NCBI GenBank assembly: GCA_031374725.1
Contig: JANMGT010000021.1
Location: 28,923 to 92,922, forward strand
Direction of reading: 5' to 3'
Origin: Lysobacteraceae bacterium
Lineage (GTDB): Bacteria; Pseudomonadota; Gammaproteobacteria; Xanthomonadales; Xanthomonadaceae
DNA: 64,000 nucleotides
Shown: one piece after another, positions 1-64,000 of the stretch
Numbering within the stretch: position 1 is the first letter of the stretch
Layout of the letters: each line of letters opens with the position of its first letter
Program-made: the position numbers and the translations under genes
The notes under the pieces: generated by a model
Database searches by the model: none
Told to the model about the DNA's origin: nothing
What the model saw: only the letters and a program-made list of their open reading frames with translations

Positions 1-536
1 ACCAGGTCCAATCGAGGCAGAAAGTGCGAAAAGCTGATGACACGGCTCGCCTGCTCCGGCACATCAATCCGGTTGAGATCGAGGAAATGCGCAGTGACCT
101 CTACAGGACTTACATCGGTTGGCCATCGACAGGCGAAATAGTCTCCCCACATTTGTTTCAGTTCGTTGCTGGGCATGCCGAACGAGTAGTCGTACCAACT
201 CAACAGCGGCGCAATGAAGACGCCGTGTCTACAGAACGGTTGGGTAGACACGCCGCAGGATTCCGCTACGGACTGCACGTCCTGAAATTTATTCAAAGAC
301 GTTCGTTCGTTCGATTCACCCACCACCCACAGATCATGATTGCCCGGAACGAATAGCACTTGACTAAAGCACGCCGCGAATGAACTGAGCGTCGATTCAA
401 GCAAGGATAGCTTATGAGTAATATCGCCTGCGAGAATAAGTACGTCGTTCTGATAATCATGCTTCGAAAGATTCCGCACCCAACGGACATTGGCTTCGTA
501 GTCGACATGGATATCCGACAGTGCAAAAATGCGCAT
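1..536 (-). CDS. Calcineurin-like metallophosphoesterase (partial; 3' end runs off the window)
   Basis: Manual translation from ATG at 536 (RBS AGAAGGA): MRIFALSDIHVDY...ILAGDI...FVPGNHDLW...SFSHFLPR, containing the DxH, GD, GNHD and H motifs. It is absent from the ORF track because it has no stop inside the window. Confidence 0.9.
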   Translation of the reverse strand, partial: MRIFALSDIHVDYEANVRWVRNLSKHDYQNDVLILAGDITHKLSLLESTLSSFAACFSQVLFVPGNHDLWVVGESNERTSLNKFQDVQSVAESCGVSTQPFCRHGVFIAPLLSWYDYSFGMPSNELKQMWGDYFACRWPTDVSPVEVTAHFLDLNRIDVPEQASRVISFSHFLPRLDL

Positions 537-616
537 CTTGATCCTTCTACGTGGAGGGCTACGAAAACATCGGCCATTATGTCCATAACTTTAGCCAAAT
601 TGTAATCGTGTGTAAC

Positions 617-1010
617 GTAAGCGTCCGCCCACCTCACCTTGACGCCGCTGGTTGACCAGCTTCGCTGTTGAGAACCCAGCGATGCGGCGGCAGCTCGCCG
701 ATGCCCTTGTCCGGTGATGTCATTGTCCAGTGTCGTCGTCAGGCGGGTGGGCACGTCGGTCAGCCATGCATGCGGGCAGTCGCCGTTGCTTCGGCCGTTG
801 CCTGCAGGCTCATGATCGCGGCGGCGCGTTGGCCTGCGACTTCGCTGCCGGTGAACAGCCAATTCTTTCGTCTTAACGCAATCGGGCGGATGGCATTCTC
901 GATCGCGTTGTTGTCGATCGGGTAGCGGCCGTCGTCGAGATAGCGGCGCAATGGCGCTGCCCGTTTGCGGATGTAGTCGATCGCGTTGGCGCTGCCGCTG
1001 TTGCCGACGA
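617..1010 (-). mobile_element. tnpC: Truncated IS66-family element (right end plus frameshifted tnpC 3' fragment)
   Basis: AIDY...LRRYLDDGRYPIDNNAIENAIRPIALRRKNWLFTGS matches the IS66 transposase C-terminus. It continues in another frame (NGDCPHAWLTDVPTRL) after a 1-bp frameshift near 790. An IS66-type terminus GTAAGCGTCCG starts at 617. Confidence 0.88.
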
Positions 1011-1080
1011 TGATCGGTGGTAGTTTGATCGGCCGTTCGAACAATGCGTCGACAAATTGTGCGCAGGCATCACGAATAAC

Positions 1081-4000
1081 TTACTTCGTCTTCTTACGCA
1101 GCTCGACCTGCGCGGCGGTTTGTCTGGTGCCGTCGTTAAGCTCCATCACGAAACCGAGGCTTTCGATCGCGCGCGCAGCTCCCGCACTGAAATCGCCGGC
1201 GCGGATGCGCATCGAGGCCGGGTTCACCGGCTGGCCGGACCACGCCGTGCCCAGCGAGGTCGCTACTTGATTGAGTTGGTATATTTTCACCATCTGCATG
1301 AATTTGCGGACAGTGGCTTTGGATTTGTTAGCTTCGGCTACCGCCCAATCGATCGGGCTGCCGAAAGCACTGTTCTTGGGATCTAATGCGGAGAACTCTT
1401 GCGGCAAAGTAAGTTCGGCCGTGGTCATTTCCAGCGCAACGAGGGTGCCGCCGGTTTCAGTGAATAGCAAGTCGATGTGCACATCCTTGCTGGTCGGGCC
1501 GTTGACGATTTTGCTGCCTCCAGGTAACGCGATGTCGGCAAGATTGACGTTTGGCAATGCCCCTTTCGGACCGACATCGCGGTCGGAGGTGTGGATCGTC
1601 GCGCCGCCGATCAAGATCCCCGCGACTTGTCTGACTTCGTTCGCACGACCGACGACGACTTCCCATTGACCGTGTTCCAACGGCCGTCCCTGCTGCAGCA
1701 GGGCGACATCGAACCGTAGTTTGTCGACTTTCGCGACATACAGCGTGCGTTGAATCGGGTCTTCGAACTTACCGGTACCAACGCGTGCTTCGAGAAGTTT
1801 CACGAAGGCTTCACCGTTCATACCGGCCAGTGGATTCAAACCGGGAATGATGTCTGTAGAAATATCGGCAAGCAGTTCGGTGACATTCTGCGGCAGAGTG
1901 ACTCTGGGATCGCTAAGGCCGCTGAGCACTCGCAGCCTTTCGGCGCGTTTGTCTTTCGCTGTGCTCTGGAACCACGTCAACCAACCGCCCGGCATCGTTT
2001 GGATTTGGCGCAAAAGCCCGCGTGTTGCGCGTAGATCCATGTCGGCCGGCAGTTCCAGCCCCCTTGCCTTCAGGTCGCGGATCCCATTGATAAGGATCGC
2101 GCTATTTTTAGGCATCAGATCGTCGGCAATGAGATATTTCGCGCCGGAATAGACCTTCGGGCTGTTCGAAATCTCGTGGTAATCCGCGAAGAGTTTCGGC
2201 AACGTCTTCGGATCGGTCGTCAAGAACAAGCGATGCATCGCGCTGTAAGGAATGCCGTTCTCGAGCCTGACCGCATCGGCCACGCCTCGCGCCGCATCGA
2301 TCGACCAGCCCGGATTGATCGACGATGCATGGGTGACGAATAACGACAGCGCCGCCAATACCGTGTGGTCCGGATATTCCAGCGGAAGCTTGGCTTCCAG
2401 TTCCGGATTAATCCGCGCCAGCGTATCGCGCATGCTGGTCAGTTCGCTGCCGCTCAGATGCGTCGTGCGTTCCAATGCGGTGGCGGTGGCGGTCGTGGGT
2501 GCGTCGCTCTTGCCGGCATGCAGCAAGCGCGGCGATGCCACCGGCGCGCCGGAAAGCAAGAAACGCGTGCGCCCCATCGGGTCGGTGATCCGCCGCAGGC
2601 TCGACGTGCCTTCGACCTTGAAGCCTTTCTCGGTGTAGCGCGTGACCAATGCATCGACCTTCGCGGTCGACTTCGATGGGTCGTAAACATAGGTATTGCT
2701 ATCGCCGACGCGGGTAAGTTCGATCACCGATTCCGGTGCAGGCAGCGCCTTGACGACCGGGTCGGCAGCGGTCGGTACCACGCTGAGCGGGAAGCTCGCC
2801 GCCTTCGCGTCGGCGGTCGCCGAGGCCGACATTTTCTCGATCGCAGCGAAGTCGGTGGCGGAGATCACGCCGCCGTCTTTGAGCACTTGTGCTACCGCGC
2901 GGGCTTCGTCGATCAACCGGCTGCGTTCGGTTCGGATCGCCTCGAAATCAGCCTTGCTCAACGTGCCCGTATCGACTTTCTGGCGCAGCGTCTGATACAA
3001 GGCTTCGTTCGCGCTGTTGAGGCTCTCCAACCTGGTATTTGCGGCGGCTTCTAACTTGGGTTTAGCGATCGCTTGGAACCCATGGTGCATACCTGCAATC
3101 AATAGATAGGTGACTGCGGTCTGCGTGAGGAAGGACGCGACATCCGGCGGCCATTGTCCGGTTTCGATGCGCCCCATCGTCGCTGACACCGCTGCGACGC
3201 CGGTGAAGCCGATGAGGTGACCCATCAGCAGTTGCCGCACCGGGCTGCCGCCTGCCAGCGGCTCGGCGAGTTTGCCGACGCCCTTGAGCGCGCCCATGAA
3301 CGCAAGATTGGTGGCCGCCGATTTCACCGCGCCCATGCCAGTGATTTCCTTGCCGAGCAGGATCCGTTGCATGGTCAGCTCGGATGCGGTGAACACGCCG
3401 ACCTCGAACAGGGTAGACACCGATGCGATCGTGCGCGCGGTCCGCGCCAGGGCAATGGTTTCGGAGATCGCGGCCATGCGCACCGCCAGCGCCGCGCCTT
3501 CGGTGACGAGCGCGGCGATCAAAGTGATCGCAATATTCACGAGAAGATCGAGTTTGGCCCGATCTTTGATCTTCTCGAGAACGGTGTTCAGCGACTGCTC
3601 GTAGCCGGCGGTTTTTGCCATGAAACCGTCGTAATCGAGTGTTTGCCAGTATTTCGCCAATTCTGTGCGCATGCCGACGAGCGTGCCGGTCATGCTTTCG
3701 CGGAACGATTTGGAGCCGACATCGGCCTTGACCATTACTTGATGGATGCTGAGATTGCTGGCGTACAGCATGAAGATCGCGGAACGGAAGCCGAAGAGCG
3801 AGGTCGCTTTCGACAACCGCGACGCTTCGAGCAAATCGTTCGCTCCCGGCATCATTTCGGCACTCTCCGGAACACGTGCCGTCACCGTGAATTGCTGGGT
3901 TCCGAAGGGCGATGCGTAGGCGCCGAATGTATTCGAGACGAGTTTGAACCCGAGATTACTGTCGAGCCGTGGCACCGAGTCCTCAAGCGTGCTGCGCATC

Positions 4001-5961
4001 TCGAAAAAGAACGATTCGTCCAGGCCATTGTTGCCGGGATAGGCTTTGTTGCCTTGCTCGAACCATTTCAGATAGCTTTCATAACTCGTGCGGGTACGCT
4101 CGAATTTTCGTTTAGCGATCACTAGATCGAACTGCTCGAATTTCAGATCGACCATGTCGAGCTGGGCTTGATAGCCGGCGGCTAAGCCGTTAGACGCCGA
4201 ACCGAAGGTCGAGCTGGTGATCGATAGCCATGTTTCGATGTATTCGTGGCGCAGGTCGAACAAGGCACCGCGTTCGTCGGTGTTCTTCGATGCGTCGATC
4301 CCGAGTAAATCGTCGAGTGCGACGGCGTTCGCATGCAGGATTTGCGTGCGCTCTTGGATCTTCGCGCCCGCATCCGCAGCGATGGTCATCGCGTTGGCCA
4401 TATCCTGAAGGCCGGCGAGTCGTGCCGCAGGTGAGTAGGCTAGGTGCGCGTGCTCGGTTTCCTCGCGATTCTCGGCGCTGTAAATACGCTTGGTCTCCTT
4501 CCCCTGCGTATCGACCTCCTTCAGATCGCCCTTCTGATTCAGACCGGCGACGATTCCGGTCAATCGCTTCATATCCGCCTCTTCCCACTGGTCGTAGATC
4601 GGGCCGAGGCGTACCGCTCGCTCTAATTGCTCGGCCTCGCTACGAATAATTTGCAACGCTGAAAAGATACGCGGGGTGGTCGATGCCATGCCGAGCGCAC
4701 CGAACGCTTCCCAACCGTTTTCGCGCGCCATCTTTCGCAGCGCGGCGCAGTTGGCCTTGTGCTTCTGCCCTTCCGGCGTCGCTTCCATCTCCAGCAAATC
4801 GGCGACGATTCGCGCGGCCAGATTGGCTTGAAGCGCATCATTCCCAGTAATTTTTCGCTGTAGATACGCGATGCACCATTTTCCGTCTCCTTGATGCAAC
4901 CAGCGTTGGTACAAGCCCTGCGCCATGCCGCTCCCCATTTCGCCGAGGCTGTGATCGGCGAAAAACGCGCGGGCATACAGCAGAAAATCGTAGACACGAT
5001 ACGCATCGACGCTCAACCACTCTTGTAACGCGCTTGTCGCAAAATTATGGAGATCGAAGTCCTTGACTGGGTCGCCCATCAGCAGTTGCACGAGTTTTTT
5101 CGTGGCGTCGGCGTTCGCCGGGCCGGCATTGACCGCAAAGTCGACGATGATCTCGACCGCCGCTAAGCGTTGTGCTCCGTCGGTGTGCAGCTCCAGCATC
5201 TTGATGGCTGTCGCCAAGGCATCCTGATCGTTGGTCGTGACGATATGGGTCTTAGACGCTACGCGCTTGGGATCGTCGTACAACGTGTGGCGCCCCGCGA
5301 ACGCCGAAACGCGCGGGCGTCGACCGGCGAGCACGGCCGCCGCCGCGCGGTCGGCTTGCCATTCGGCCATCTCTGAGTTTGGCATCGCGGGCAATGCGTC
5401 GCCGACGTTGCCGCCGCGATATTGCGCGATATGCGCGAATTCGTGGGCGATGGTCGCGCGTCCTTCGCGCGTGTTCGGGGCGAAGACGCCGTGAGCGAAT
5501 CCGATCTCATCTCCGCTTGCGTATGCGCGTGCGCCCGCAGCGCCTGAGCGCTGGGCGGCGAAAGCGTCGGTGCGTAGGCGAACGCCACCGAAATCGCCAC
5601 CGAAACTCGCCGCCATCGATTGCTTTATCGTCGGCGCTTCGCGCGGCCCCGACGGCCGCGCACTGTCGTCGTCCGCAGGCGGGCCACTCGACGACCCACT
5701 CGGCGGCACGCTCGGCGGTATGCGCTGCGGAGTCGCGATTGAAGCGGGCGGCTGCGGCGACAGAAGCGGATTGCCCGTCGGCGATAGTTGCCCGAGCAAT
5801 GCCAGCATTCCGCTATTGCCGAGCCGCTGCGCCATCGTACTGCCGGTCGATTCGCCGCCCGCATGCTCGGCGCCCGAAGCATCGGCTTTGGTGCGCTCGG
5901 TTCTAGCCGAGGATTTATCGTCGGCAGAACGATCTGATCGCGCGCGGCCGTCGCCGCTCAC
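1081..5961 (-). CDS. Large DUF4157 (eCIS core domain) protein, 1626 aa; candidate cargo/effector with hydrophobic segment and nuclease-like C-terminus
   Basis: N-terminal FGGDFGGVRLRTD...ARAYASGDEIGF...IAHEFAHIAQ (DUF4157 HExxH); hydrophobic helices at about 3070-3555; C-terminal E...HIDLLF...LEMT. The GTG start overlaps the upstream TGA (GTGA). Confidence 0.8.
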   Translation of the reverse strand: MSGDGRARSDRSADDKSSARTERTKADASGAEHAGGESTGSTMAQRLGNSGMLALLGQLSPTGNPLLSPQPPASIATPQRIPPSVPPSGSSSGPPADDDSARPSGPREAPTIKQSMAASFGGDFGGVRLRTDAFAAQRSGAAGARAYASGDEIGFAHGVFAPNTREGRATIAHEFAHIAQYRGGNVGDALPAMPNSEMAEWQADRAAAAVLAGRRPRVSAFAGRHTLYDDPKRVASKTHIVTTNDQDALATAIKMLELHTDGAQRLAAVEIIVDFAVNAGPANADATKKLVQLLMGDPVKDFDLHNFATSALQEWLSVDAYRVYDFLLYARAFFADHSLGEMGSGMAQGLYQRWLHQGDGKWCIAYLQRKITGNDALQANLAARIVADLLEMEATPEGQKHKANCAALRKMARENGWEAFGALGMASTTPRIFSALQIIRSEAEQLERAVRLGPIYDQWEEADMKRLTGIVAGLNQKGDLKEVDTQGKETKRIYSAENREETEHAHLAYSPAARLAGLQDMANAMTIAADAGAKIQERTQILHANAVALDDLLGIDASKNTDERGALFDLRHEYIETWLSITSSTFGSASNGLAAGYQAQLDMVDLKFEQFDLVIAKRKFERTRTSYESYLKWFEQGNKAYPGNNGLDESFFFEMRSTLEDSVPRLDSNLGFKLVSNTFGAYASPFGTQQFTVTARVPESAEMMPGANDLLEASRLSKATSLFGFRSAIFMLYASNLSIHQVMVKADVGSKSFRESMTGTLVGMRTELAKYWQTLDYDGFMAKTAGYEQSLNTVLEKIKDRAKLDLLVNIAITLIAALVTEGAALAVRMAAISETIALARTARTIASVSTLFEVGVFTASELTMQRILLGKEITGMGAVKSAATNLAFMGALKGVGKLAEPLAGGSPVRQLLMGHLIGFTGVAAVSATMGRIETGQWPPDVASFLTQTAVTYLLIAGMHHGFQAIAKPKLEAAANTRLESLNSANEALYQTLRQKVDTGTLSKADFEAIRTERSRLIDEARAVAQVLKDGGVISATDFAAIEKMSASATADAKAASFPLSVVPTAADPVVKALPAPESVIELTRVGDSNTYVYDPSKSTAKVDALVTRYTEKGFKVEGTSSLRRITDPMGRTRFLLSGAPVASPRLLHAGKSDAPTTATATALERTTHLSGSELTSMRDTLARINPELEAKLPLEYPDHTVLAALSLFVTHASSINPGWSIDAARGVADAVRLENGIPYSAMHRLFLTTDPKTLPKLFADYHEISNSPKVYSGAKYLIADDLMPKNSAILINGIRDLKARGLELPADMDLRATRGLLRQIQTMPGGWLTWFQSTAKDKRAERLRVLSGLSDPRVTLPQNVTELLADISTDIIPGLNPLAGMNGEAFVKLLEARVGTGKFEDPIQRTLYVAKVDKLRFDVALLQQGRPLEHGQWEVVVGRANEVRQVAGILIGGATIHTSDRDVGPKGALPNVNLADIALPGGSKIVNGPTSKDVHIDLLFTETGGTLVALEMTTAELTLPQEFSALDPKNSAFGSPIDWAVAEANKSKATVRKFMQMVKIYQLNQVATSLGTAWSGQPVNPASMRIRAGDFSAGAARAIESLGFVMELNDGTRQTAAQVELRKKTK

Positions 5962-6506
5962 GGCGCGCGCCTGCCGGAAAGGCGCGTTTGCAGATCGCGT
6001 TCTTGCCCTTGCAAACGCATGATCTCTTCAGTCAGTTCCATCCAGCGCATCGAATTTTCCGTGCGAGTGCGGCGTTCGCGAATGGGCGCGAGCCTCGCTT
6101 CACCTTCGCGTTCCATTCGATGCAATTCCTCGCCAGGATCGACATCATCGTCGTCGATGGTCGGCCTCGCAGGCGGAGGCGGCAAGACGCCAAGCGAGCT
6201 CAGGACCTGAGTGGCGTGTTCTTGCCAGATGCGGACGTTGGTCGTCTGGCGGGTCACGGCCTGCTGCGTAATGGTGCGCCCGGCCAGCGCTCGGGAGAGC
6301 AGCGTAGGGTCGATGATGCACAGCGGATCGGCTCGCCCGGCAGGGTCTTGGGCACCAACGACAACGAGTACTTCGTGCGAACGCCCGCGCCGGTCGCTAT
6401 TGCCGATCATCGGCAGATTAGTTGGGGCTGCGAACGATAATGTTGGCGAATGTGACGCTTGTGGCGCCTTTCGCGCTTGCCTGTTCTCGCTGCGCGCTGA
6501 TGCCAT
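5958..6506 (-). CDS. Hypothetical protein with C-terminal coiled coil
   Basis: 182-aa ORF whose stop overlaps the downstream start (GTGA) and which begins 6 bp from the upstream gene; no family recognised. Confidence 0.6.
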   Translation of the reverse strand: MASARSENRQARKAPQASHSPTLSFAAPTNLPMIGNSDRRGRSHEVLVVVGAQDPAGRADPLCIIDPTLLSRALAGRTITQQAVTRQTTNVRIWQEHATQVLSSLGVLPPPPARPTIDDDDVDPGEELHRMEREGEARLAPIRERRTRTENSMRWMELTEEIMRLQGQERDLQTRLSGRRAP

Positions 6507-6512
6507 CGAATA

Positions 6513-7079
6513 TCAAATCGGTCGAATACCGTCGGACTGCGGCGCTGGATCGTCGGCAACCGACAACGTAGCGACCTTGAGTTCGGCGGGCAACAACGAG
6601 CGCAGCGACGGAGGCACTCGCAGCAGGAACGCTTGGGTGAATACCGAAACGACGGCCGAGCCTGCGGCCGAAGCATCGTCGGCGACGTACTTCAATTTGG
6701 CGACGGCAACCGGTCCATCTTCGGTGACTCGCGAGAAATACACTTCACTGCGACCGATGATCTGAACCATCACATCGCGCAGCTCGACGTTTCGTTGCCG
6801 CCCCGCATGGATTGCGTCAACGCTGAACACGTAATCACCAGTGTCGGAACGCGTCGCCGAAATCGAGGCATTGGCATTTTGCAATGCGCCAACGATCTCG
6901 GCGAAATCCGCTTCGTTTCTGAGCACAGTGACGACAGCCGCCTCGATCGCTGCCAATGAGATGTCGCGCCGCGCAAGCGCTTTTTCGACGGCTTCGCGCA
7001 CCATGGCGTTCAATTTGATCTCGATCTGCAGGCGGGTTCCGCCAACGAATCGAAAAGCATCTGGAAGCGTCGGTTTCAT
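6513..7079 (-). CDS. Hypothetical protein
   Basis: 188-aa ORF, globular-looking composition, co-oriented within the operon; no family recognised. Confidence 0.7.
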   Translation of the reverse strand: MKPTLPDAFRFVGGTRLQIEIKLNAMVREAVEKALARRDISLAAIEAAVVTVLRNEADFAEIVGALQNANASISATRSDTGDYVFSVDAIHAGRQRNVELRDVMVQIIGRSEVYFSRVTEDGPVAVAKLKYVADDASAAGSAVVSVFTQAFLLRVPPSLRSLLPAELKVATLSVADDPAPQSDGIRPI

Positions 7080-7151
7080 GCGGATTCGCTCATCGCACCA
7101 GCTCCAATCGAAAAAATTAGATCAAACTGTGGCATTGAAGCTTTACCTCGA

Positions 7152-8801
7152 TCACGGCGTCGGCAGCGGCAGGAAAGACCTCGGCGGAGTTAGCGGCGAG
7201 AGCGGTATAGAAACGGGTGCGCGCGGCATGCCCAGTCCGATCAAGTGCGGCGTTGGACTGAATCGCCGACGGACGGCATACGAGTAAATGCCGGACATGA
7301 CTTGTTCCAGTACTGTTAACGTCTGTCGATCTGAAGCGGTCAAGCCGGCGCGATCGCTGGGCAGAAAGACGCCGCTGAAATCGAAGACGTAGCGATCGAC
7401 CATATTGCTGTTGATCGAAGGACTCAGTGTCGGAGGGGAATACACTAAAACGCCACCACGCGGCATCGCCAGAATTTGTTGTGTCGCTTGCGCTTGTCTG
7501 AAGACTTCCGTTTCCGAGCGCACCGTCACCTCTTCCACCAGCCATCGCGCTGTTGTATCGAGTTCTGCAGATGTGATCTGCGCCGTGCTCGCACGCCTAC
7601 CGTTCACGCTTTGCGCGAGCGCGTCCAAATGCAAACGCACATTCGCGATTTGAGCGGCATAGCGAGTGAGATTGAGGGTCCCTGCGGCACCGGACGGACC
7701 GGTGCGTCCGACCGCTCTGACGTTCAATGCGGATGTCGGCCGATTGATCAACCAGCTCGCCATATGCATCGACTCATGATACAGCGTCAGGGCGATATCG
7801 TCCGCGGTCGGGCATTTGCGGATGAACAGCTCGATCTGCGCATCGGTCATATTGCCTGCCGCATGATGAAACAGTCCATTTGGTCGCAGAGGATCTGGAT
7901 CGTCGCTCAAGATGAGGGTCAAATTCAGCGTGTTCGTACCGATCGTGTGCTGGATCGGACCGCCGCCGGTGATGTTGCCCTGGGCATCCTTCCATCGCAG
8001 ATTGCCTGCCATCGCGGTAAGGATCGGTTGCACCGTGCTTGCTAGCGTTTCGTTGTTGACCAGGTTACCGCCGATCGACGCGATCGCGGTATTGACCAAG
8101 CCTCGATAGGTCGCTTGGCTGACAGAAAAAGCAGGTGGCGTTGTACCGATCGCTGGTACCGTCTGCCGCTGGATTTGATATGGAGCCGGGGATAATCCAT
8201 GCGCGCGACGCCCACTCTGACTCTGTTGCAGCACATGCGCGACTTCATGGGATAAGAGGCGCTCTCCCTGCGCGCTGTCGGGAGACGGCGCGGCGCGTCC
8301 GAGAAATATGTCACTGCCCAGCGTCCATGCGGATGCATTCAAAGCGGCCGACGCATCGGCGACGGTATCGCCGCGATGCAAGCGCACATCGCTCAAATCA
8401 GTGCCCGCTCGCGTTTGCAATGTCTCGCGTAACGATGTTCGGAGCGGGCTACCGCTACCCCATTGCGCTCGCAGCATCGGGCGCCATGGGCTCTGCGCGA
8501 GTGGGACGTTGATGTCCGCTATCGCCATCGGTAACTCTTCGCGTACTACATGGGCATCGTGCGCAGCGGACCAGCGCTCGGCTTCTTGTTCATAGGCGCT
8601 ATCGGGCGCGCCGACATCGGGAACGCGCGCTGCGGCCGCACTGCCGAATGCCTGATCTAGGAGCATTATCCTGTGTCGGTTGCTAGTCGAACCAACGCTC
8701 GAAAACGTCTCGAACCGACTATCGGAATGAGATGCGGTCGCAGCGCGCTGTGACGTGCTGGATTTGTGCGAAGTGGACGATTTGTCGCTAATCTGGCGCA
8801 T
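7152..8801 (-). CDS. DUF4157 protein with a second HExxH (putative zincin metallopeptidase effector)
   Basis: DLSDVRLHRG...ASAWTLGSDIFLG...LSHEVAHVLQQ (DUF4157), then TLYHESMHM with a downstream EE. Start codon uncertain. Confidence 0.8.
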   Translation of the reverse strand: MRQISDKSSTSHKSSTSQRAATASHSDSRFETFSSVGSTSNRHRIMLLDQAFGSAAAARVPDVGAPDSAYEQEAERWSAAHDAHVVREELPMAIADINVPLAQSPWRPMLRAQWGSGSPLRTSLRETLQTRAGTDLSDVRLHRGDTVADASAALNASAWTLGSDIFLGRAAPSPDSAQGERLLSHEVAHVLQQSQSGRRAHGLSPAPYQIQRQTVPAIGTTPPAFSVSQATYRGLVNTAIASIGGNLVNNETLASTVQPILTAMAGNLRWKDAQGNITGGGPIQHTIGTNTLNLTLILSDDPDPLRPNGLFHHAAGNMTDAQIELFIRKCPTADDIALTLYHESMHMASWLINRPTSALNVRAVGRTGPSGAAGTLNLTRYAAQIANVRLHLDALAQSVNGRRASTAQITSAELDTTARWLVEEVTVRSETEVFRQAQATQQILAMPRGGVLVYSPPTLSPSINSNMVDRYVFDFSGVFLPSDRAGLTASDRQTLTVLEQVMSGIYSYAVRRRFSPTPHLIGLGMPRAPVSIPLSPLTPPRSFLPLPTP

Positions 8802-8878
8802 TCTGAATTGCTTTCGCTAGTTGTCGTGGCGACGAATAATCGACTGGGTACTGCATATACCTATGCGACGCAGCCGCA

Positions 8879-10318
8879 TCAGCCCTTGCTTCCTTTGGCA
8901 TTGCTTCCTTTGGTATTGCCCCCTTTACGATCCGTTCTTTTGGCCTTAGACGTCTTATCGGTCGCATTATCAAGGCTAGCTGTCGCGGCTACTGATGCTT
9001 CTTTCGGCTGCGATTTCTTGACAGCCGTTTTAACGGTCGTTGTTTTCTTCGATTGGATTTTCTTCGGCGTCCCAACTCGCTCGCCGGCTTTCCCGCTTGC
9101 CGATGAAGCACCGAGGGTTTTCGCTGCGACTTTCTGTGCTTTGGGTGCGGATTCTGCGGTTTTCACTATCGCTGCCCCGATCACCGGCCCGACAGCGACA
9201 ATGCGCTCCGGCGCGCGCAGGTGCACGATCTCCGCTTCCAGCGCTTCCAGTCTGGACATCGGGATATTCGTCGTCTGGTTAGTTTGCGCAGTGCGGATCA
9301 TGTCCAGATCCGTGCGCAGTTTAACGAGCTGCGCATCTTTCTCGGCGGTGTTCTTGCGCAAGATCGCCAGCTCGTTGCGCATCTTCGATAATTCCTCGGC
9401 CTGCGCTTGGGTTTCTTTCGAGCCATCGCCGAGCATTTGCCCGGTCGTCTGCGAGTTTTCCTTGAGCCGCTCCATGTCCGCACGGATGCTGTCGATATCG
9501 CGCATCTGCGCTTTCATCGTTTGCATGTCGCTATCGATGGTGGCGACTTTCTCGGCATCGATGCCAGCGGCTTTCGGACGCGGCGTCCGCGTGTAGTACT
9601 TGACCACGCCATTTTCTTCGTACAGCGTCACCCGATCGCCGGCATTCAGCACCAAGGGATAGTCTCTGAGATTAATCAGATTATCCTTGCCGACGACGCT
9701 AGCTTGTTTGACTTCGGTGACTTGGATGTTTTGCATCGCCAAGGTCTTCTCGGCCTGAAGCGGGGTTTGATTCACGATCTGACTATCGCTGGTCGCCGAC
9801 GGTCTGATCGGTTTGACGTTGAAGCTCGACAGCGATTTTTCGCCGATCGTGCCCAACAGCTTACCCATGGTTTTTGACTTGTCCTTGCCCTGCTCCCAGA
9901 CACCGCGAAAATCCGATTGCCCCCACCAGTTGAGCGCCTTCAAGGCCTGCAGACCTCCGATACGATCGACGCCTTTGTTCTTGATCGTCGGCATTTGCAG
10001 CTCAAGCGTCACCGTGGTGGTGCCGCGCTCAACATTCATCATCGGCGTTTCGAAGGTATTCAGCATCTCCCGTTCGCCGATAAACGCCTTGAAGAACACG
10101 TCCGGCGAACGATCAGGCGCGTAATCGCCAAAATACGCTGTTTGAAAACCGATCGTGAATCGGCCGTTGGCGTCGGTCGTGGCAACGCCGAGCATGTCGT
10201 GATAGCGGGTGTCGCGATCCCAGGCTTCCACTTTTACCCCTTGAATGCCGGCGCGGCTCACACGGTCGACGACCGTCCCTTGGATCACGTATTCGTAGCG
10301 TTGGTCGGTGCTAATCAT
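8879..10318 (-). CDS. eCIS accessory protein: transthyretin/carboxypeptidase-regulatory-like N-domain, coiled coil, Lys-rich tail
   Basis: IQGTVVD...GVKVEAWDRD...LGVATTDANGRFTI beta-sandwich motif; heptad region; K/A/T/S-rich C-terminus; RBS AAGGAG. Confidence 0.75.
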   Translation of the reverse strand: MISTDQRYEYVIQGTVVDRVSRAGIQGVKVEAWDRDTRYHDMLGVATTDANGRFTIGFQTAYFGDYAPDRSPDVFFKAFIGEREMLNTFETPMMNVERGTTTVTLELQMPTIKNKGVDRIGGLQALKALNWWGQSDFRGVWEQGKDKSKTMGKLLGTIGEKSLSSFNVKPIRPSATSDSQIVNQTPLQAEKTLAMQNIQVTEVKQASVVGKDNLINLRDYPLVLNAGDRVTLYEENGVVKYYTRTPRPKAAGIDAEKVATIDSDMQTMKAQMRDIDSIRADMERLKENSQTTGQMLGDGSKETQAQAEELSKMRNELAILRKNTAEKDAQLVKLRTDLDMIRTAQTNQTTNIPMSRLEALEAEIVHLRAPERIVAVGPVIGAAIVKTAESAPKAQKVAAKTLGASSASGKAGERVGTPKKIQSKKTTTVKTAVKKSQPKEASVAATASLDNATDKTSKAKRTDRKGGNTKGSNAKGSKG

Positions 10319-10330
10319 GGCGCGATCTCC

Positions 10331-13300
10331 TTACGGAATCATTTTGAGGCAGGCGATCTGGGCGAAACCGCGCTTGATCAGCGGTATCAACGGCACGGCG
10401 GACAGCCAATAGCCCCAGGTTTTGAACGACTTCGCATAGTGGCGCTTGCTGAAGTTGCAAATATGGAACACCTGGTTGTTCTTGATTTCGATCGTGCCCA
10501 GATACACCTTGTCGTCGTCGGTGCATTCGTGGCATTCGACCAAGAATTTGTCGCAGAAGCAGTCTTTCAAGTATTGGCCGAACACGCCGAACAGGTCGGT
10601 GTAGGCGCGCAGCATCTCTTCACGATAATCGGCGAGAATCACCGGCGGTTCCATCGTGAACGGCGGCGCGGTCGACACGACGCGATCCAGATCGACGGCG
10701 CTCACCGTGTTCGTGATCAAATTCAGCGCGTAGAACATGTTCGCCTTCGGGCTGGTCGCCAGCGACACGGGCATCACTTGAAGCGGAATCCGCGCCGTGT
10801 TCAGCAATGTGTTCGTGCCGGTATCGAAACGTTGCGCGCGATAGCTGTTCATATCCGCCACGATCAGCGTATTCACCGCTGGCATCGCTGCGAGACGATA
10901 GACGCTTTGACTCGGCAGCAGGGTCTGCTGCGATTGGGCGAGACTGGTGATCGTGGTCGGGAAGCGCAGCAATACGCTTTGCGCGCCGGTCTCGATCGTC
11001 AAATACGCTCTGCCGTTCACGGCGACGAGGTCATTGGCGAGCATATTGCCGCCGCCGACCGGGATTTGCGCCGCAAGCGCGACGGGAGTGGCGAGCACGA
11101 TCCGCTGGATACCGTTGAAAATCTGATCCGTTATCGGCGTATTGCCGCTGTTGGAAATGGCGATGGCGTTCGCGCCATCGCTGTCGATGGCGAGCAGACC
11201 GATCGCGTTGAAATTCCAGATGGGGCTCGGCACCAAGGGAATCGCCATCGGGTTGAAGCGATAGAGTCCGCGTTTTGCCGCAGTATCGCTGCGGCCGACT
11301 GCAAACAAGGTACCGGCGTGCGCCCTATGCGTGTCTAAACGCACGAATTGGATATCGCAGACGATGGTGGAGGCTCCCCAGGTGATCGTCGGCGCTGTAT
11401 CAGCCGTGGCCGCTGGCGTCACGAACGCGGTCGCGAACACCGAATCGACGCCGCTGCTCTTGGTGATCGAGCCCACGGCGTAGACCCGACTGCCACCCTC
11501 GTTAAAAGCGATATCTTGCAGCTCAAGATTGTTGCCCCCTGGGAAATCCAGCACCGCCACCACCCTGTTGCTGTTGACGTCGTAGACCTGGATGCGATGC
11601 CCACGTCCATAGGTGTAGAGATAACGGCCGCTCGGGTCGATCTTCATCTTCGTGTGCATCAGGAACATGCCGAACATGGTCTCGATGCCGGTCGGCACGG
11701 TGAACGGGTAGGCCGGGAATTGCTGCAAATGATCGAACATCGCGCAATAGGTCTTGCTCGCCAGCAATTCGCGGATCTCCTCGTAGAGCGTTTTCAGCAG
11801 ATCGTGCTCGGCCTTGGAGACAAAGACATACGGGCCGCTGGCGGAGTTGATGATCTGCCACAGCAAGTTGATCAGCGAGATCATACGCTTGTGCTGATCA
11901 GACAGCGGCAGCGTGGTGTCCGGGAACGGTAACACCAATTTCTTCAAGGATTCGATCAACGAAACGATGCAATTTTCCCAAAAATCCTTGAGAAGCGATC
12001 CTTCGAGCACCGAGTCCCAGAATCCTTGGGTGACATGCGGCTCCAGATGCATGGAAATGCCGGTCGCGGATTTTTCGATCCACAGATTGACCTTGCCCTT
12101 GCCGCCAGAAACCAGGTTCTGAGCGATCGCATTCCTCACCAACGGGTAAGCGCGATCGCCGGAAGCATGCAACAAATCGCCATCGCAATCCAAAGCATAA
12201 CCCTTGGTCAACACGATTTTATCGCGGTCCTTGCTGCAGCGCAGTTTCAGACCGCAAATCACGCCCATGCCGTGCAGCAGGCGATTATGCAGGCGCATAT
12301 CGCCGGTGAGGTCGGCCATGCACAGTGCGTCGATGGCTTCTTGCACAGTGCCGACTTTGTCCCAACCGGGAATATCGGTATACGTGGCGCACGCGCCGGA
12401 GTCGTAGGCGATGCGGCTGGCGTCAAGCTCGGTCAACGATGCGAACCGCGGGCGCTGATCTTCGCAGAACACTAATTCCGGCGAAGCGGCATCGACCCGC
12501 GCACGATGGATTGCCGATAACGGGTAGTAGTGGTGACGGATGCCGCGCGCAGGCGCTTCGATCAGACTTTCGACGCTGCGGTCGATGGCGCGGGTCGCGA
12601 ACAGCCAGTAGTCGCTTGGGCGAAGATCGCTGCCGCCGAACTCGATCACCACGCCGTCGGCAAGAACGATGTCGCCCGGCACGCAAGCGCCCACCGCATC
12701 CCAACGCACGATCTTGGCATGCTGGGCGATGCGTAGCGTCCGCGGCAGCGCGGCATGGAACGGGATTTCTAGTGGATCGACAACGCTCGGATCTTCCCAA
12801 CTGATGCGCCGCGTTTGCAGGTTGATCGTGGTGATCTTGCGCAGTTCGCCGCGGAGATGATGGCTGTGGCCGACCCGATCTTCATAAAGGCCGGTCACTT
12901 TTTCGATCATATCGTCGGAAAGTTCGATCAGATCGCCGATCGCGTAAATCTCAGGCTTTTCGACCAACGCAGATGTCGTCGCGGCCAAAGCGTCTTCGAT
13001 CAAGCCGGTCGCAGCGGTAGCGTTCTCGCGCGACCATTTGAAACGTGCGGTGGTTGCGGCGAGCGCGGCGCCGACATTGCCAGCTGCGTGGATCTCGATT
13101 CGGAACAAGCGATTGCTCTCGCCCAAATACGGCCCTTCGACCTTCGGCTCGCACGGGTCGGCGCAGGGGTCGATCGCCGCTGCCGGTTTGTCCTTGGTCG
13201 TTAGCAAACCGCCGCCGATGCCGCTGAGGCCAGCAAACGCGGCGTTCGGTGGCTGCGCAGCGCTGGCGAACGCCACTTCGACGCCTTTGATCAAACGTAC

Positions 13301-14641
13301 TTGCGCCATCAACTGCGTGCGCGTGCAGGTATCGACCCCGTCCAGCGCTACTTCGCGTAAGTCGGGATGTTCGACGTAGCCGATCGGACGTTCCCAGATA
13401 TCAAGGTAGGCGCAATCGATGCGGCGGTTGCCGGCTGCTACCGGCGCTAGCGCTGCGGGATCGGGCGACGGCAGATCGCGCTGGGTCCAGTAGGTGCCAT
13501 GCCGCTCCTTCACCGCTTGCATGCCGTCGGCATAGAACCGCCCTGCCCCTTCCACCGTGCCGTCGCCGCCCATGACCACGAGATCGCGCGCGGGGTCGGC
13601 TTCCAACAGCACCGGGCCGAACCGATACGTCGCTGCGGCGCTGAGGCCGCTGTAGATCAGCGAGGTAATGCCGCCCCAGTTGAACGCGCCGACCTGCGGC
13701 GCGGAAAATGCGTGGATCGCCCACGCACCGACGGTCGTGACGACGGCGCCAGACAGCGTGATGCTGTTTGCGACCGTCGCGTCGTCTTTCAATACGATCG
13801 ACAGCGGCGCTGCAGAGGGCGTGCGTTGCACGGCAACCAACAGACGGCGCGCGCGCGATGCATCGACAGGCTCGGGAAAGGTGTAGGCGACGCTGGTCGC
13901 TTGCGTGGCCTGTATCGATTTTCCGCCCCAGACGCGCTGGTCGTCGTCGTTAGCCAATTGCGCCGTGGCCGGCAGCACGCTGTAACGATCGCCCAGATCG
14001 GTGCGAACGATGACCGTGCGCAGCGGTAGGTCGGCTTTGATGAAATCGAAGGCGTAACGCTTGGTCGAAGTGGAATCCAGGCCGGTGAATCCGTATTCGA
14101 CGATCGCGTTTTGCGCGAAGCCGGCAGGCCAAGCGCCGGGCACGGCGCGCATCAGGGTCCAGTCGTTGGCGGCAGCCGCGACCACGCTAAGCGTGAACGC
14201 GTGGGTCGCGCTGGCATCTTTCAGATAAAACCCCATGCCAGCAACGCTGTCGGCCTTCACTGCGAACAGCACTTCGCCAACGCCGCTGAGATCGAGCGGC
14301 TTTTCGGGACGTTTGGCGATCGCCGAAGCGCCGCGCGAGACCAGACTGCCATCGCCGATGCGGTGATCGATGTAGTCCACGAAGATCGCCGCAGTCGCTG
14401 GCGTACTGGTCCAGCCGCGCTTGGCTTCCATGCGATCGATCAGTACATGGGTGTCGATGCGGAAACCGTCGTTGGGGCTGCCGGTATGCACCGCATTGCC
14501 GGCGAGGCGCTGGATCATCCGCAGCACCAACTCGTTTTGCTCGTTGAAGTCGGACTCCAGCGGCAACCGTCCCATCTGGTGGAATACACCGACGAAATGG
14601 TTGAGTTCGTCGAACGACACTTTGCCTATTTCGCTATTCAT
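10331..14641 (-). CDS. DUF6519-like tail fibre/receptor-binding protein (1436 aa) with C-terminal beta-propeller
   Basis: The true start is MNSEIGKVSF at 14641 (ATGA overlap with the upstream stop), not 15253. Motifs: HQMGRLPLESDFNEQ, AGRFYADG, YLDIWER..., YLGESNRLFRIEIH, FKWSRENA; YncE-like repeats near the C-terminus. Confidence 0.78.
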   Translation of the reverse strand: MNSEIGKVSFDELNHFVGVFHQMGRLPLESDFNEQNELVLRMIQRLAGNAVHTGSPNDGFRIDTHVLIDRMEAKRGWTSTPATAAIFVDYIDHRIGDGSLVSRGASAIAKRPEKPLDLSGVGEVLFAVKADSVAGMGFYLKDASATHAFTLSVVAAAANDWTLMRAVPGAWPAGFAQNAIVEYGFTGLDSTSTKRYAFDFIKADLPLRTVIVRTDLGDRYSVLPATAQLANDDDQRVWGGKSIQATQATSVAYTFPEPVDASRARRLLVAVQRTPSAAPLSIVLKDDATVANSITLSGAVVTTVGAWAIHAFSAPQVGAFNWGGITSLIYSGLSAAATYRFGPVLLEADPARDLVVMGGDGTVEGAGRFYADGMQAVKERHGTYWTQRDLPSPDPAALAPVAAGNRRIDCAYLDIWERPIGYVEHPDLREVALDGVDTCTRTQLMAQVRLIKGVEVAFASAAQPPNAAFAGLSGIGGGLLTTKDKPAAAIDPCADPCEPKVEGPYLGESNRLFRIEIHAAGNVGAALAATTARFKWSRENATAATGLIEDALAATTSALVEKPEIYAIGDLIELSDDMIEKVTGLYEDRVGHSHHLRGELRKITTINLQTRRISWEDPSVVDPLEIPFHAALPRTLRIAQHAKIVRWDAVGACVPGDIVLADGVVIEFGGSDLRPSDYWLFATRAIDRSVESLIEAPARGIRHHYYPLSAIHRARVDAASPELVFCEDQRPRFASLTELDASRIAYDSGACATYTDIPGWDKVGTVQEAIDALCMADLTGDMRLHNRLLHGMGVICGLKLRCSKDRDKIVLTKGYALDCDGDLLHASGDRAYPLVRNAIAQNLVSGGKGKVNLWIEKSATGISMHLEPHVTQGFWDSVLEGSLLKDFWENCIVSLIESLKKLVLPFPDTTLPLSDQHKRMISLINLLWQIINSASGPYVFVSKAEHDLLKTLYEEIRELLASKTYCAMFDHLQQFPAYPFTVPTGIETMFGMFLMHTKMKIDPSGRYLYTYGRGHRIQVYDVNSNRVVAVLDFPGGNNLELQDIAFNEGGSRVYAVGSITKSSGVDSVFATAFVTPAATADTAPTITWGASTIVCDIQFVRLDTHRAHAGTLFAVGRSDTAAKRGLYRFNPMAIPLVPSPIWNFNAIGLLAIDSDGANAIAISNSGNTPITDQIFNGIQRIVLATPVALAAQIPVGGGNMLANDLVAVNGRAYLTIETGAQSVLLRFPTTITSLAQSQQTLLPSQSVYRLAAMPAVNTLIVADMNSYRAQRFDTGTNTLLNTARIPLQVMPVSLATSPKANMFYALNLITNTVSAVDLDRVVSTAPPFTMEPPVILADYREEMLRAYTDLFGVFGQYLKDCFCDKFLVECHECTDDDKVYLGTIEIKNNQVFHICNFSKRHYAKSFKTWGYWLSAVPLIPLIKRGFAQIACLKMIP

Positions 14642-17313
14642 AACGGCGAATTTCCTTTGAAGCGCGGCCGCGGGAGAACCCGGACCTGGATGGGAGTCAA
14701 TCCTGCGGGAATCGATTCGGCCAAGCGAAGGCCGATGTTCTGGCTGCGCCACGGCAGGCCGAAGCCATAGAAGGCGCCGATTTCGCCGCCCTCTTCGCCG
14801 CCGCGCAGCAGCGCAGGTGCGCTGTTGTGGTGTAGCACCATGTAGCCGGCGTCGCCCCATGTGGTGGAGACGAAGATCGGTGTTGCCGAGGTGCAGCGGA
14901 ACGCCGCAGCGATATAGCTGCTTGGAATACGCGAAAAACGCACGCAGGACGCATTCGTCAGTGCGAGTTGGCCATAGCACACGCTGTTCGACACGCGGCC
15001 GGCGTTCGCCGAAACGTTGCCGAACGCTGTGCAACGATCCAGCGCGATCTCGCCGTTTGCGAACTGCAATGCGTGACCCGCAGTGGGCTGTTCGACCGTT
15101 GCCGATGCGTGCTGCAGGATGCTGTCTTCGGCCGCAAAGCGCCCGCTCGGCGCGGCGATGGCGACCGCACCGGCGATGCACGCGCGCATCGTGGTATCGC
15201 AGCGCGCGGTTTGCGCGATCTGAAGCGTCGCCGTCGTCGGCTGCAGCGTGCAATACCGCAGCGCGAGCGTCGCGACGTTGCCGCCGATCTGCAGCACACC
15301 GCCAGAAAACGTCAGTCCATCGAGAGTGAGCGCGGCGATCGTGGAATTCTGTACGCGCAACACCTGCGGCGCCAACGCGGGTTTCACGATATATGGGCTT
15401 TGTAGCGCTGCGGCTTGAATCGTCAACCCGCCAGGGAAATTTCTAGTGTCGATCGTCAACGCTTCGTCGTAGACCGCGCTGTCGAGGATTTCGATGACCA
15501 CCAGCATCGCTGCGCCGTCGGGCGCAGCGGCGATCGCCGCCTGCAGCGTACTGAACTGGGCATCGCGCGTGCGCGCGACGGTAAGCAGGGCCGTCGGCAG
15601 ATCGACGCGCGCATGCGGACCGGCGCCGATGGCATGGCCGGCGGCGTAGCGGTAATCCGCACTCAGCACGCCGGCCGGCGCTTCGCCTGCGGGAAACGCG
15701 ATCCGCCCGCGTTCGGCGTCGATCGCGATTTCGCCCGGTTTAAGCGCTGGCGACAGCGGACGATCCCAGCAGCACAGCGAACGCGCGATCGGTCGGCGCC
15801 AGCGAAGCGCGCCTGAGGGATTACCGGGTCGTATGCGCCGCTGGCCTTCGGACTGTCGCGCCAAATGCTGCGGCAAGTAAGCGCCGAACAGCGAACTGTC
15901 GGGATTGCGATTCGGCGGCCCATCCAGATGATTGCCGCGCGCGAAATAACTCGAACCGTCTTCGGCGATATAGAAATAGTGTTCGGCACCGGCCGCCACG
16001 CCGACGATCGCCGGCAGGTAGATCTGCAGGGCGATGCCGCGATTATTTCGCAGAATGGCTTCTGTTTGCGGGAAATTCGTCGCGACCGCGCCCTCGTTGA
16101 TCACCCGAACCAGCAATACGGGATGATGGTATTCACCGCTGTTGGGCTCGTATGCGGCAACGCCGACGGTGTAGCTGAAATCCGGGGTCGCGCCATGGAG
16201 TTTCAGCCGGCCCTGCGGATTGCGCAGTTGCAACTGATTGGCCAGCGGCTGACCCGAGGAGTACGTCACCGGCGTCAACACGCTGTTGATCATGCCGAAC
16301 ACCGCGCCCAAACGAACGGCGTCCAAACGAAAGCGCGCCGTCGCGCCGAACGCTGCGGGGTCGCCGGGGATCATGCCGCGGGTATCGGCCAAATCGCCAT
16401 AATCCAGCTCCGGAACGCGCGACGCGGTGCCAAGCGCGGGAGCACCGATCAGCGGAATTCCGTCTTCGTACAGAGAGAATCCGAGCGGCGATGCGACATA
16501 CGCAGTGGGATGCGCGCGCAAATCCGCATTGCGGATCGGCGTGTCGTCGGCGTGCGGGCGACAAATGTCTGCGCCGTTCGCGCCCGAGCGCGCCTGAATC
16601 TCTTCGCGCAGTGCATCGGTTGCGCCGCCTGCATGCAGGGCCGTGTCCACACCGAGCGAATGGAAGGTGTAACGTCCACCGCCGATCGCCTTCGGCTGGA
16701 CCGCGGTCAGCGGAAACGATCGCAATGGCCATGAGAACACCGCGACGTTGTTGGTGCGATGCCAGCCTTGGCGTTGATCGGCATCGCGCAGATCGCAGAG
16801 CGCGCGCCCGGTCGAAAACGGCGTGCGCAGCGCAGCGACCGCTTCGCTATCGCGGAGATCGATCGCGAACCTCGCCTCGTGTTTGATGTGATTTAAATTC
16901 TGCAGCCACGCCGTGCGCTCGAACATTTCAACCGCATGCGTGCCGATACCGCCGATGTCGTTGGCGACGCCTTCCAAGCCAGCCAGCGTGCCCTTTTGCC
17001 GCCGCCAACGCAGCGTGTTCTTGACGTCGTCGCGATTGCGGGTCGCGAAGCCGCTCAATAGCGCGCCGCTGAACAGGACGTCGCTGCCGACGAGATCGGC
17101 GAGATAGGCGATGGTCCAATCCTGCGCCGAATCGATGAAGTGATCGGCGTAGTGCTGCTCAATGGTCTTGCGCACGCGCCACAATTCATCGGCGTAAAGT
17201 TCGATCAACGCATACAGCCGGCCTTCGCTGTCGCGGCTGCGATAGACGCCCGGCAGCCAGCGCCAAAGCTGCTGCGCCATCTCGGTGCGCGTGGGGGTCG
17301 GACGGTCGATCAT
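14638..17313 (-). CDS. P2 gpI-like phage tail/baseplate protein with C-terminal beta-helix-like region
   Basis: LWRWLPGVYRSRD...YADHFIDSAQDWTIAYLADLVG...RRQKGTLAGLE is typical of eCIS tail proteins; ATGA overlaps at both ends. Confidence 0.8.
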   Translation of the reverse strand: MIDRPTPTRTEMAQQLWRWLPGVYRSRDSEGRLYALIELYADELWRVRKTIEQHYADHFIDSAQDWTIAYLADLVGSDVLFSGALLSGFATRNRDDVKNTLRWRRQKGTLAGLEGVANDIGGIGTHAVEMFERTAWLQNLNHIKHEARFAIDLRDSEAVAALRTPFSTGRALCDLRDADQRQGWHRTNNVAVFSWPLRSFPLTAVQPKAIGGGRYTFHSLGVDTALHAGGATDALREEIQARSGANGADICRPHADDTPIRNADLRAHPTAYVASPLGFSLYEDGIPLIGAPALGTASRVPELDYGDLADTRGMIPGDPAAFGATARFRLDAVRLGAVFGMINSVLTPVTYSSGQPLANQLQLRNPQGRLKLHGATPDFSYTVGVAAYEPNSGEYHHPVLLVRVINEGAVATNFPQTEAILRNNRGIALQIYLPAIVGVAAGAEHYFYIAEDGSSYFARGNHLDGPPNRNPDSSLFGAYLPQHLARQSEGQRRIRPGNPSGALRWRRPIARSLCCWDRPLSPALKPGEIAIDAERGRIAFPAGEAPAGVLSADYRYAAGHAIGAGPHARVDLPTALLTVARTRDAQFSTLQAAIAAAPDGAAMLVVIEILDSAVYDEALTIDTRNFPGGLTIQAAALQSPYIVKPALAPQVLRVQNSTIAALTLDGLTFSGGVLQIGGNVATLALRYCTLQPTTATLQIAQTARCDTTMRACIAGAVAIAAPSGRFAAEDSILQHASATVEQPTAGHALQFANGEIALDRCTAFGNVSANAGRVSNSVCYGQLALTNASCVRFSRIPSSYIAAAFRCTSATPIFVSTTWGDAGYMVLHHNSAPALLRGGEEGGEIGAFYGFGLPWRSQNIGLRLAESIPAGLTPIQVRVLPRPRFKGNSPL

Positions 17314-20195
17314 GACAAACCTCCGACTAGCTGTAGGCTAAAGCGGCCAATCGCGGCGTCTGCGGCGTCGCCGCCGGTCGCGAGCGCGTCGGCAGGCACC
17401 AGGATGCGATCCGATAGTTGCGCCGCTTCGCTTTCAGCATGGAAAGCAGTGGCGAGCAGATGATCGACGCCAGCGATGCTTTCGGCTAAGGCGTAGACAT
17501 CGCTGAGCACTACATCGGCGCCGAGTTCGCGTTGGTCGAACCCGAAGAAGCCGAAGCTTCCGAACGCATTGAGCACGGCGCGCTGCACATCGCTTTGCAA
17601 GAAGCGCTCCGACACGTTCACCCGCAGTGCAAGACGAATCGGCCACGGTCGATAATCGCGTACGCGGATTCTGGCGGGGTCGTGGCTGCGCGCAGCGAGG
17701 TACGCCAGTAAGGCTTCTTTCTGCGGCGTCGATAACGCACTGCCACCTGCCGCTGCGATGGTCAATACGATCACGCTGCGCGCTGCGTGTCCGCTGCCTT
17801 CCCGTTCGAGATCGGCGCGGGCTTTAGCGACGCCGGAATAGCTCAGCGCTAAATCAACGTAATCGCTCAGCGCGACCGCGCGATCAAGCGTGCGCACGCG
17901 ATGCGCGGCCTGCCGCTTCACCGATTCGGGCGCTTCAACATCGCTGCCGCCACTGGCCGGAATCGGATTGAAGCTGCGCTCAAGGAACGTCAGCGCGCGC
18001 GGCATGGTCGCGATCGCGATAGCATTCACGTTCGCGGCGTTGCCGTGGCCGACGCGGTACTTGGCAATGATATTGTTGCGGCCCGATGGCGGCACTGCGC
18101 CGTAGGCACCGTCGCCGAATACGATCGTCGCGCGCTCACGGTCGTCGATATCGACCATGTAGTGATGATCCAACGGGCCACTGCCGGCAAGCGTGTCCAC
18201 CGCGACCCATTGTTCGCCATCCACCCATATCTCGACCGCTGGGCGTACGCCGCGCGGGGCATTCGCGTCGGCGATGAATGCCAACGCCGATTTCCGCAGC
18301 ACGAAGCGCTGCGGTGCCAGGATGGGATCGCCGCTGCCCAACATTTCATCGCCCGTCGAGGCGCCGTGCGAGACGGTGGCGACATTGCCGTAGACGACGG
18401 TGTCGCCGAGCGCATAGTTGTTTTCCAAAGGCCGCGCGAGGCCAACGCGGCTGCGATCGCTCAGCGTTTGCACTTGGGTGATGCGTGCGCCTTCCGCACG
18501 TGTGCCGTCCGAGACCACGATGTCGAGCCCCAGGGCGAGACCCGCAGGCGCACCGACAATGTCCAGTTGCGAGAGTCCGCTCGCGATAGTCGCTTCCGAG
18601 TGGTGATAGCCCGCGATCCGCATCGCGTGTTCGTACGGCCCATGCAAACCCAAGGTCGCGACGCGGAACAGGCTATCGACGCTGCCATCGAGCGTGAGCA
18701 AGGTCTTGTCTTCTGCCGTATCGACCAGCACCACGCGATGCGCACGCGCGCGCAGGCCGTCGCTCAGACCGATCACGGTGTCCGGCGCCAAGCCTTCGTA
18801 GGTTTTATCGAGAGTCAGCACGGTATCGCCGCCCTGATAGATGCCCGCGAGTTCACCCAGCAGCATTGGACGAAGCTTGGTCTGGTGCGTGGAAGGATCG
18901 TTCGGCGCAAGCATGTAGTAACGAACGCGAGCCACTTCGTCGAACGGTCGCGATGTCGGTCGCAGTGCGCGCGTCGTCGGCTGCGTGAGTGTGATGGTAT
19001 CGCCCGATACGCTAGCGACCGTCGCCATTTCGACGCCGCTTGCATCGGCGAGAAGCAGGACATCGCCTGGATTCGGCGTATGCGGATACTCTTTTTTCTT
19101 GTAGCCAAGCTGATCGCGATAGAGCGTCGTTGTACCGACACGCACCGTCGACGTCGTACCGCCGCAGGACGTGCCTTCCAGAACGCGGGTTTTCGAGCGA
19201 CGCAGCGATGACGGCACGCCGCGATTGAGCACAATCGTTTTTGCGGTTGCGTCCTTAGCGAGAATCAAGGCCGGGAACTGCAGGCCGCCGTTTTCGACCA
19301 GCACCGCCGCGCCCACGGTGAACATCGTTGCGTTGGCGACTGGCAGCATGTTTTGACCCAGAGTTATTTCGTCCGCACGCTCGGCGGCTTCAAGCTTCAT
19401 GATTTGCTTGCCGCGGCCGAGGATTGTGGTGTCGGCGATCGCCAGATCGTTGTCCGCGACTGGAGCGCCGGCGGCCCAGCGTAGCTCGGTCGCGCCATCG
19501 ACCTCGGCAGCGGCCACAAGCGGCACTGCCGCAAGCGTCGCGCCGTCGTCGAACACGATCGGTGTGCCGGCTTTCAAACCGGCATAGATGCCATCGGTCG
19601 CGACGAAGCTGTCCTGCGCCGCTCCCGCATTTTCGCGTAACTTTACGAAACGGCTGGAACGGTCGTAACCGAACAAGCGCATCGCATTGCGCGCGGCATC
19701 GGCCTCAATCGCTGTGAGCGTTTGGAACACTTGGTCGCCGGTCGCTGCCGTGCCGGCGAGAGGTGGCGCAGTGACTTGAAAGCCGCTGGGCACCATGCCG
19801 CTCTGCCCGGGTTTGGCGAGGAACGCTTGCAGACTCGTCGCGCTTGAACCGGCACCGGGTCGATAGTCGATCAAGGCCGACAAATCGATCAACGAGCGCG
19901 GCAGCGTCGCGGTGCGTAGAAACCCTTCGTTTGCGCGCTGATCGGCGTATCCGTTGAGGATCGCGCACAGATGTGCGGACAAGCGCGTGAGTACGACGGC
20001 ATAGTCCCCACCTTCCTCAAGATAGCGCGCGTTCCAACCCGGCAGAGCCTGCGGCAGCCGCGCAAGCAAGCGCGCGCGCAAGGTTTCGCTGTCTTCGGCG
20101 GCGTAGTCGATGCGCGGTAGCGCCGGTCGATTTGCGGCCGTCACCGGTAGCGCTTCGAAAACGCCGTCGATCGACGATGACGTGGTCTGGCTCAT
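17310..20195 (-). CDS. Baseplate J/gp47-like wedge protein (961 aa)
   Basis: RANEGFLRTAT; YRPGAGSSATSLQAF; VYGNVATVSHG; EILGSGD-like segment; YRVGHG...GNV; RAVALSDY. Confidence 0.88.
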   Translation of the reverse strand: MSQTTSSSIDGVFEALPVTAANRPALPRIDYAAEDSETLRARLLARLPQALPGWNARYLEEGGDYAVVLTRLSAHLCAILNGYADQRANEGFLRTATLPRSLIDLSALIDYRPGAGSSATSLQAFLAKPGQSGMVPSGFQVTAPPLAGTAATGDQVFQTLTAIEADAARNAMRLFGYDRSSRFVKLRENAGAAQDSFVATDGIYAGLKAGTPIVFDDGATLAAVPLVAAAEVDGATELRWAAGAPVADNDLAIADTTILGRGKQIMKLEAAERADEITLGQNMLPVANATMFTVGAAVLVENGGLQFPALILAKDATAKTIVLNRGVPSSLRRSKTRVLEGTSCGGTTSTVRVGTTTLYRDQLGYKKKEYPHTPNPGDVLLLADASGVEMATVASVSGDTITLTQPTTRALRPTSRPFDEVARVRYYMLAPNDPSTHQTKLRPMLLGELAGIYQGGDTVLTLDKTYEGLAPDTVIGLSDGLRARAHRVVLVDTAEDKTLLTLDGSVDSLFRVATLGLHGPYEHAMRIAGYHHSEATIASGLSQLDIVGAPAGLALGLDIVVSDGTRAEGARITQVQTLSDRSRVGLARPLENNYALGDTVVYGNVATVSHGASTGDEMLGSGDPILAPQRFVLRKSALAFIADANAPRGVRPAVEIWVDGEQWVAVDTLAGSGPLDHHYMVDIDDRERATIVFGDGAYGAVPPSGRNNIIAKYRVGHGNAANVNAIAIATMPRALTFLERSFNPIPASGGSDVEAPESVKRQAAHRVRTLDRAVALSDYVDLALSYSGVAKARADLEREGSGHAARSVIVLTIAAAGGSALSTPQKEALLAYLAARSHDPARIRVRDYRPWPIRLALRVNVSERFLQSDVQRAVLNAFGSFGFFGFDQRELGADVVLSDVYALAESIAGVDHLLATAFHAESEAAQLSDRILVPADALATGGDAADAAIGRFSLQLVGGLS

Positions 20196-22114
20196 CAGCC
20201 CTCCTTGCCTCCGACCGTGCGCACGTACAAAACGCCGTTTTCGGTCGCAGATGCATCGTTGTCGCAGCGCGCTACGTCCAGCGCGCCGACCGGGATCATG
20301 CCATCGACTTCGTTATCTGGATAACGATCGCCGAGGCGTTTGAAGCGTGTGACTGCGACCGATTCGACACCTTCGATCGCAGCGACAACTGCATAGAGAT
20401 CGGACAAATACACCGGCTGCCCGAAACCGAACCGACCCGGCGCGAAGAACGGCAGCCCCGTCGTAAGCGGGCCGATCAGTGCGCGTTCGACCGCACTGCG
20501 CACATCGCGCGCGAAATGGCCAGACGACACTTCGACCTTCAATGCGATATGCAGGGCGAAATAGCGCGCGTCTTCGACCCGGATATCGATGCCCGCCATT
20601 TTTTTGCCATCGAGCAGCGCTTCCAGCGCGTCGCGCAACCCTGGCGTATCTGCCAGCGGCCGCCGGTCGGGCATGTCCACGCTGACGAACACCGTGTTCC
20701 AACTGCCGGTCGGTTCGATACGGGCCTTACTTTGCAGCGGCGCATGATGCACGCCGTTGACCCGCACGCCTGCTGCGATGCAGACCTGGTAGTCGCCCGG
20801 CGTCACCGCGCGACTGATCGCGCGCAGTTGATAAGGCGCCATCAGTTTCGCGTTACTCAATGTTTCCGGATCGCGCGCGCCCAAGGCGGCAAGCGGGTTG
20901 CGCACGCGCAGTATCTTCTGCGACGGCAGCGGGAAGGCGAATGCGGTGTCGAAATTCTGCAGCGCACCCGGCGCGACCTGACCGCCGTTGCCCAGACCGA
21001 CGCGGTACTTAGCGACGATCTTGGCTTCTTTAGCCGGTATCGCGCCGCGAACGCCATCGCTGAAATGCACGGTCGCATATCCATCATTGTTACGCGAGAC
21101 TCGGTAATGCCGGTCGGCGGGTTCGCTATCGATGAAATCCTCGACTTCGCTCCATTCGACACCATCGACGACTATGTCCAGCGCCTGTTCGACATCGCCT
21201 TCCGGATCGTCGCTTGGCGCGACTTGCGAGATCGGCGCCAATTCCAATTCGAGCGTTTGCTTCGGCGTGCCGGTCGCGGTCTTGCCCTGCTCGTGCGATG
21301 CGCCGTGGGTCGCACGCACCGCATTGCCGTAGACGCGCGCGGGTGCGATGCCCAGAGCGGCATCGCCTAATCGCGAATAATCGCGAGAGAGTGGCGCGAG
21401 CAGCGTTAGCGTGGTTACGCCGGCGGCAAATGCTGGAGCTGCGGCAAGTTCGCACCACTCGCCTTCCGGCAAGCGCGTGAGATCGGTGCGTGGAATACCG
21501 GTATCGGCCTGTTGAATGAACAGACGACTGCCCTTGGCGACCAATCCGGTCAAATCCGCCGCAACGCGAATCTCCTTTCGATTCGCATTCGACGGCGCAT
21601 CGACAGCCAAGGCGATGCGGCTCAGCGCCGAATGCACGACGACTTCGTCCGATGTTTCGTAGATCACGCTGTCGTCGGCAGTTTCTACGCCTTTGATCGC
21701 AGCGCTTCCGATCGCGAAGCCCGATGGCAACAGAAACGGCGCCACCCCCGCGACCTCGAACAGCAGTGTCGTATCGGCGGAGCGACCCGGATCCATCGTG
21801 TAATCGATCATCCGCACCAGCTTGCGGACGGATTCGCGCTGGGTCGCGGTGCGCAAAAAACCCTCCAATGCGACGCGATCCTGCAGATAACTCAGTTGGT
21901 CGCCAGCGAACGCCAGCAGCTCCATCAGCACGATGCCAAGGTCGGCTTCGCTGCGGTCCAGCCATTCGGGCGCCAACTGCGGCAGTTGGTCGAGCATCGC
22001 GCGCAGTAAGCTGTCGTAATCGTGCGCCATCAGATCGACGCCGGCATAGCTGCGCGGCGCGGGCGATGGCGTTGGCGGCTCGCGGCCGCAATCGATGGTG
22101 AGACAATCAGCCAC
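20195..22114 (-). CDS. Baseplate J/gp47-like wedge protein (639 aa)
   Basis: DYDSLLRAML...WLDRSEADLGIVLMELLAFAGDQLSYLQDRVALEGFLRTATQRESV; RAVTPGDY; FGFGQPVYLSDLY. Confidence 0.9.
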   Translation of the reverse strand: MADCLTIDCGREPPTPSPAPRSYAGVDLMAHDYDSLLRAMLDQLPQLAPEWLDRSEADLGIVLMELLAFAGDQLSYLQDRVALEGFLRTATQRESVRKLVRMIDYTMDPGRSADTTLLFEVAGVAPFLLPSGFAIGSAAIKGVETADDSVIYETSDEVVVHSALSRIALAVDAPSNANRKEIRVAADLTGLVAKGSRLFIQQADTGIPRTDLTRLPEGEWCELAAAPAFAAGVTTLTLLAPLSRDYSRLGDAALGIAPARVYGNAVRATHGASHEQGKTATGTPKQTLELELAPISQVAPSDDPEGDVEQALDIVVDGVEWSEVEDFIDSEPADRHYRVSRNNDGYATVHFSDGVRGAIPAKEAKIVAKYRVGLGNGGQVAPGALQNFDTAFAFPLPSQKILRVRNPLAALGARDPETLSNAKLMAPYQLRAISRAVTPGDYQVCIAAGVRVNGVHHAPLQSKARIEPTGSWNTVFVSVDMPDRRPLADTPGLRDALEALLDGKKMAGIDIRVEDARYFALHIALKVEVSSGHFARDVRSAVERALIGPLTTGLPFFAPGRFGFGQPVYLSDLYAVVAAIEGVESVAVTRFKRLGDRYPDNEVDGMIPVGALDVARCDNDASATENGVLYVRTVGGKEG

Positions 22115-22493
22115 GGTTCGTGCCCTCCTGCGGCGAGAGTTGGTACACGACGCGTCGCCGTTCGAGGTCGCGGCTCTTGGTATAGACGACTTCGATCTGC
22201 AGCGTTTCTTCGACGTTATCGACGTGAACGGCGTTGATCATCACCAGGTCGCCGAGAAACGTTTGCAGCGACTTGGCCACCGTGAATTCGGTGGCTGCGG
22301 CGAGCACATCGTTGTTGCCGCGGAACAGTAGGTCGCGTGCGCCGCAGCCGAAACTGGGCAGCATCACCCGCTCGCCCGGCGAGGTAAACAACAACTGCTC
22401 GATACGGCCGCGGATCGCGCCGTCGAGATCGGTCGTCGCTGCGGCGCCGGCGCCGGTCAGCGAAAACGGAAACTTGAGGTAGCGTTCGTTCAT
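22107..22493 (-). CDS. GPW/gp25 family baseplate wedge protein
   Basis: IRGRIEQLLFTSPGERVMLPSFGCG gp25 signature. Confidence 0.92.
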   Translation of the reverse strand: MNERYLKFPFSLTGAGAAATTDLDGAIRGRIEQLLFTSPGERVMLPSFGCGARDLLFRGNNDVLAAATEFTVAKSLQTFLGDLVMINAVHVDNVEETLQIEVVYTKSRDLERRRVVYQLSPQEGTNRG

Positions 22494-22503
22494 CGCGATG
22501 CTC

Positions 22504-22779
22504 TCAGCTGATGTCGCCGTTGCTGCCGCTCAAGGTCACGACGACATTCGGAACGCTATTTCCGAATTTGCCCTGCGTGACGCGAACGTCGAGGTTGGTT
22601 TTGAGATGATTGATAACGCCGGTAGCGATCGCGATGAAGGTCTTGCGACGGTTCTCCGCGGCATCGGGCGTCTCTTCGTCGAGATCGATCAAGCCCTGCG
22701 CGATCATCGCCAGTTCAATTGCCTGCGCCATGCTGCCCGCTTCGAGCGCGTCGCCGTTGAGCGTGCCTGGTTTCAGCAT
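22504..22779 (-). CDS. Small hypothetical protein in the baseplate module
   Basis: 91-aa ORF with RBS GGAG, tightly packed between gp25 and the Pro-rich gene. Confidence 0.7.
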   Translation of the reverse strand: MLKPGTLNGDALEAGSMAQAIELAMIAQGLIDLDEETPDAAENRRKTFIAIATGVINHLKTNLDVRVTQGKFGNSVPNVVVTLSGSNGDIS

Positions 22780-22807
22780 GTCGTTCTCCTTGTCGTCTCT
22801 TGGCGCA

Positions 22808-22849
22808 TTAGCAGGGGCATGTCAGCAGCGGCATGTCAGCAGGGGCATG
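22808..22849. repeat. Three tandem 14-bp copies (minus strand CATGCCCCTGCTGA-like)
   Basis: ttagcaggggcatg / tcagcagcggcatg / tcagcaggggcatg at 22808, 22822 and 22836. Confidence 0.9.
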
Positions 22850-23171
22850 GCGGCAATTTCGGCAGCGCCGGCAACGATGGCAACGGCGGCAAACTCGGAA
22901 TCGGCAGCGGAATCACCAGCGACGGAATCGGCAGCGACGGCAGCGCGGGCAACGCTGGTAACTTCGGTAGCGACGGCAACGACGGCAGTGCGGGCAAGCT
23001 CGGAATCGGCAGCGGAATCACCAGCGAGGGAATCGGCAGCGACGGCAGCGCGGGCAGTGCCGGCAATTTCGGCAGCGACGGCAACGATGGCAGCGGCGGC
23101 AAGCTCGGAATCGGCAGCGGAATCACCAGCGAGGGAATCGGCAGCGAGGGAATGCGACAAACGCAGGTCAT
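22836..23171 (-). CDS. Pro/Leu/Ser-rich tandem-repeat protein with CxC at both ends (111 aa)
   Basis: AGGAG RBS immediately after the spike stop; sequence is MTCVC-(35-aa unit x3)-CPC. Confidence 0.72.
   Translation of the reverse strand: MTCVCRIPSLPIPSLVIPLPIPSLPPLPSLPSLPKLPALPALPSLPIPSLVIPLPIPSLPALPSLPSLPKLPALPALPSLPIPSLVIPLPIPSLPPLPSLPALPKLPPCPC
22839..23150 (-). repeat. 105-bp coding tandem repeat x3
   Basis: Unit PSLPIPSLVIPLPIPSLP[P/A]LPSLP[S/A]LPKLPALPAL; the third copy ends in PPCPC. Confidence 0.92.
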
Positions 23172-23183
23172 GGCGTGTTCTCC

Positions 23184-24146
23184 TCACTTTAAGGTCACGG
23201 ATTTGGACATCGCCGGATGGGTCGGCGCGGACAGCGGCATCGGCACCGGGATCGGCGGCCCAGACGGCCCAAGCGCGGTCGGATGCGTATGCGCATCGAA
23301 GACCGACGCGAAGGCGCGACCGAGGATGGCCGGCTCCATCGCGCCCTCGCCTAGCGAGATCGTGTCGCTACGTACCATCACGTTCTTGGCGATCACTTGC
23401 ACCGCAGTGCCGGCCATATCGATGACACTGCCGTCTTTATTGGTCAGAGTGATGCTCGATTCGCCCAAACGCACGTTGTTGCCGCCTTCGTCGGCAATCG
23501 CCAGTTCGCCGTCTTCGGCGTTGAGATAGACGAAGGTGCCGCTTTTGTTGCCGAGGGTGATGCTGCCCTTCTCGTCGAAGGTCAGAATCGCGCCGTCTTT
23601 GTGGCGGATCGAGACGCTTTCTTTGCCTTCGATGTCGCAGAATTCCAATACATGGCCGCTCGATGTCTTCAGCACGCGCCGTTTCGGCGCGTTGTCTTCC
23701 ATGTCTTGCGCTTCTTTCGGAATCTCTGTCGCCCCGCTCGGCGCGGACCAGAACACGCCGACCCAGATCGGGCTATCCAGATTGCCTTCCTCGTATTCGA
23801 CCCAGACTTTGCTGCCAATTTCCGGAACGAAGAACATGCCTTGATCCGGGCTGCCTCCGAACGGCAAACAGGGCCACGCCCATTCGCTGACGGAGGGGTG
23901 ATTCTCGTCCTTGGGCTGTGCGGCGTCGGTGGGCTCGGCGTGGCCGGCAGCGGCCTCGTTATCTTCGGTCGGAAACAGGCTCGGCACCCAGACCCGCAGG
24001 CGACCGAGTGTGTCTGGATCTTTGTTGTCTACGACGAGTCCGCGGTACTTCCCGTAATAGCGATTTTCCAAACGCTCGACGCGCTCGTCGCTCGCGGTGC
24101 CTGCGCCGGTTCCACTCGATGTCATTGCGCTCGCGCTCGCATTCAT
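23184..24146 (-). CDS. Central spike, gp5/gpV (VgrG-like OB fold) with HxH apex
   Basis: RYYGKYRGLVVDNKDPDTLGRLRVWVP...WAWPC...GMFFVPEIGSKVWVEYEEGNLDSPIWVG; C-terminal FDAHTHP. Start placed at the ATG at 24146 (GAGGG RBS). Confidence 0.92.
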   Translation of the reverse strand: MNASASAMTSSGTGAGTASDERVERLENRYYGKYRGLVVDNKDPDTLGRLRVWVPSLFPTEDNEAAAGHAEPTDAAQPKDENHPSVSEWAWPCLPFGGSPDQGMFFVPEIGSKVWVEYEEGNLDSPIWVGVFWSAPSGATEIPKEAQDMEDNAPKRRVLKTSSGHVLEFCDIEGKESVSIRHKDGAILTFDEKGSITLGNKSGTFVYLNAEDGELAIADEGGNNVRLGESSITLTNKDGSVIDMAGTAVQVIAKNVMVRSDTISLGEGAMEPAILGRAFASVFDAHTHPTALGPSGPPIPVPMPLSAPTHPAMSKSVTLK

Positions 24147-24156
24147 CGTTCGGCCC

Positions 24157-25368
24157 TCATGCCGGCAACACGCGTGGGCCATCGGGCGTCACATCGATCA
24201 CGTCTTCATCGATGCCAGGCCCTGCGGCGAGCGGCGTCATTGACGCGGCGGACTCGCCTTCGAAGTTTTCCGTGCCAAGTTTTCCGATCGCATTTCGACC
24301 AAGCTCGAACGCCATGTCGTAGGTTCGCATCGTCAGGCGATGTTGCACTTTCCTCACGTAATAGACGCCGTTGTAATTTCCGCCGACGCCCTTAACCGTC
24401 ACCGTCTTGCGGCTGCGCAGCACCGTGCCATACACCGCACCGTCGAGCCTGCCGCTGGCCGTCACCCACCAGCCATGACGGCGCAGCATGCCTGCGGTGT
24501 AATCGGCCGCTTGCGCGCCGGAATTGAAACCGTGTCCTCGTGCCATCCGCGCCGCTGGCGGCATCTCGATCGCACCGCGTCGCGTGGACAACGGTTGCGT
24601 GCCCAGATCGGGCAGCCCGGATGTCTGCGCCGCGACGCTCATCGCCTTGCCTTCCATCGCGTCGAAATACGACAGGCGCGCGAGCGTCGGCGCGGTGCCA
24701 TCGGAACCGAACTGCAGACTGCGGCAGTTGGTCTGATCGCCGAAATTAACCGCGATGAGTTTCTGCGGCGTTCCGGTAAGATTGGGCCTGCGGAAATAGG
24801 CGTTCGCGCCCAACACATAGAATTCGTAACCGCGTCTGCGCGCCAATTCGCGCAAGAAGCGGTGATCGTTGCTGCGCTGCGCGATCTGCAGTTGTTCCGC
24901 CGACGCCGGTGGATTCTCGTCGATGAATGGCGTGAAGTCGTAACTCTCGATGATTTCCTTTGCGATGTCCTCGTAGGTTTTGTTGCGCCAGATCAGCGCC
25001 TTATCTTCTTGCACCATGTGATACGAGGCGTCCACGCCGCGGATCGATACGGTGATGTTCGACTCTGATTCCTGAGTTTGGCAGTCCAGATGGGAAATGT
25101 AGCCATCGAACACCACTTCGGTTTGCTTTGGAAACGCGGCCAACACCGTGATCCGATTCCAGACCTGGAGGTTCTCGTCTTCGAGATACGGCCAACTGCC
25201 GTCATCGTTGCGGCACGCCTGCAATTCGATCGAACACGAGGAACCGACATCCAGATCTTCTTCCACCGTCACCGATTGAACGCACTGCAGCAGCGATTCG
25301 TCCGCGCTACCGTTCACGCGGATAGCGCAACTGAAGGAACGGTCGGAGGCGGTCGGGATCGAGGGCAT
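24157..25368 (-). CDS. Late control D / gp27-like baseplate hub
   Basis: Domain layout and motifs (VFDGYI, Q..SNDHRFLRELARRRGYEFYV, GNYNGVYYVRKVQH). Confidence 0.88.
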   Translation of the reverse strand: MPSIPTASDRSFSCAIRVNGSADESLLQCVQSVTVEEDLDVGSSCSIELQACRNDDGSWPYLEDENLQVWNRITVLAAFPKQTEVVFDGYISHLDCQTQESESNITVSIRGVDASYHMVQEDKALIWRNKTYEDIAKEIIESYDFTPFIDENPPASAEQLQIAQRSNDHRFLRELARRRGYEFYVLGANAYFRRPNLTGTPQKLIAVNFGDQTNCRSLQFGSDGTAPTLARLSYFDAMEGKAMSVAAQTSGLPDLGTQPLSTRRGAIEMPPAARMARGHGFNSGAQAADYTAGMLRRHGWWVTASGRLDGAVYGTVLRSRKTVTVKGVGGNYNGVYYVRKVQHRLTMRTYDMAFELGRNAIGKLGTENFEGESAASMTPLAAGPGIDEDVIDVTPDGPRVLPA

Positions 25369-25396
25369 GTGGGGTCCTGTCGGTTAGGCGCTGCGC

Positions 25397-25681
25397 TTAG
25401 GTGTTGCGGTTCTTGGGAATGCGCAGCATGCGTCCGGGTACCAGAAGCTCTTCCAACGTCATCGCATCCGGGTTGGCATCGGCGATCAGCCACCACTTGC
25501 GCGGATCGTGGAAGAATTGGTTCGCGAGGAGATCGAGGCGATCGCCTTCGCGTACTTGATACGTCATCGCCAGCGCGGTCGCGAGCGGTTCCCGCGTGCG
25601 CTTGAGCAAGCGGCCGTTACCCTCGCCGTCTACGAACGTAGCGTCGAGGATGCGGTGATAGCGCGAGCCGTCAAAGAACAT
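25397..25681 (-). CDS. LysM / tail X-like protein
   Basis: YQVREGDRLDLLANQFFHDPRKWWLIADANP...PGRMLRIP. Confidence 0.88.
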   Translation of the reverse strand: MFFDGSRYHRILDATFVDGEGNGRLLKRTREPLATALAMTYQVREGDRLDLLANQFFHDPRKWWLIADANPDAMTLEELLVPGRMLRIPKNRNT

Positions 25682-26333
25682 CGGCGAAGTCTCCTATGTT
25701 GCCCAAGTTCATCGCACCGAGCGCCATGCGCCAGCCGTGCGAATACAGATAAGGCGGATTGAAGCCTTCCAGCACTTTCAACTGCACTGCGATCTGCACG
25801 CGCTTGGGATTGAGGTCGGGAAAGAATTCCTGTTCGGTGATCTGCAAACTGGTCATCACCACCGGCATGACCCGCTTGCGACCCCAGACGAACAGCAAAA
25901 TCGGAATGGTTTTGGCCTGCGCAGCACCGAATTGGTCGCTGCCGCCGAGCAGATTGCCGATCGGGAAACCGAACAATTGGTCGGTCTTCGGATAAATCAT
26001 CAGTTCCAATACCGACAACTGCGCGCCAACGCCAAACTGTTTGGCCAAGAACTGGTTGTCGTTGAGATCGTCGCTCGCGTCGAGCATCAATGAGAGACTG
26101 ATCGTCTCTTCACTGACTTGTACTTGCGATGTACACGCGCGCTGCTGCGCTTCGCTGCCCTCGCGGCAACCGGCACCGCTACCGTCGGCGCCACCGGCGC
26201 TGAAACTCGCGGTCCGGCCACGCGTCAGCGTTTCCGGGTTGAATTGGAACGCGAACAATAGCGGAGGCAGCGACAAGCCGTATTCGATAAAGGCTCCGCG
26301 CAGCAGTTTCGGTCGCATAACGAAATCGGACAT
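25671..26333 (-). CDS. CIS tube initiator (Afp7 N-domain-like)
   Basis: LFAFQFNPETLTR, LLFVWGRKRVMPVVMTSLQITEQEF. Start placed at 26333 after RBS CAGGAA. Confidence 0.82.
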   Translation of the reverse strand: MSDFVMRPKLLRGAFIEYGLSLPPLLFAFQFNPETLTRGRTASFSAGGADGSGAGCREGSEAQQRACTSQVQVSEETISLSLMLDASDDLNDNQFLAKQFGVGAQLSVLELMIYPKTDQLFGFPIGNLLGGSDQFGAAQAKTIPILLFVWGRKRVMPVVMTSLQITEQEFFPDLNPKRVQIAVQLKVLEGFNPPYLYSHGWRMALGAMNLGNIGDFADVL

Positions 26334-26347
26334 GTTGCGGGTTCCTG

Positions 26348-26671
26348 TCAATCCTGCAGAGAATCGAAAATGCGTCGAGCGACGCCGCTGGCGATACGTT
26401 CTCGGGCCGACGGGTCGTTCAATTGGTCGGCAGCGATGCGAAGCGAAAGCTCGCCTATTCGGATATGGCCACTGCTCACTTTGCTCGACAAGATTGCGCC
26501 GATCTCACTGGCCAAACGTTCGCCATGGCGCTGCAAATCGCTGCTAGCGTTGCCTTCGGCGATGATGCTGACCCGTTCGATATGGACCTGCGCGCCTGAT
26601 TCGGCGCGATAACGATTCGACGACGCGATTGGCGTTGATGAGCGCCCTGCATTGGCCATGTTTCTGCTCAT
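26348..26671 (-). CDS. Small eCIS-associated hypothetical protein
   Basis: The ATG at 26671 overlaps the upstream TGA; VHIERVSI/IRIGELSL beta motifs. Confidence 0.65.
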   Translation of the reverse strand: MSRNMANAGRSSTPIASSNRYRAESGAQVHIERVSIIAEGNASSDLQRHGERLASEIGAILSSKVSSGHIRIGELSLRIAADQLNDPSARERIASGVARRIFDSLQD

Positions 26672-27195
26672 GCTCGCAGCCACCAGACGTCGAACGCGCT
26701 TTCGATATCCGAGATCAGCAAGTCGCGTGGGCCTTCGGGCATCGCCAGCGTCAAAAAACCGAACTGCGTGCCGCGCAGGCGCACGCCGTTCTGGAGCAAG
26801 GCAGAGGCGATACGGTCGTCTGTAGTTCGTCTCGGCAGGAAGTTGAAATCGAGTTCGCAGACCAAGGTGCCGAATTGGTCTGGCAATGAAAAATCCATCT
26901 TTGGAGTGAAGTTCACGGCCTTTGCCGTCGCATCGATTGTGGAAACGATCGTCCAGACCGGGACATCAATAGTGGCAAAGGTGCGGCACTGCACGTCAAG
27001 TGTAATTTCGGTCGCGGTAAGAACGATGCGTGAGTGAAAGCCGAGCGCGCTGCGCAGCATGTCGTCGAAACGCGTGCATAAAGCCGCAAACTGCGTCTGG
27101 ATGAAACTGTCCCGCGCTGCGCGTTCCGCCGCCTTGGCCGCGATGGCCGCCTGCCGCTGCACAAGAAGCGGATCGATTTTTTGGGCGATGCTCAT
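26668..27195 (-). CDS. Hypothetical protein
   Basis: 175-aa ORF coupled to its neighbours; no family recognised. Confidence 0.7.
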   Translation of the reverse strand: MSIAQKIDPLLVQRQAAIAAKAAERAARDSFIQTQFAALCTRFDDMLRSALGFHSRIVLTATEITLDVQCRTFATIDVPVWTIVSTIDATAKAVNFTPKMDFSLPDQFGTLVCELDFNFLPRRTTDDRIASALLQNGVRLRGTQFGFLTLAMPEGPRDLLISDIESAFDVWWLRA

Positions 27196-27207
27196 GGCGG
27201 CGTCCTG

Positions 27208-28560
27208 TCAATCGCGTCGAGTGAAGTAAGAAGCCCATGGGCTCCGATACGCCGGCGTGCCCGAGTACCCTCGAGACATCGCCGACGCTTGCGAAGAAGG
27301 CATCGGCGATTGCGCCTGATGCGCTGCCGGTTTTGGCGATTGTGGCGCTTGCACTGTTACTTGAACGCGGTCGATGGTGATGCGAGGCCCCGCCGACGCT
27401 GCTGCCGGCGCAAGCAGCGAAGCGATCTGCGCAGCATCGATCGCAGGCGGGGCTATGAGACGATTCAGCGACGATGCGTGAGTGTCTGGCCTTGGCGACG
27501 ATGCTGACGGCATTCCCATCTCAACGGTGCGAGCGTATGGGCTCGGGCTTGACGCAATCGTCAAATGCGCTCTGTGCGCACTGACGTCGTTGTCTCGCTT
27601 GGGTTGAGAATCGCTACTGCCTAGCCTGGTCTTTGCCACGGCTGCCGTGTCGCTGCGGTTGGCACGATCAGAATGTTCATTGACGCGACTGGATACGGCA
27701 TCGAACGATATCGCAGAGGCCGATATCGTAGAAGCCGCTCGATCCTCTAACGATTGTGTTGTTGTCGAAGGAGCGTCCGCAGCAACGCGTTGATGACCAT
27801 TGCTGCCTGAAATTGCATCATTGACTGTCGCGATCTGGTCTATTGCCGCTGCGATCGCAGGGCCGCTAGCTTCGGGGGCGAAGACGCGCCCTTTTCGCTG
27901 GATACTCACAACAGCAGCCGAACGCGAGTCGAGTATCGCCGATGGCGCCATGTCTGGGATATCGGTCGCAAGATTCGTAGAGAGGCCGGATGTATCGCTA
28001 CGCACAGAAGCGAGAGCCGATGTAGAGGCGTCTCCATCGCGACTGCGTGGTAACACGCCTTGTAGCATCGCATCGCGTTGCTCGATCGCCGAAGACGCGC
28101 GAGTGTCGCCGATCGAATGGGATGCGAGGAGTGCAGTTGCATCTGCATCCACGCCATATGCATGATGGCCGCGGCTATTGTTGCGATCACTGTTGCGATG
28201 ATTGTTTCGATCATTGTTTTGATGGGCCGCAAGCGATGGCCTTCGTTCTGCGTTTACGCTCGGCATAGCGCCTTCGTTCGGCTGTCTATTCTCGTCGATC
28301 GAATGAGCCATCGACCCACTCTCTTCGTCGGCGATATTCAATTCTGATACCTCTGCGGACCACCCATCCTCCATGCCGTTCGTATCGTCAACGATGGCAG
28401 AGACTACCGGCGAATTCGGCGCTTGATTCGCCCGATTCTTGATCGCTGGCGGAAGCCAATGCGAACGCACCGGCGTCGGGGTGCGGCCGGCGAGAGGCAA
28501 GCCCCGTCCCGCCAGCGCGTAGCGCTCGTTGGCGATAGTGCTAGTTCCTTGATCGTTCAT
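27208..28560 (-). CDS. Low-complexity Ser/Ala-rich protein with C-terminal ITIDRVQVTV motif
   Basis: 450-aa ORF starting 3 bp after the DUF6760-like stop; mostly disordered composition. Confidence 0.7.
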   Translation of the reverse strand: MNDQGTSTIANERYALAGRGLPLAGRTPTPVRSHWLPPAIKNRANQAPNSPVVSAIVDDTNGMEDGWSAEVSELNIADEESGSMAHSIDENRQPNEGAMPSVNAERRPSLAAHQNNDRNNHRNSDRNNSRGHHAYGVDADATALLASHSIGDTRASSAIEQRDAMLQGVLPRSRDGDASTSALASVRSDTSGLSTNLATDIPDMAPSAILDSRSAAVVSIQRKGRVFAPEASGPAIAAAIDQIATVNDAISGSNGHQRVAADAPSTTTQSLEDRAASTISASAISFDAVSSRVNEHSDRANRSDTAAVAKTRLGSSDSQPKRDNDVSAHRAHLTIASSPSPYARTVEMGMPSASSPRPDTHASSLNRLIAPPAIDAAQIASLLAPAAASAGPRITIDRVQVTVQAPQSPKPAAHQAQSPMPSSQASAMSRGYSGTPAYRSPWASYFTRRD

Positions 28561-28563
28561 GCG

Positions 28564-28728
28564 TCAGGTCTCGGCTGCGAACTGTCTAGCGATGATGTCC
28601 AGGTAGATCAATCGTTTCCTTTTCGGCAACCGTAGAATGTCGGCTTCCGACCAGTGATATCGCACCGCGATGATGTGGATCTCCTCGTAAAGCCGACTCA
28701 GGCCCGTGATGCGTTCGGCAAAAAAAAA
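28564..28728 (-). CDS. DUF6760-like segment (C-terminal half of the gp26-like protein, in the -1 frame)
   Basis: RLYEEIHIIAVRYHWSEADILRLPKRKRLIYL has no ATG/GTG between the T9 run and the LYEE motif, and joins the upstream ORF by a -1 shift at T9. Confidence 0.75.
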   Translation of the reverse strand, partial: FFFAERITGLSRLYEEIHIIAVRYHWSEADILRLPKRKRLIYLDIIARQFAAET

Positions 28729-29468
28729 GCGTCGAGGTCGAAGCTGTAGCTCATATCGGCGCGGCAATGCGGGCACGCGATATCGATAAAAAGATCCGGC
28801 CCTGGCGCATTGGCATCTAGCCAAGCCGCCAACTCCGCGCGCATCGCGATCGGCCAAGCGCGCGCATCATCTTCGCTAGGCGGCCCGTTGCCGTCGATGT
28901 CCTGCACGACGCGAGCAAACAGTGCTGTATTCGCGGCAGCCGGATTGATCGTCGCGAGCGATTCCACTACCGTTTGATCGGCGCCGTTCGGAAAGCGCAC
29001 AGCGAGTCGATGGCCGCCGATCTCGACCGAGTACGTCCGCTGGGGTTGATCCAGGCGGCGCAGCGGCAGTTCGCTGATGGAAAAATCGATATCGACTTTT
29101 TGCGAACACGATGGGCAGCGTGCGACTTGATGCACAGCGTCGCCGAGATCGAGCTGACGCATCCGCAGCAATAGATAATCGCGGTCGCCAATTGAGAGAT
29201 TTTCGACGAATGCCGTATCGATCGCCTGTCGCGATTCTTCGACCGACTCGATCACTCGCGCTAAGAAGGCGCTGACGCGCTGCGCGTCGCTCTTGCTTTC
29301 GCGATCGAACAGTGCCTCTTCATCGGCGCCGGTGAGTTCGCGAACGCGAACGCAGCGATGCACGGTGCCGTCGGCAGCGATGATGCCGCCAGGAAGAGAT
29401 AAGCTTCGCCGAACCGCCGACTCTCGGTCGGCGATGTCGGCGAAGGTGAGATGCTCGATCGTCGTCAT
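28698..29468 (-). CDS. T4 gp26-like baseplate/tail assembly protein with two CxxC motifs
   Basis: RELTGADEE, LSIGDRDYLLLRMR, CPSC and CPHC; ends shortly after a T9 homopolymer. Confidence 0.8.
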   Translation of the reverse strand: MTTIEHLTFADIADRESAVRRSLSLPGGIIAADGTVHRCVRVRELTGADEEALFDRESKSDAQRVSAFLARVIESVEESRQAIDTAFVENLSIGDRDYLLLRMRQLDLGDAVHQVARCPSCSQKVDIDFSISELPLRRLDQPQRTYSVEIGGHRLAVRFPNGADQTVVESLATINPAAANTALFARVVQDIDGNGPPSEDDARAWPIAMRAELAAWLDANAPGPDLFIDIACPHCRADMSYSFDLDAFFLPNASRA

Positions 29469-29483
29469 GCGCTTTTCGGCTCC

Positions 29484-29963
29484 TTATTGCAGAACCTGGA
29501 TGCCTTCATTCTCGAGCGTCACCGTCTGGATCATGACGTCGGCCGAGTTGGCGTCGAGATCCGGCACCGCCACGTATTTCGACACCCAGCATTGATAGAC
29601 GCGATAGGCTTTCACCCGCTCGTTATTGAGATTGAAGATCTCGATATCGATCTCTTTGCGGAAATCGTTCGGGGTCTTCTGCGAGTCGGAGCCTTTGTTG
29701 CCCAGATAATTGGACATCGCTGTCGCCCATGCTTCGAAGGTCTTGTCCTTGGTCACACCCTGTTCCAGCGTGATCGGCTCGAACGAGACCATTCCAGGCA
29801 TCTTCTGCTTGAAACTGTCCATATCGCCAGCGCGGAATTCCTTGGATTCGACGCTGACTGTTAGCGCCGAGCATTTGGTGAGCCCGGCCACGACCTGCCC
29901 TCCGATCTTGATCTTGAATTTGAACTTACGGTAGGGGTCGAATTGCGAAGCGCGTGCAGCCAT
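29484..29963 (-). CDS. Tail tube protein (T4 gp19-like)
   Basis: DPYRKFKFKI, PITLEQGVT, FEAW, DFRKEIDIEIFN, WVSKY, TLENEG. Confidence 0.95.
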   Translation of the reverse strand: MAARASQFDPYRKFKFKIKIGGQVVAGLTKCSALTVSVESKEFRAGDMDSFKQKMPGMVSFEPITLEQGVTKDKTFEAWATAMSNYLGNKGSDSQKTPNDFRKEIDIEIFNLNNERVKAYRVYQCWVSKYVAVPDLDANSADVMIQTVTLENEGIQVLQ

Positions 29964-30067
29964 GTCGATTGCTCCTCGGTTGCAGATGCGGATGGATGGG
30001 TCCTAGGGTCGTCTGATCGCGCGCCGCTCGCGCATGTGGAACCTTTCCGACGCCCCGACGTTCGATG

Positions 30068-30550
30068 TCAGAGTCTTTCCCAGCCCTCATGGCGTAGGGT
30101 CACGCTTGAGATGCCGAAACCGCCGCCCAATGCGTCGAGATCAGGCATCGCCACGTATTTCGATACCCAGGCGCGATGCAGTTTGTAGCGCCGCAGCATC
30201 GCGTTGTCAGAAATCGCCGGCGTACCGTTGAGATCAAAAACTTCGATGAACAGTGTGCGTTTGAAGCCTTTTGCCGATGTTGGATCGTTATGCAGCGTCA
30301 TCACCTGGTTGGCCCAGGCCTCAAACGTCGGATCGGCGCTCCAACCTTGTTCCAGCGTGACCTCGTCGTAGCTGATCATGCCGGGGTTGTAGCGCGCTCC
30401 GAATGCGTCGCCCGCTTCTTTGATCTCGTTCGCAGCGACGCTACGACCCAACGGCGACACTTTTTGGATACCGGCGATAATCGCGTTGTCCAACCGGACC
30501 CTGAACTTGTAGGTCCGGTATGGATCGTGTTGGGAGGTGCGCGGTGCCAT
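30068..30550 (-). CDS. Second tail tube protein (T4 gp19-like)
   Basis: DPYRTYKFRV, VTLEQG, FEAWA, WVSKY, TLRHEGWER. Confidence 0.93.
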   Translation of the reverse strand: MAPRTSQHDPYRTYKFRVRLDNAIIAGIQKVSPLGRSVAANEIKEAGDAFGARYNPGMISYDEVTLEQGWSADPTFEAWANQVMTLHNDPTSAKGFKRTLFIEVFDLNGTPAISDNAMLRRYKLHRAWVSKYVAMPDLDALGGGFGISSVTLRHEGWERL

Positions 30551-30561
30551 GATCGGCGGCC

Positions 30562-33183
30562 TCAGCCTTGCGGACGCTGCGATTTCTGGCTGATACGGAT
30601 AATCACGAATTCTGCCGGCTTCAGCGGCGCGAACGCGACCTCCATATTCAGCCGGCCTGCGTTAACTTCCGACGGCGGATTAAGCTCCTCATCGCACTGC
30701 ACGCTGAAGGCTTCGTCCGGCGTCGCCCCAGCGAGCGCGCCCTTGCGGAACTCGCCCATCATGAAGTCGTCGATATTCGCTTTGAGTTGCTCCCACAGCG
30801 GCTTGTCGTTCGGCTCGAATACCGACCATTGCGTGCCGCGATAGATGCTCTGCCGCAGATACAGCGTGTAACGGCGCACCGGCACATAGCGATACTCGGG
30901 GTCGGACTGCGCGGCGAACGTGCGCGCGCCCCACACCACAATACCGCTGTCGGGGAAATGACGGATGCAGTTGACGCCGATCGGATTCAGGATGTCCTGC
31001 TCAGAATCCGTAACCGAATATTCCAAACCAATCGGGCCGACTAGGCCGGTTTCGGTGCCCGCAGGCGCTTTCCACACCCCGCGCGAGTTATCGATGCGAG
31101 CATATAGGCCAGCGATGAATCCCGATGGCGGCACATAGCGTCGCGGATTCTTGCCAGCGCCAGCGCGATCGGCCACCTCCAGCCACGGGTAATACAGTGC
31201 GCCGTAGCTATTCTTCGGGCTGACCTTGTTGCGCATGTAATCCTGAACATGCACCGGTTCGGTGATCGGTGTGTCTTTCGTGCGCTTGCCGCTGGCATCG
31301 GCGATGAAGAAACAGTCTTGGCGCGTACCGCAGTAACCGAGTGCAGCGCCGACCACGGCCGGATCGCTAGCGCCTGGAATCGCGATGAAGTTCACGTCGG
31401 AGGCGTCATCGAGCGCATGCAATCCCGTCTTCTTGTCGGCGGTGCCGAGTAGATCGAAATTCGTGATCGGGCTACCGTCGTCGCCGTTGGAGAACGTCCA
31501 CGGCTCGTTGATATTGGCGACCAGATGGAAGTTCGGCCGGAAATACGGCGAAGCGGCGTTGCCGTTGGCATAGCCAGCCTGCGTCTGCGTGTCGAAGCCG
31601 ATACGGATATTCGGGCTCAACTGGCCATCCATCACGCGCAGCGAATAGAACGGCCCGCGACGCGCTTGACGCACGATCACCCGACCGTTGACGACGCTGG
31701 CGACGAGATTGCCCGCGGCTGCAGTATTGATCGCCGCTCTAAGTTGGTCGGCAGTGACCTGTTGCAGATTCGGGAAGGCCAAGCCGGTAGTGAAATTCAC
31801 CGTGATTGCAGCCGACTCGCTGCCGTCGATATCGTTATTGACGAAGAACGACAGGTTGGCGCCGCTTTCCACCGTGAACGGCCCAACCTTGCTCTGCACG
31901 AAAGCGGCTTCGGAGCTGCCCAAGCCAAAGACACCGCCGCCCGGCTGCGGGTCGCCATTCATTTGGACTAATCCCAATGGCCCTGCGCCGCTACCGCTGA
32001 TCAGCATGATGCTGTTGTTGGCGCCTGTGTTGGTGGTGCTGATCATCAATCGATTGCCGTACAGGCGCGCGCTGAACTGGCCGCCGAAAGTGGCGTTGGC
32101 AAAGGCAGCATTCAGTTGAGTGAGGACATCCGCCCGCGGAAGCGCAAGGTCTTCGGTCAAAGTGACTGAACCGACAAGAAAAGTGTTTAGCGTGAACGAA
32201 ACTACATTTTTCCCCGCTGATGTATCGAAGGCGGCGCTTGTTGCGGTCAGCAATATCGCGCCGACAGCGGCGCCGCTGCCGCGATAGAACCCATTCATTC
32301 CGGCGATGCCTGGCGTCGCATTACCGATCGAAAAGGCTTGATCGAAGCCCGCAGCGTTGTGCTGTATGCGCAGTTTCCCGGCGTTGGCCACATCGCTGCT
32401 GGGCACGATCGATGCCGTGAGGTTGTACTGCCCCCAGGCGGCGTTGATCGCATCGACCACGACTTGCGGCGTGCGTGGACTCGGCACGGTGTCCGGGATC
32501 GCAGCAAGATTGAGCGGCGTGGCAACGGTGCCATCAGGCAACGTGAGGCGAAGATTATTGTCACCGACCGGTAGTACCGGATTCGCCAGCGCAGTGGTCG
32601 ACATCGCAGTGGCATACGTCAGCGGTGTTGATGCGTTCAGATCGCTGACCTGGATAAATTCAGATCCGCTGTTCACAGCCGTTTCGACGTAATTCTCGCT
32701 ATTTGGGTCCATCGACAGATCGTCGAACAATTCCACCAACTCGCCGTCGTACAGCACGACCAGCTTAAACTCGCGCGTTGGGTTCGTGGAACCATCTTCG
32801 ACCAAGACGCTCAGGCTGTTGCCCCAGGCGCCTTTGCCCTTCGCTTCGATACTCAACGTCGAGCGGGGCAGTGTCTCGCGCGACGTGAGGCTGCTGGTTG
32901 CCACGCGCGAAGATGCGTCCGACAGCGCGCGCACGATGTAACAGCGCTTACCGCCGTTGTTGAAGAACTGTTCGACCGCATACGGCAGATAGGGGCCGTC
33001 TCGGGTGACGTCGCCGAACTTGGTGACGAACGAACGCCATGTGGTGACGAAAGTCGCCTTGTTGGGGATGCCTTTAGCGGTTGCGCCGACGAATGCAGCG
33101 GTCGACGTGCCCACGCCTTCGATCGGGCGGACGCCGCTGGACTTCTCTTCGACGTACACGCCTGGATGGAGATACTCTGCCAT
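30562..33183 (-). CDS. Contractile tail sheath protein (873 aa, large internal insertion)
   Basis: YLHPGVYVEE, AAFVG, FFNNGG..CYIVR, YGALYYPW, GVWKAPAG, LNPIGVNCIR, WGART, YVPVRR, APLKPAEFVIIRISQ. Confidence 0.96.
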   Translation of the reverse strand: MAEYLHPGVYVEEKSSGVRPIEGVGTSTAAFVGATAKGIPNKATFVTTWRSFVTKFGDVTRDGPYLPYAVEQFFNNGGKRCYIVRALSDASSRVATSSLTSRETLPRSTLSIEAKGKGAWGNSLSVLVEDGSTNPTREFKLVVLYDGELVELFDDLSMDPNSENYVETAVNSGSEFIQVSDLNASTPLTYATAMSTTALANPVLPVGDNNLRLTLPDGTVATPLNLAAIPDTVPSPRTPQVVVDAINAAWGQYNLTASIVPSSDVANAGKLRIQHNAAGFDQAFSIGNATPGIAGMNGFYRGSGAAVGAILLTATSAAFDTSAGKNVVSFTLNTFLVGSVTLTEDLALPRADVLTQLNAAFANATFGGQFSARLYGNRLMISTTNTGANNSIMLISGSGAGPLGLVQMNGDPQPGGGVFGLGSSEAAFVQSKVGPFTVESGANLSFFVNNDIDGSESAAITVNFTTGLAFPNLQQVTADQLRAAINTAAAGNLVASVVNGRVIVRQARRGPFYSLRVMDGQLSPNIRIGFDTQTQAGYANGNAASPYFRPNFHLVANINEPWTFSNGDDGSPITNFDLLGTADKKTGLHALDDASDVNFIAIPGASDPAVVGAALGYCGTRQDCFFIADASGKRTKDTPITEPVHVQDYMRNKVSPKNSYGALYYPWLEVADRAGAGKNPRRYVPPSGFIAGLYARIDNSRGVWKAPAGTETGLVGPIGLEYSVTDSEQDILNPIGVNCIRHFPDSGIVVWGARTFAAQSDPEYRYVPVRRYTLYLRQSIYRGTQWSVFEPNDKPLWEQLKANIDDFMMGEFRKGALAGATPDEAFSVQCDEELNPPSEVNAGRLNMEVAFAPLKPAEFVIIRISQKSQRPQG

Positions 33184-33243
33184 GTCGGAACTCCTGTCGG
33201 TGGATACAAGTCGGTCGCCGCTGCGGCCGGCCGGTGTGAAGGA

Positions 33244-33621
33244 TTATTTCTCGGCTTTCTTTTCTGCTTTCTTCGACGCTTTTTGCGCTGCGTTTTGCGC
33301 ATCTGCATGTTCCGCAGACGGCTCAGCGTCGGCTTTTGCGGTTTCGGCGGCTTTCGCTTTCGTCTCTGCGCGCCAAGTCTCGTAGGCCTCGCGCTGCGGA
33401 TCGTCCGGTCGAGGGCTCAAGTCCGCGATCACATCGTCCATGCGCGCGGGAAGCCGTCGTATCCATCCGGCGCGCTCCCATTCGGGTAGATGATGGTTGT
33501 CGTACAAGGATTCCTCAACGATCGCGCGCGAGGTGGAGTTCGGCGCGAGCATCAGCACTTCGCCGCCGCGTAGATCGATAGCGAGCGCTTTGTCGTGAAG
33601 GTTGTGGAGTCGGCAGGCCAT
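33244..33621 (-). CDS. Small hypothetical protein
   Basis: 125-aa ORF with RBS GAGG between the ATPase and the sheath; Ala/Lys/Glu-rich tail. Confidence 0.7.
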   Translation of the reverse strand: MACRLHNLHDKALAIDLRGGEVLMLAPNSTSRAIVEESLYDNHHLPEWERAGWIRRLPARMDDVIADLSPRPDDPQREAYETWRAETKAKAAETAKADAEPSAEHADAQNAAQKASKKAEKKAEK

Positions 33622-33633
33622 AGCAGCGTGTCC

Positions 33634-35889
33634 TCAGGTTGCGATTCTGTGGATCGAATCGTGACGCGCAGAAGTCGTATTTCGTGCGCCACTCTTGGGC
33701 AAGTGATTTGAATAACTGCCGAACTCCTCGTGCGGCATGCGCCGTCCGGCCTTAACGATTTCGATACGTACCGCGTTGACGATTTCGCGCATACCGATTT
33801 CGCCATCGGCGTCTGCGGCGAGATAGGCCGCACTGAGCGCCGCATTACGAATCGTACCTCCGGCGAACTCGAAGCGGCGCGCAAGAAATTCCCAATCGAT
33901 GTCCTTCGCGATCGGAGCGTTTGGCGGAAAACTCTGCTGCCACAGGCGCAGACGTTCAGGCGCCTGTGGCATCGGAAACTCAAGGCTGACATGAATGCGG
34001 CGAAGGAAGGCTTCATCGATATGATCTCGCTTATTCGTTGCGAGTATCGCGATGCCGCTGAAGTTCTCGACTCGCTGCAAAAGATAGTTTATTTCGATAT
34101 TTGCATAGCGATCGTGGGCATCTTTAACTTCGGAACGCTTACCGAACAGCGCGTCCGCTTCATCGAAGAACAACACCGAATCCATGCGGTCGGCCTCGTC
34201 GAAAATAGTCCTCAAGTTCTTCTCAGTTTCGCCGATGTATTTGCTGACGACACCTGCTAGATCAATGCGGAACATCCGCATGTGAAGCGTGTGCGCAACC
34301 GCGTCTGCGGCCATAGTTTTGCCGGTTCCGGATGCACCATGGAACAAGGCGATCAAGCCCTTTCCGCGCGGAGAAAGATCGTCGAAGCACCAATCTTCGA
34401 GCACGGTACGCCGATGTTGCACCCGGCGCACGATATCGTCGATCAGCGCCATGCGATCTTCGGACAGTACAAGATCTTTAATCGAATGCCTGGTAACCAC
34501 CGCATCCGTCAGCCGATGCAAACGCGGCGTGGCCGATCGGCCGACGATATCGTGCAAAATGCGCGTGCGCTCGTCGGCATCATCGGCTGCCGACAGCGAA
34601 GCCATCGCCTGTCGCATTGCAGTCGCAATTTCGCCTTCGGTCAGCCTGAATTTCGAAGCCAACGCCTTTGCCAGCGTGAGGCATTGCCCCGGCTCCCACC
34701 GCATCGCCTGTGCGATTGCCAGTGTCCACGTCACTTCGCGCTCGGCGATTCCGAGTGTCGGCAGTTCCAGTTCGATCGTCTCCGCTGCCGGAAACCAAAG
34801 TGAACAAGGCAGACGCTCTTCTGAACACAACACCACACAACCACCGAAACTGCGCAACCAACTGCGAATCGCACCGCAGCATTCGTTCTGTAGCTCGGCA
34901 TCGTTGAGAAGAACGTCGGCGTGATGAATCGCGACGATCCAACGATGCAGATGGGCATCGCGCATAATAGCGGTAGTGATTTCCGAAACTTCGGATGGCA
35001 ATGCTTTATATTTTCGTGCGTCTATGTCGATTCGTCCGATCCGAGCGCGCTGGCATGCGGCTTCTAATGCATGCGCACGACCACTGCCGGCGCGGCCGCA
35101 GAGATCGATAACGGTTCCGGCATTCGATTCGGCGTGTGCGTTATTGGCCTCGAATACGGATGCCAAAATCGCTGTAACCTCGCTGATCGCTGCGCGCGCG
35201 CGCCACAGCAAACTCGCCAGCGCGGGCGTATCGCGATCGATCTGCAGACGAGCGATACGCTCGTCAAACCCTTCGTAATCGAGCAGATAACGCGCCACGC
35301 CGTCAGCGACCCTGAACATACTGTTGCGCGGGGATTTTCGCTCGTCGCAGGTCAAAAGACCGAGGCGAAAAAGTGGAGAATCCGCCAGAAAGTAACGCTG
35401 TAGCTGCAATTGTTCCGACGGTGCCGTCAGTAGCCGCAGCAGCGTATCGATGGTTGGGCGCGGCTTGGTCAGATCATCGTTGAGGTACGCGAAAAGACGA
35501 TCGAATCGACGGTCGATTTCAGGCGCGAGGCAAGCGAGTACAGCCTCGATTTCGAAATCATTGAGCGAGAAAGCGCGAGCTAACCCATCGATCTTGGCGT
35601 TTGCATCTGTATGATTTGACAGCAACAAAAGCAAACTTCCCGCGTAAATCGTTTCATCCTGCGCACGGCTCGCATCCAGCAAATGATCGACTTCCGTGTC
35701 GGTAACGACTAAATGCTTGAGCGCAGGGTTCACTCCGCCATCGCGCATTGCATTGATAATAATCCCAACACGGCGATCTAGCTCAAGGAGCATCACCTTC
35801 ATCCAGTCGCCATCGTCATGCTCGGCTGCACCTGCGCTAGCCGTGACTAGATCGATGATATCGCGAGGAGGCTGCTCTAGCGCGTTCAC
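33634..35889 (-). CDS. eCIS AAA+ ATPase (Afp15-like)
   Basis: Walker A GASGTGKT, Walker B LFFDEAD, YIGETEKNL, DAHDRYANIE; winged-helix-like N-terminus (LAPEIDRRFDRLFAYLNDD). Confidence 0.94.
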   Translation of the reverse strand: MNALEQPPRDIIDLVTASAGAAEHDDGDWMKVMLLELDRRVGIIINAMRDGGVNPALKHLVVTDTEVDHLLDASRAQDETIYAGSLLLLLSNHTDANAKIDGLARAFSLNDFEIEAVLACLAPEIDRRFDRLFAYLNDDLTKPRPTIDTLLRLLTAPSEQLQLQRYFLADSPLFRLGLLTCDERKSPRNSMFRVADGVARYLLDYEGFDERIARLQIDRDTPALASLLWRARAAISEVTAILASVFEANNAHAESNAGTVIDLCGRAGSGRAHALEAACQRARIGRIDIDARKYKALPSEVSEITTAIMRDAHLHRWIVAIHHADVLLNDAELQNECCGAIRSWLRSFGGCVVLCSEERLPCSLWFPAAETIELELPTLGIAEREVTWTLAIAQAMRWEPGQCLTLAKALASKFRLTEGEIATAMRQAMASLSAADDADERTRILHDIVGRSATPRLHRLTDAVVTRHSIKDLVLSEDRMALIDDIVRRVQHRRTVLEDWCFDDLSPRGKGLIALFHGASGTGKTMAADAVAHTLHMRMFRIDLAGVVSKYIGETEKNLRTIFDEADRMDSVLFFDEADALFGKRSEVKDAHDRYANIEINYLLQRVENFSGIAILATNKRDHIDEAFLRRIHVSLEFPMPQAPERLRLWQQSFPPNAPIAKDIDWEFLARRFEFAGGTIRNAALSAAYLAADADGEIGMREIVNAVRIEIVKAGRRMPHEEFGSYSNHLPKSGARNTTSARHDSIHRIAT

Positions 35890-36446
35890 CGCATTGGCCC
35901 CAGCTCAATGACGCGCTCCTGCACACGCTGTACGTTGCGGGTCACGCGACTATCGATCAGGATCGTCGAAACTTCGTACGTTGTGCTCAGGCGATAAGAC
36001 GCTTTATCGAACGAACGCCACAGATCGATCATTTCGCCGAGCGGCAATGTTCTGGGCACGATCCTCAGCTCCTCTGTCATCTCAGTGAGTACAGGATCGA
36101 GTAACGTATCTCCGTTCCGAATCAGGCCATTTTCGTGAAATACGCGCATCACTTCGCCGAGCGTGCGTTGGATTTCGATTTCGTCAGGGCCGTAAGGCGT
36201 GATCAAAAAATGCAGATTAAGCCCGAATGGTGCAGCCACGAGTTCGGTTTCCGAACGCGCCTGCCAATCGAGGTTCGTCGTAAATGGATTGTGCTCCACC
36301 CGATACAGATAGAGACTCAACTTAGGCCCGCTACCGCTGAGTTCGACCGGCGCCTTCAATACCTCTACCGTCAGCCCGATGATCTCTTGTTCGATCAAGG
36401 CCTTGAGAGTATTAGTCACCGCTGCGATCGCGCCGAAATCGCTCAT
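35886..36446 (-). CDS. DUF4255 / Pvc16-type tail terminator
   Basis: MSDFGAIAAVTNTL, LSLYLYRV, LNLHFLITPY, LGEVMRVFHE, YRLSTTYEVS. Confidence 0.9.
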   Translation of the reverse strand: MSDFGAIAAVTNTLKALIEQEIIGLTVEVLKAPVELSGSGPKLSLYLYRVEHNPFTTNLDWQARSETELVAAPFGLNLHFLITPYGPDEIEIQRTLGEVMRVFHENGLIRNGDTLLDPVLTEMTEELRIVPRTLPLGEMIDLWRSFDKASYRLSTTYEVSTILIDSRVTRNVQRVQERVIELGPMR

Positions 36447-36452
36447 TTTTGG

Positions 36453-45732: not shown

Positions 45733-46623
45733 ATGGCTTCATGCGAATTGTCATTAGAATCAGTCAGCTACGGCTATCAACGGGACCGGATGGCGGTGTC
45801 CGAGATCAGCTTAACCCTTGGCCGTGGCATCGTCGGCCTGCTCGGTCCGAACGGCGCCGGCAAATCGACGCTGATGCGGCTGCTGGCAACGCTGACCAAG
45901 CCGCGATCAGGCCGAATCCTTTGGAACGGCAGTGACATGGCCCGCGACCCCAATGCGCTGCGTCGCGACCTCGGTTTCCTGCCGCAGGATTTTGGCGTCT
46001 ACCCTGCCCTCACCGCACGCGAATTTCTCGTCTATTTGGCAGCGGTCAAGGGCTTGCCGAGCGCCCGTATCGCCGATCGCGTCGATGCCTGCCTCAGCAT
46101 GGTCGGCCTGAGCGATGCCGCCGATCGGCGTCTTGGCGGCTACTCCGGCGGGATGCGGCAGCGCGTCGGGATCGCCCAAGCGCTGTTGAACGACCCGAAG
46201 CTGTTGATCGTCGATGAACCGACTGTCGGCCTCGACCCGGAAGAGCGGATGCGCTTCCGACATCTACTCACTGATCTGGCTGGGCAACGGCTGGTTATCT
46301 TATCGACGCATATCGTCTCGGATGTGGAAGCGAGCGCGAACTCGCTGGCGGTGATGTCCGCAGGCCGTCTGCATTTCCACGGCAGTCCCGAGCACCTGAT
46401 CGCGCAAGCCGAAGGCCGGGTCTGGGAATGGACCGTCGATGCCGCTGCGCTTGCCGATGTGCGCGAACGCTTCGTGCTCAGCGGTTCGCTGCGTCGTCCC
46501 GAGGGCATTCGCATCCGTGTACTGAGCGCAGAGCAACCGACATCGATCGCGCAGCCCGTCGCCCCGGAACTCGAAGATGCGTATGGATGGTTAGTCGGCA
46601 CAACCGCGAAAGGAGCGCACTGA
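45733..46623 (+). CDS. ABC transporter ATP-binding protein (exporter type)
   Basis: GPNGAGKST, YSGGMRQR, IVDEPT, LSTH. Confidence 0.95.
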   Translation: MASCELSLESVSYGYQRDRMAVSEISLTLGRGIVGLLGPNGAGKSTLMRLLATLTKPRSGRILWNGSDMARDPNALRRDLGFLPQDFGVYPALTAREFLVYLAAVKGLPSARIADRVDACLSMVGLSDAADRRLGGYSGGMRQRVGIAQALLNDPKLLIVDEPTVGLDPEERMRFRHLLTDLAGQRLVILSTHIVSDVEASANSLAVMSAGRLHFHGSPEHLIAQAEGRVWEWTVDAAALADVRERFVLSGSLRRPEGIRIRVLSAEQPTSIAQPVAPELEDAYGWLVGTTAKGAH

Positions 46624-46624
46624 G

Positions 46625-48178
46625 ATGGAAGCCCTGCATCGATTCCTCGGCATCGTCTCCGCCGATCTGCGGCAACGCACGCGCAGTTTTCGCTTCTGGG
46701 CGACGATCCTCGCCTTGGGCATCGCGACGTGGTGGTTTCTACCGCCGATCGAAGCCGGCTATGCGACGTTGACGCTCAGCGATCACAGCCGCGGCTACTA
46801 CTCCAGCGCATGGATCGGCATGACGCTCGCGCTGATCTACGGCTCGTTTTTGACCCTCGGCGGTTTCTATCTGGTGCGCGGCACGGTCGTGCGCGACATC
46901 GACACGCGCGTGTGGCAGTTGCTGATGTCCACGCCGATGACCCGCGCCGGCTATCTGCTCGCGAAATGGTTCAGCCATATGGCGGTTTTCGCGACGATTA
47001 TGTGCAGCGGCATTGCAATTGCGCTGGCGATGCAATGGTTCATCGGCGAGGATCGCACGCTCGATCCGATCGCGATGGCGAAACCGGTGCTGTTATTGAG
47101 CATGCCGGGTTTGGCGATCACCGCAGCGCTTGCGATTTGGTTCGATCTGTTGCCATGGTTCCGACGCACCTTGGGTAACGTCGCGTATTTCTTCGTCTGG
47201 ATCGTGCTGCTCACTTCGTCGCTCGCACCATTGTCAGAGGGCAACGGCAGCCGCATGCGCAACAGTTGGTTCAGCGATCCGAGCGGCTTGTCGGTCGCCG
47301 CACTCAGCTTCGCCGAAACGCGCGAACGGCAAACGGGCAAATCGCCGGAATTCGGATTCAATTTGGGGGTGCCCGCCGAACGCGATCATCCGCTCGAGCG
47401 CTTCGAGTGGACGACATGGCGGATGCCTACGCAACATTGGGCAGGTCGCGGATTGTGGATCGCGATCGCATTGACTTTGGTGCTCGCAGCCGCGCCGCTG
47501 TTGGATTGGGCCGCCGCCAGAGGCAGCAGCGCGAAAACACGCAGCACGGCGGGGCGCCGACTGCGTTGGCTCGACCGGATACTCGATCCGTTCGCGCGTG
47601 GAGCGTTCGCTACGCTGACCGTGGCCGAACTCAAACTCAGCCTTCGCCAGCGCGGACTATGGTGGTGGCTAGCGGCGGCTGGCGCGATGCTAGCGCAGAT
47701 GTTCAGTAGTACAGAGGTGATGCAGACTGCGATGCTACTGGCATGGGTATTGCCGCTAGACGTGCTTGCACGCAGCATCCTGCGCGAACGCGAATACGGC
47801 ACCGGCGAGTTGACCTTCACCGCGCAGGGCGCGAATGCCCGTGTTCTTGGCGTGCGTTTCGCAGTGGCGATATCGCTGATGTTCGCGCTGAGCGTACCCG
47901 GCCTGCTGCGGCTCGCGATCGCCGCGCCGCAGTCTGCGCTGGCAGCTGCGATTGTGCTGCTATCGATCGTGAGTTGGGGTTTGAGCCTCGGCGCGCTGTG
48001 CCGAAATGGCCGGCTATTCGAATTGTTGTTGTTGATAGGCGTGTATATCGGTGTACAAGGCGATGGCCTTCTGGTCTTCGCTAACGACCCCTTGAGGATA
48101 ACGGCATGGCATGCGGTAGCGCTGGTGCCGGCATGGGCGCTACTGCTCTGGTCGTGGCCGAAGTTGCGGCAGCGCTGA
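46625..48178 (+). CDS. ABC-2-type permease (multi-TM)
   Basis: Many TM segments; LMSTPMTRAGYLLAKW; starts 1 bp after the ATPase stop. Confidence 0.85.
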   Translation: MEALHRFLGIVSADLRQRTRSFRFWATILALGIATWWFLPPIEAGYATLTLSDHSRGYYSSAWIGMTLALIYGSFLTLGGFYLVRGTVVRDIDTRVWQLLMSTPMTRAGYLLAKWFSHMAVFATIMCSGIAIALAMQWFIGEDRTLDPIAMAKPVLLLSMPGLAITAALAIWFDLLPWFRRTLGNVAYFFVWIVLLTSSLAPLSEGNGSRMRNSWFSDPSGLSVAALSFAETRERQTGKSPEFGFNLGVPAERDHPLERFEWTTWRMPTQHWAGRGLWIAIALTLVLAAAPLLDWAAARGSSAKTRSTAGRRLRWLDRILDPFARGAFATLTVAELKLSLRQRGLWWWLAAAGAMLAQMFSSTEVMQTAMLLAWVLPLDVLARSILREREYGTGELTFTAQGANARVLGVRFAVAISLMFALSVPGLLRLAIAAPQSALAAAIVLLSIVSWGLSLGALCRNGRLFELLLLIGVYIGVQGDGLLVFANDPLRITAWHAVALVPAWALLLWSWPKLRQR

Positions 48179-48188
48179 ACACGTCCAC

Positions 48189-48276
48189 CCCCGGACCAAG
48201 TCCGGGGCAGGCTCTAAACGTGCTCAGAGCCTGTTTACCATTTCCGCATGCTTCGCGGAGATCGTGAACAGGCTCT
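48189..48276. repeat. REP/MITE-like palindromes between convergent genes
   Basis: ccccgga-ccaag-tccgggg hairpin followed by caggctctaa; inverted repeat agagcctgtttac (48226) / gtgaacaggctct (to 48276). Confidence 0.7.
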
Positions 48277-48412
48277 AAGGAATGGGTGTCGCGTTCAAGC
48301 TTCTAACCGTCGCCTCGGACGCATCCGCGGCGACGGTTATCGATGAAGCGGAGCGTTCGGCGATGCAGACTCATCGCATACCACTCTGCACAACTGGATT
48401 GATGGGCCTGGG

Positions 48413-49039
48413 TTACTTTTCGAAGGACACCGAAATTTCCGCAGGCTTGCTCAGTTTGATGGTGAGCGTGATCTTGAAACCCCTCGCGCTGCTGCCCGAC
48501 GAAGGATCGGCTTCGCAGACCGCGCCATCGCAGGCGTTGCTGCTGCGCTTGATAGTGACGCTTTTGAAATGAGTACCGCGCAGCTCAGCGTCCGCGCCGT
48601 CGAACGAAAAACCGTTCCTGACCAAGATCGCCTGCATCGTCGCGGTATCGTTGCGCGATAGCGCATCGACCATCGCTTGCGATTCTTCCGACGATGCGTT
48701 GATGCGATCGACTGCGGATTGCGCGGATGTACACAGCTTGATGCGCCTGCCGGTAGCGAGGCCGCTGGAGGAATCGCCTGGGCTAGCAACACGCTTAATG
48801 CCTTTTTCCCGGATGCCCTTGCCGTTTATGTTGATGCCCTTGCGGTAAGTCACTTCGCCTCCATCGACGGAAGCGGTCCGGCAGGCATCGGCATTTTCCG
48901 GGGTCGTTGCAACAAAGGATTCCGTTGTTTGAGCGGCCGCGCGGCTGGCGTTCTGCGCGATCGCCAAACTGTTAGTCAGCAAGCCCACGCCCAGAACAGC
49001 GCTTATCAACGCGGCGCGGGCGGCAATTGTCTTCGTCAT
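48413..49039 (-). CDS. Secreted hypothetical protein with Cys residues
   Basis: AGGAG RBS; Sec-type signal peptide; 208 aa. Confidence 0.75.
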   Translation of the reverse strand: MTKTIAARAALISAVLGVGLLTNSLAIAQNASRAAAQTTESFVATTPENADACRTASVDGGEVTYRKGININGKGIREKGIKRVASPGDSSSGLATGRRIKLCTSAQSAVDRINASSEESQAMVDALSRNDTATMQAILVRNGFSFDGADAELRGTHFKSVTIKRSSNACDGAVCEADPSSGSSARGFKITLTIKLSKPAEISVSFEK

Positions 49040-49090
49040 GGTCTTTCTCCTGGCTGGTTGATCTGCCGCGATATGCGACCGACGCTTACC

Positions 49091-49117
49091 AGTCGTGGCC
49101 CGACGGGAGAAGGTTCA
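49091..49117 (-). promoter_or_regulatory. Candidate ECF-sigma promoter (TGAACC-N16-CGACT)
   Basis: Minus-strand motif about 50 bp upstream of the 49039 ATG, next to an ECF operon; generic ECF resemblance only. Confidence 0.3.
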
Positions 49118-50476
49118 ACGAATCGAAAACTTTTTTTCCGGCAGCCGGAATAGGCCCGCACCGTAGACAGGGTCCGGCCCTGCAGCGCCCAAATCCTGGG
49201 CAGCCGCCCTCACGCTTGCCCGCATCGCACGCGGGTCATGGCTGCTGGCGCATTCGGGCATACGCAGCAAGTTACCTGCAACGAAGGCCGTGGCCATCGA
49301 GCTGCCGGACATGCGCCGATAGCCACCGCCCTTCGCGGCGGGCACCGGCACGAACACATCGACGCCGACAGCGGCGATATCGATGCGCGCCGCATGCGTG
49401 GCGAATGCATAAGGCTTGAGTTTGTCGTCGATCGCGGCCACCGCCAGACTGGCGGGATGGCTGGCCGGGAAAGGCACGGCTGCGCGAGCACCGCCATTTC
49501 CGCCTGCCGCAGCGACGCAAACACCGCGCCGATTGATTTCATCAAGCAAGCGCACGAGCAGCGGATCGTTCTTTCCGCCGAAAGACAGATTCAACACATC
49601 GGGCTTGAGGATGGCCGCCGCGTCCATGGCTTTGGCGAGATTCGACGTGGTGGCGACGGAGACGCCGTCTTTGCGCTGAGTAAAGGCCGCGAAGTTGACC
49701 AAGCGGGCGCCGCGTGCCACGCCGGGGACTTCCGCGCTGGTGCCGACGATCAGCCCGGCAAGGGCTGTGCCGTGCGCCGCGGGCGAGGCATCAGCGACGA
49801 AGGCTGTCTGCTCGATGCGCGCGGCTTTGAGCGCCGGATGGTCGAGAGCAACGGCGGTATCGATCATCGCGATCGTGCCGCTCACATGCTGTGTGGAGGT
49901 GTCGCTCAACCCGTGTACGGCAAAGCGTTTCGGCAACGCGGCACCCGCATCGCCGAGCGTTTGCGAGAGCAGATTCTGTTGCAGGTCTTGCACGCCTGGC
50001 TGCGCGGCGAGTCGGGCCTGCGCAGCGGCGAGGCTGTCGCCCTTGCGCAGGCGAACGACCACGAGCACGCTGTTGAGGCTTTGCAGCGGCGCCGATTCGA
50101 TCACATCGACGCCGGCAGCTGTAGCGATCACGCTGGCATCAGCGGTGGTCGTGAATACCAATTGGTCCGACAGTGCATCGGCAATCGCGCTGTCGCGCAG
50201 TGCCAGCAATGCGCCAAGAGCGCCTAGATCGAGCGAAAAACCGCCGAGCGATAGGCGATTGCCGGATCGAGGCCGATCCGGCTCATGCCTTGGCCCGACA
50301 TCGATCGTTTGCGCCTGCGCGGTCGGCCCCAACGACAACAGCAGCGCGGCCGATAGCAGCGTCATCCCCGCAATACGCTGACTGACGTGCCGCTTACTGG
50401 CGTGCCGCGTATCGATGCCCCACTGATGGATGCCGCGCTGATGGATGCCGCGTTTGCTCATGAACAGCCTCATCAC
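49115..50476 (-). CDS. S8 subtilisin-like serine peptidase (secreted)
   Basis: Catalytic triad motifs IAMIDT, HGTALAG, SGSSMATAFVAG; LNLSFGG; signal peptide and prodomain. Start uncertain. Confidence 0.9.
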   Translation of the reverse strand: MMRLFMSKRGIHQRGIHQWGIDTRHASKRHVSQRIAGMTLLSAALLLSLGPTAQAQTIDVGPRHEPDRPRSGNRLSLGGFSLDLGALGALLALRDSAIADALSDQLVFTTTADASVIATAAGVDVIESAPLQSLNSVLVVVRLRKGDSLAAAQARLAAQPGVQDLQQNLLSQTLGDAGAALPKRFAVHGLSDTSTQHVSGTIAMIDTAVALDHPALKAARIEQTAFVADASPAAHGTALAGLIVGTSAEVPGVARGARLVNFAAFTQRKDGVSVATTSNLAKAMDAAAILKPDVLNLSFGGKNDPLLVRLLDEINRRGVCVAAAGGNGGARAAVPFPASHPASLAVAAIDDKLKPYAFATHAARIDIAAVGVDVFVPVPAAKGGGYRRMSGSSMATAFVAGNLLRMPECASSHDPRAMRASVRAAAQDLGAAGPDPVYGAGLFRLPEKKFSIR

Positions 50477-51213
50477 GATCCGCGCCCGACAAAAACCACT
50501 AACGGCGAGGCCCGCAAGGCGCGCTCCAACGCGTCGATCTGTGTCGGACTCAATGCCGCATTAGGCGCCACATCGATCATGCCATCCTGCGGGCCGGCGA
50601 CGATCCGTAGGTCTTGGCTATCCAGAAATGCGAGGACATCTCCCCAGCGTGCGCTCGACTGCAGGCGCAGGGTGAAGAGGCTAGCGCTGCGCTGCGAATG
50701 TTCCGGCCCGGACAGCGATGCGTAGCTGTCATCGGTCTGGGCTTGCCGGCTGATGAGCAAGCCGCCTTGCACAACGGCAACGGCCGCTAGGCCTGCTGCC
50801 AACGCCATGCTGTAGGGCGGCCGGAACAGGCGTTCTCGAAACGGCAGCGGCCGGACATTGCGACTGGGGCTACTAGGGCTGTCCAGCGAACTGACGGTCG
50901 CTCGCTGCAGAGGTGTTATTGCAGTTTGCGACTGTTTCTCTGCAAGCGGTTCTTCTGCAAGCGGCTCTTCAACAAGCCGCGTCATCAGCTTTTCGAGACG
51001 CGCAGCAGGCGCGGCCATATCGTCACCCACCAGCTCGGCGCCGCCGCCCTTCACCAGCGCGGCCACCGCCTGAACTTCGACCAGCTCGGCGCGCAGCTCT
51101 GGCATCTGCGCCAACGCGGCGGCGACCCTCGCATGTTGCTCAGGCGGCAGGCTGCCGTTGACGTAGAACGGCAACAGCGCGGCCAGCGCATCGAAACTAT
51201 CCGCCTCGCTCAT
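50473..51213 (-). CDS. Anti-sigma factor (membrane-anchored)
   Basis: Start MSEADSF at 51213 (ATGA overlap with the sigma stop); LLPFYVNGSL anti-sigma domain; TM helix; periplasmic C-domain. Confidence 0.82.
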   Translation of the reverse strand: MSEADSFDALAALLPFYVNGSLPPEQHARVAAALAQMPELRAELVEVQAVAALVKGGGAELVGDDMAAPAARLEKLMTRLVEEPLAEEPLAEKQSQTAITPLQRATVSSLDSPSSPSRNVRPLPFRERLFRPPYSMALAAGLAAVAVVQGGLLISRQAQTDDSYASLSGPEHSQRSASLFTLRLQSSARWGDVLAFLDSQDLRIVAGPQDGMIDVAPNAALSPTQIDALERALRASPLVVFVGRGS

Positions 51214-51776
51214 GATTCGCGCTCCTGCAGCAGCGTACGCAGTTGCCTGCGCGCGTGAAAAAGTCTGGTCTTTACCGTATTTTCTGGACAATCCATGATC
51301 GCGGCGATCTCCGCCAGCGGCTTCTCCTCGAAGTAACAAAGCCAAACCGTCTCGCGGTGTTCGCTGCTCAGTCGTTGCAACTGGCGCCGAAGTTCATCTC
51401 CCATTGAGATTGTTTCGGCATGGTCGGCTGGCGTATCGGCCTCGTCCGCGCGGGCTTCAAAGGCTGCCGCCTCGTCATCGCTGCTCGCCAATCGCTCGCG
51501 ATTTTTTCTGATCAGGTCGATTGCCTTATTGCGCACGATATGCCGGATCCAGCCTTCGGCGCTGCCCTCGCCTGCGTAGCGCGCGGCGGATCGCCAGATA
51601 TCGAAAAAGGCCTCGTCCACGGCATCGGCGGCGGTTTCGCGGTCGCCTGCGAGCAAACCTGTGGCATAGCGCACCATTGCGGGCTGTTGTGCGTTGTAGA
51701 GGTCGGCGAATGCGGCTTGGCTGCCGCTGGCGACAGCGGCGATCAATTCGCGTGGATCGCGTGCGCTGCTCTCCAT
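51210..51776 (-). CDS. ECF RNA polymerase sigma factor
   Basis: AAFADLY, DAVDEAFFDIWR, WIRHIVRNKAID, region 4 LAEIAAIMDCPENTVKTRLFHAR. Start MESSARD at 51776. Confidence 0.93.
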   Translation of the reverse strand: MESSARDPRELIAAVASGSQAAFADLYNAQQPAMVRYATGLLAGDRETAADAVDEAFFDIWRSAARYAGEGSAEGWIRHIVRNKAIDLIRKNRERLASSDDEAAAFEARADEADTPADHAETISMGDELRRQLQRLSSEHRETVWLCYFEEKPLAEIAAIMDCPENTVKTRLFHARRQLRTLLQERES

Positions 51777-51909
51777 CGCTATCGCCCCCTGCCCATGATG
51801 CGGCGCCGAATGTCGTGTAGGCAGTCGGAAGCGCTGCCGGCCTGCGCGGATGGTCGCGGCCCGGGTCGCGCGTGTCAATCGTCGCTCAAGTTGGAGCAAG
51901 CGGTCGGAA

Positions 51910-51944
51910 CGAACAGCCCGAAGCGAACAGCCCGAAGCGAACAG
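51910..51944. repeat. 14-bp tandem repeat x2.5 in a divergent intergenic region
   Basis: cgaacagcccgaag x2 plus cgaacag. Confidence 0.85.
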
Positions 51945-51996
51945 TATGACCAACCGATATCGGATTCGAAGGCCCCGCTTCTGGCAAAATAGGCGA

Positions 51997-52710
51997 ATGC
52001 GCCTCAACAAACACATCAGCGACACCGGATACTGCTCGCGCCGCGAGGCCGACAGACTTATCGGCGAAGGCCGAATCACCGTCAATGGCCAGCGCGCGCG
52101 CATCGGCGCGGAGCTCGCGGATGGCGACGAGGTCCAGATCGACGGCCAGAGCCTACGGGCACGGGTCGCCGCTAAAGGCAAGCGCCGCCACGTCTATATC
52201 GCACTGAACAAGCCGGTAGGCATCATCTGCACCACCGAAGATGGCGTGAAGGGCAATATCGTCGAATTCATCGACCACGAGCAGCGCATTTTTCCGATCG
52301 GCCGCCTCGACAAAGAGTCTGAGGGCTTAATCCTGCTGACCAGCAACGGCGACATCGTCAACGCCATTCTTCGCGCCGAGAACAAGCTGGAAAAAGAGTA
52401 TCTGGTCGCGGTGAATCGCCGCGTGACCGACGAATTTCTACGCGGCATGAGCCGCGGCGTGCCGCTGCATGGCGAAACCACCCTGCCCTGCAAGACCGGC
52501 AAACTCGGCCCGGTCGGCTTCAGAGTCGTATTAGTGCAGGGCCTAAACCGGCAAATTCGCCTGATGGCTGCGCATTTCGACTACCGCGTGAAACAGTTGA
52601 TGCGCGTGCGGATCGGCAATATCAAACTCGGACATCTCAAACCCGGACAGTGGCGCAATCTCACCGATGCCGAGTTGCGCGGCCTGCTGCCGACTCACGA
52701 AGACTGGTAA
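51997..52710 (+). CDS. rluF: 23S rRNA pseudouridine synthase (RluF-like, RsuA family)
   Basis: MRLNKHIS S4 domain; LNKPVG, GRLDKESEGL, QGLNRQIR. Confidence 0.88.
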   Translation: MRLNKHISDTGYCSRREADRLIGEGRITVNGQRARIGAELADGDEVQIDGQSLRARVAAKGKRRHVYIALNKPVGIICTTEDGVKGNIVEFIDHEQRIFPIGRLDKESEGLILLTSNGDIVNAILRAENKLEKEYLVAVNRRVTDEFLRGMSRGVPLHGETTLPCKTGKLGPVGFRVVLVQGLNRQIRLMAAHFDYRVKQLMRVRIGNIKLGHLKPGQWRNLTDAELRGLLPTHEDW

Positions 52711-52721
52711 GCGCTCTGCGA

Positions 52722-52916
52722 TCAGACAGCGATCGTCGCATTCCATTGATGCACCAAGCCCTGATCGGCCCACTCGCGCAAGATCGCGATGACCCGCGCA
52801 GGCACCTGCTCCGGCGCATGAAGTTGCTGTAGCGCTTCGCAGACCTCGGCCATCCCGGCGCCGTTGGCGAATTGCTCGAACGCGATGGCTTCGTCATCGA
52901 CGAAGGATAGGAACAA
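52722..52916 (-). pseudogene. Possible C-terminal remnant of a DUF2063/HvfC-like protein
   Basis: DEAIAFEQFANGAGMAEVCEAL...ILREWADQGL resembles that C-terminus from memory; in-frame stop about 30 nt upstream; no RBS. Confidence 0.35.
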
Positions 52917-52950
52917 CGATGCGTCGCCCGAACAGGGCGAATCTCGCTAA

Positions 52951-54111
<1,161 letters not shown>

Positions 54112-54186
54112 ATCGTCGTGCTGTCGCCCAGTTTCGAACAGCAGTTCGGGCGACTCGATATGATGGAGTCACACAATTTCTGAGGA

Positions 54187-54633
54187 ATGGTAGTGATGCT
54201 GCGGACGAGTGCCGATTTCGACGATATCGATCTGGCGCTGGTGCATCGCTTTTTATCCCGCGAGTCCTACTGGGCCGCAGACATTCCTTTCGACACGCTG
54301 GAGCGCGCGCTGCGCCATTCCGTTTGCTGTAGCGGGCACCTGGACGGCGTCGGTCAGATCGCTTTCGCCCGCGCTGTAACAGATCAGGCCACCTTCGCTT
54401 ATCTCGCCGATGTCTTCGTGCTGCCCGAGTACCGAGGCCGCGGCTATGGGTGCACCGTGGTCGAAACGCTGATGGCCGACTCGCGCTTGAAGGGCTTGCG
54501 CCGCTGGCATCTAGTCACGCGCGATATGCAGCAGATGTACACCACACTTGGTTTCGTGCCGCTGACGCAGCCGGAACGACACATGCAAAAACACGACCCG
54601 GATGTTTATCGCCGGCAAGCATCCGACATATGA
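54187..54633 (+). CDS. GNAT N-acetyltransferase
   Basis: YLADVFVLPEYRGRGYG acetyl-CoA motif. Confidence 0.9.
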   Translation: MVVMLRTSADFDDIDLALVHRFLSRESYWAADIPFDTLERALRHSVCCSGHLDGVGQIAFARAVTDQATFAYLADVFVLPEYRGRGYGCTVVETLMADSRLKGLRRWHLVTRDMQQMYTTLGFVPLTQPERHMQKHDPDVYRRQASDI

Positions 54634-55847
54634 TCGAATCGCGCATCATCACTCGCCTGCAAGAGCTTCCCGCATCCTCCTGGGATGCACTTCATGACGG
54701 CGATAATCCCTTCGTATCGCACGCATTCCTGAGCGGGCTTGAAACCTACGGCTGCCTGCGCGACGACTGGGGCTGGACGCCGCAGCACCTCACGCTTTGG
54801 GAAAACGACACGCTGATCGCAGCGGCACCGGGCTATCTCAAAACCAATTCGCACGGCGAGTTCGTATTCGATCACGCCTGGGCGCGCGCCTACGCGCACT
54901 ACGGCCGCAACTACTACCCGAAGTGGCTGTGCGCGGTGCCCTACTCGCCCGTCACTGGGCCGCGGTTGCTCGCCCGGGATGCAGCCGGACGCAGCGCTCT
55001 GCTCGATGCGATGCACGCGCTGGTGCTCGAGCGCGGCTGGTCGTCGGCGCACGTCAATTTCCATCATGCCAATGAGATTCCAGTATTTGAAGCCTCAGCA
55101 TTTGCAGCCTCAGCAGTTGAAGCAGCCGCATTTGAACCAGCGGCATTCGAGGAATCGGCATCCGATGGCGAATGGCTGGCACGAATCGATGTGCAATACC
55201 ACTGGCGCAACGATGCTGGATGGCAGAATTTCGATGACTTTCTCGGCGCGATGAACCACAAACATCGCAAAAACATCCGTCAGGAACGCGCAAAAGTGGC
55301 GAAGGCCGGCGTCGCCTTCCGAATCGTGCATGGCAACGAGGCGAGCGAAGCCGATTTGATCGCGATGCATGGCTTCTACCTGCAAACCTTCGCCGATTAC
55401 GGCAATTCGCCAGCGTTGACGCTCGAATTCCTGCAGCATCTCGCACGAACGATGCCGCGCCTACTGGTGTTGATTCTCGCCGATCACGCTGGCGAGACCA
55501 TCGCCGGCGCACTGTGTCTGCGCGGCGGCGAGACGCTGTACGGGCGCTACTGGGGCGCCTCGCGCACCCTGCCCGGCCTGCATTTCGAGACCTGCTATTA
55601 CCAGGGCATCGATTACTGCCTGCGCGAAGGCCTGCGACGATTCGAGCCCGGTGCCCAAGGCGAGCACAAGATCGACCGCGGATTTTTGCCGGCCTTCGTC
55701 CATAGCCGGCATTGGATCGCCGACCCGGGTTTTTCTCGCGCGCTCAGGCGTTGGTGCGACGAAGAAGCCGCAGCCGTGCGCGGTTTCGCGCGAGAATTGC
55801 GCGAGCGTTCGCCGTTCCGCGAGCCGCAGCTCCTCCGCCCGGAATGA
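54630..55847 (+). CDS. FemAB-related GNAT family protein (DUF482-type)
   Basis: Start MIESR at 54630 (ATGA overlap); YLKTNSHGEFVFDHAWA, LYGRYWG, HFETCYYQGI, GAQGEHK. Confidence 0.88.
   Translation: MIESRIITRLQELPASSWDALHDGDNPFVSHAFLSGLETYGCLRDDWGWTPQHLTLWENDTLIAAAPGYLKTNSHGEFVFDHAWARAYAHYGRNYYPKWLCAVPYSPVTGPRLLARDAAGRSALLDAMHALVLERGWSSAHVNFHHANEIPVFEASAFAASAVEAAAFEPAAFEESASDGEWLARIDVQYHWRNDAGWQNFDDFLGAMNHKHRKNIRQERAKVAKAGVAFRIVHGNEASEADLIAMHGFYLQTFADYGNSPALTLEFLQHLARTMPRLLVLILADHAGETIAGALCLRGGETLYGRYWGASRTLPGLHFETCYYQGIDYCLREGLRRFEPGAQGEHKIDRGFLPAFVHSRHWIADPGFSRALRRWCDEEAAAVRGFARELRERSPFREPQLLRPE
55086..55160. repeat. 15-bp in-frame degenerate tandem repeat x5
   Basis: FEASA-FAASA-VEAAA-FEPAA-FEESA. 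Confidence 0.8.
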
Positions 55848-56587
55848 TCATCTATCTGCCCCCGCTGGGGCCTTCGCCCGACGCGCCTTTCCCGCCCGCC
55901 GCTCAAGCGTTGACAGAGCCCGAAGGCCTGCTGGCGATGGGCGGCGACTTGCACCCGGATCGGCTCATCAACGCCTATCGGCACGGCATTTTTCCCTGGT
56001 ATTCGGAGGGCGAGCCGATCCTGTGGTGGTGCCCCGACCCGCGGGTCGTGTTTCGCACCGATACATTCCGCTTGTCCACGCGATTCCGTCGCGGATTGCG
56101 CCGCAGCGGCTGGGTGGTGCGCGCAGACACGAGGTTCATCGAGGTGTTGGATGCCTGCGCTCAAACGCTTAGGCTGGGCCAGGACGGCACGTGGATTACG
56201 CCGCAGATGCGCGAGGCCTATCTCACGCTGCACCAGTTGGGCCATGCGCACAGCATCGAAGTCTTCGATAGCGACCGCCCCGACAGTCGCTTGGTCGGCG
56301 GCCTGTACGGCATCGCGATCGGGCACATGTTTTTCGGCGAAAGCATGGTCAGCTTGGACTCCGGCGGCTCGAAAGTCGCCATCGGCGCGCTGGCGAAACG
56401 CTTGTGGGAGTGGGGCTGGCCGCTGATCGATGGTCAGGTCGAAAACCCGCACTTACTGCGCCTAGGTGCCGAACACTGGCCGCGTATGCGATTTTTGGCC
56501 GAAGTCGAAGCGCTAGCCGCGCGCCCTGGCCGCATCGGGGCCTGGACCGAGACATTCGGTCGTCTCGCCGCCGCCGATCTGGCCTGA
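55844..56587 (+). CDS. aat: Leucyl/phenylalanyl-tRNA--protein transferase
   Basis: [39 protein letters not shown]; start at 55844 (ATGA overlap). Confidence 0.96.
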
Positions 56588-56681
56588 GACATCCGGTTTT
56601 TTGCGCCAAGGCCGCTGGCGTGGCAGAATGCGCGGCTCGCCTGGGCATCCGCCCGGGATTTCCTACGGCAGCACAGGACGC

Positions 56682-56900
56682 ATGGCGAAAGACGACGTCA
56701 TCGAATTCGAAGGTACGGTCTCCGAAACCCTCCCGAACACTATGTTTCGGGTAAAGCTGGAGAATGGGCACGAAATCATCGCCCATATTTCCGGACGCAT
56801 GCGCAAGAATTACATCCGTATCCTGACTGGCGATAAGGTAAAAGTCGAAATGACGCCTTACGACCTGACCAAGGGCCGGATCACCTACCGCATGAAGTGA
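56682..56900 (+). CDS. infA: Translation initiation factor IF-1
   Basis: [11 protein letters not shown]...[19 protein letters not shown]...GRITYR. Confidence 0.98.
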
Positions 56901-57132
56901 GCCGCATGCAGTTGACCGCATGAAGTAACTCGCCTCGGCGCCAAGCGCCGATGCAAACCTCGAAACGACTCGATACTGAACTCGCTCCACTTCGTGTGGG
57001 GCGAGTTTTTAGTGCGGCTCTACCGAAATGCTGCTGCGTATCGGATTCGCCGCTCATCAGCGAAACGTACTGCGCATGCTCGCTTCGCGCTGCGACCATC
57101 GTCCGCACGAATCGCTGATGCTGGCGATGCCG

Positions 57133-57166
57133 CAAAAAAACGAAGGCGACCAACGGCCGCCTTCGT
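57133..57166 (-). terminator. Rho-independent terminator after clpA
   Basis: Minus strand cgaaggcg stem / cgccttcg followed by a T run of 7-8. Confidence 0.8.
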
Positions 57167-57190
57167 GATCAGCACAATGGTGATAGTCGT

Positions 57191-59473
<2,283 letters not shown>

Positions 59474-59597
59474 GGGGCGCTGGCCTCCTGACGACTGCTC
59501 TGCAACGTGGGGGCTGCGCATGGAATTTCCATGCCTACCCGGATTGGCCTGTGCACGTAATACTGCGCACCGTCTTTTCCGTCCCGTGAGGGCTACG

Positions 59598-59924
59598 CTA
59601 CGCCTTTTCCATCGTGCAAAGCAAAGGGTGTTGGTTGAGGCGTGCGTATTCGTTCACTTGGGCAACTTTGGACTCAGCGATCTCGCGAGTAAAGACCCCG
59701 CAAACCCCGCGGCCTCGAGTATGTACATGAAGCATGACCTGCGTCGCCTTTTCGAGGTTCAAACTGAAGTGGCGCATCAGGACCTCCACCACAAAGTCCA
59801 TCGGGGTGTAGTCGTCGTTAAGAAGCATGACCGAGTACAGCGGCGGCCGTTGCAGCTCGGGCTTGCTGACCTCGAGGGCAACGCCGTGCCCGTGCTCGTT
59901 GGCGGAATCGTGTTTACCTGTCAT
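59598..59924 (-). CDS. clpS: Clp protease adaptor ClpS
   Basis: [38 protein letters not shown]; start placed at 59924. Confidence 0.96.
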
Positions 59925-60258
59925 CGGCGAATTATAAAGCCGATTGACCCATCGAAGCATTCGGCCGCACCGATGTTTTGAACCGCTCGTATTGCGAGCC
60001 GTCGCCCGGATGACCGATCGGGCGACGGCTGACCCATCATTCTATCGGTCGGGCTTCGATGGCGGCGGCGCATGCGATGCGGATCTGCATCGCAAGAAGG
60101 CGCGCATGCGCATCCATTCGAGACGGTCATCCGGATACAAGCCGGCTGGGAGCACGGCGGAATCTGGATCAGAATTGAGAACATAATTCAGATCGGCATT
60201 GGACGGCATCCAGCCCCACGCTTCACAATGGTGCCCTAACTATCACTGGGAGTCCGGT

Positions 60259-60759
60259 ATGCACCGTCTGTACCTTCATGGTTTTTTACCGTGCTTGTTG
60301 CTTTGCTCGCTAGGATTGGTATCGGCATTGCCTGCGGCTGCGCAAGGCACTGGCGACGCATCGGTGAAAAGCAGGCTGGACGCCCGCGGGATGAAGTACG
60401 ACGTCGATGACGACGGCGATTTCAAAATCACTTACAACTACAAGAAGGAAAACCGGACTCAGTTGGTGTTCGTCTCTGGCGACACTGAGACGGTGGGCGG
60501 TTTCAAAATCCGAGAAGTGTTTTCGCCGGCAGCCCGGGTAGAAAAAGACAGCATCAACGGCAAGAAAGCGCTGGAACTTCTGGCCGAAAGTCGCGCGAAC
60601 AAGCTCGGCGGCTGGGAACTGGAAGGCGATGTGCTGTATTTCGTGGTCAAACTGCCCGACAGCATGGACGCATCGCAGCTCGAGTCGGCCATGGACATCG
60701 CCGCGCAAACTGCAGACGACATGGAATTGAAGATAAGCGGCGACCGCGACGATTTGTAA
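60259..60759 (+). CDS. Secreted protein, YbjN/T3SS-chaperone-like fold
   Basis: Signal peptide; YDVDDDGDFKI...RTQLVFV...ADDMELKISG. Confidence 0.6.
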   Translation: MHRLYLHGFLPCLLLCSLGLVSALPAAAQGTGDASVKSRLDARGMKYDVDDDGDFKITYNYKKENRTQLVFVSGDTETVGGFKIREVFSPAARVEKDSINGKKALELLAESRANKLGGWELEGDVLYFVVKLPDSMDASQLESAMDIAAQTADDMELKISGDRDDL

Positions 60760-60883
60760 GCGCGGCGTGTCACGACACAACCCCTCCCCATCGATCGGGT
60801 TTTGGCGCGCTTCGACCGGCCCGCTTCGACCAGCTCGTTCAGACGCCTACGTACGGCTAGGCGACAGGCGCACATCGCCATCC

Positions 60884-61384
60884 ATGACTATTGCAGGTAA
60901 TCGAGTGAGCTATCGCGAAGGCCGTTTTTGGCAACCCGACGTAACCGTGGCCACGGTTGTGGTAGATGGCGGCCGCGTGCTCTGCGTCGAGGAGCGGGTC
61001 GATGGCCGGCTAGTGCTCAATCAGCCCGCAGGACACCTGGAACCCGATGAGAGTCTCATCGAAGCCGCGATGCGCGAAACCCGCGAGGAGACAGGCTGGG
61101 ACGTGCGTCTTACCGCTTTCGTCGGCGCCTATCAGTGGAAAGCGCCGCTGAATCCGGATGGCAGCGGCGGCCGGCACTATCTGCGCTTCGCCTTCGCCGC
61201 CGAACCGGAGCGGCACGACCCTCAGCGCCAGCTCGACGACGGCATCGTGCAGGCGGTGTGGATGACGCCCGAAGAACTGCAAGACGCCCGCGAACGCCAT
61301 CGCAGTCCGCTGGTCTGGCAAGCGGTGGCCGACTATTTGGGTGGCCGGCGCTCGCCGCTGTCGCTGGTGCAGCATCTGGCGTGA
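60884..61384 (+). CDS. NUDIX hydrolase (NudJ-like)
   Basis: Nudix box GHLEPDESLIEAAMRETREETG; position upstream of mnmA. Confidence 0.9.
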   Translation: MTIAGNRVSYREGRFWQPDVTVATVVVDGGRVLCVEERVDGRLVLNQPAGHLEPDESLIEAAMRETREETGWDVRLTAFVGAYQWKAPLNPDGSGGRHYLRFAFAAEPERHDPQRQLDDGIVQAVWMTPEELQDARERHRSPLVWQAVADYLGGRRSPLSLVQHLA

Positions 61385-61451
61385 GGGTGCTGCCTGGAGG
61401 CGCTGCCGTGAACCATAAAAAAAGTATGTGCATACGATCAGGAACCGCACG

Positions 61452-62705
61452 ATGAGCGCGCCTCGCATCATCGTCGGCATGTCGGGCGGCGTGGACTCCT
61501 CCGTTGCTGCGCTATTGCTGCGCGACCAAGCGCTGGCCGACCCGAGCCGCAGCGTCGCCGGGTTGTTCATGCGCAATTGGGCCGATGACGGCAGCGGCGA
61601 CTGCCGCGCCGAAGACGACCGCCGCGATGCGGTCGCGGTGAGCGGACGCCTCGGCCTGCCGATCCACTTTCGCGATTTCTCGCAAGAATACTGGGGTGGG
61701 GTATTCGAGCACTTCCTCGCCGAATACGCCGCCGGGCGCACGCCCAACCCGGACGAGCTCTGCAACCGCGAGATCAAGTTCAAGCATTTTCTCGACGCCG
61801 CGCACGCGCTGGGCGCCGAGTTCATCGCCACCGGCCACTACGCCCGCGTTCGTCGTCTCGGCGATATGTATCAATTGCTGCGTGCGATCGATCGCAGCAA
61901 GGATCAGAGCTATTTCCTGCATCAATTAGGGCAGACGCAGCTCGCGGCGACACTGTTTCCGTTGGGCGATCTGATCAAGACCGATGTCCGCCGGATGGCT
62001 GCCGAAGCCGGGCTCCCGACTGCAGCGAAAAAAGATTCGACCGGCATTTGTTTCATCGGCGAGCGCGATTTCCGCGAGTTTCTGTCCCAGTATTTACCGG
62101 CCAAACCCGGCGCGATGGTGACGCCCGATGGTCGCCGCATCGGCACCCATCCGGGCGTGTTCTATTTCACCCTCGGTCAGCGCGAAGGCCTGCAGATCGG
62201 CGGTGTGCGCGGTTTCGCGGCGGCGCCGTGGTTCGTGGTCGGTAAAGACGTCCCGGGCAACCGGCTGATCGTCGATCAAGGCACCGACTCGCCATGGTTG
62301 CAATCACAGCGGCTGCGCACCGAAACCGCGCATTGGATCGCTGGCGCGCCGCCTGGGTCGCGTTTCGACTGCACAGCGCAAACCCGCTATCGTCAAGCCG
62401 ACGAAGATTGCGAGGTCATCGTGCGCGAAGACGGCAGCGTGGACGTGTGCTTCGCCCGCCCGCAGCGCGCCGTCACCCCAGGACAATCCCTGGTGCTGTA
62501 CCGTGATGAGGTCTGTCTCGGCGGCGCCGTCATCGCTGCCACCGACGCCGCGCTTGACCCCGGCCGCGATGTCTTCGTATCCGGCTCCACCGTGTCCGGC
62601 TCCACCGTGTCCGATTCCACCGTGTCCGATTCCACCGTGTCTGATTCCACCGTGTCCGATTCCAGCGTATCCAACCCCATGTTTTCGAGAACCGTTTCGC
62701 TATGA
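61452..62705 (+). CDS. mnmA: tRNA 2-thiouridylase MnmA with a repeat-extended C-terminus
   Basis: [50 protein letters not shown]. Confidence 0.96.
62577..62672 (+). repeat. 15-bp in-frame tandem repeat x6.4 (VS[G/D]ST)
   Basis: gtgtccg[gc/at]tccacc units read directly from the sequence. Confidence 0.92.
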
Positions 62706-63313
62706 CCATGGATGTGCATTCCCGTGTCCTCGCCCTCGGCGGCATGCTGCAGTCGCTGAAAGTCGTGCGGCAGATCGCCGATACCGGCCATGCCGACGCC
62801 GCGCTGGAGCTGTGCGCGCTCGATAGCGTGTTCCGGCTCGACGCAGCGAACGCCGATGCGGTTTACGGCGGCGCCATTCGCGTTCGCCCCGGCCTTGTGC
62901 TGCTTCGCGACTATTTGACCAACAACAGCAGCGACCCGACGCTACCGAAGCTGGGCATGACCTTGCTGCAGATCGAACGCCGCTTCATTGCCGATCGCGA
63001 ATTGCCGGAGCAGATCCGTCGGGGCGTACTTGCCGTCGCCGATCAAGCCGAACGTCAAGGCAGCGCGCATCCGGAGGTGATCGCGCGCCTCGGCAAGCTC
63101 TATGCCGACAGCATCAGCCAACTGCGGCCGAAAATGATCGTGCAAGGCAACCCGCATTATCTACAGCAGGCCGACATCGTCGCCGAGATCCGCGCCCTGC
63201 TCCTCGCCGGACTGCGCTCGGCGGTGCTGTGGCGGCAAATGGGCGGCTCGATGTGGGATTTCGCGTTCAGTCGCCGGCAGATGGCGGCCGCGATCGACGC
63301 GCATCTGATGTGA
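62702..63313 (+). CDS. hflD: High-frequency lysogenization protein HflD
   Basis: Follows mnmA with an ATGA overlap; [20 protein letters not shown]. Confidence 0.93.
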
Positions 63314-63315
63314 CG

Positions 63316-64000
63316 CTACCAATCGGAACCGCCGCTGGATCCCGAGTCGAAGTCGCCCCCATCATAGGAACTGCTGCTGTTACTGCCGGAATCTCCACTG
63401 GAACTGCTGCAGAAATCACCGTTCACGGTCCGGCTGCTCACTTCGACATCGCGCCAATCGATCGATTCGAACGTGGTGTAAACCTTCTGTGTGCATGAGC
63501 TGGAGGTTTTTTTCTCGCTCATGCAATTGCCGACGGGCACTGCGATCTTTGATGCCAGGCGATGGGTTTTCGCCTGCTTGTCGTACACGTAGTAGTGGTC
63601 GAAGCAGGTCGCGCCTTCCGCGCTTATCCGTGTGTAGCTGTGATACGGTTGCCGGGCCTGCCAATGCGCCAAGCCGAAGCAGCTTCCGATGACTGCCGTG
63701 ATGGCCGCAAGCACCACGCCCAGGCACCCTCGCCCGATCTTTCCTCCGCCGTTCGGCTTCGCTACTGACTCCTCGGCGCACTTGGCTGGAGACGTGTACA
63801 ACCGCAGCATTTCCGCGACACCGCTCTTGAATCCGGCCACATAGTCGCCCGCCTTGAGTTTCGGCGCGATGATCTGGCTGGAAATGCGGTTAAGCTGCGT
63901 CGCATCAATCTTCGGCGCGACGCCGTTGCCGGCGACGATCTGGATGCGCCGTGGATTCAGCACCACCACGATGTACACGCCATTGTCGATGTCGTCGCGG
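63316..64000 (-). CDS. TPM-domain membrane protein (partial; 5' end outside the window)
   Basis: DNGVYIVVVLNPRRIQIVAGNGV, GDYVAGFKSGV, TM helix, Gly/Ser-rich tail ending GGSDW. Confidence 0.82.
   Translation of the reverse strand, partial: RDDIDNGVYIVVVLNPRRIQIVAGNGVAPKIDATQLNRISSQIIAPKLKAGDYVAGFKSGVAEMLRLYTSPAKCAEESVAKPNGGGKIGRGCLGVVLAAITAVIGSCFGLAHWQARQPYHSYTRISAEGATCFDHYYVYDKQAKTHRLASKIAVPVGNCMSEKKTSSSCTQKVYTTFESIDWRDVEVSSRTVNGDFCSSSSGDSGSNSSSSYDGGDFDSGSSGGSDW

Follow-up and report, generated by a model that had tools for sequence, protein, structure and literature searches.

A predicted DUF4157-type eCIS cargo toxin with a restriction-endonuclease-like C-terminal domain in a Lysobacter-type bacterium

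Cargo proteins of eCISs recur with one architecture, in which an N-terminal DUF4157 domain is joined through a long linker to a C-terminal toxin (Geller 2021, PMC8213781). [quoted passage not shown] Among the EATs (Geller et al. 2021, Danov et al. 2024), EAT9 is of the restriction endonuclease type and EAT16 is Holliday-junction-resolvase-like. Tme of Streptomyces davawensis (BN159_7576, 2247 aa), a tape-measure-related endonuclease effector associated with the CIS of that species, has DUF4157 at its N-terminus, a nuclease domain at its C-terminus and predicted TM helices (PMC11126660). Work is under way to turn eCISs into devices for protein delivery, and the mode of action is known for very few of their natural cargoes.

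The window analysed here, a stretch of 64,000 nucleotides from a Lysobacteraceae bacterium, contains a complete eCIS operon that spans 36446 to 1081 on the minus strand (Table 1). In 5' to 3' order its structural part encodes a Pvc16_N cap protein, an AAA+ ATPase, the sheath, two gp19 tube proteins, a T4_baseplate-like protein, a 450-aa protein in the tape-measure slot, a CIS_tube initiator, a GPD hub, a spike with Phage_base_V, a baseplate wedge plus Baseplate_J, an 891-aa protein, a DUF6519 protein and a 479-aa protein. The window also encodes a pair of DUF4157 proteins, of which the first is short and the second long. The short one (549 aa) has a second HExxH (HESMH, 7764-7778) in its C-terminal part and a 56% identical orthologue in homologue locus L004, and from its sequence it is a probable second cargo. 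The long one, with which this report is concerned, is encoded by the 3'-most gene of the operon, downstream of the cap, ATPase, sheath, tube, baseplate and fibre-region genes, and the start codon of this gene shares a GTGA overlap with the stop codon of the upstream ORF. The existence of 17 full-length homologues (42-97% identity) and a dN/dS of 0.105 over the whole gene, calculated against the 97% identical homologue, establish that this ORF is a real gene; by part, dN/dS against the same homologue is lowest in the hydrophobic block (0.034) and is 0.058 in the C-terminal domain. At the loci inspected, neither the gene nor its homologues have a conserved immunity gene beside them. Two small upstream ORFs (188 and 182 aa), considered as conserved chaperone or immunity genes, are kept only in the 97% identical relative and are absent from loci L001, L004 and L005, and a downstream 189-aa ORF (293-862), considered as an immunity gene, is spurious; the region contains, in other frames, a metallophosphatase gene and the remnant of an IS66 transposase.

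Table 1. Coordinates of the eCIS operon features and of the parts of the 1626-aa protein, in window positions
Feature	Position	Strand	Residues or size	Basis or remarks
Structural eCIS part	8879..36446	minus		Pfam and PHROGs scans, ORF map
Tape-measure-slot gene	27208-28560		450 aa	ORF map
Companion DUF4157 protein	7152..8801	minus	549 aa	PF13699 E=7e-26
Gene of the long DUF4157 protein	1081..5961	minus	1626 aa + stop codon	GTG start; ORF list, translation
Candidate loading sequence	5632..5961	minus	aa 1-110	hydrophilic, probably disordered, GNxxMLALL motif
DUF4157 / eCIS_core	5410..5631	minus	aa 111-184	Pfam PF13699
Solenoid-like all-helical core part	3580..5232	minus	aa 244-794	two small beta-hairpins; AF2 pLDDT mostly 70-94
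Hydrophobic/amphipathic helix block	3064..3558	minus	aa 802-966	best-conserved part of the protein
Long helices after the block	2800..3063	minus	aa 967-1054	AF2 H707-764, H769-795, H801-820 (model numbering)
Small alpha/beta domain	2545..2757	minus	aa 1069-1139	AF2 strands and helix; LPAPxSV...YxYxP...GFxV...GRTxF
C-terminal helical domain of core	1672..2487	minus	aa 1159-1430	AF2 pLDDT about 80-90
PD-(D/E)xK-like tip	1084..1671	minus	aa 1431-1626	AF2, Foldseek, residue invariance
Tip codon, E1442	1636-1638	minus	aa 1442	
Tip codon, D1497	1471-1473	minus	aa 1497	
Tip codon, E1511	1429-1431	minus	aa 1511	
Tip codon, T1513	1423-1425	minus	aa 1513	
Tip codon, K1553	1303-1305	minus	aa 1553	
Tip codon, Q1556	1294-1296	minus	aa 1556	

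The protein is laid out as a probably disordered N-terminus, DUF4157, a ~1200-aa helical core that includes the hydrophobic block, and a C-terminal domain, here called the tip. The first 110 residues are 80% disorder-promoting and 12% hydrophobic or aromatic, and are poorly conserved (20-34% identity to homologues). They are followed by the DUF4157 domain (PF13699, now named eCIS_core), whose Pfam match scores 71 bits (cut-off 22; E=9.6e-20). The original prediction, made from the letters alone, had recognized both of these regions as well as a long helical body, all of which the analysis bears out, the disorder through residue composition, and its coordinates for four motifs are exact: HEFAH, the HExxH of DUF4157 (aa 173-177, 5431-5445), ANE (aa 1440-1442, 1636-1644), HIDLLF (aa 1495-1500, 1462-1479) and LEMT (aa 1510-1513, 1423-1434). 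The link to eCISs that it proposed is likewise borne out by the position of the gene at the end of an eCIS operon and by the Geller 2021 architecture of the product. The protein is thus very probably a DUF4157-type eCIS cargo toxin. Beyond DUF4157, no match to the whole protein was found in Pfam (E<=0.01), PHROGs or NCBIfam, nor in PDB sequence and profile searches with the whole protein and with queries A1 and A2; weak PDB profile matches to DAHP synthase and Sm D3 (E>0.1) were dismissed as chance.

The core was modelled by AlphaFold2 (AF2) over aa 235-1434 (protein numbering is model numbering plus 234). Foldseek of this model finds generic HEAT/ARM solenoids alone (E>=0.08), and among its matches there is no toxin translocation domain, colicin Ia appearing at an E of about 1 with probability 0.06. 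A cluster of hydrophobic helices had been placed at about 3070-3555; such a block is indeed present, but its Kyte-Doolittle peaks are 1.96 (aa 806-832) and 1.56 (aa 911-929), so that aa 806-832 is the single segment of the protein above the TM threshold of 1.6 over a 19-residue window, and the other helices of aa 802-966 are amphipathic. In this protein the block is therefore only moderately hydrophobic and marginally TM-like. A segment with a value of at least 1.6 lies at the equivalent relative position in 13 of 13 family members checked, the identity of the block to homologues (58-89%) is the highest in the protein, and AF2 pLDDT is below 50 over most of it (aa 822-966). The small alpha/beta domain is strongly conserved family-wide, with invariant columns L1073, P1074, P1076, Y1093, P1095, G1130, R1131 and T1132, and the C-terminal helical domain of the core, which phmmer detects in nearly every family member, is present wherever the tip is.

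The family is undescribed yet fairly ordinary, the DUF4157 type of eCIS effector being already known. Its ~1200-aa core is conserved across phyla, and all homologue contexts inspected (9/9) are CIS loci, in three of which (L004, L006 and L017) the homologue is likewise the last operon gene. In about half of the family an unrelated 100-aa N-terminal domain replaces DUF4157; an HMM search of all six-frame ORFs gave no match to this domain elsewhere in the window. A few members have a different tip, and one subclade keeps the core and has the tip swapped for an unrelated 255-270-aa module, the alternative module of P0014-type proteins having no Pfam or PDB match. In the sets fetched the tip occurs only at the C-terminus of long proteins (about 1200-2030 aa) or in short or partial sequences, parts of the core are present in every long tip-bearing protein checked, and none of these sequences is an Rhs, T6SS or CDI fusion, a pattern that is uncommon among polymorphic toxin domains. 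A 2966-aa protein with 16 repeated matches to tip positions 180-230 (P0049) was taken as a false positive because it has no phmmer match to pieces of our protein and consists of long near-identical tandem repeats. The "modular toxin" originally proposed is modular chiefly in its N-terminal part, where exchange is common; by sequence comparison the tip is almost always paired with the same ~1200-aa core and is not a free toxin cassette.

Two distant homologues with the alternative N-terminal domain, P0037 (L008, cyanobacterial) and P0029 (L011), are encoded in the canonical tape-measure slot, where they are the sole long gene, with a tube gene and a small gene on one side and hub/spike genes on the other, and locus L010 has no other long gene between tube and spike. 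One might imagine from this that the core (hydrophobic block, C-terminal helical domain and tip) marks a cross-phylum family of ejected CIS lumen proteins, which would be the tape-measure-slot protein in the lineages of L008 and L011 and elsewhere a cargo tagged through the swap of its N-terminal module. We regard this as rather doubtful; if true, the Streptomyces Tme concept of a nuclease effector that derives from a tape measure and inserts into membranes would apply also to the CISs of Gram-negative bacteria and cyanobacteria, there with another nuclease fold, and the swap between the 100-aa domain and the disordered sequence plus DUF4157 would be a natural experiment on cargo addressing.

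The same loci could be taken further, to mean that the family is mainly a lumen-resident, tape-measure-like protein, a structural/effector hybrid like Tme, and that the Lysobacter DUF4157 version is a derived copy that was relocated to the place of an effector. Such a protein would be held in the tube at the spike/hub and ejected on contraction, and its hydrophobic helices would make a channel through the membrane of the target, a mechanism proposed for phage tape-measure proteins. Homology with the members in the slot extends to the body, the hydrophobic block and the tip, and S. davawensis Tme provides a precedent that includes proposed pore formation by TM helices. However, the slot in the window is filled by another gene, that of the 450-aa protein, and in Mucilaginibacter gynuensis (L017) the homologue P0023 coexists with a separate, bona fide CIS_TMP (PF19268, E=2e-115). 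Our protein also has no tape-measure or CIS_TMP match in PHROGs (E<=0.01) or Pfam, its core is predicted to form globular solenoid domains rather than a single long coiled coil, and the position of the family gene varies between the 5' end, the tape-measure slot and the 3' end. A primarily tape-measure-like role is thus unlikely.

The tip is modelled by AF2 with a pLDDT of 88.9 and a pTM of 0.85, and has the alpha-beta-beta-beta-alpha-beta topology expected from the original prediction (H38-57, E61-69, E100-107, E113-118, H155-181 and E189-194 in the numbering of the tip model). The top five Foldseek matches in the PDB are NucS/EndoMS (E 1.9e-3 to 2e-2, probability 0.72-0.99), the next are Cas4-like ACE1, SduA, Card1, AdnAB, SfsA, Exo5 and DXO, which likewise belong to the PD-(D/E)xK superfamily, and the BFVD matches are PD-(D/E)XK nucleases, RecB-family exonucleases, Cas4, Mrr and RecU; nearly all top matches in the two databases are superfamily members. 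The best structural neighbours are therefore the anticipated nucleases, but the scores are marginal, with a best E of 1.9e-3 (never 1e-3) and TM-scores of 0.29-0.35. The tip alone gave no Pfam match even at E<=10 and no PDB profile match, and searches of Pfam, NCBIfam, PHROGs and the PDB show no sequence-level tie to any nuclease family. Residues E1442, D1497, E1511, K1553 and Q1556 are invariant in 52 of 52 homologous domains, and T1513 and K1559 are each 96% conserved in the same set. The acidic triad is placed with E1442 on helix 1, D1497 on strand 2 and E1511 on strand 3; the canonical (D/E)xK is not found on strand 3, where the K position is T1513, and K1553 and Q1556 lie on the second core helix in place of the canonical strand-3 Lys. 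Migration of the Lys to the second core helix is documented in the PD-EXX-K variant Pa4535 (PDB 1y0k; PMC3424549). The motif had been described as an "ExT" variant, and its D1497, E1511 and T1513 are indeed conserved, but because K1553 and Q1556 are invariant it is better read as D...ExT plus a helix Lys/Gln, that is, as a PD-EXX-K variant. A conserved 30-residue insertion (GPKG...LPNVDL...LPGGxK) lies between strands 1 and 2. On the strength of the model, the tip probably has a restriction-endonuclease-like fold, with a predicted active site of E1442, D1497, E1511, K1553 and Q1556.

It could be argued that toxicity resides instead in the helical core and its hydrophobic block, which would form pores or disrupt membranes, and that the tip is non-catalytic, with for example a binding, oligomerisation or regulatory function. 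Conservation and constraint are both highest in the block, the subclade described above keeps the core and replaces the tip, the strand-3 Lys and an immunity gene are both missing, and the PD-(D/E)xK fold has non-nuclease members (PMC3424549). Strict invariance of three carboxylates, a Lys and a Gln over very divergent sequences is, however, the signature of an active site and not of a scaffold, and the low dN/dS of the tip and a core model unlike known pore-forming toxins also make this explanation quite improbable. That the block fixes the protein in a producer-cell membrane, where it would anchor the CIS or act as an adaptor for firing, was the alternative offered at the outset and is very improbable, for although hydrophobic helices are conserved family-wide and membrane-anchored or membrane-triggered CISs are known in Anabaena and Streptomyces, the protein has effector hallmarks (probably disordered NTD, DUF4157, last operon gene) and no signal peptide, its block is only marginally TM-like, and the known anchoring elements of Anabaena are baseplate components (Cis11 and Cis19) and not DUF4157 proteins, which were detected there together with the particles and are regarded as cargo of the lumen.

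We therefore favour, with a probability of roughly 0.6, the reading that this is an eCIS-loaded cargo with a membrane-inserting block and a nuclease tip. By analogy with AlgoCIS Cgo1/Cgo2, the disordered hydrophilic N-terminus would be recognized with the help of the Afp15-like AAA+ ATPase, and the protein would then be threaded, largely unfolded, into the tube lumen, with DUF4157 following as an accessory effector-marker domain. Unfolding would be needed for loading because the core is predicted to form large globular helical domains that total about 175 kDa. After ejection the hydrophobic block would insert in the target-cell membrane, where it may hold the protein or help its C-terminal end across, and the tip would act as a metal-dependent nuclease that damages the nucleic acids of the target. 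T6SS prePAAR effectors with TM domains, and large bacterial toxins such as TcdA/TcdB with their hydrophobic translocation regions, also combine a hydrophobic helix cluster with an enzyme domain bound for the target cytoplasm, although they are an analogy only. We note that several points count against this reading: the missing sequence-level tie to nucleases, the marginal Foldseek scores, the confinement of the tip to core-bearing long proteins or short and partial sequences, the single segment above the TM threshold, the size of the core fold, the strand-3 Thr, the missing immunity gene and the two tape-measure-slot homologues, which hint at a structural role.

The family provides a toxin domain that Pfam does not yet include, with a predicted active site; one core behind two N-terminal modules bears on how cargo reaches the tube, and the conserved hydrophobic block bears on how the enzyme domain of an injected cargo passes through a second membrane. 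Should the family prove to be just one more kind of DUF4157 nuclease toxin, the gain is one new entry in the catalogue of toxin domains. Mucilaginibacter gynuensis JCM 17705 is cultured and carries a homologue, so particles can be purified.

In design the protein is closest to AlgoCIS Cgo2 and Streptomyces Tme. Cgo2 (ALPR1_12690; Algoriphagus machipongonensis) likewise has DUF4157 and a long C-terminal part, behind a disordered N-terminal region that our protein probably shares. Cgo1 and Cgo2, like the two DUF4157 proteins of the window, are a short and a long protein encoded together in an eCIS operon that also has an AAA+ ATPase gene, and a further HExxH is present in the C-terminal part of Cgo1, just as in the 549-aa protein of the window. 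However, Cgo2 has no detectable sequence similarity to our protein outside DUF4157 and is not among its homologue matches, and neither a hydrophobic block nor a nuclease-like tip has been described in it; lumen loading is experimental for Cgo2 and predicted for our protein. Tme, which has the same order of DUF4157, predicted TM helices and nuclease domain, is the largest ORF of its CIS cluster, and ours is the largest or second-largest, depending on the real start of the DUF6519 gene. The Tme nuclease is EndA-like with a catalytic His, whereas our tip is restriction-endonuclease-like, and Tme is ~70% disordered, whereas our core is predicted to be folded; tme lies immediately upstream of the baseplate genes and our gene at the 3' end, although its two distant homologues occupy the tme slot, and the remote tape-measure homology of the Tme concept was not detected in our protein by the PHROGs and Pfam searches above. 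Of known structures, NucS/EndoMS (PDB 2vld, 5gkj and 5gke) are nearest to the tip and have its topology in common. The tip resembles PD-(D/E)xK enzymes in its Glu on helix 1, Asp on strand 2 and Glu on strand 3, the last two 14 residues apart across the hairpin, and Pa4535 in its helix Lys, but has no sequence similarity to the superfamily and TM-scores of about 0.3. Like our protein, EATs are encoded by 3'-end genes and have an N-terminal DUF4157, a linker that may exceed 1000 aa and a C-terminal toxin, often with no immunity gene; in contrast to the nuclease types EAT9 and EAT16 our tip matches no Pfam family, and the "linker" is not a variable spacer as in EATs but a conserved, folded ~1200-aa core that moves with the tip across phyla.

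The 1626-aa protein is encoded by the closing gene of a complete extracellular contractile injection system (eCIS) operon on the minus strand of the window, in which FtsK and RarA are the flanking housekeeping genes and, like the labels of the homologues, indicate a Lysobacter-like gammaproteobacterium. Only an IS66-family transposase remnant and a metallophosphatase gene lie downstream of the closing gene (window 1-1080), so the eCIS locus ends at a mobile-element scar; a listed 189-aa ORF (293-862) there is an out-of-frame artefact in the region where these two genes are read. The start codon of the gene overlaps the stop codon of the upstream ORF (GTGA). Its 17 full-length homologues (42–97% identity) and its dN/dS values against the 97% identical one (0.105 for the whole protein, 0.034 for the hydrophobic block, aa 802-966, and 0.058 for the C-terminal domain) show that it is a real gene.

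Several other features of the locus are recorded here. The second of two small ORFs directly upstream is translationally coupled to the gene; neither has a family match, and both look lineage-specific because they are conserved solely in the 97% identical relative. The DUF6519 ORF as listed overlaps the 891-aa ORF by ~600 nt, and its true start probably lies close to 14640, because the genes that are cut short in homologue loci L006 and L007 still show 1436 aa or more. The 105-bp repeat reads as LPxLPSLP-type proline repeats in one frame and as an Ala/Asp/Ser repeat (a listed 121-aa ORF) in another. The operon is closely preceded by a gene for a sigma-54 activator, and in homologue locus L004 a HisKA kinase and a sigma-54 response regulator (14775-17238) directly follow the homologue; these are possibly dedicated regulators of the systems.

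Features of the operon (in operon order) and of the 1626-aa protein
Feature	Position	Strand	Remarks
Sigma-54 activator gene	37644-38753	minus	
Pvc16_N cap	35886-36446	minus	first in operon order
AAA+ ATPase	33634-35889	minus	
Sheath	30562-33183	minus	then two gp19 tube genes, T4_baseplate-like gene
450-aa protein	27208-28560	minus	Ser/Ala/Asn/Asp-rich, low complexity; tape-measure slot
CIS_tube initiator, GPD hub, spike with Phage_base_V		minus	
105-bp tandem repeat	22851-23147		2.8 copies, 88% matches; between spike and gp25-like genes
Baseplate wedge and Baseplate_J genes		minus	
891-aa protein	14638-17313	minus	
DUF6519 protein, as listed	10331-15253	minus	1640 aa, TTG start
479-aa protein		minus	
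549-aa DUF4157 protein	7152-8801	minus	HEVAH 8235-8249, within DUF4157; HESMH 7764-7778, in the C-terminal part
Two small ORFs	5958-7079	minus	188 and 182 aa
1626-aa protein	1081-5961	minus	GTG start; HEFAH 5431-5445, ANE 1636-1644, HIDLLF 1462-1479, LEMT 1423-1434
Helical, solenoid-like domains	aa 244-794		confident in model
Most of hydrophobic block	aa 822-966		confidence <50; predicted helices of 28-58 residues
Long helices	aa 967-1054		model
Small alpha/beta domain	aa 1069-1139		model
Helical domain	aa 1159-1430		confident in model
IS66-family transposase remnant	about 763-1080	minus	
Metallophosphatase gene	starts 536	minus	runs past window edge at base 1

The sole domain found by Pfam in the protein is DUF4157 (PF13699, current name eCIS_core; aa 111-184, E=9.6e-20), as the original prediction had it; the motif positions given there were exact, and by composition the N-terminus is probably disordered, as proposed (80% disorder-promoting residues over aa 1-110). 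Sequence methods (Pfam, PDB profile search) tie the C-terminal domain, or tip (aa 1431-1626), to no described family. Its AlphaFold2 model, built on an alignment of 14 sequences (pLDDT 88.9, pTM 0.85; all five models agree), contains the alpha-beta-beta-beta-alpha-beta restriction-endonuclease core that a nuclease had been expected to have: a helix carrying E1442, a strand, a conserved 30-residue insertion, a beta-hairpin with D1497 on its first strand and E1511-x-T1513 on its second, a long helix (R1552, K1553, Q1556, K1559), and then strand-helix-strand-helix. Foldseek against the PDB places NucS/EndoMS first (2vld, 5gkj, 5gke) with marginal scores (E 1.9e-3 to 2e-2, probability up to 0.99, TM about 0.29), followed by Cas4-like ACE1, SduA, Card1, AdnAB, SfsA, Exo5 and DXO1, and against BFVD it returns PD-(D/E)XK nucleases, RecB-family exonucleases, Cas4, Mrr and RecU. 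Taken singly, none of these scores is strong, but PDB and BFVD agree strongly on the PD-(D/E)XK-like picture. Across 52 full-length tip copies, no substitution occurs at E1442, D1497, E1511, P1520, K1553 or Q1556 (100% invariant), and conservation reaches 96% at T1513 and K1559 and 94% at R1552. The ExT variant of the motif originally proposed is therefore consistent in its threonine at the canonical strand-3 lysine position, and the invariant lysine is found instead on the second core helix. Such a migration has been described for Pa4535 (1y0k), with the motif PD-EXX-K (Steczkiewicz et al. 2012, PMC3424549).

The AlphaFold2 model of the core (aa 235-1434) has four parts and a pLDDT of 73, and its Foldseek search gave generic HEAT/ARM repeats and nothing else. 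The predicted cluster of hydrophobic helices is present and milder than implied: assessed by Kyte-Doolittle alone, one segment of the block, aa 806-832, exceeds the 1.6 threshold (peak 1.96), aa 911-929 reaches 1.56, and the remaining helices are amphipathic. A peak of ~2.0 occurs at the equivalent position in each member examined, distant members having additional peaks, and in the homologue alignment conservation is uniform from aa 250 to the end, with the block conserved best. This conservation, the strong purifying selection and the poor single-chain model would suit a segment whose surroundings change, as they would if it inserted into a membrane.

Searching 1.84 billion representative proteins with a profile built from the C-terminal 232 residues gave 57 matching proteins, and most full-length matches are 1380–1660 aa long with the domain at the extreme C-terminus. 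When the fetched sequences 1150 aa or longer are sorted by phmmer and HMMs, 16 join DUF4157 to this tip, 20 join an unrelated ~100-aa N-terminal domain (alt-N) to it, and three join alt-N to another C-terminal module of 255–270 aa, the replacement point being immediately after the ANE-bearing helix. Most classified proteins contain recognisable forms of the hydrophobic block and of the aa 1159-1430 domain, so the conserved unit is the core plus the tip; by this classification the N-terminal module is the one commonly swapped, and the tip is replaced in one subclade only. Alt-N (MPVRVxIPxRxRVD...ALxxAxxRAL...P.FxWxG; for example L008 10001-10330) is well conserved, has no Pfam match, is absent from the window, and stands in place of the disordered region and DUF4157 in roughly one of every two family members (P0014, P0017, P0029-P0075). 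The source organisms include the cultured Mucilaginibacter gynuensis JCM 17705, MAGs assigned to Lysobacter, Rhizobacter (one) and Burkholderiaceae (one), and a probable cyanobacterial assembly in which a phycobilisome gene adjoins the locus. The M. gynuensis homologue (P0023; L017 8033-14125, 2030 aa) has an additional ~360-aa extension beyond the endonuclease-like domain.

All contexts examined (a sample of nine loci) are CIS loci in which the slot of the gene varies: it is at the operon 3' end in the window, L001, L004, L006, L009, L012 and L017, and upstream of the operon in L005 and L010. In L008 and L011 two alt-N members occupy the classical tape-measure position between tube and hub/spike, which would fit a tape-measure-like lumen protein. 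These two, P0037 (L008 10001-14197, probably cyanobacterial) and P0029 (L011 2632-7347), follow the tube and a small gene and are the sole long genes in their slots. P0023, however, has a true CIS_TMP alongside it in its locus (PF19268, E=2e-115), and in the window the slot, which follows the tube/T4_baseplate-like genes and precedes the tube initiator, is filled by the 450-aa protein, which has no match in Pfam (CIS_TMP included), PHROGs or NCBIfam. The tape-measure reading is therefore confined to a rival or extension for the alt-N branch and is not favoured for the gene in the window. L017 also encodes an AAA ATPase, and a further DUF4157 protein there matches Peptidase_M91 weakly. No conserved immunity gene was found across the homologue loci inspected, as is often the case for eCIS toxins (Geller 2021, PMC8213781); the victim may be bacterial or eukaryotic.

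DUF4157 is a core eCIS marker that frequently precedes a toxin in the polypeptide, the linkers exceeding 1000 aa (Geller 2021). The AlgoCIS proteins Cgo1 (498 aa) and Cgo2 (1228 aa) are both built of a disordered NTD, DUF4157 and a CTD, and they fill the tube lumen (PMC8894135); their loading needs the NTD, DUF4157 being dispensable, and an AAA+ protein is proposed as cargo unfolder (bioRxiv 10.64898/2026.05.27.728243). The window likewise pairs a short with a long DUF4157 protein, and the second, C-terminal HExxH of its 549-aa protein (56% identical orthologue in L004) recalls the predicted metalloprotease CTD of Cgo1. Two DUF4157 proteins were detected with purified Anabaena CIS particles, and Streptomyces Tme, an associate of the spike complex, unites DUF4157 and predicted TM helices with a nuclease at its C-terminus (PMC11126660). 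Given these parallels and the short/long pair, the most economical reading, whose functional statements we infer throughout, is probably that the 1626-aa protein is a cargo: by analogy it would be loaded through its N-terminus and ejected on contraction, the hydrophobic block would insert into a membrane, and the tip would be the nuclease responsible for toxicity. As an eCIS effector tagged with DUF4157 and ending in a toxin domain it is of a known kind, and eCIS-associated toxins of restriction-endonuclease fold include EAT9 and EAT16; new are the undescribed family with a conserved core of roughly 1200 aa, the lysine-on-helix variant of the predicted active site, the alternation of DUF4157 and an unannotated domain as exchangeable N-terminal modules, and the placement of distant members in the tape-measure slot.
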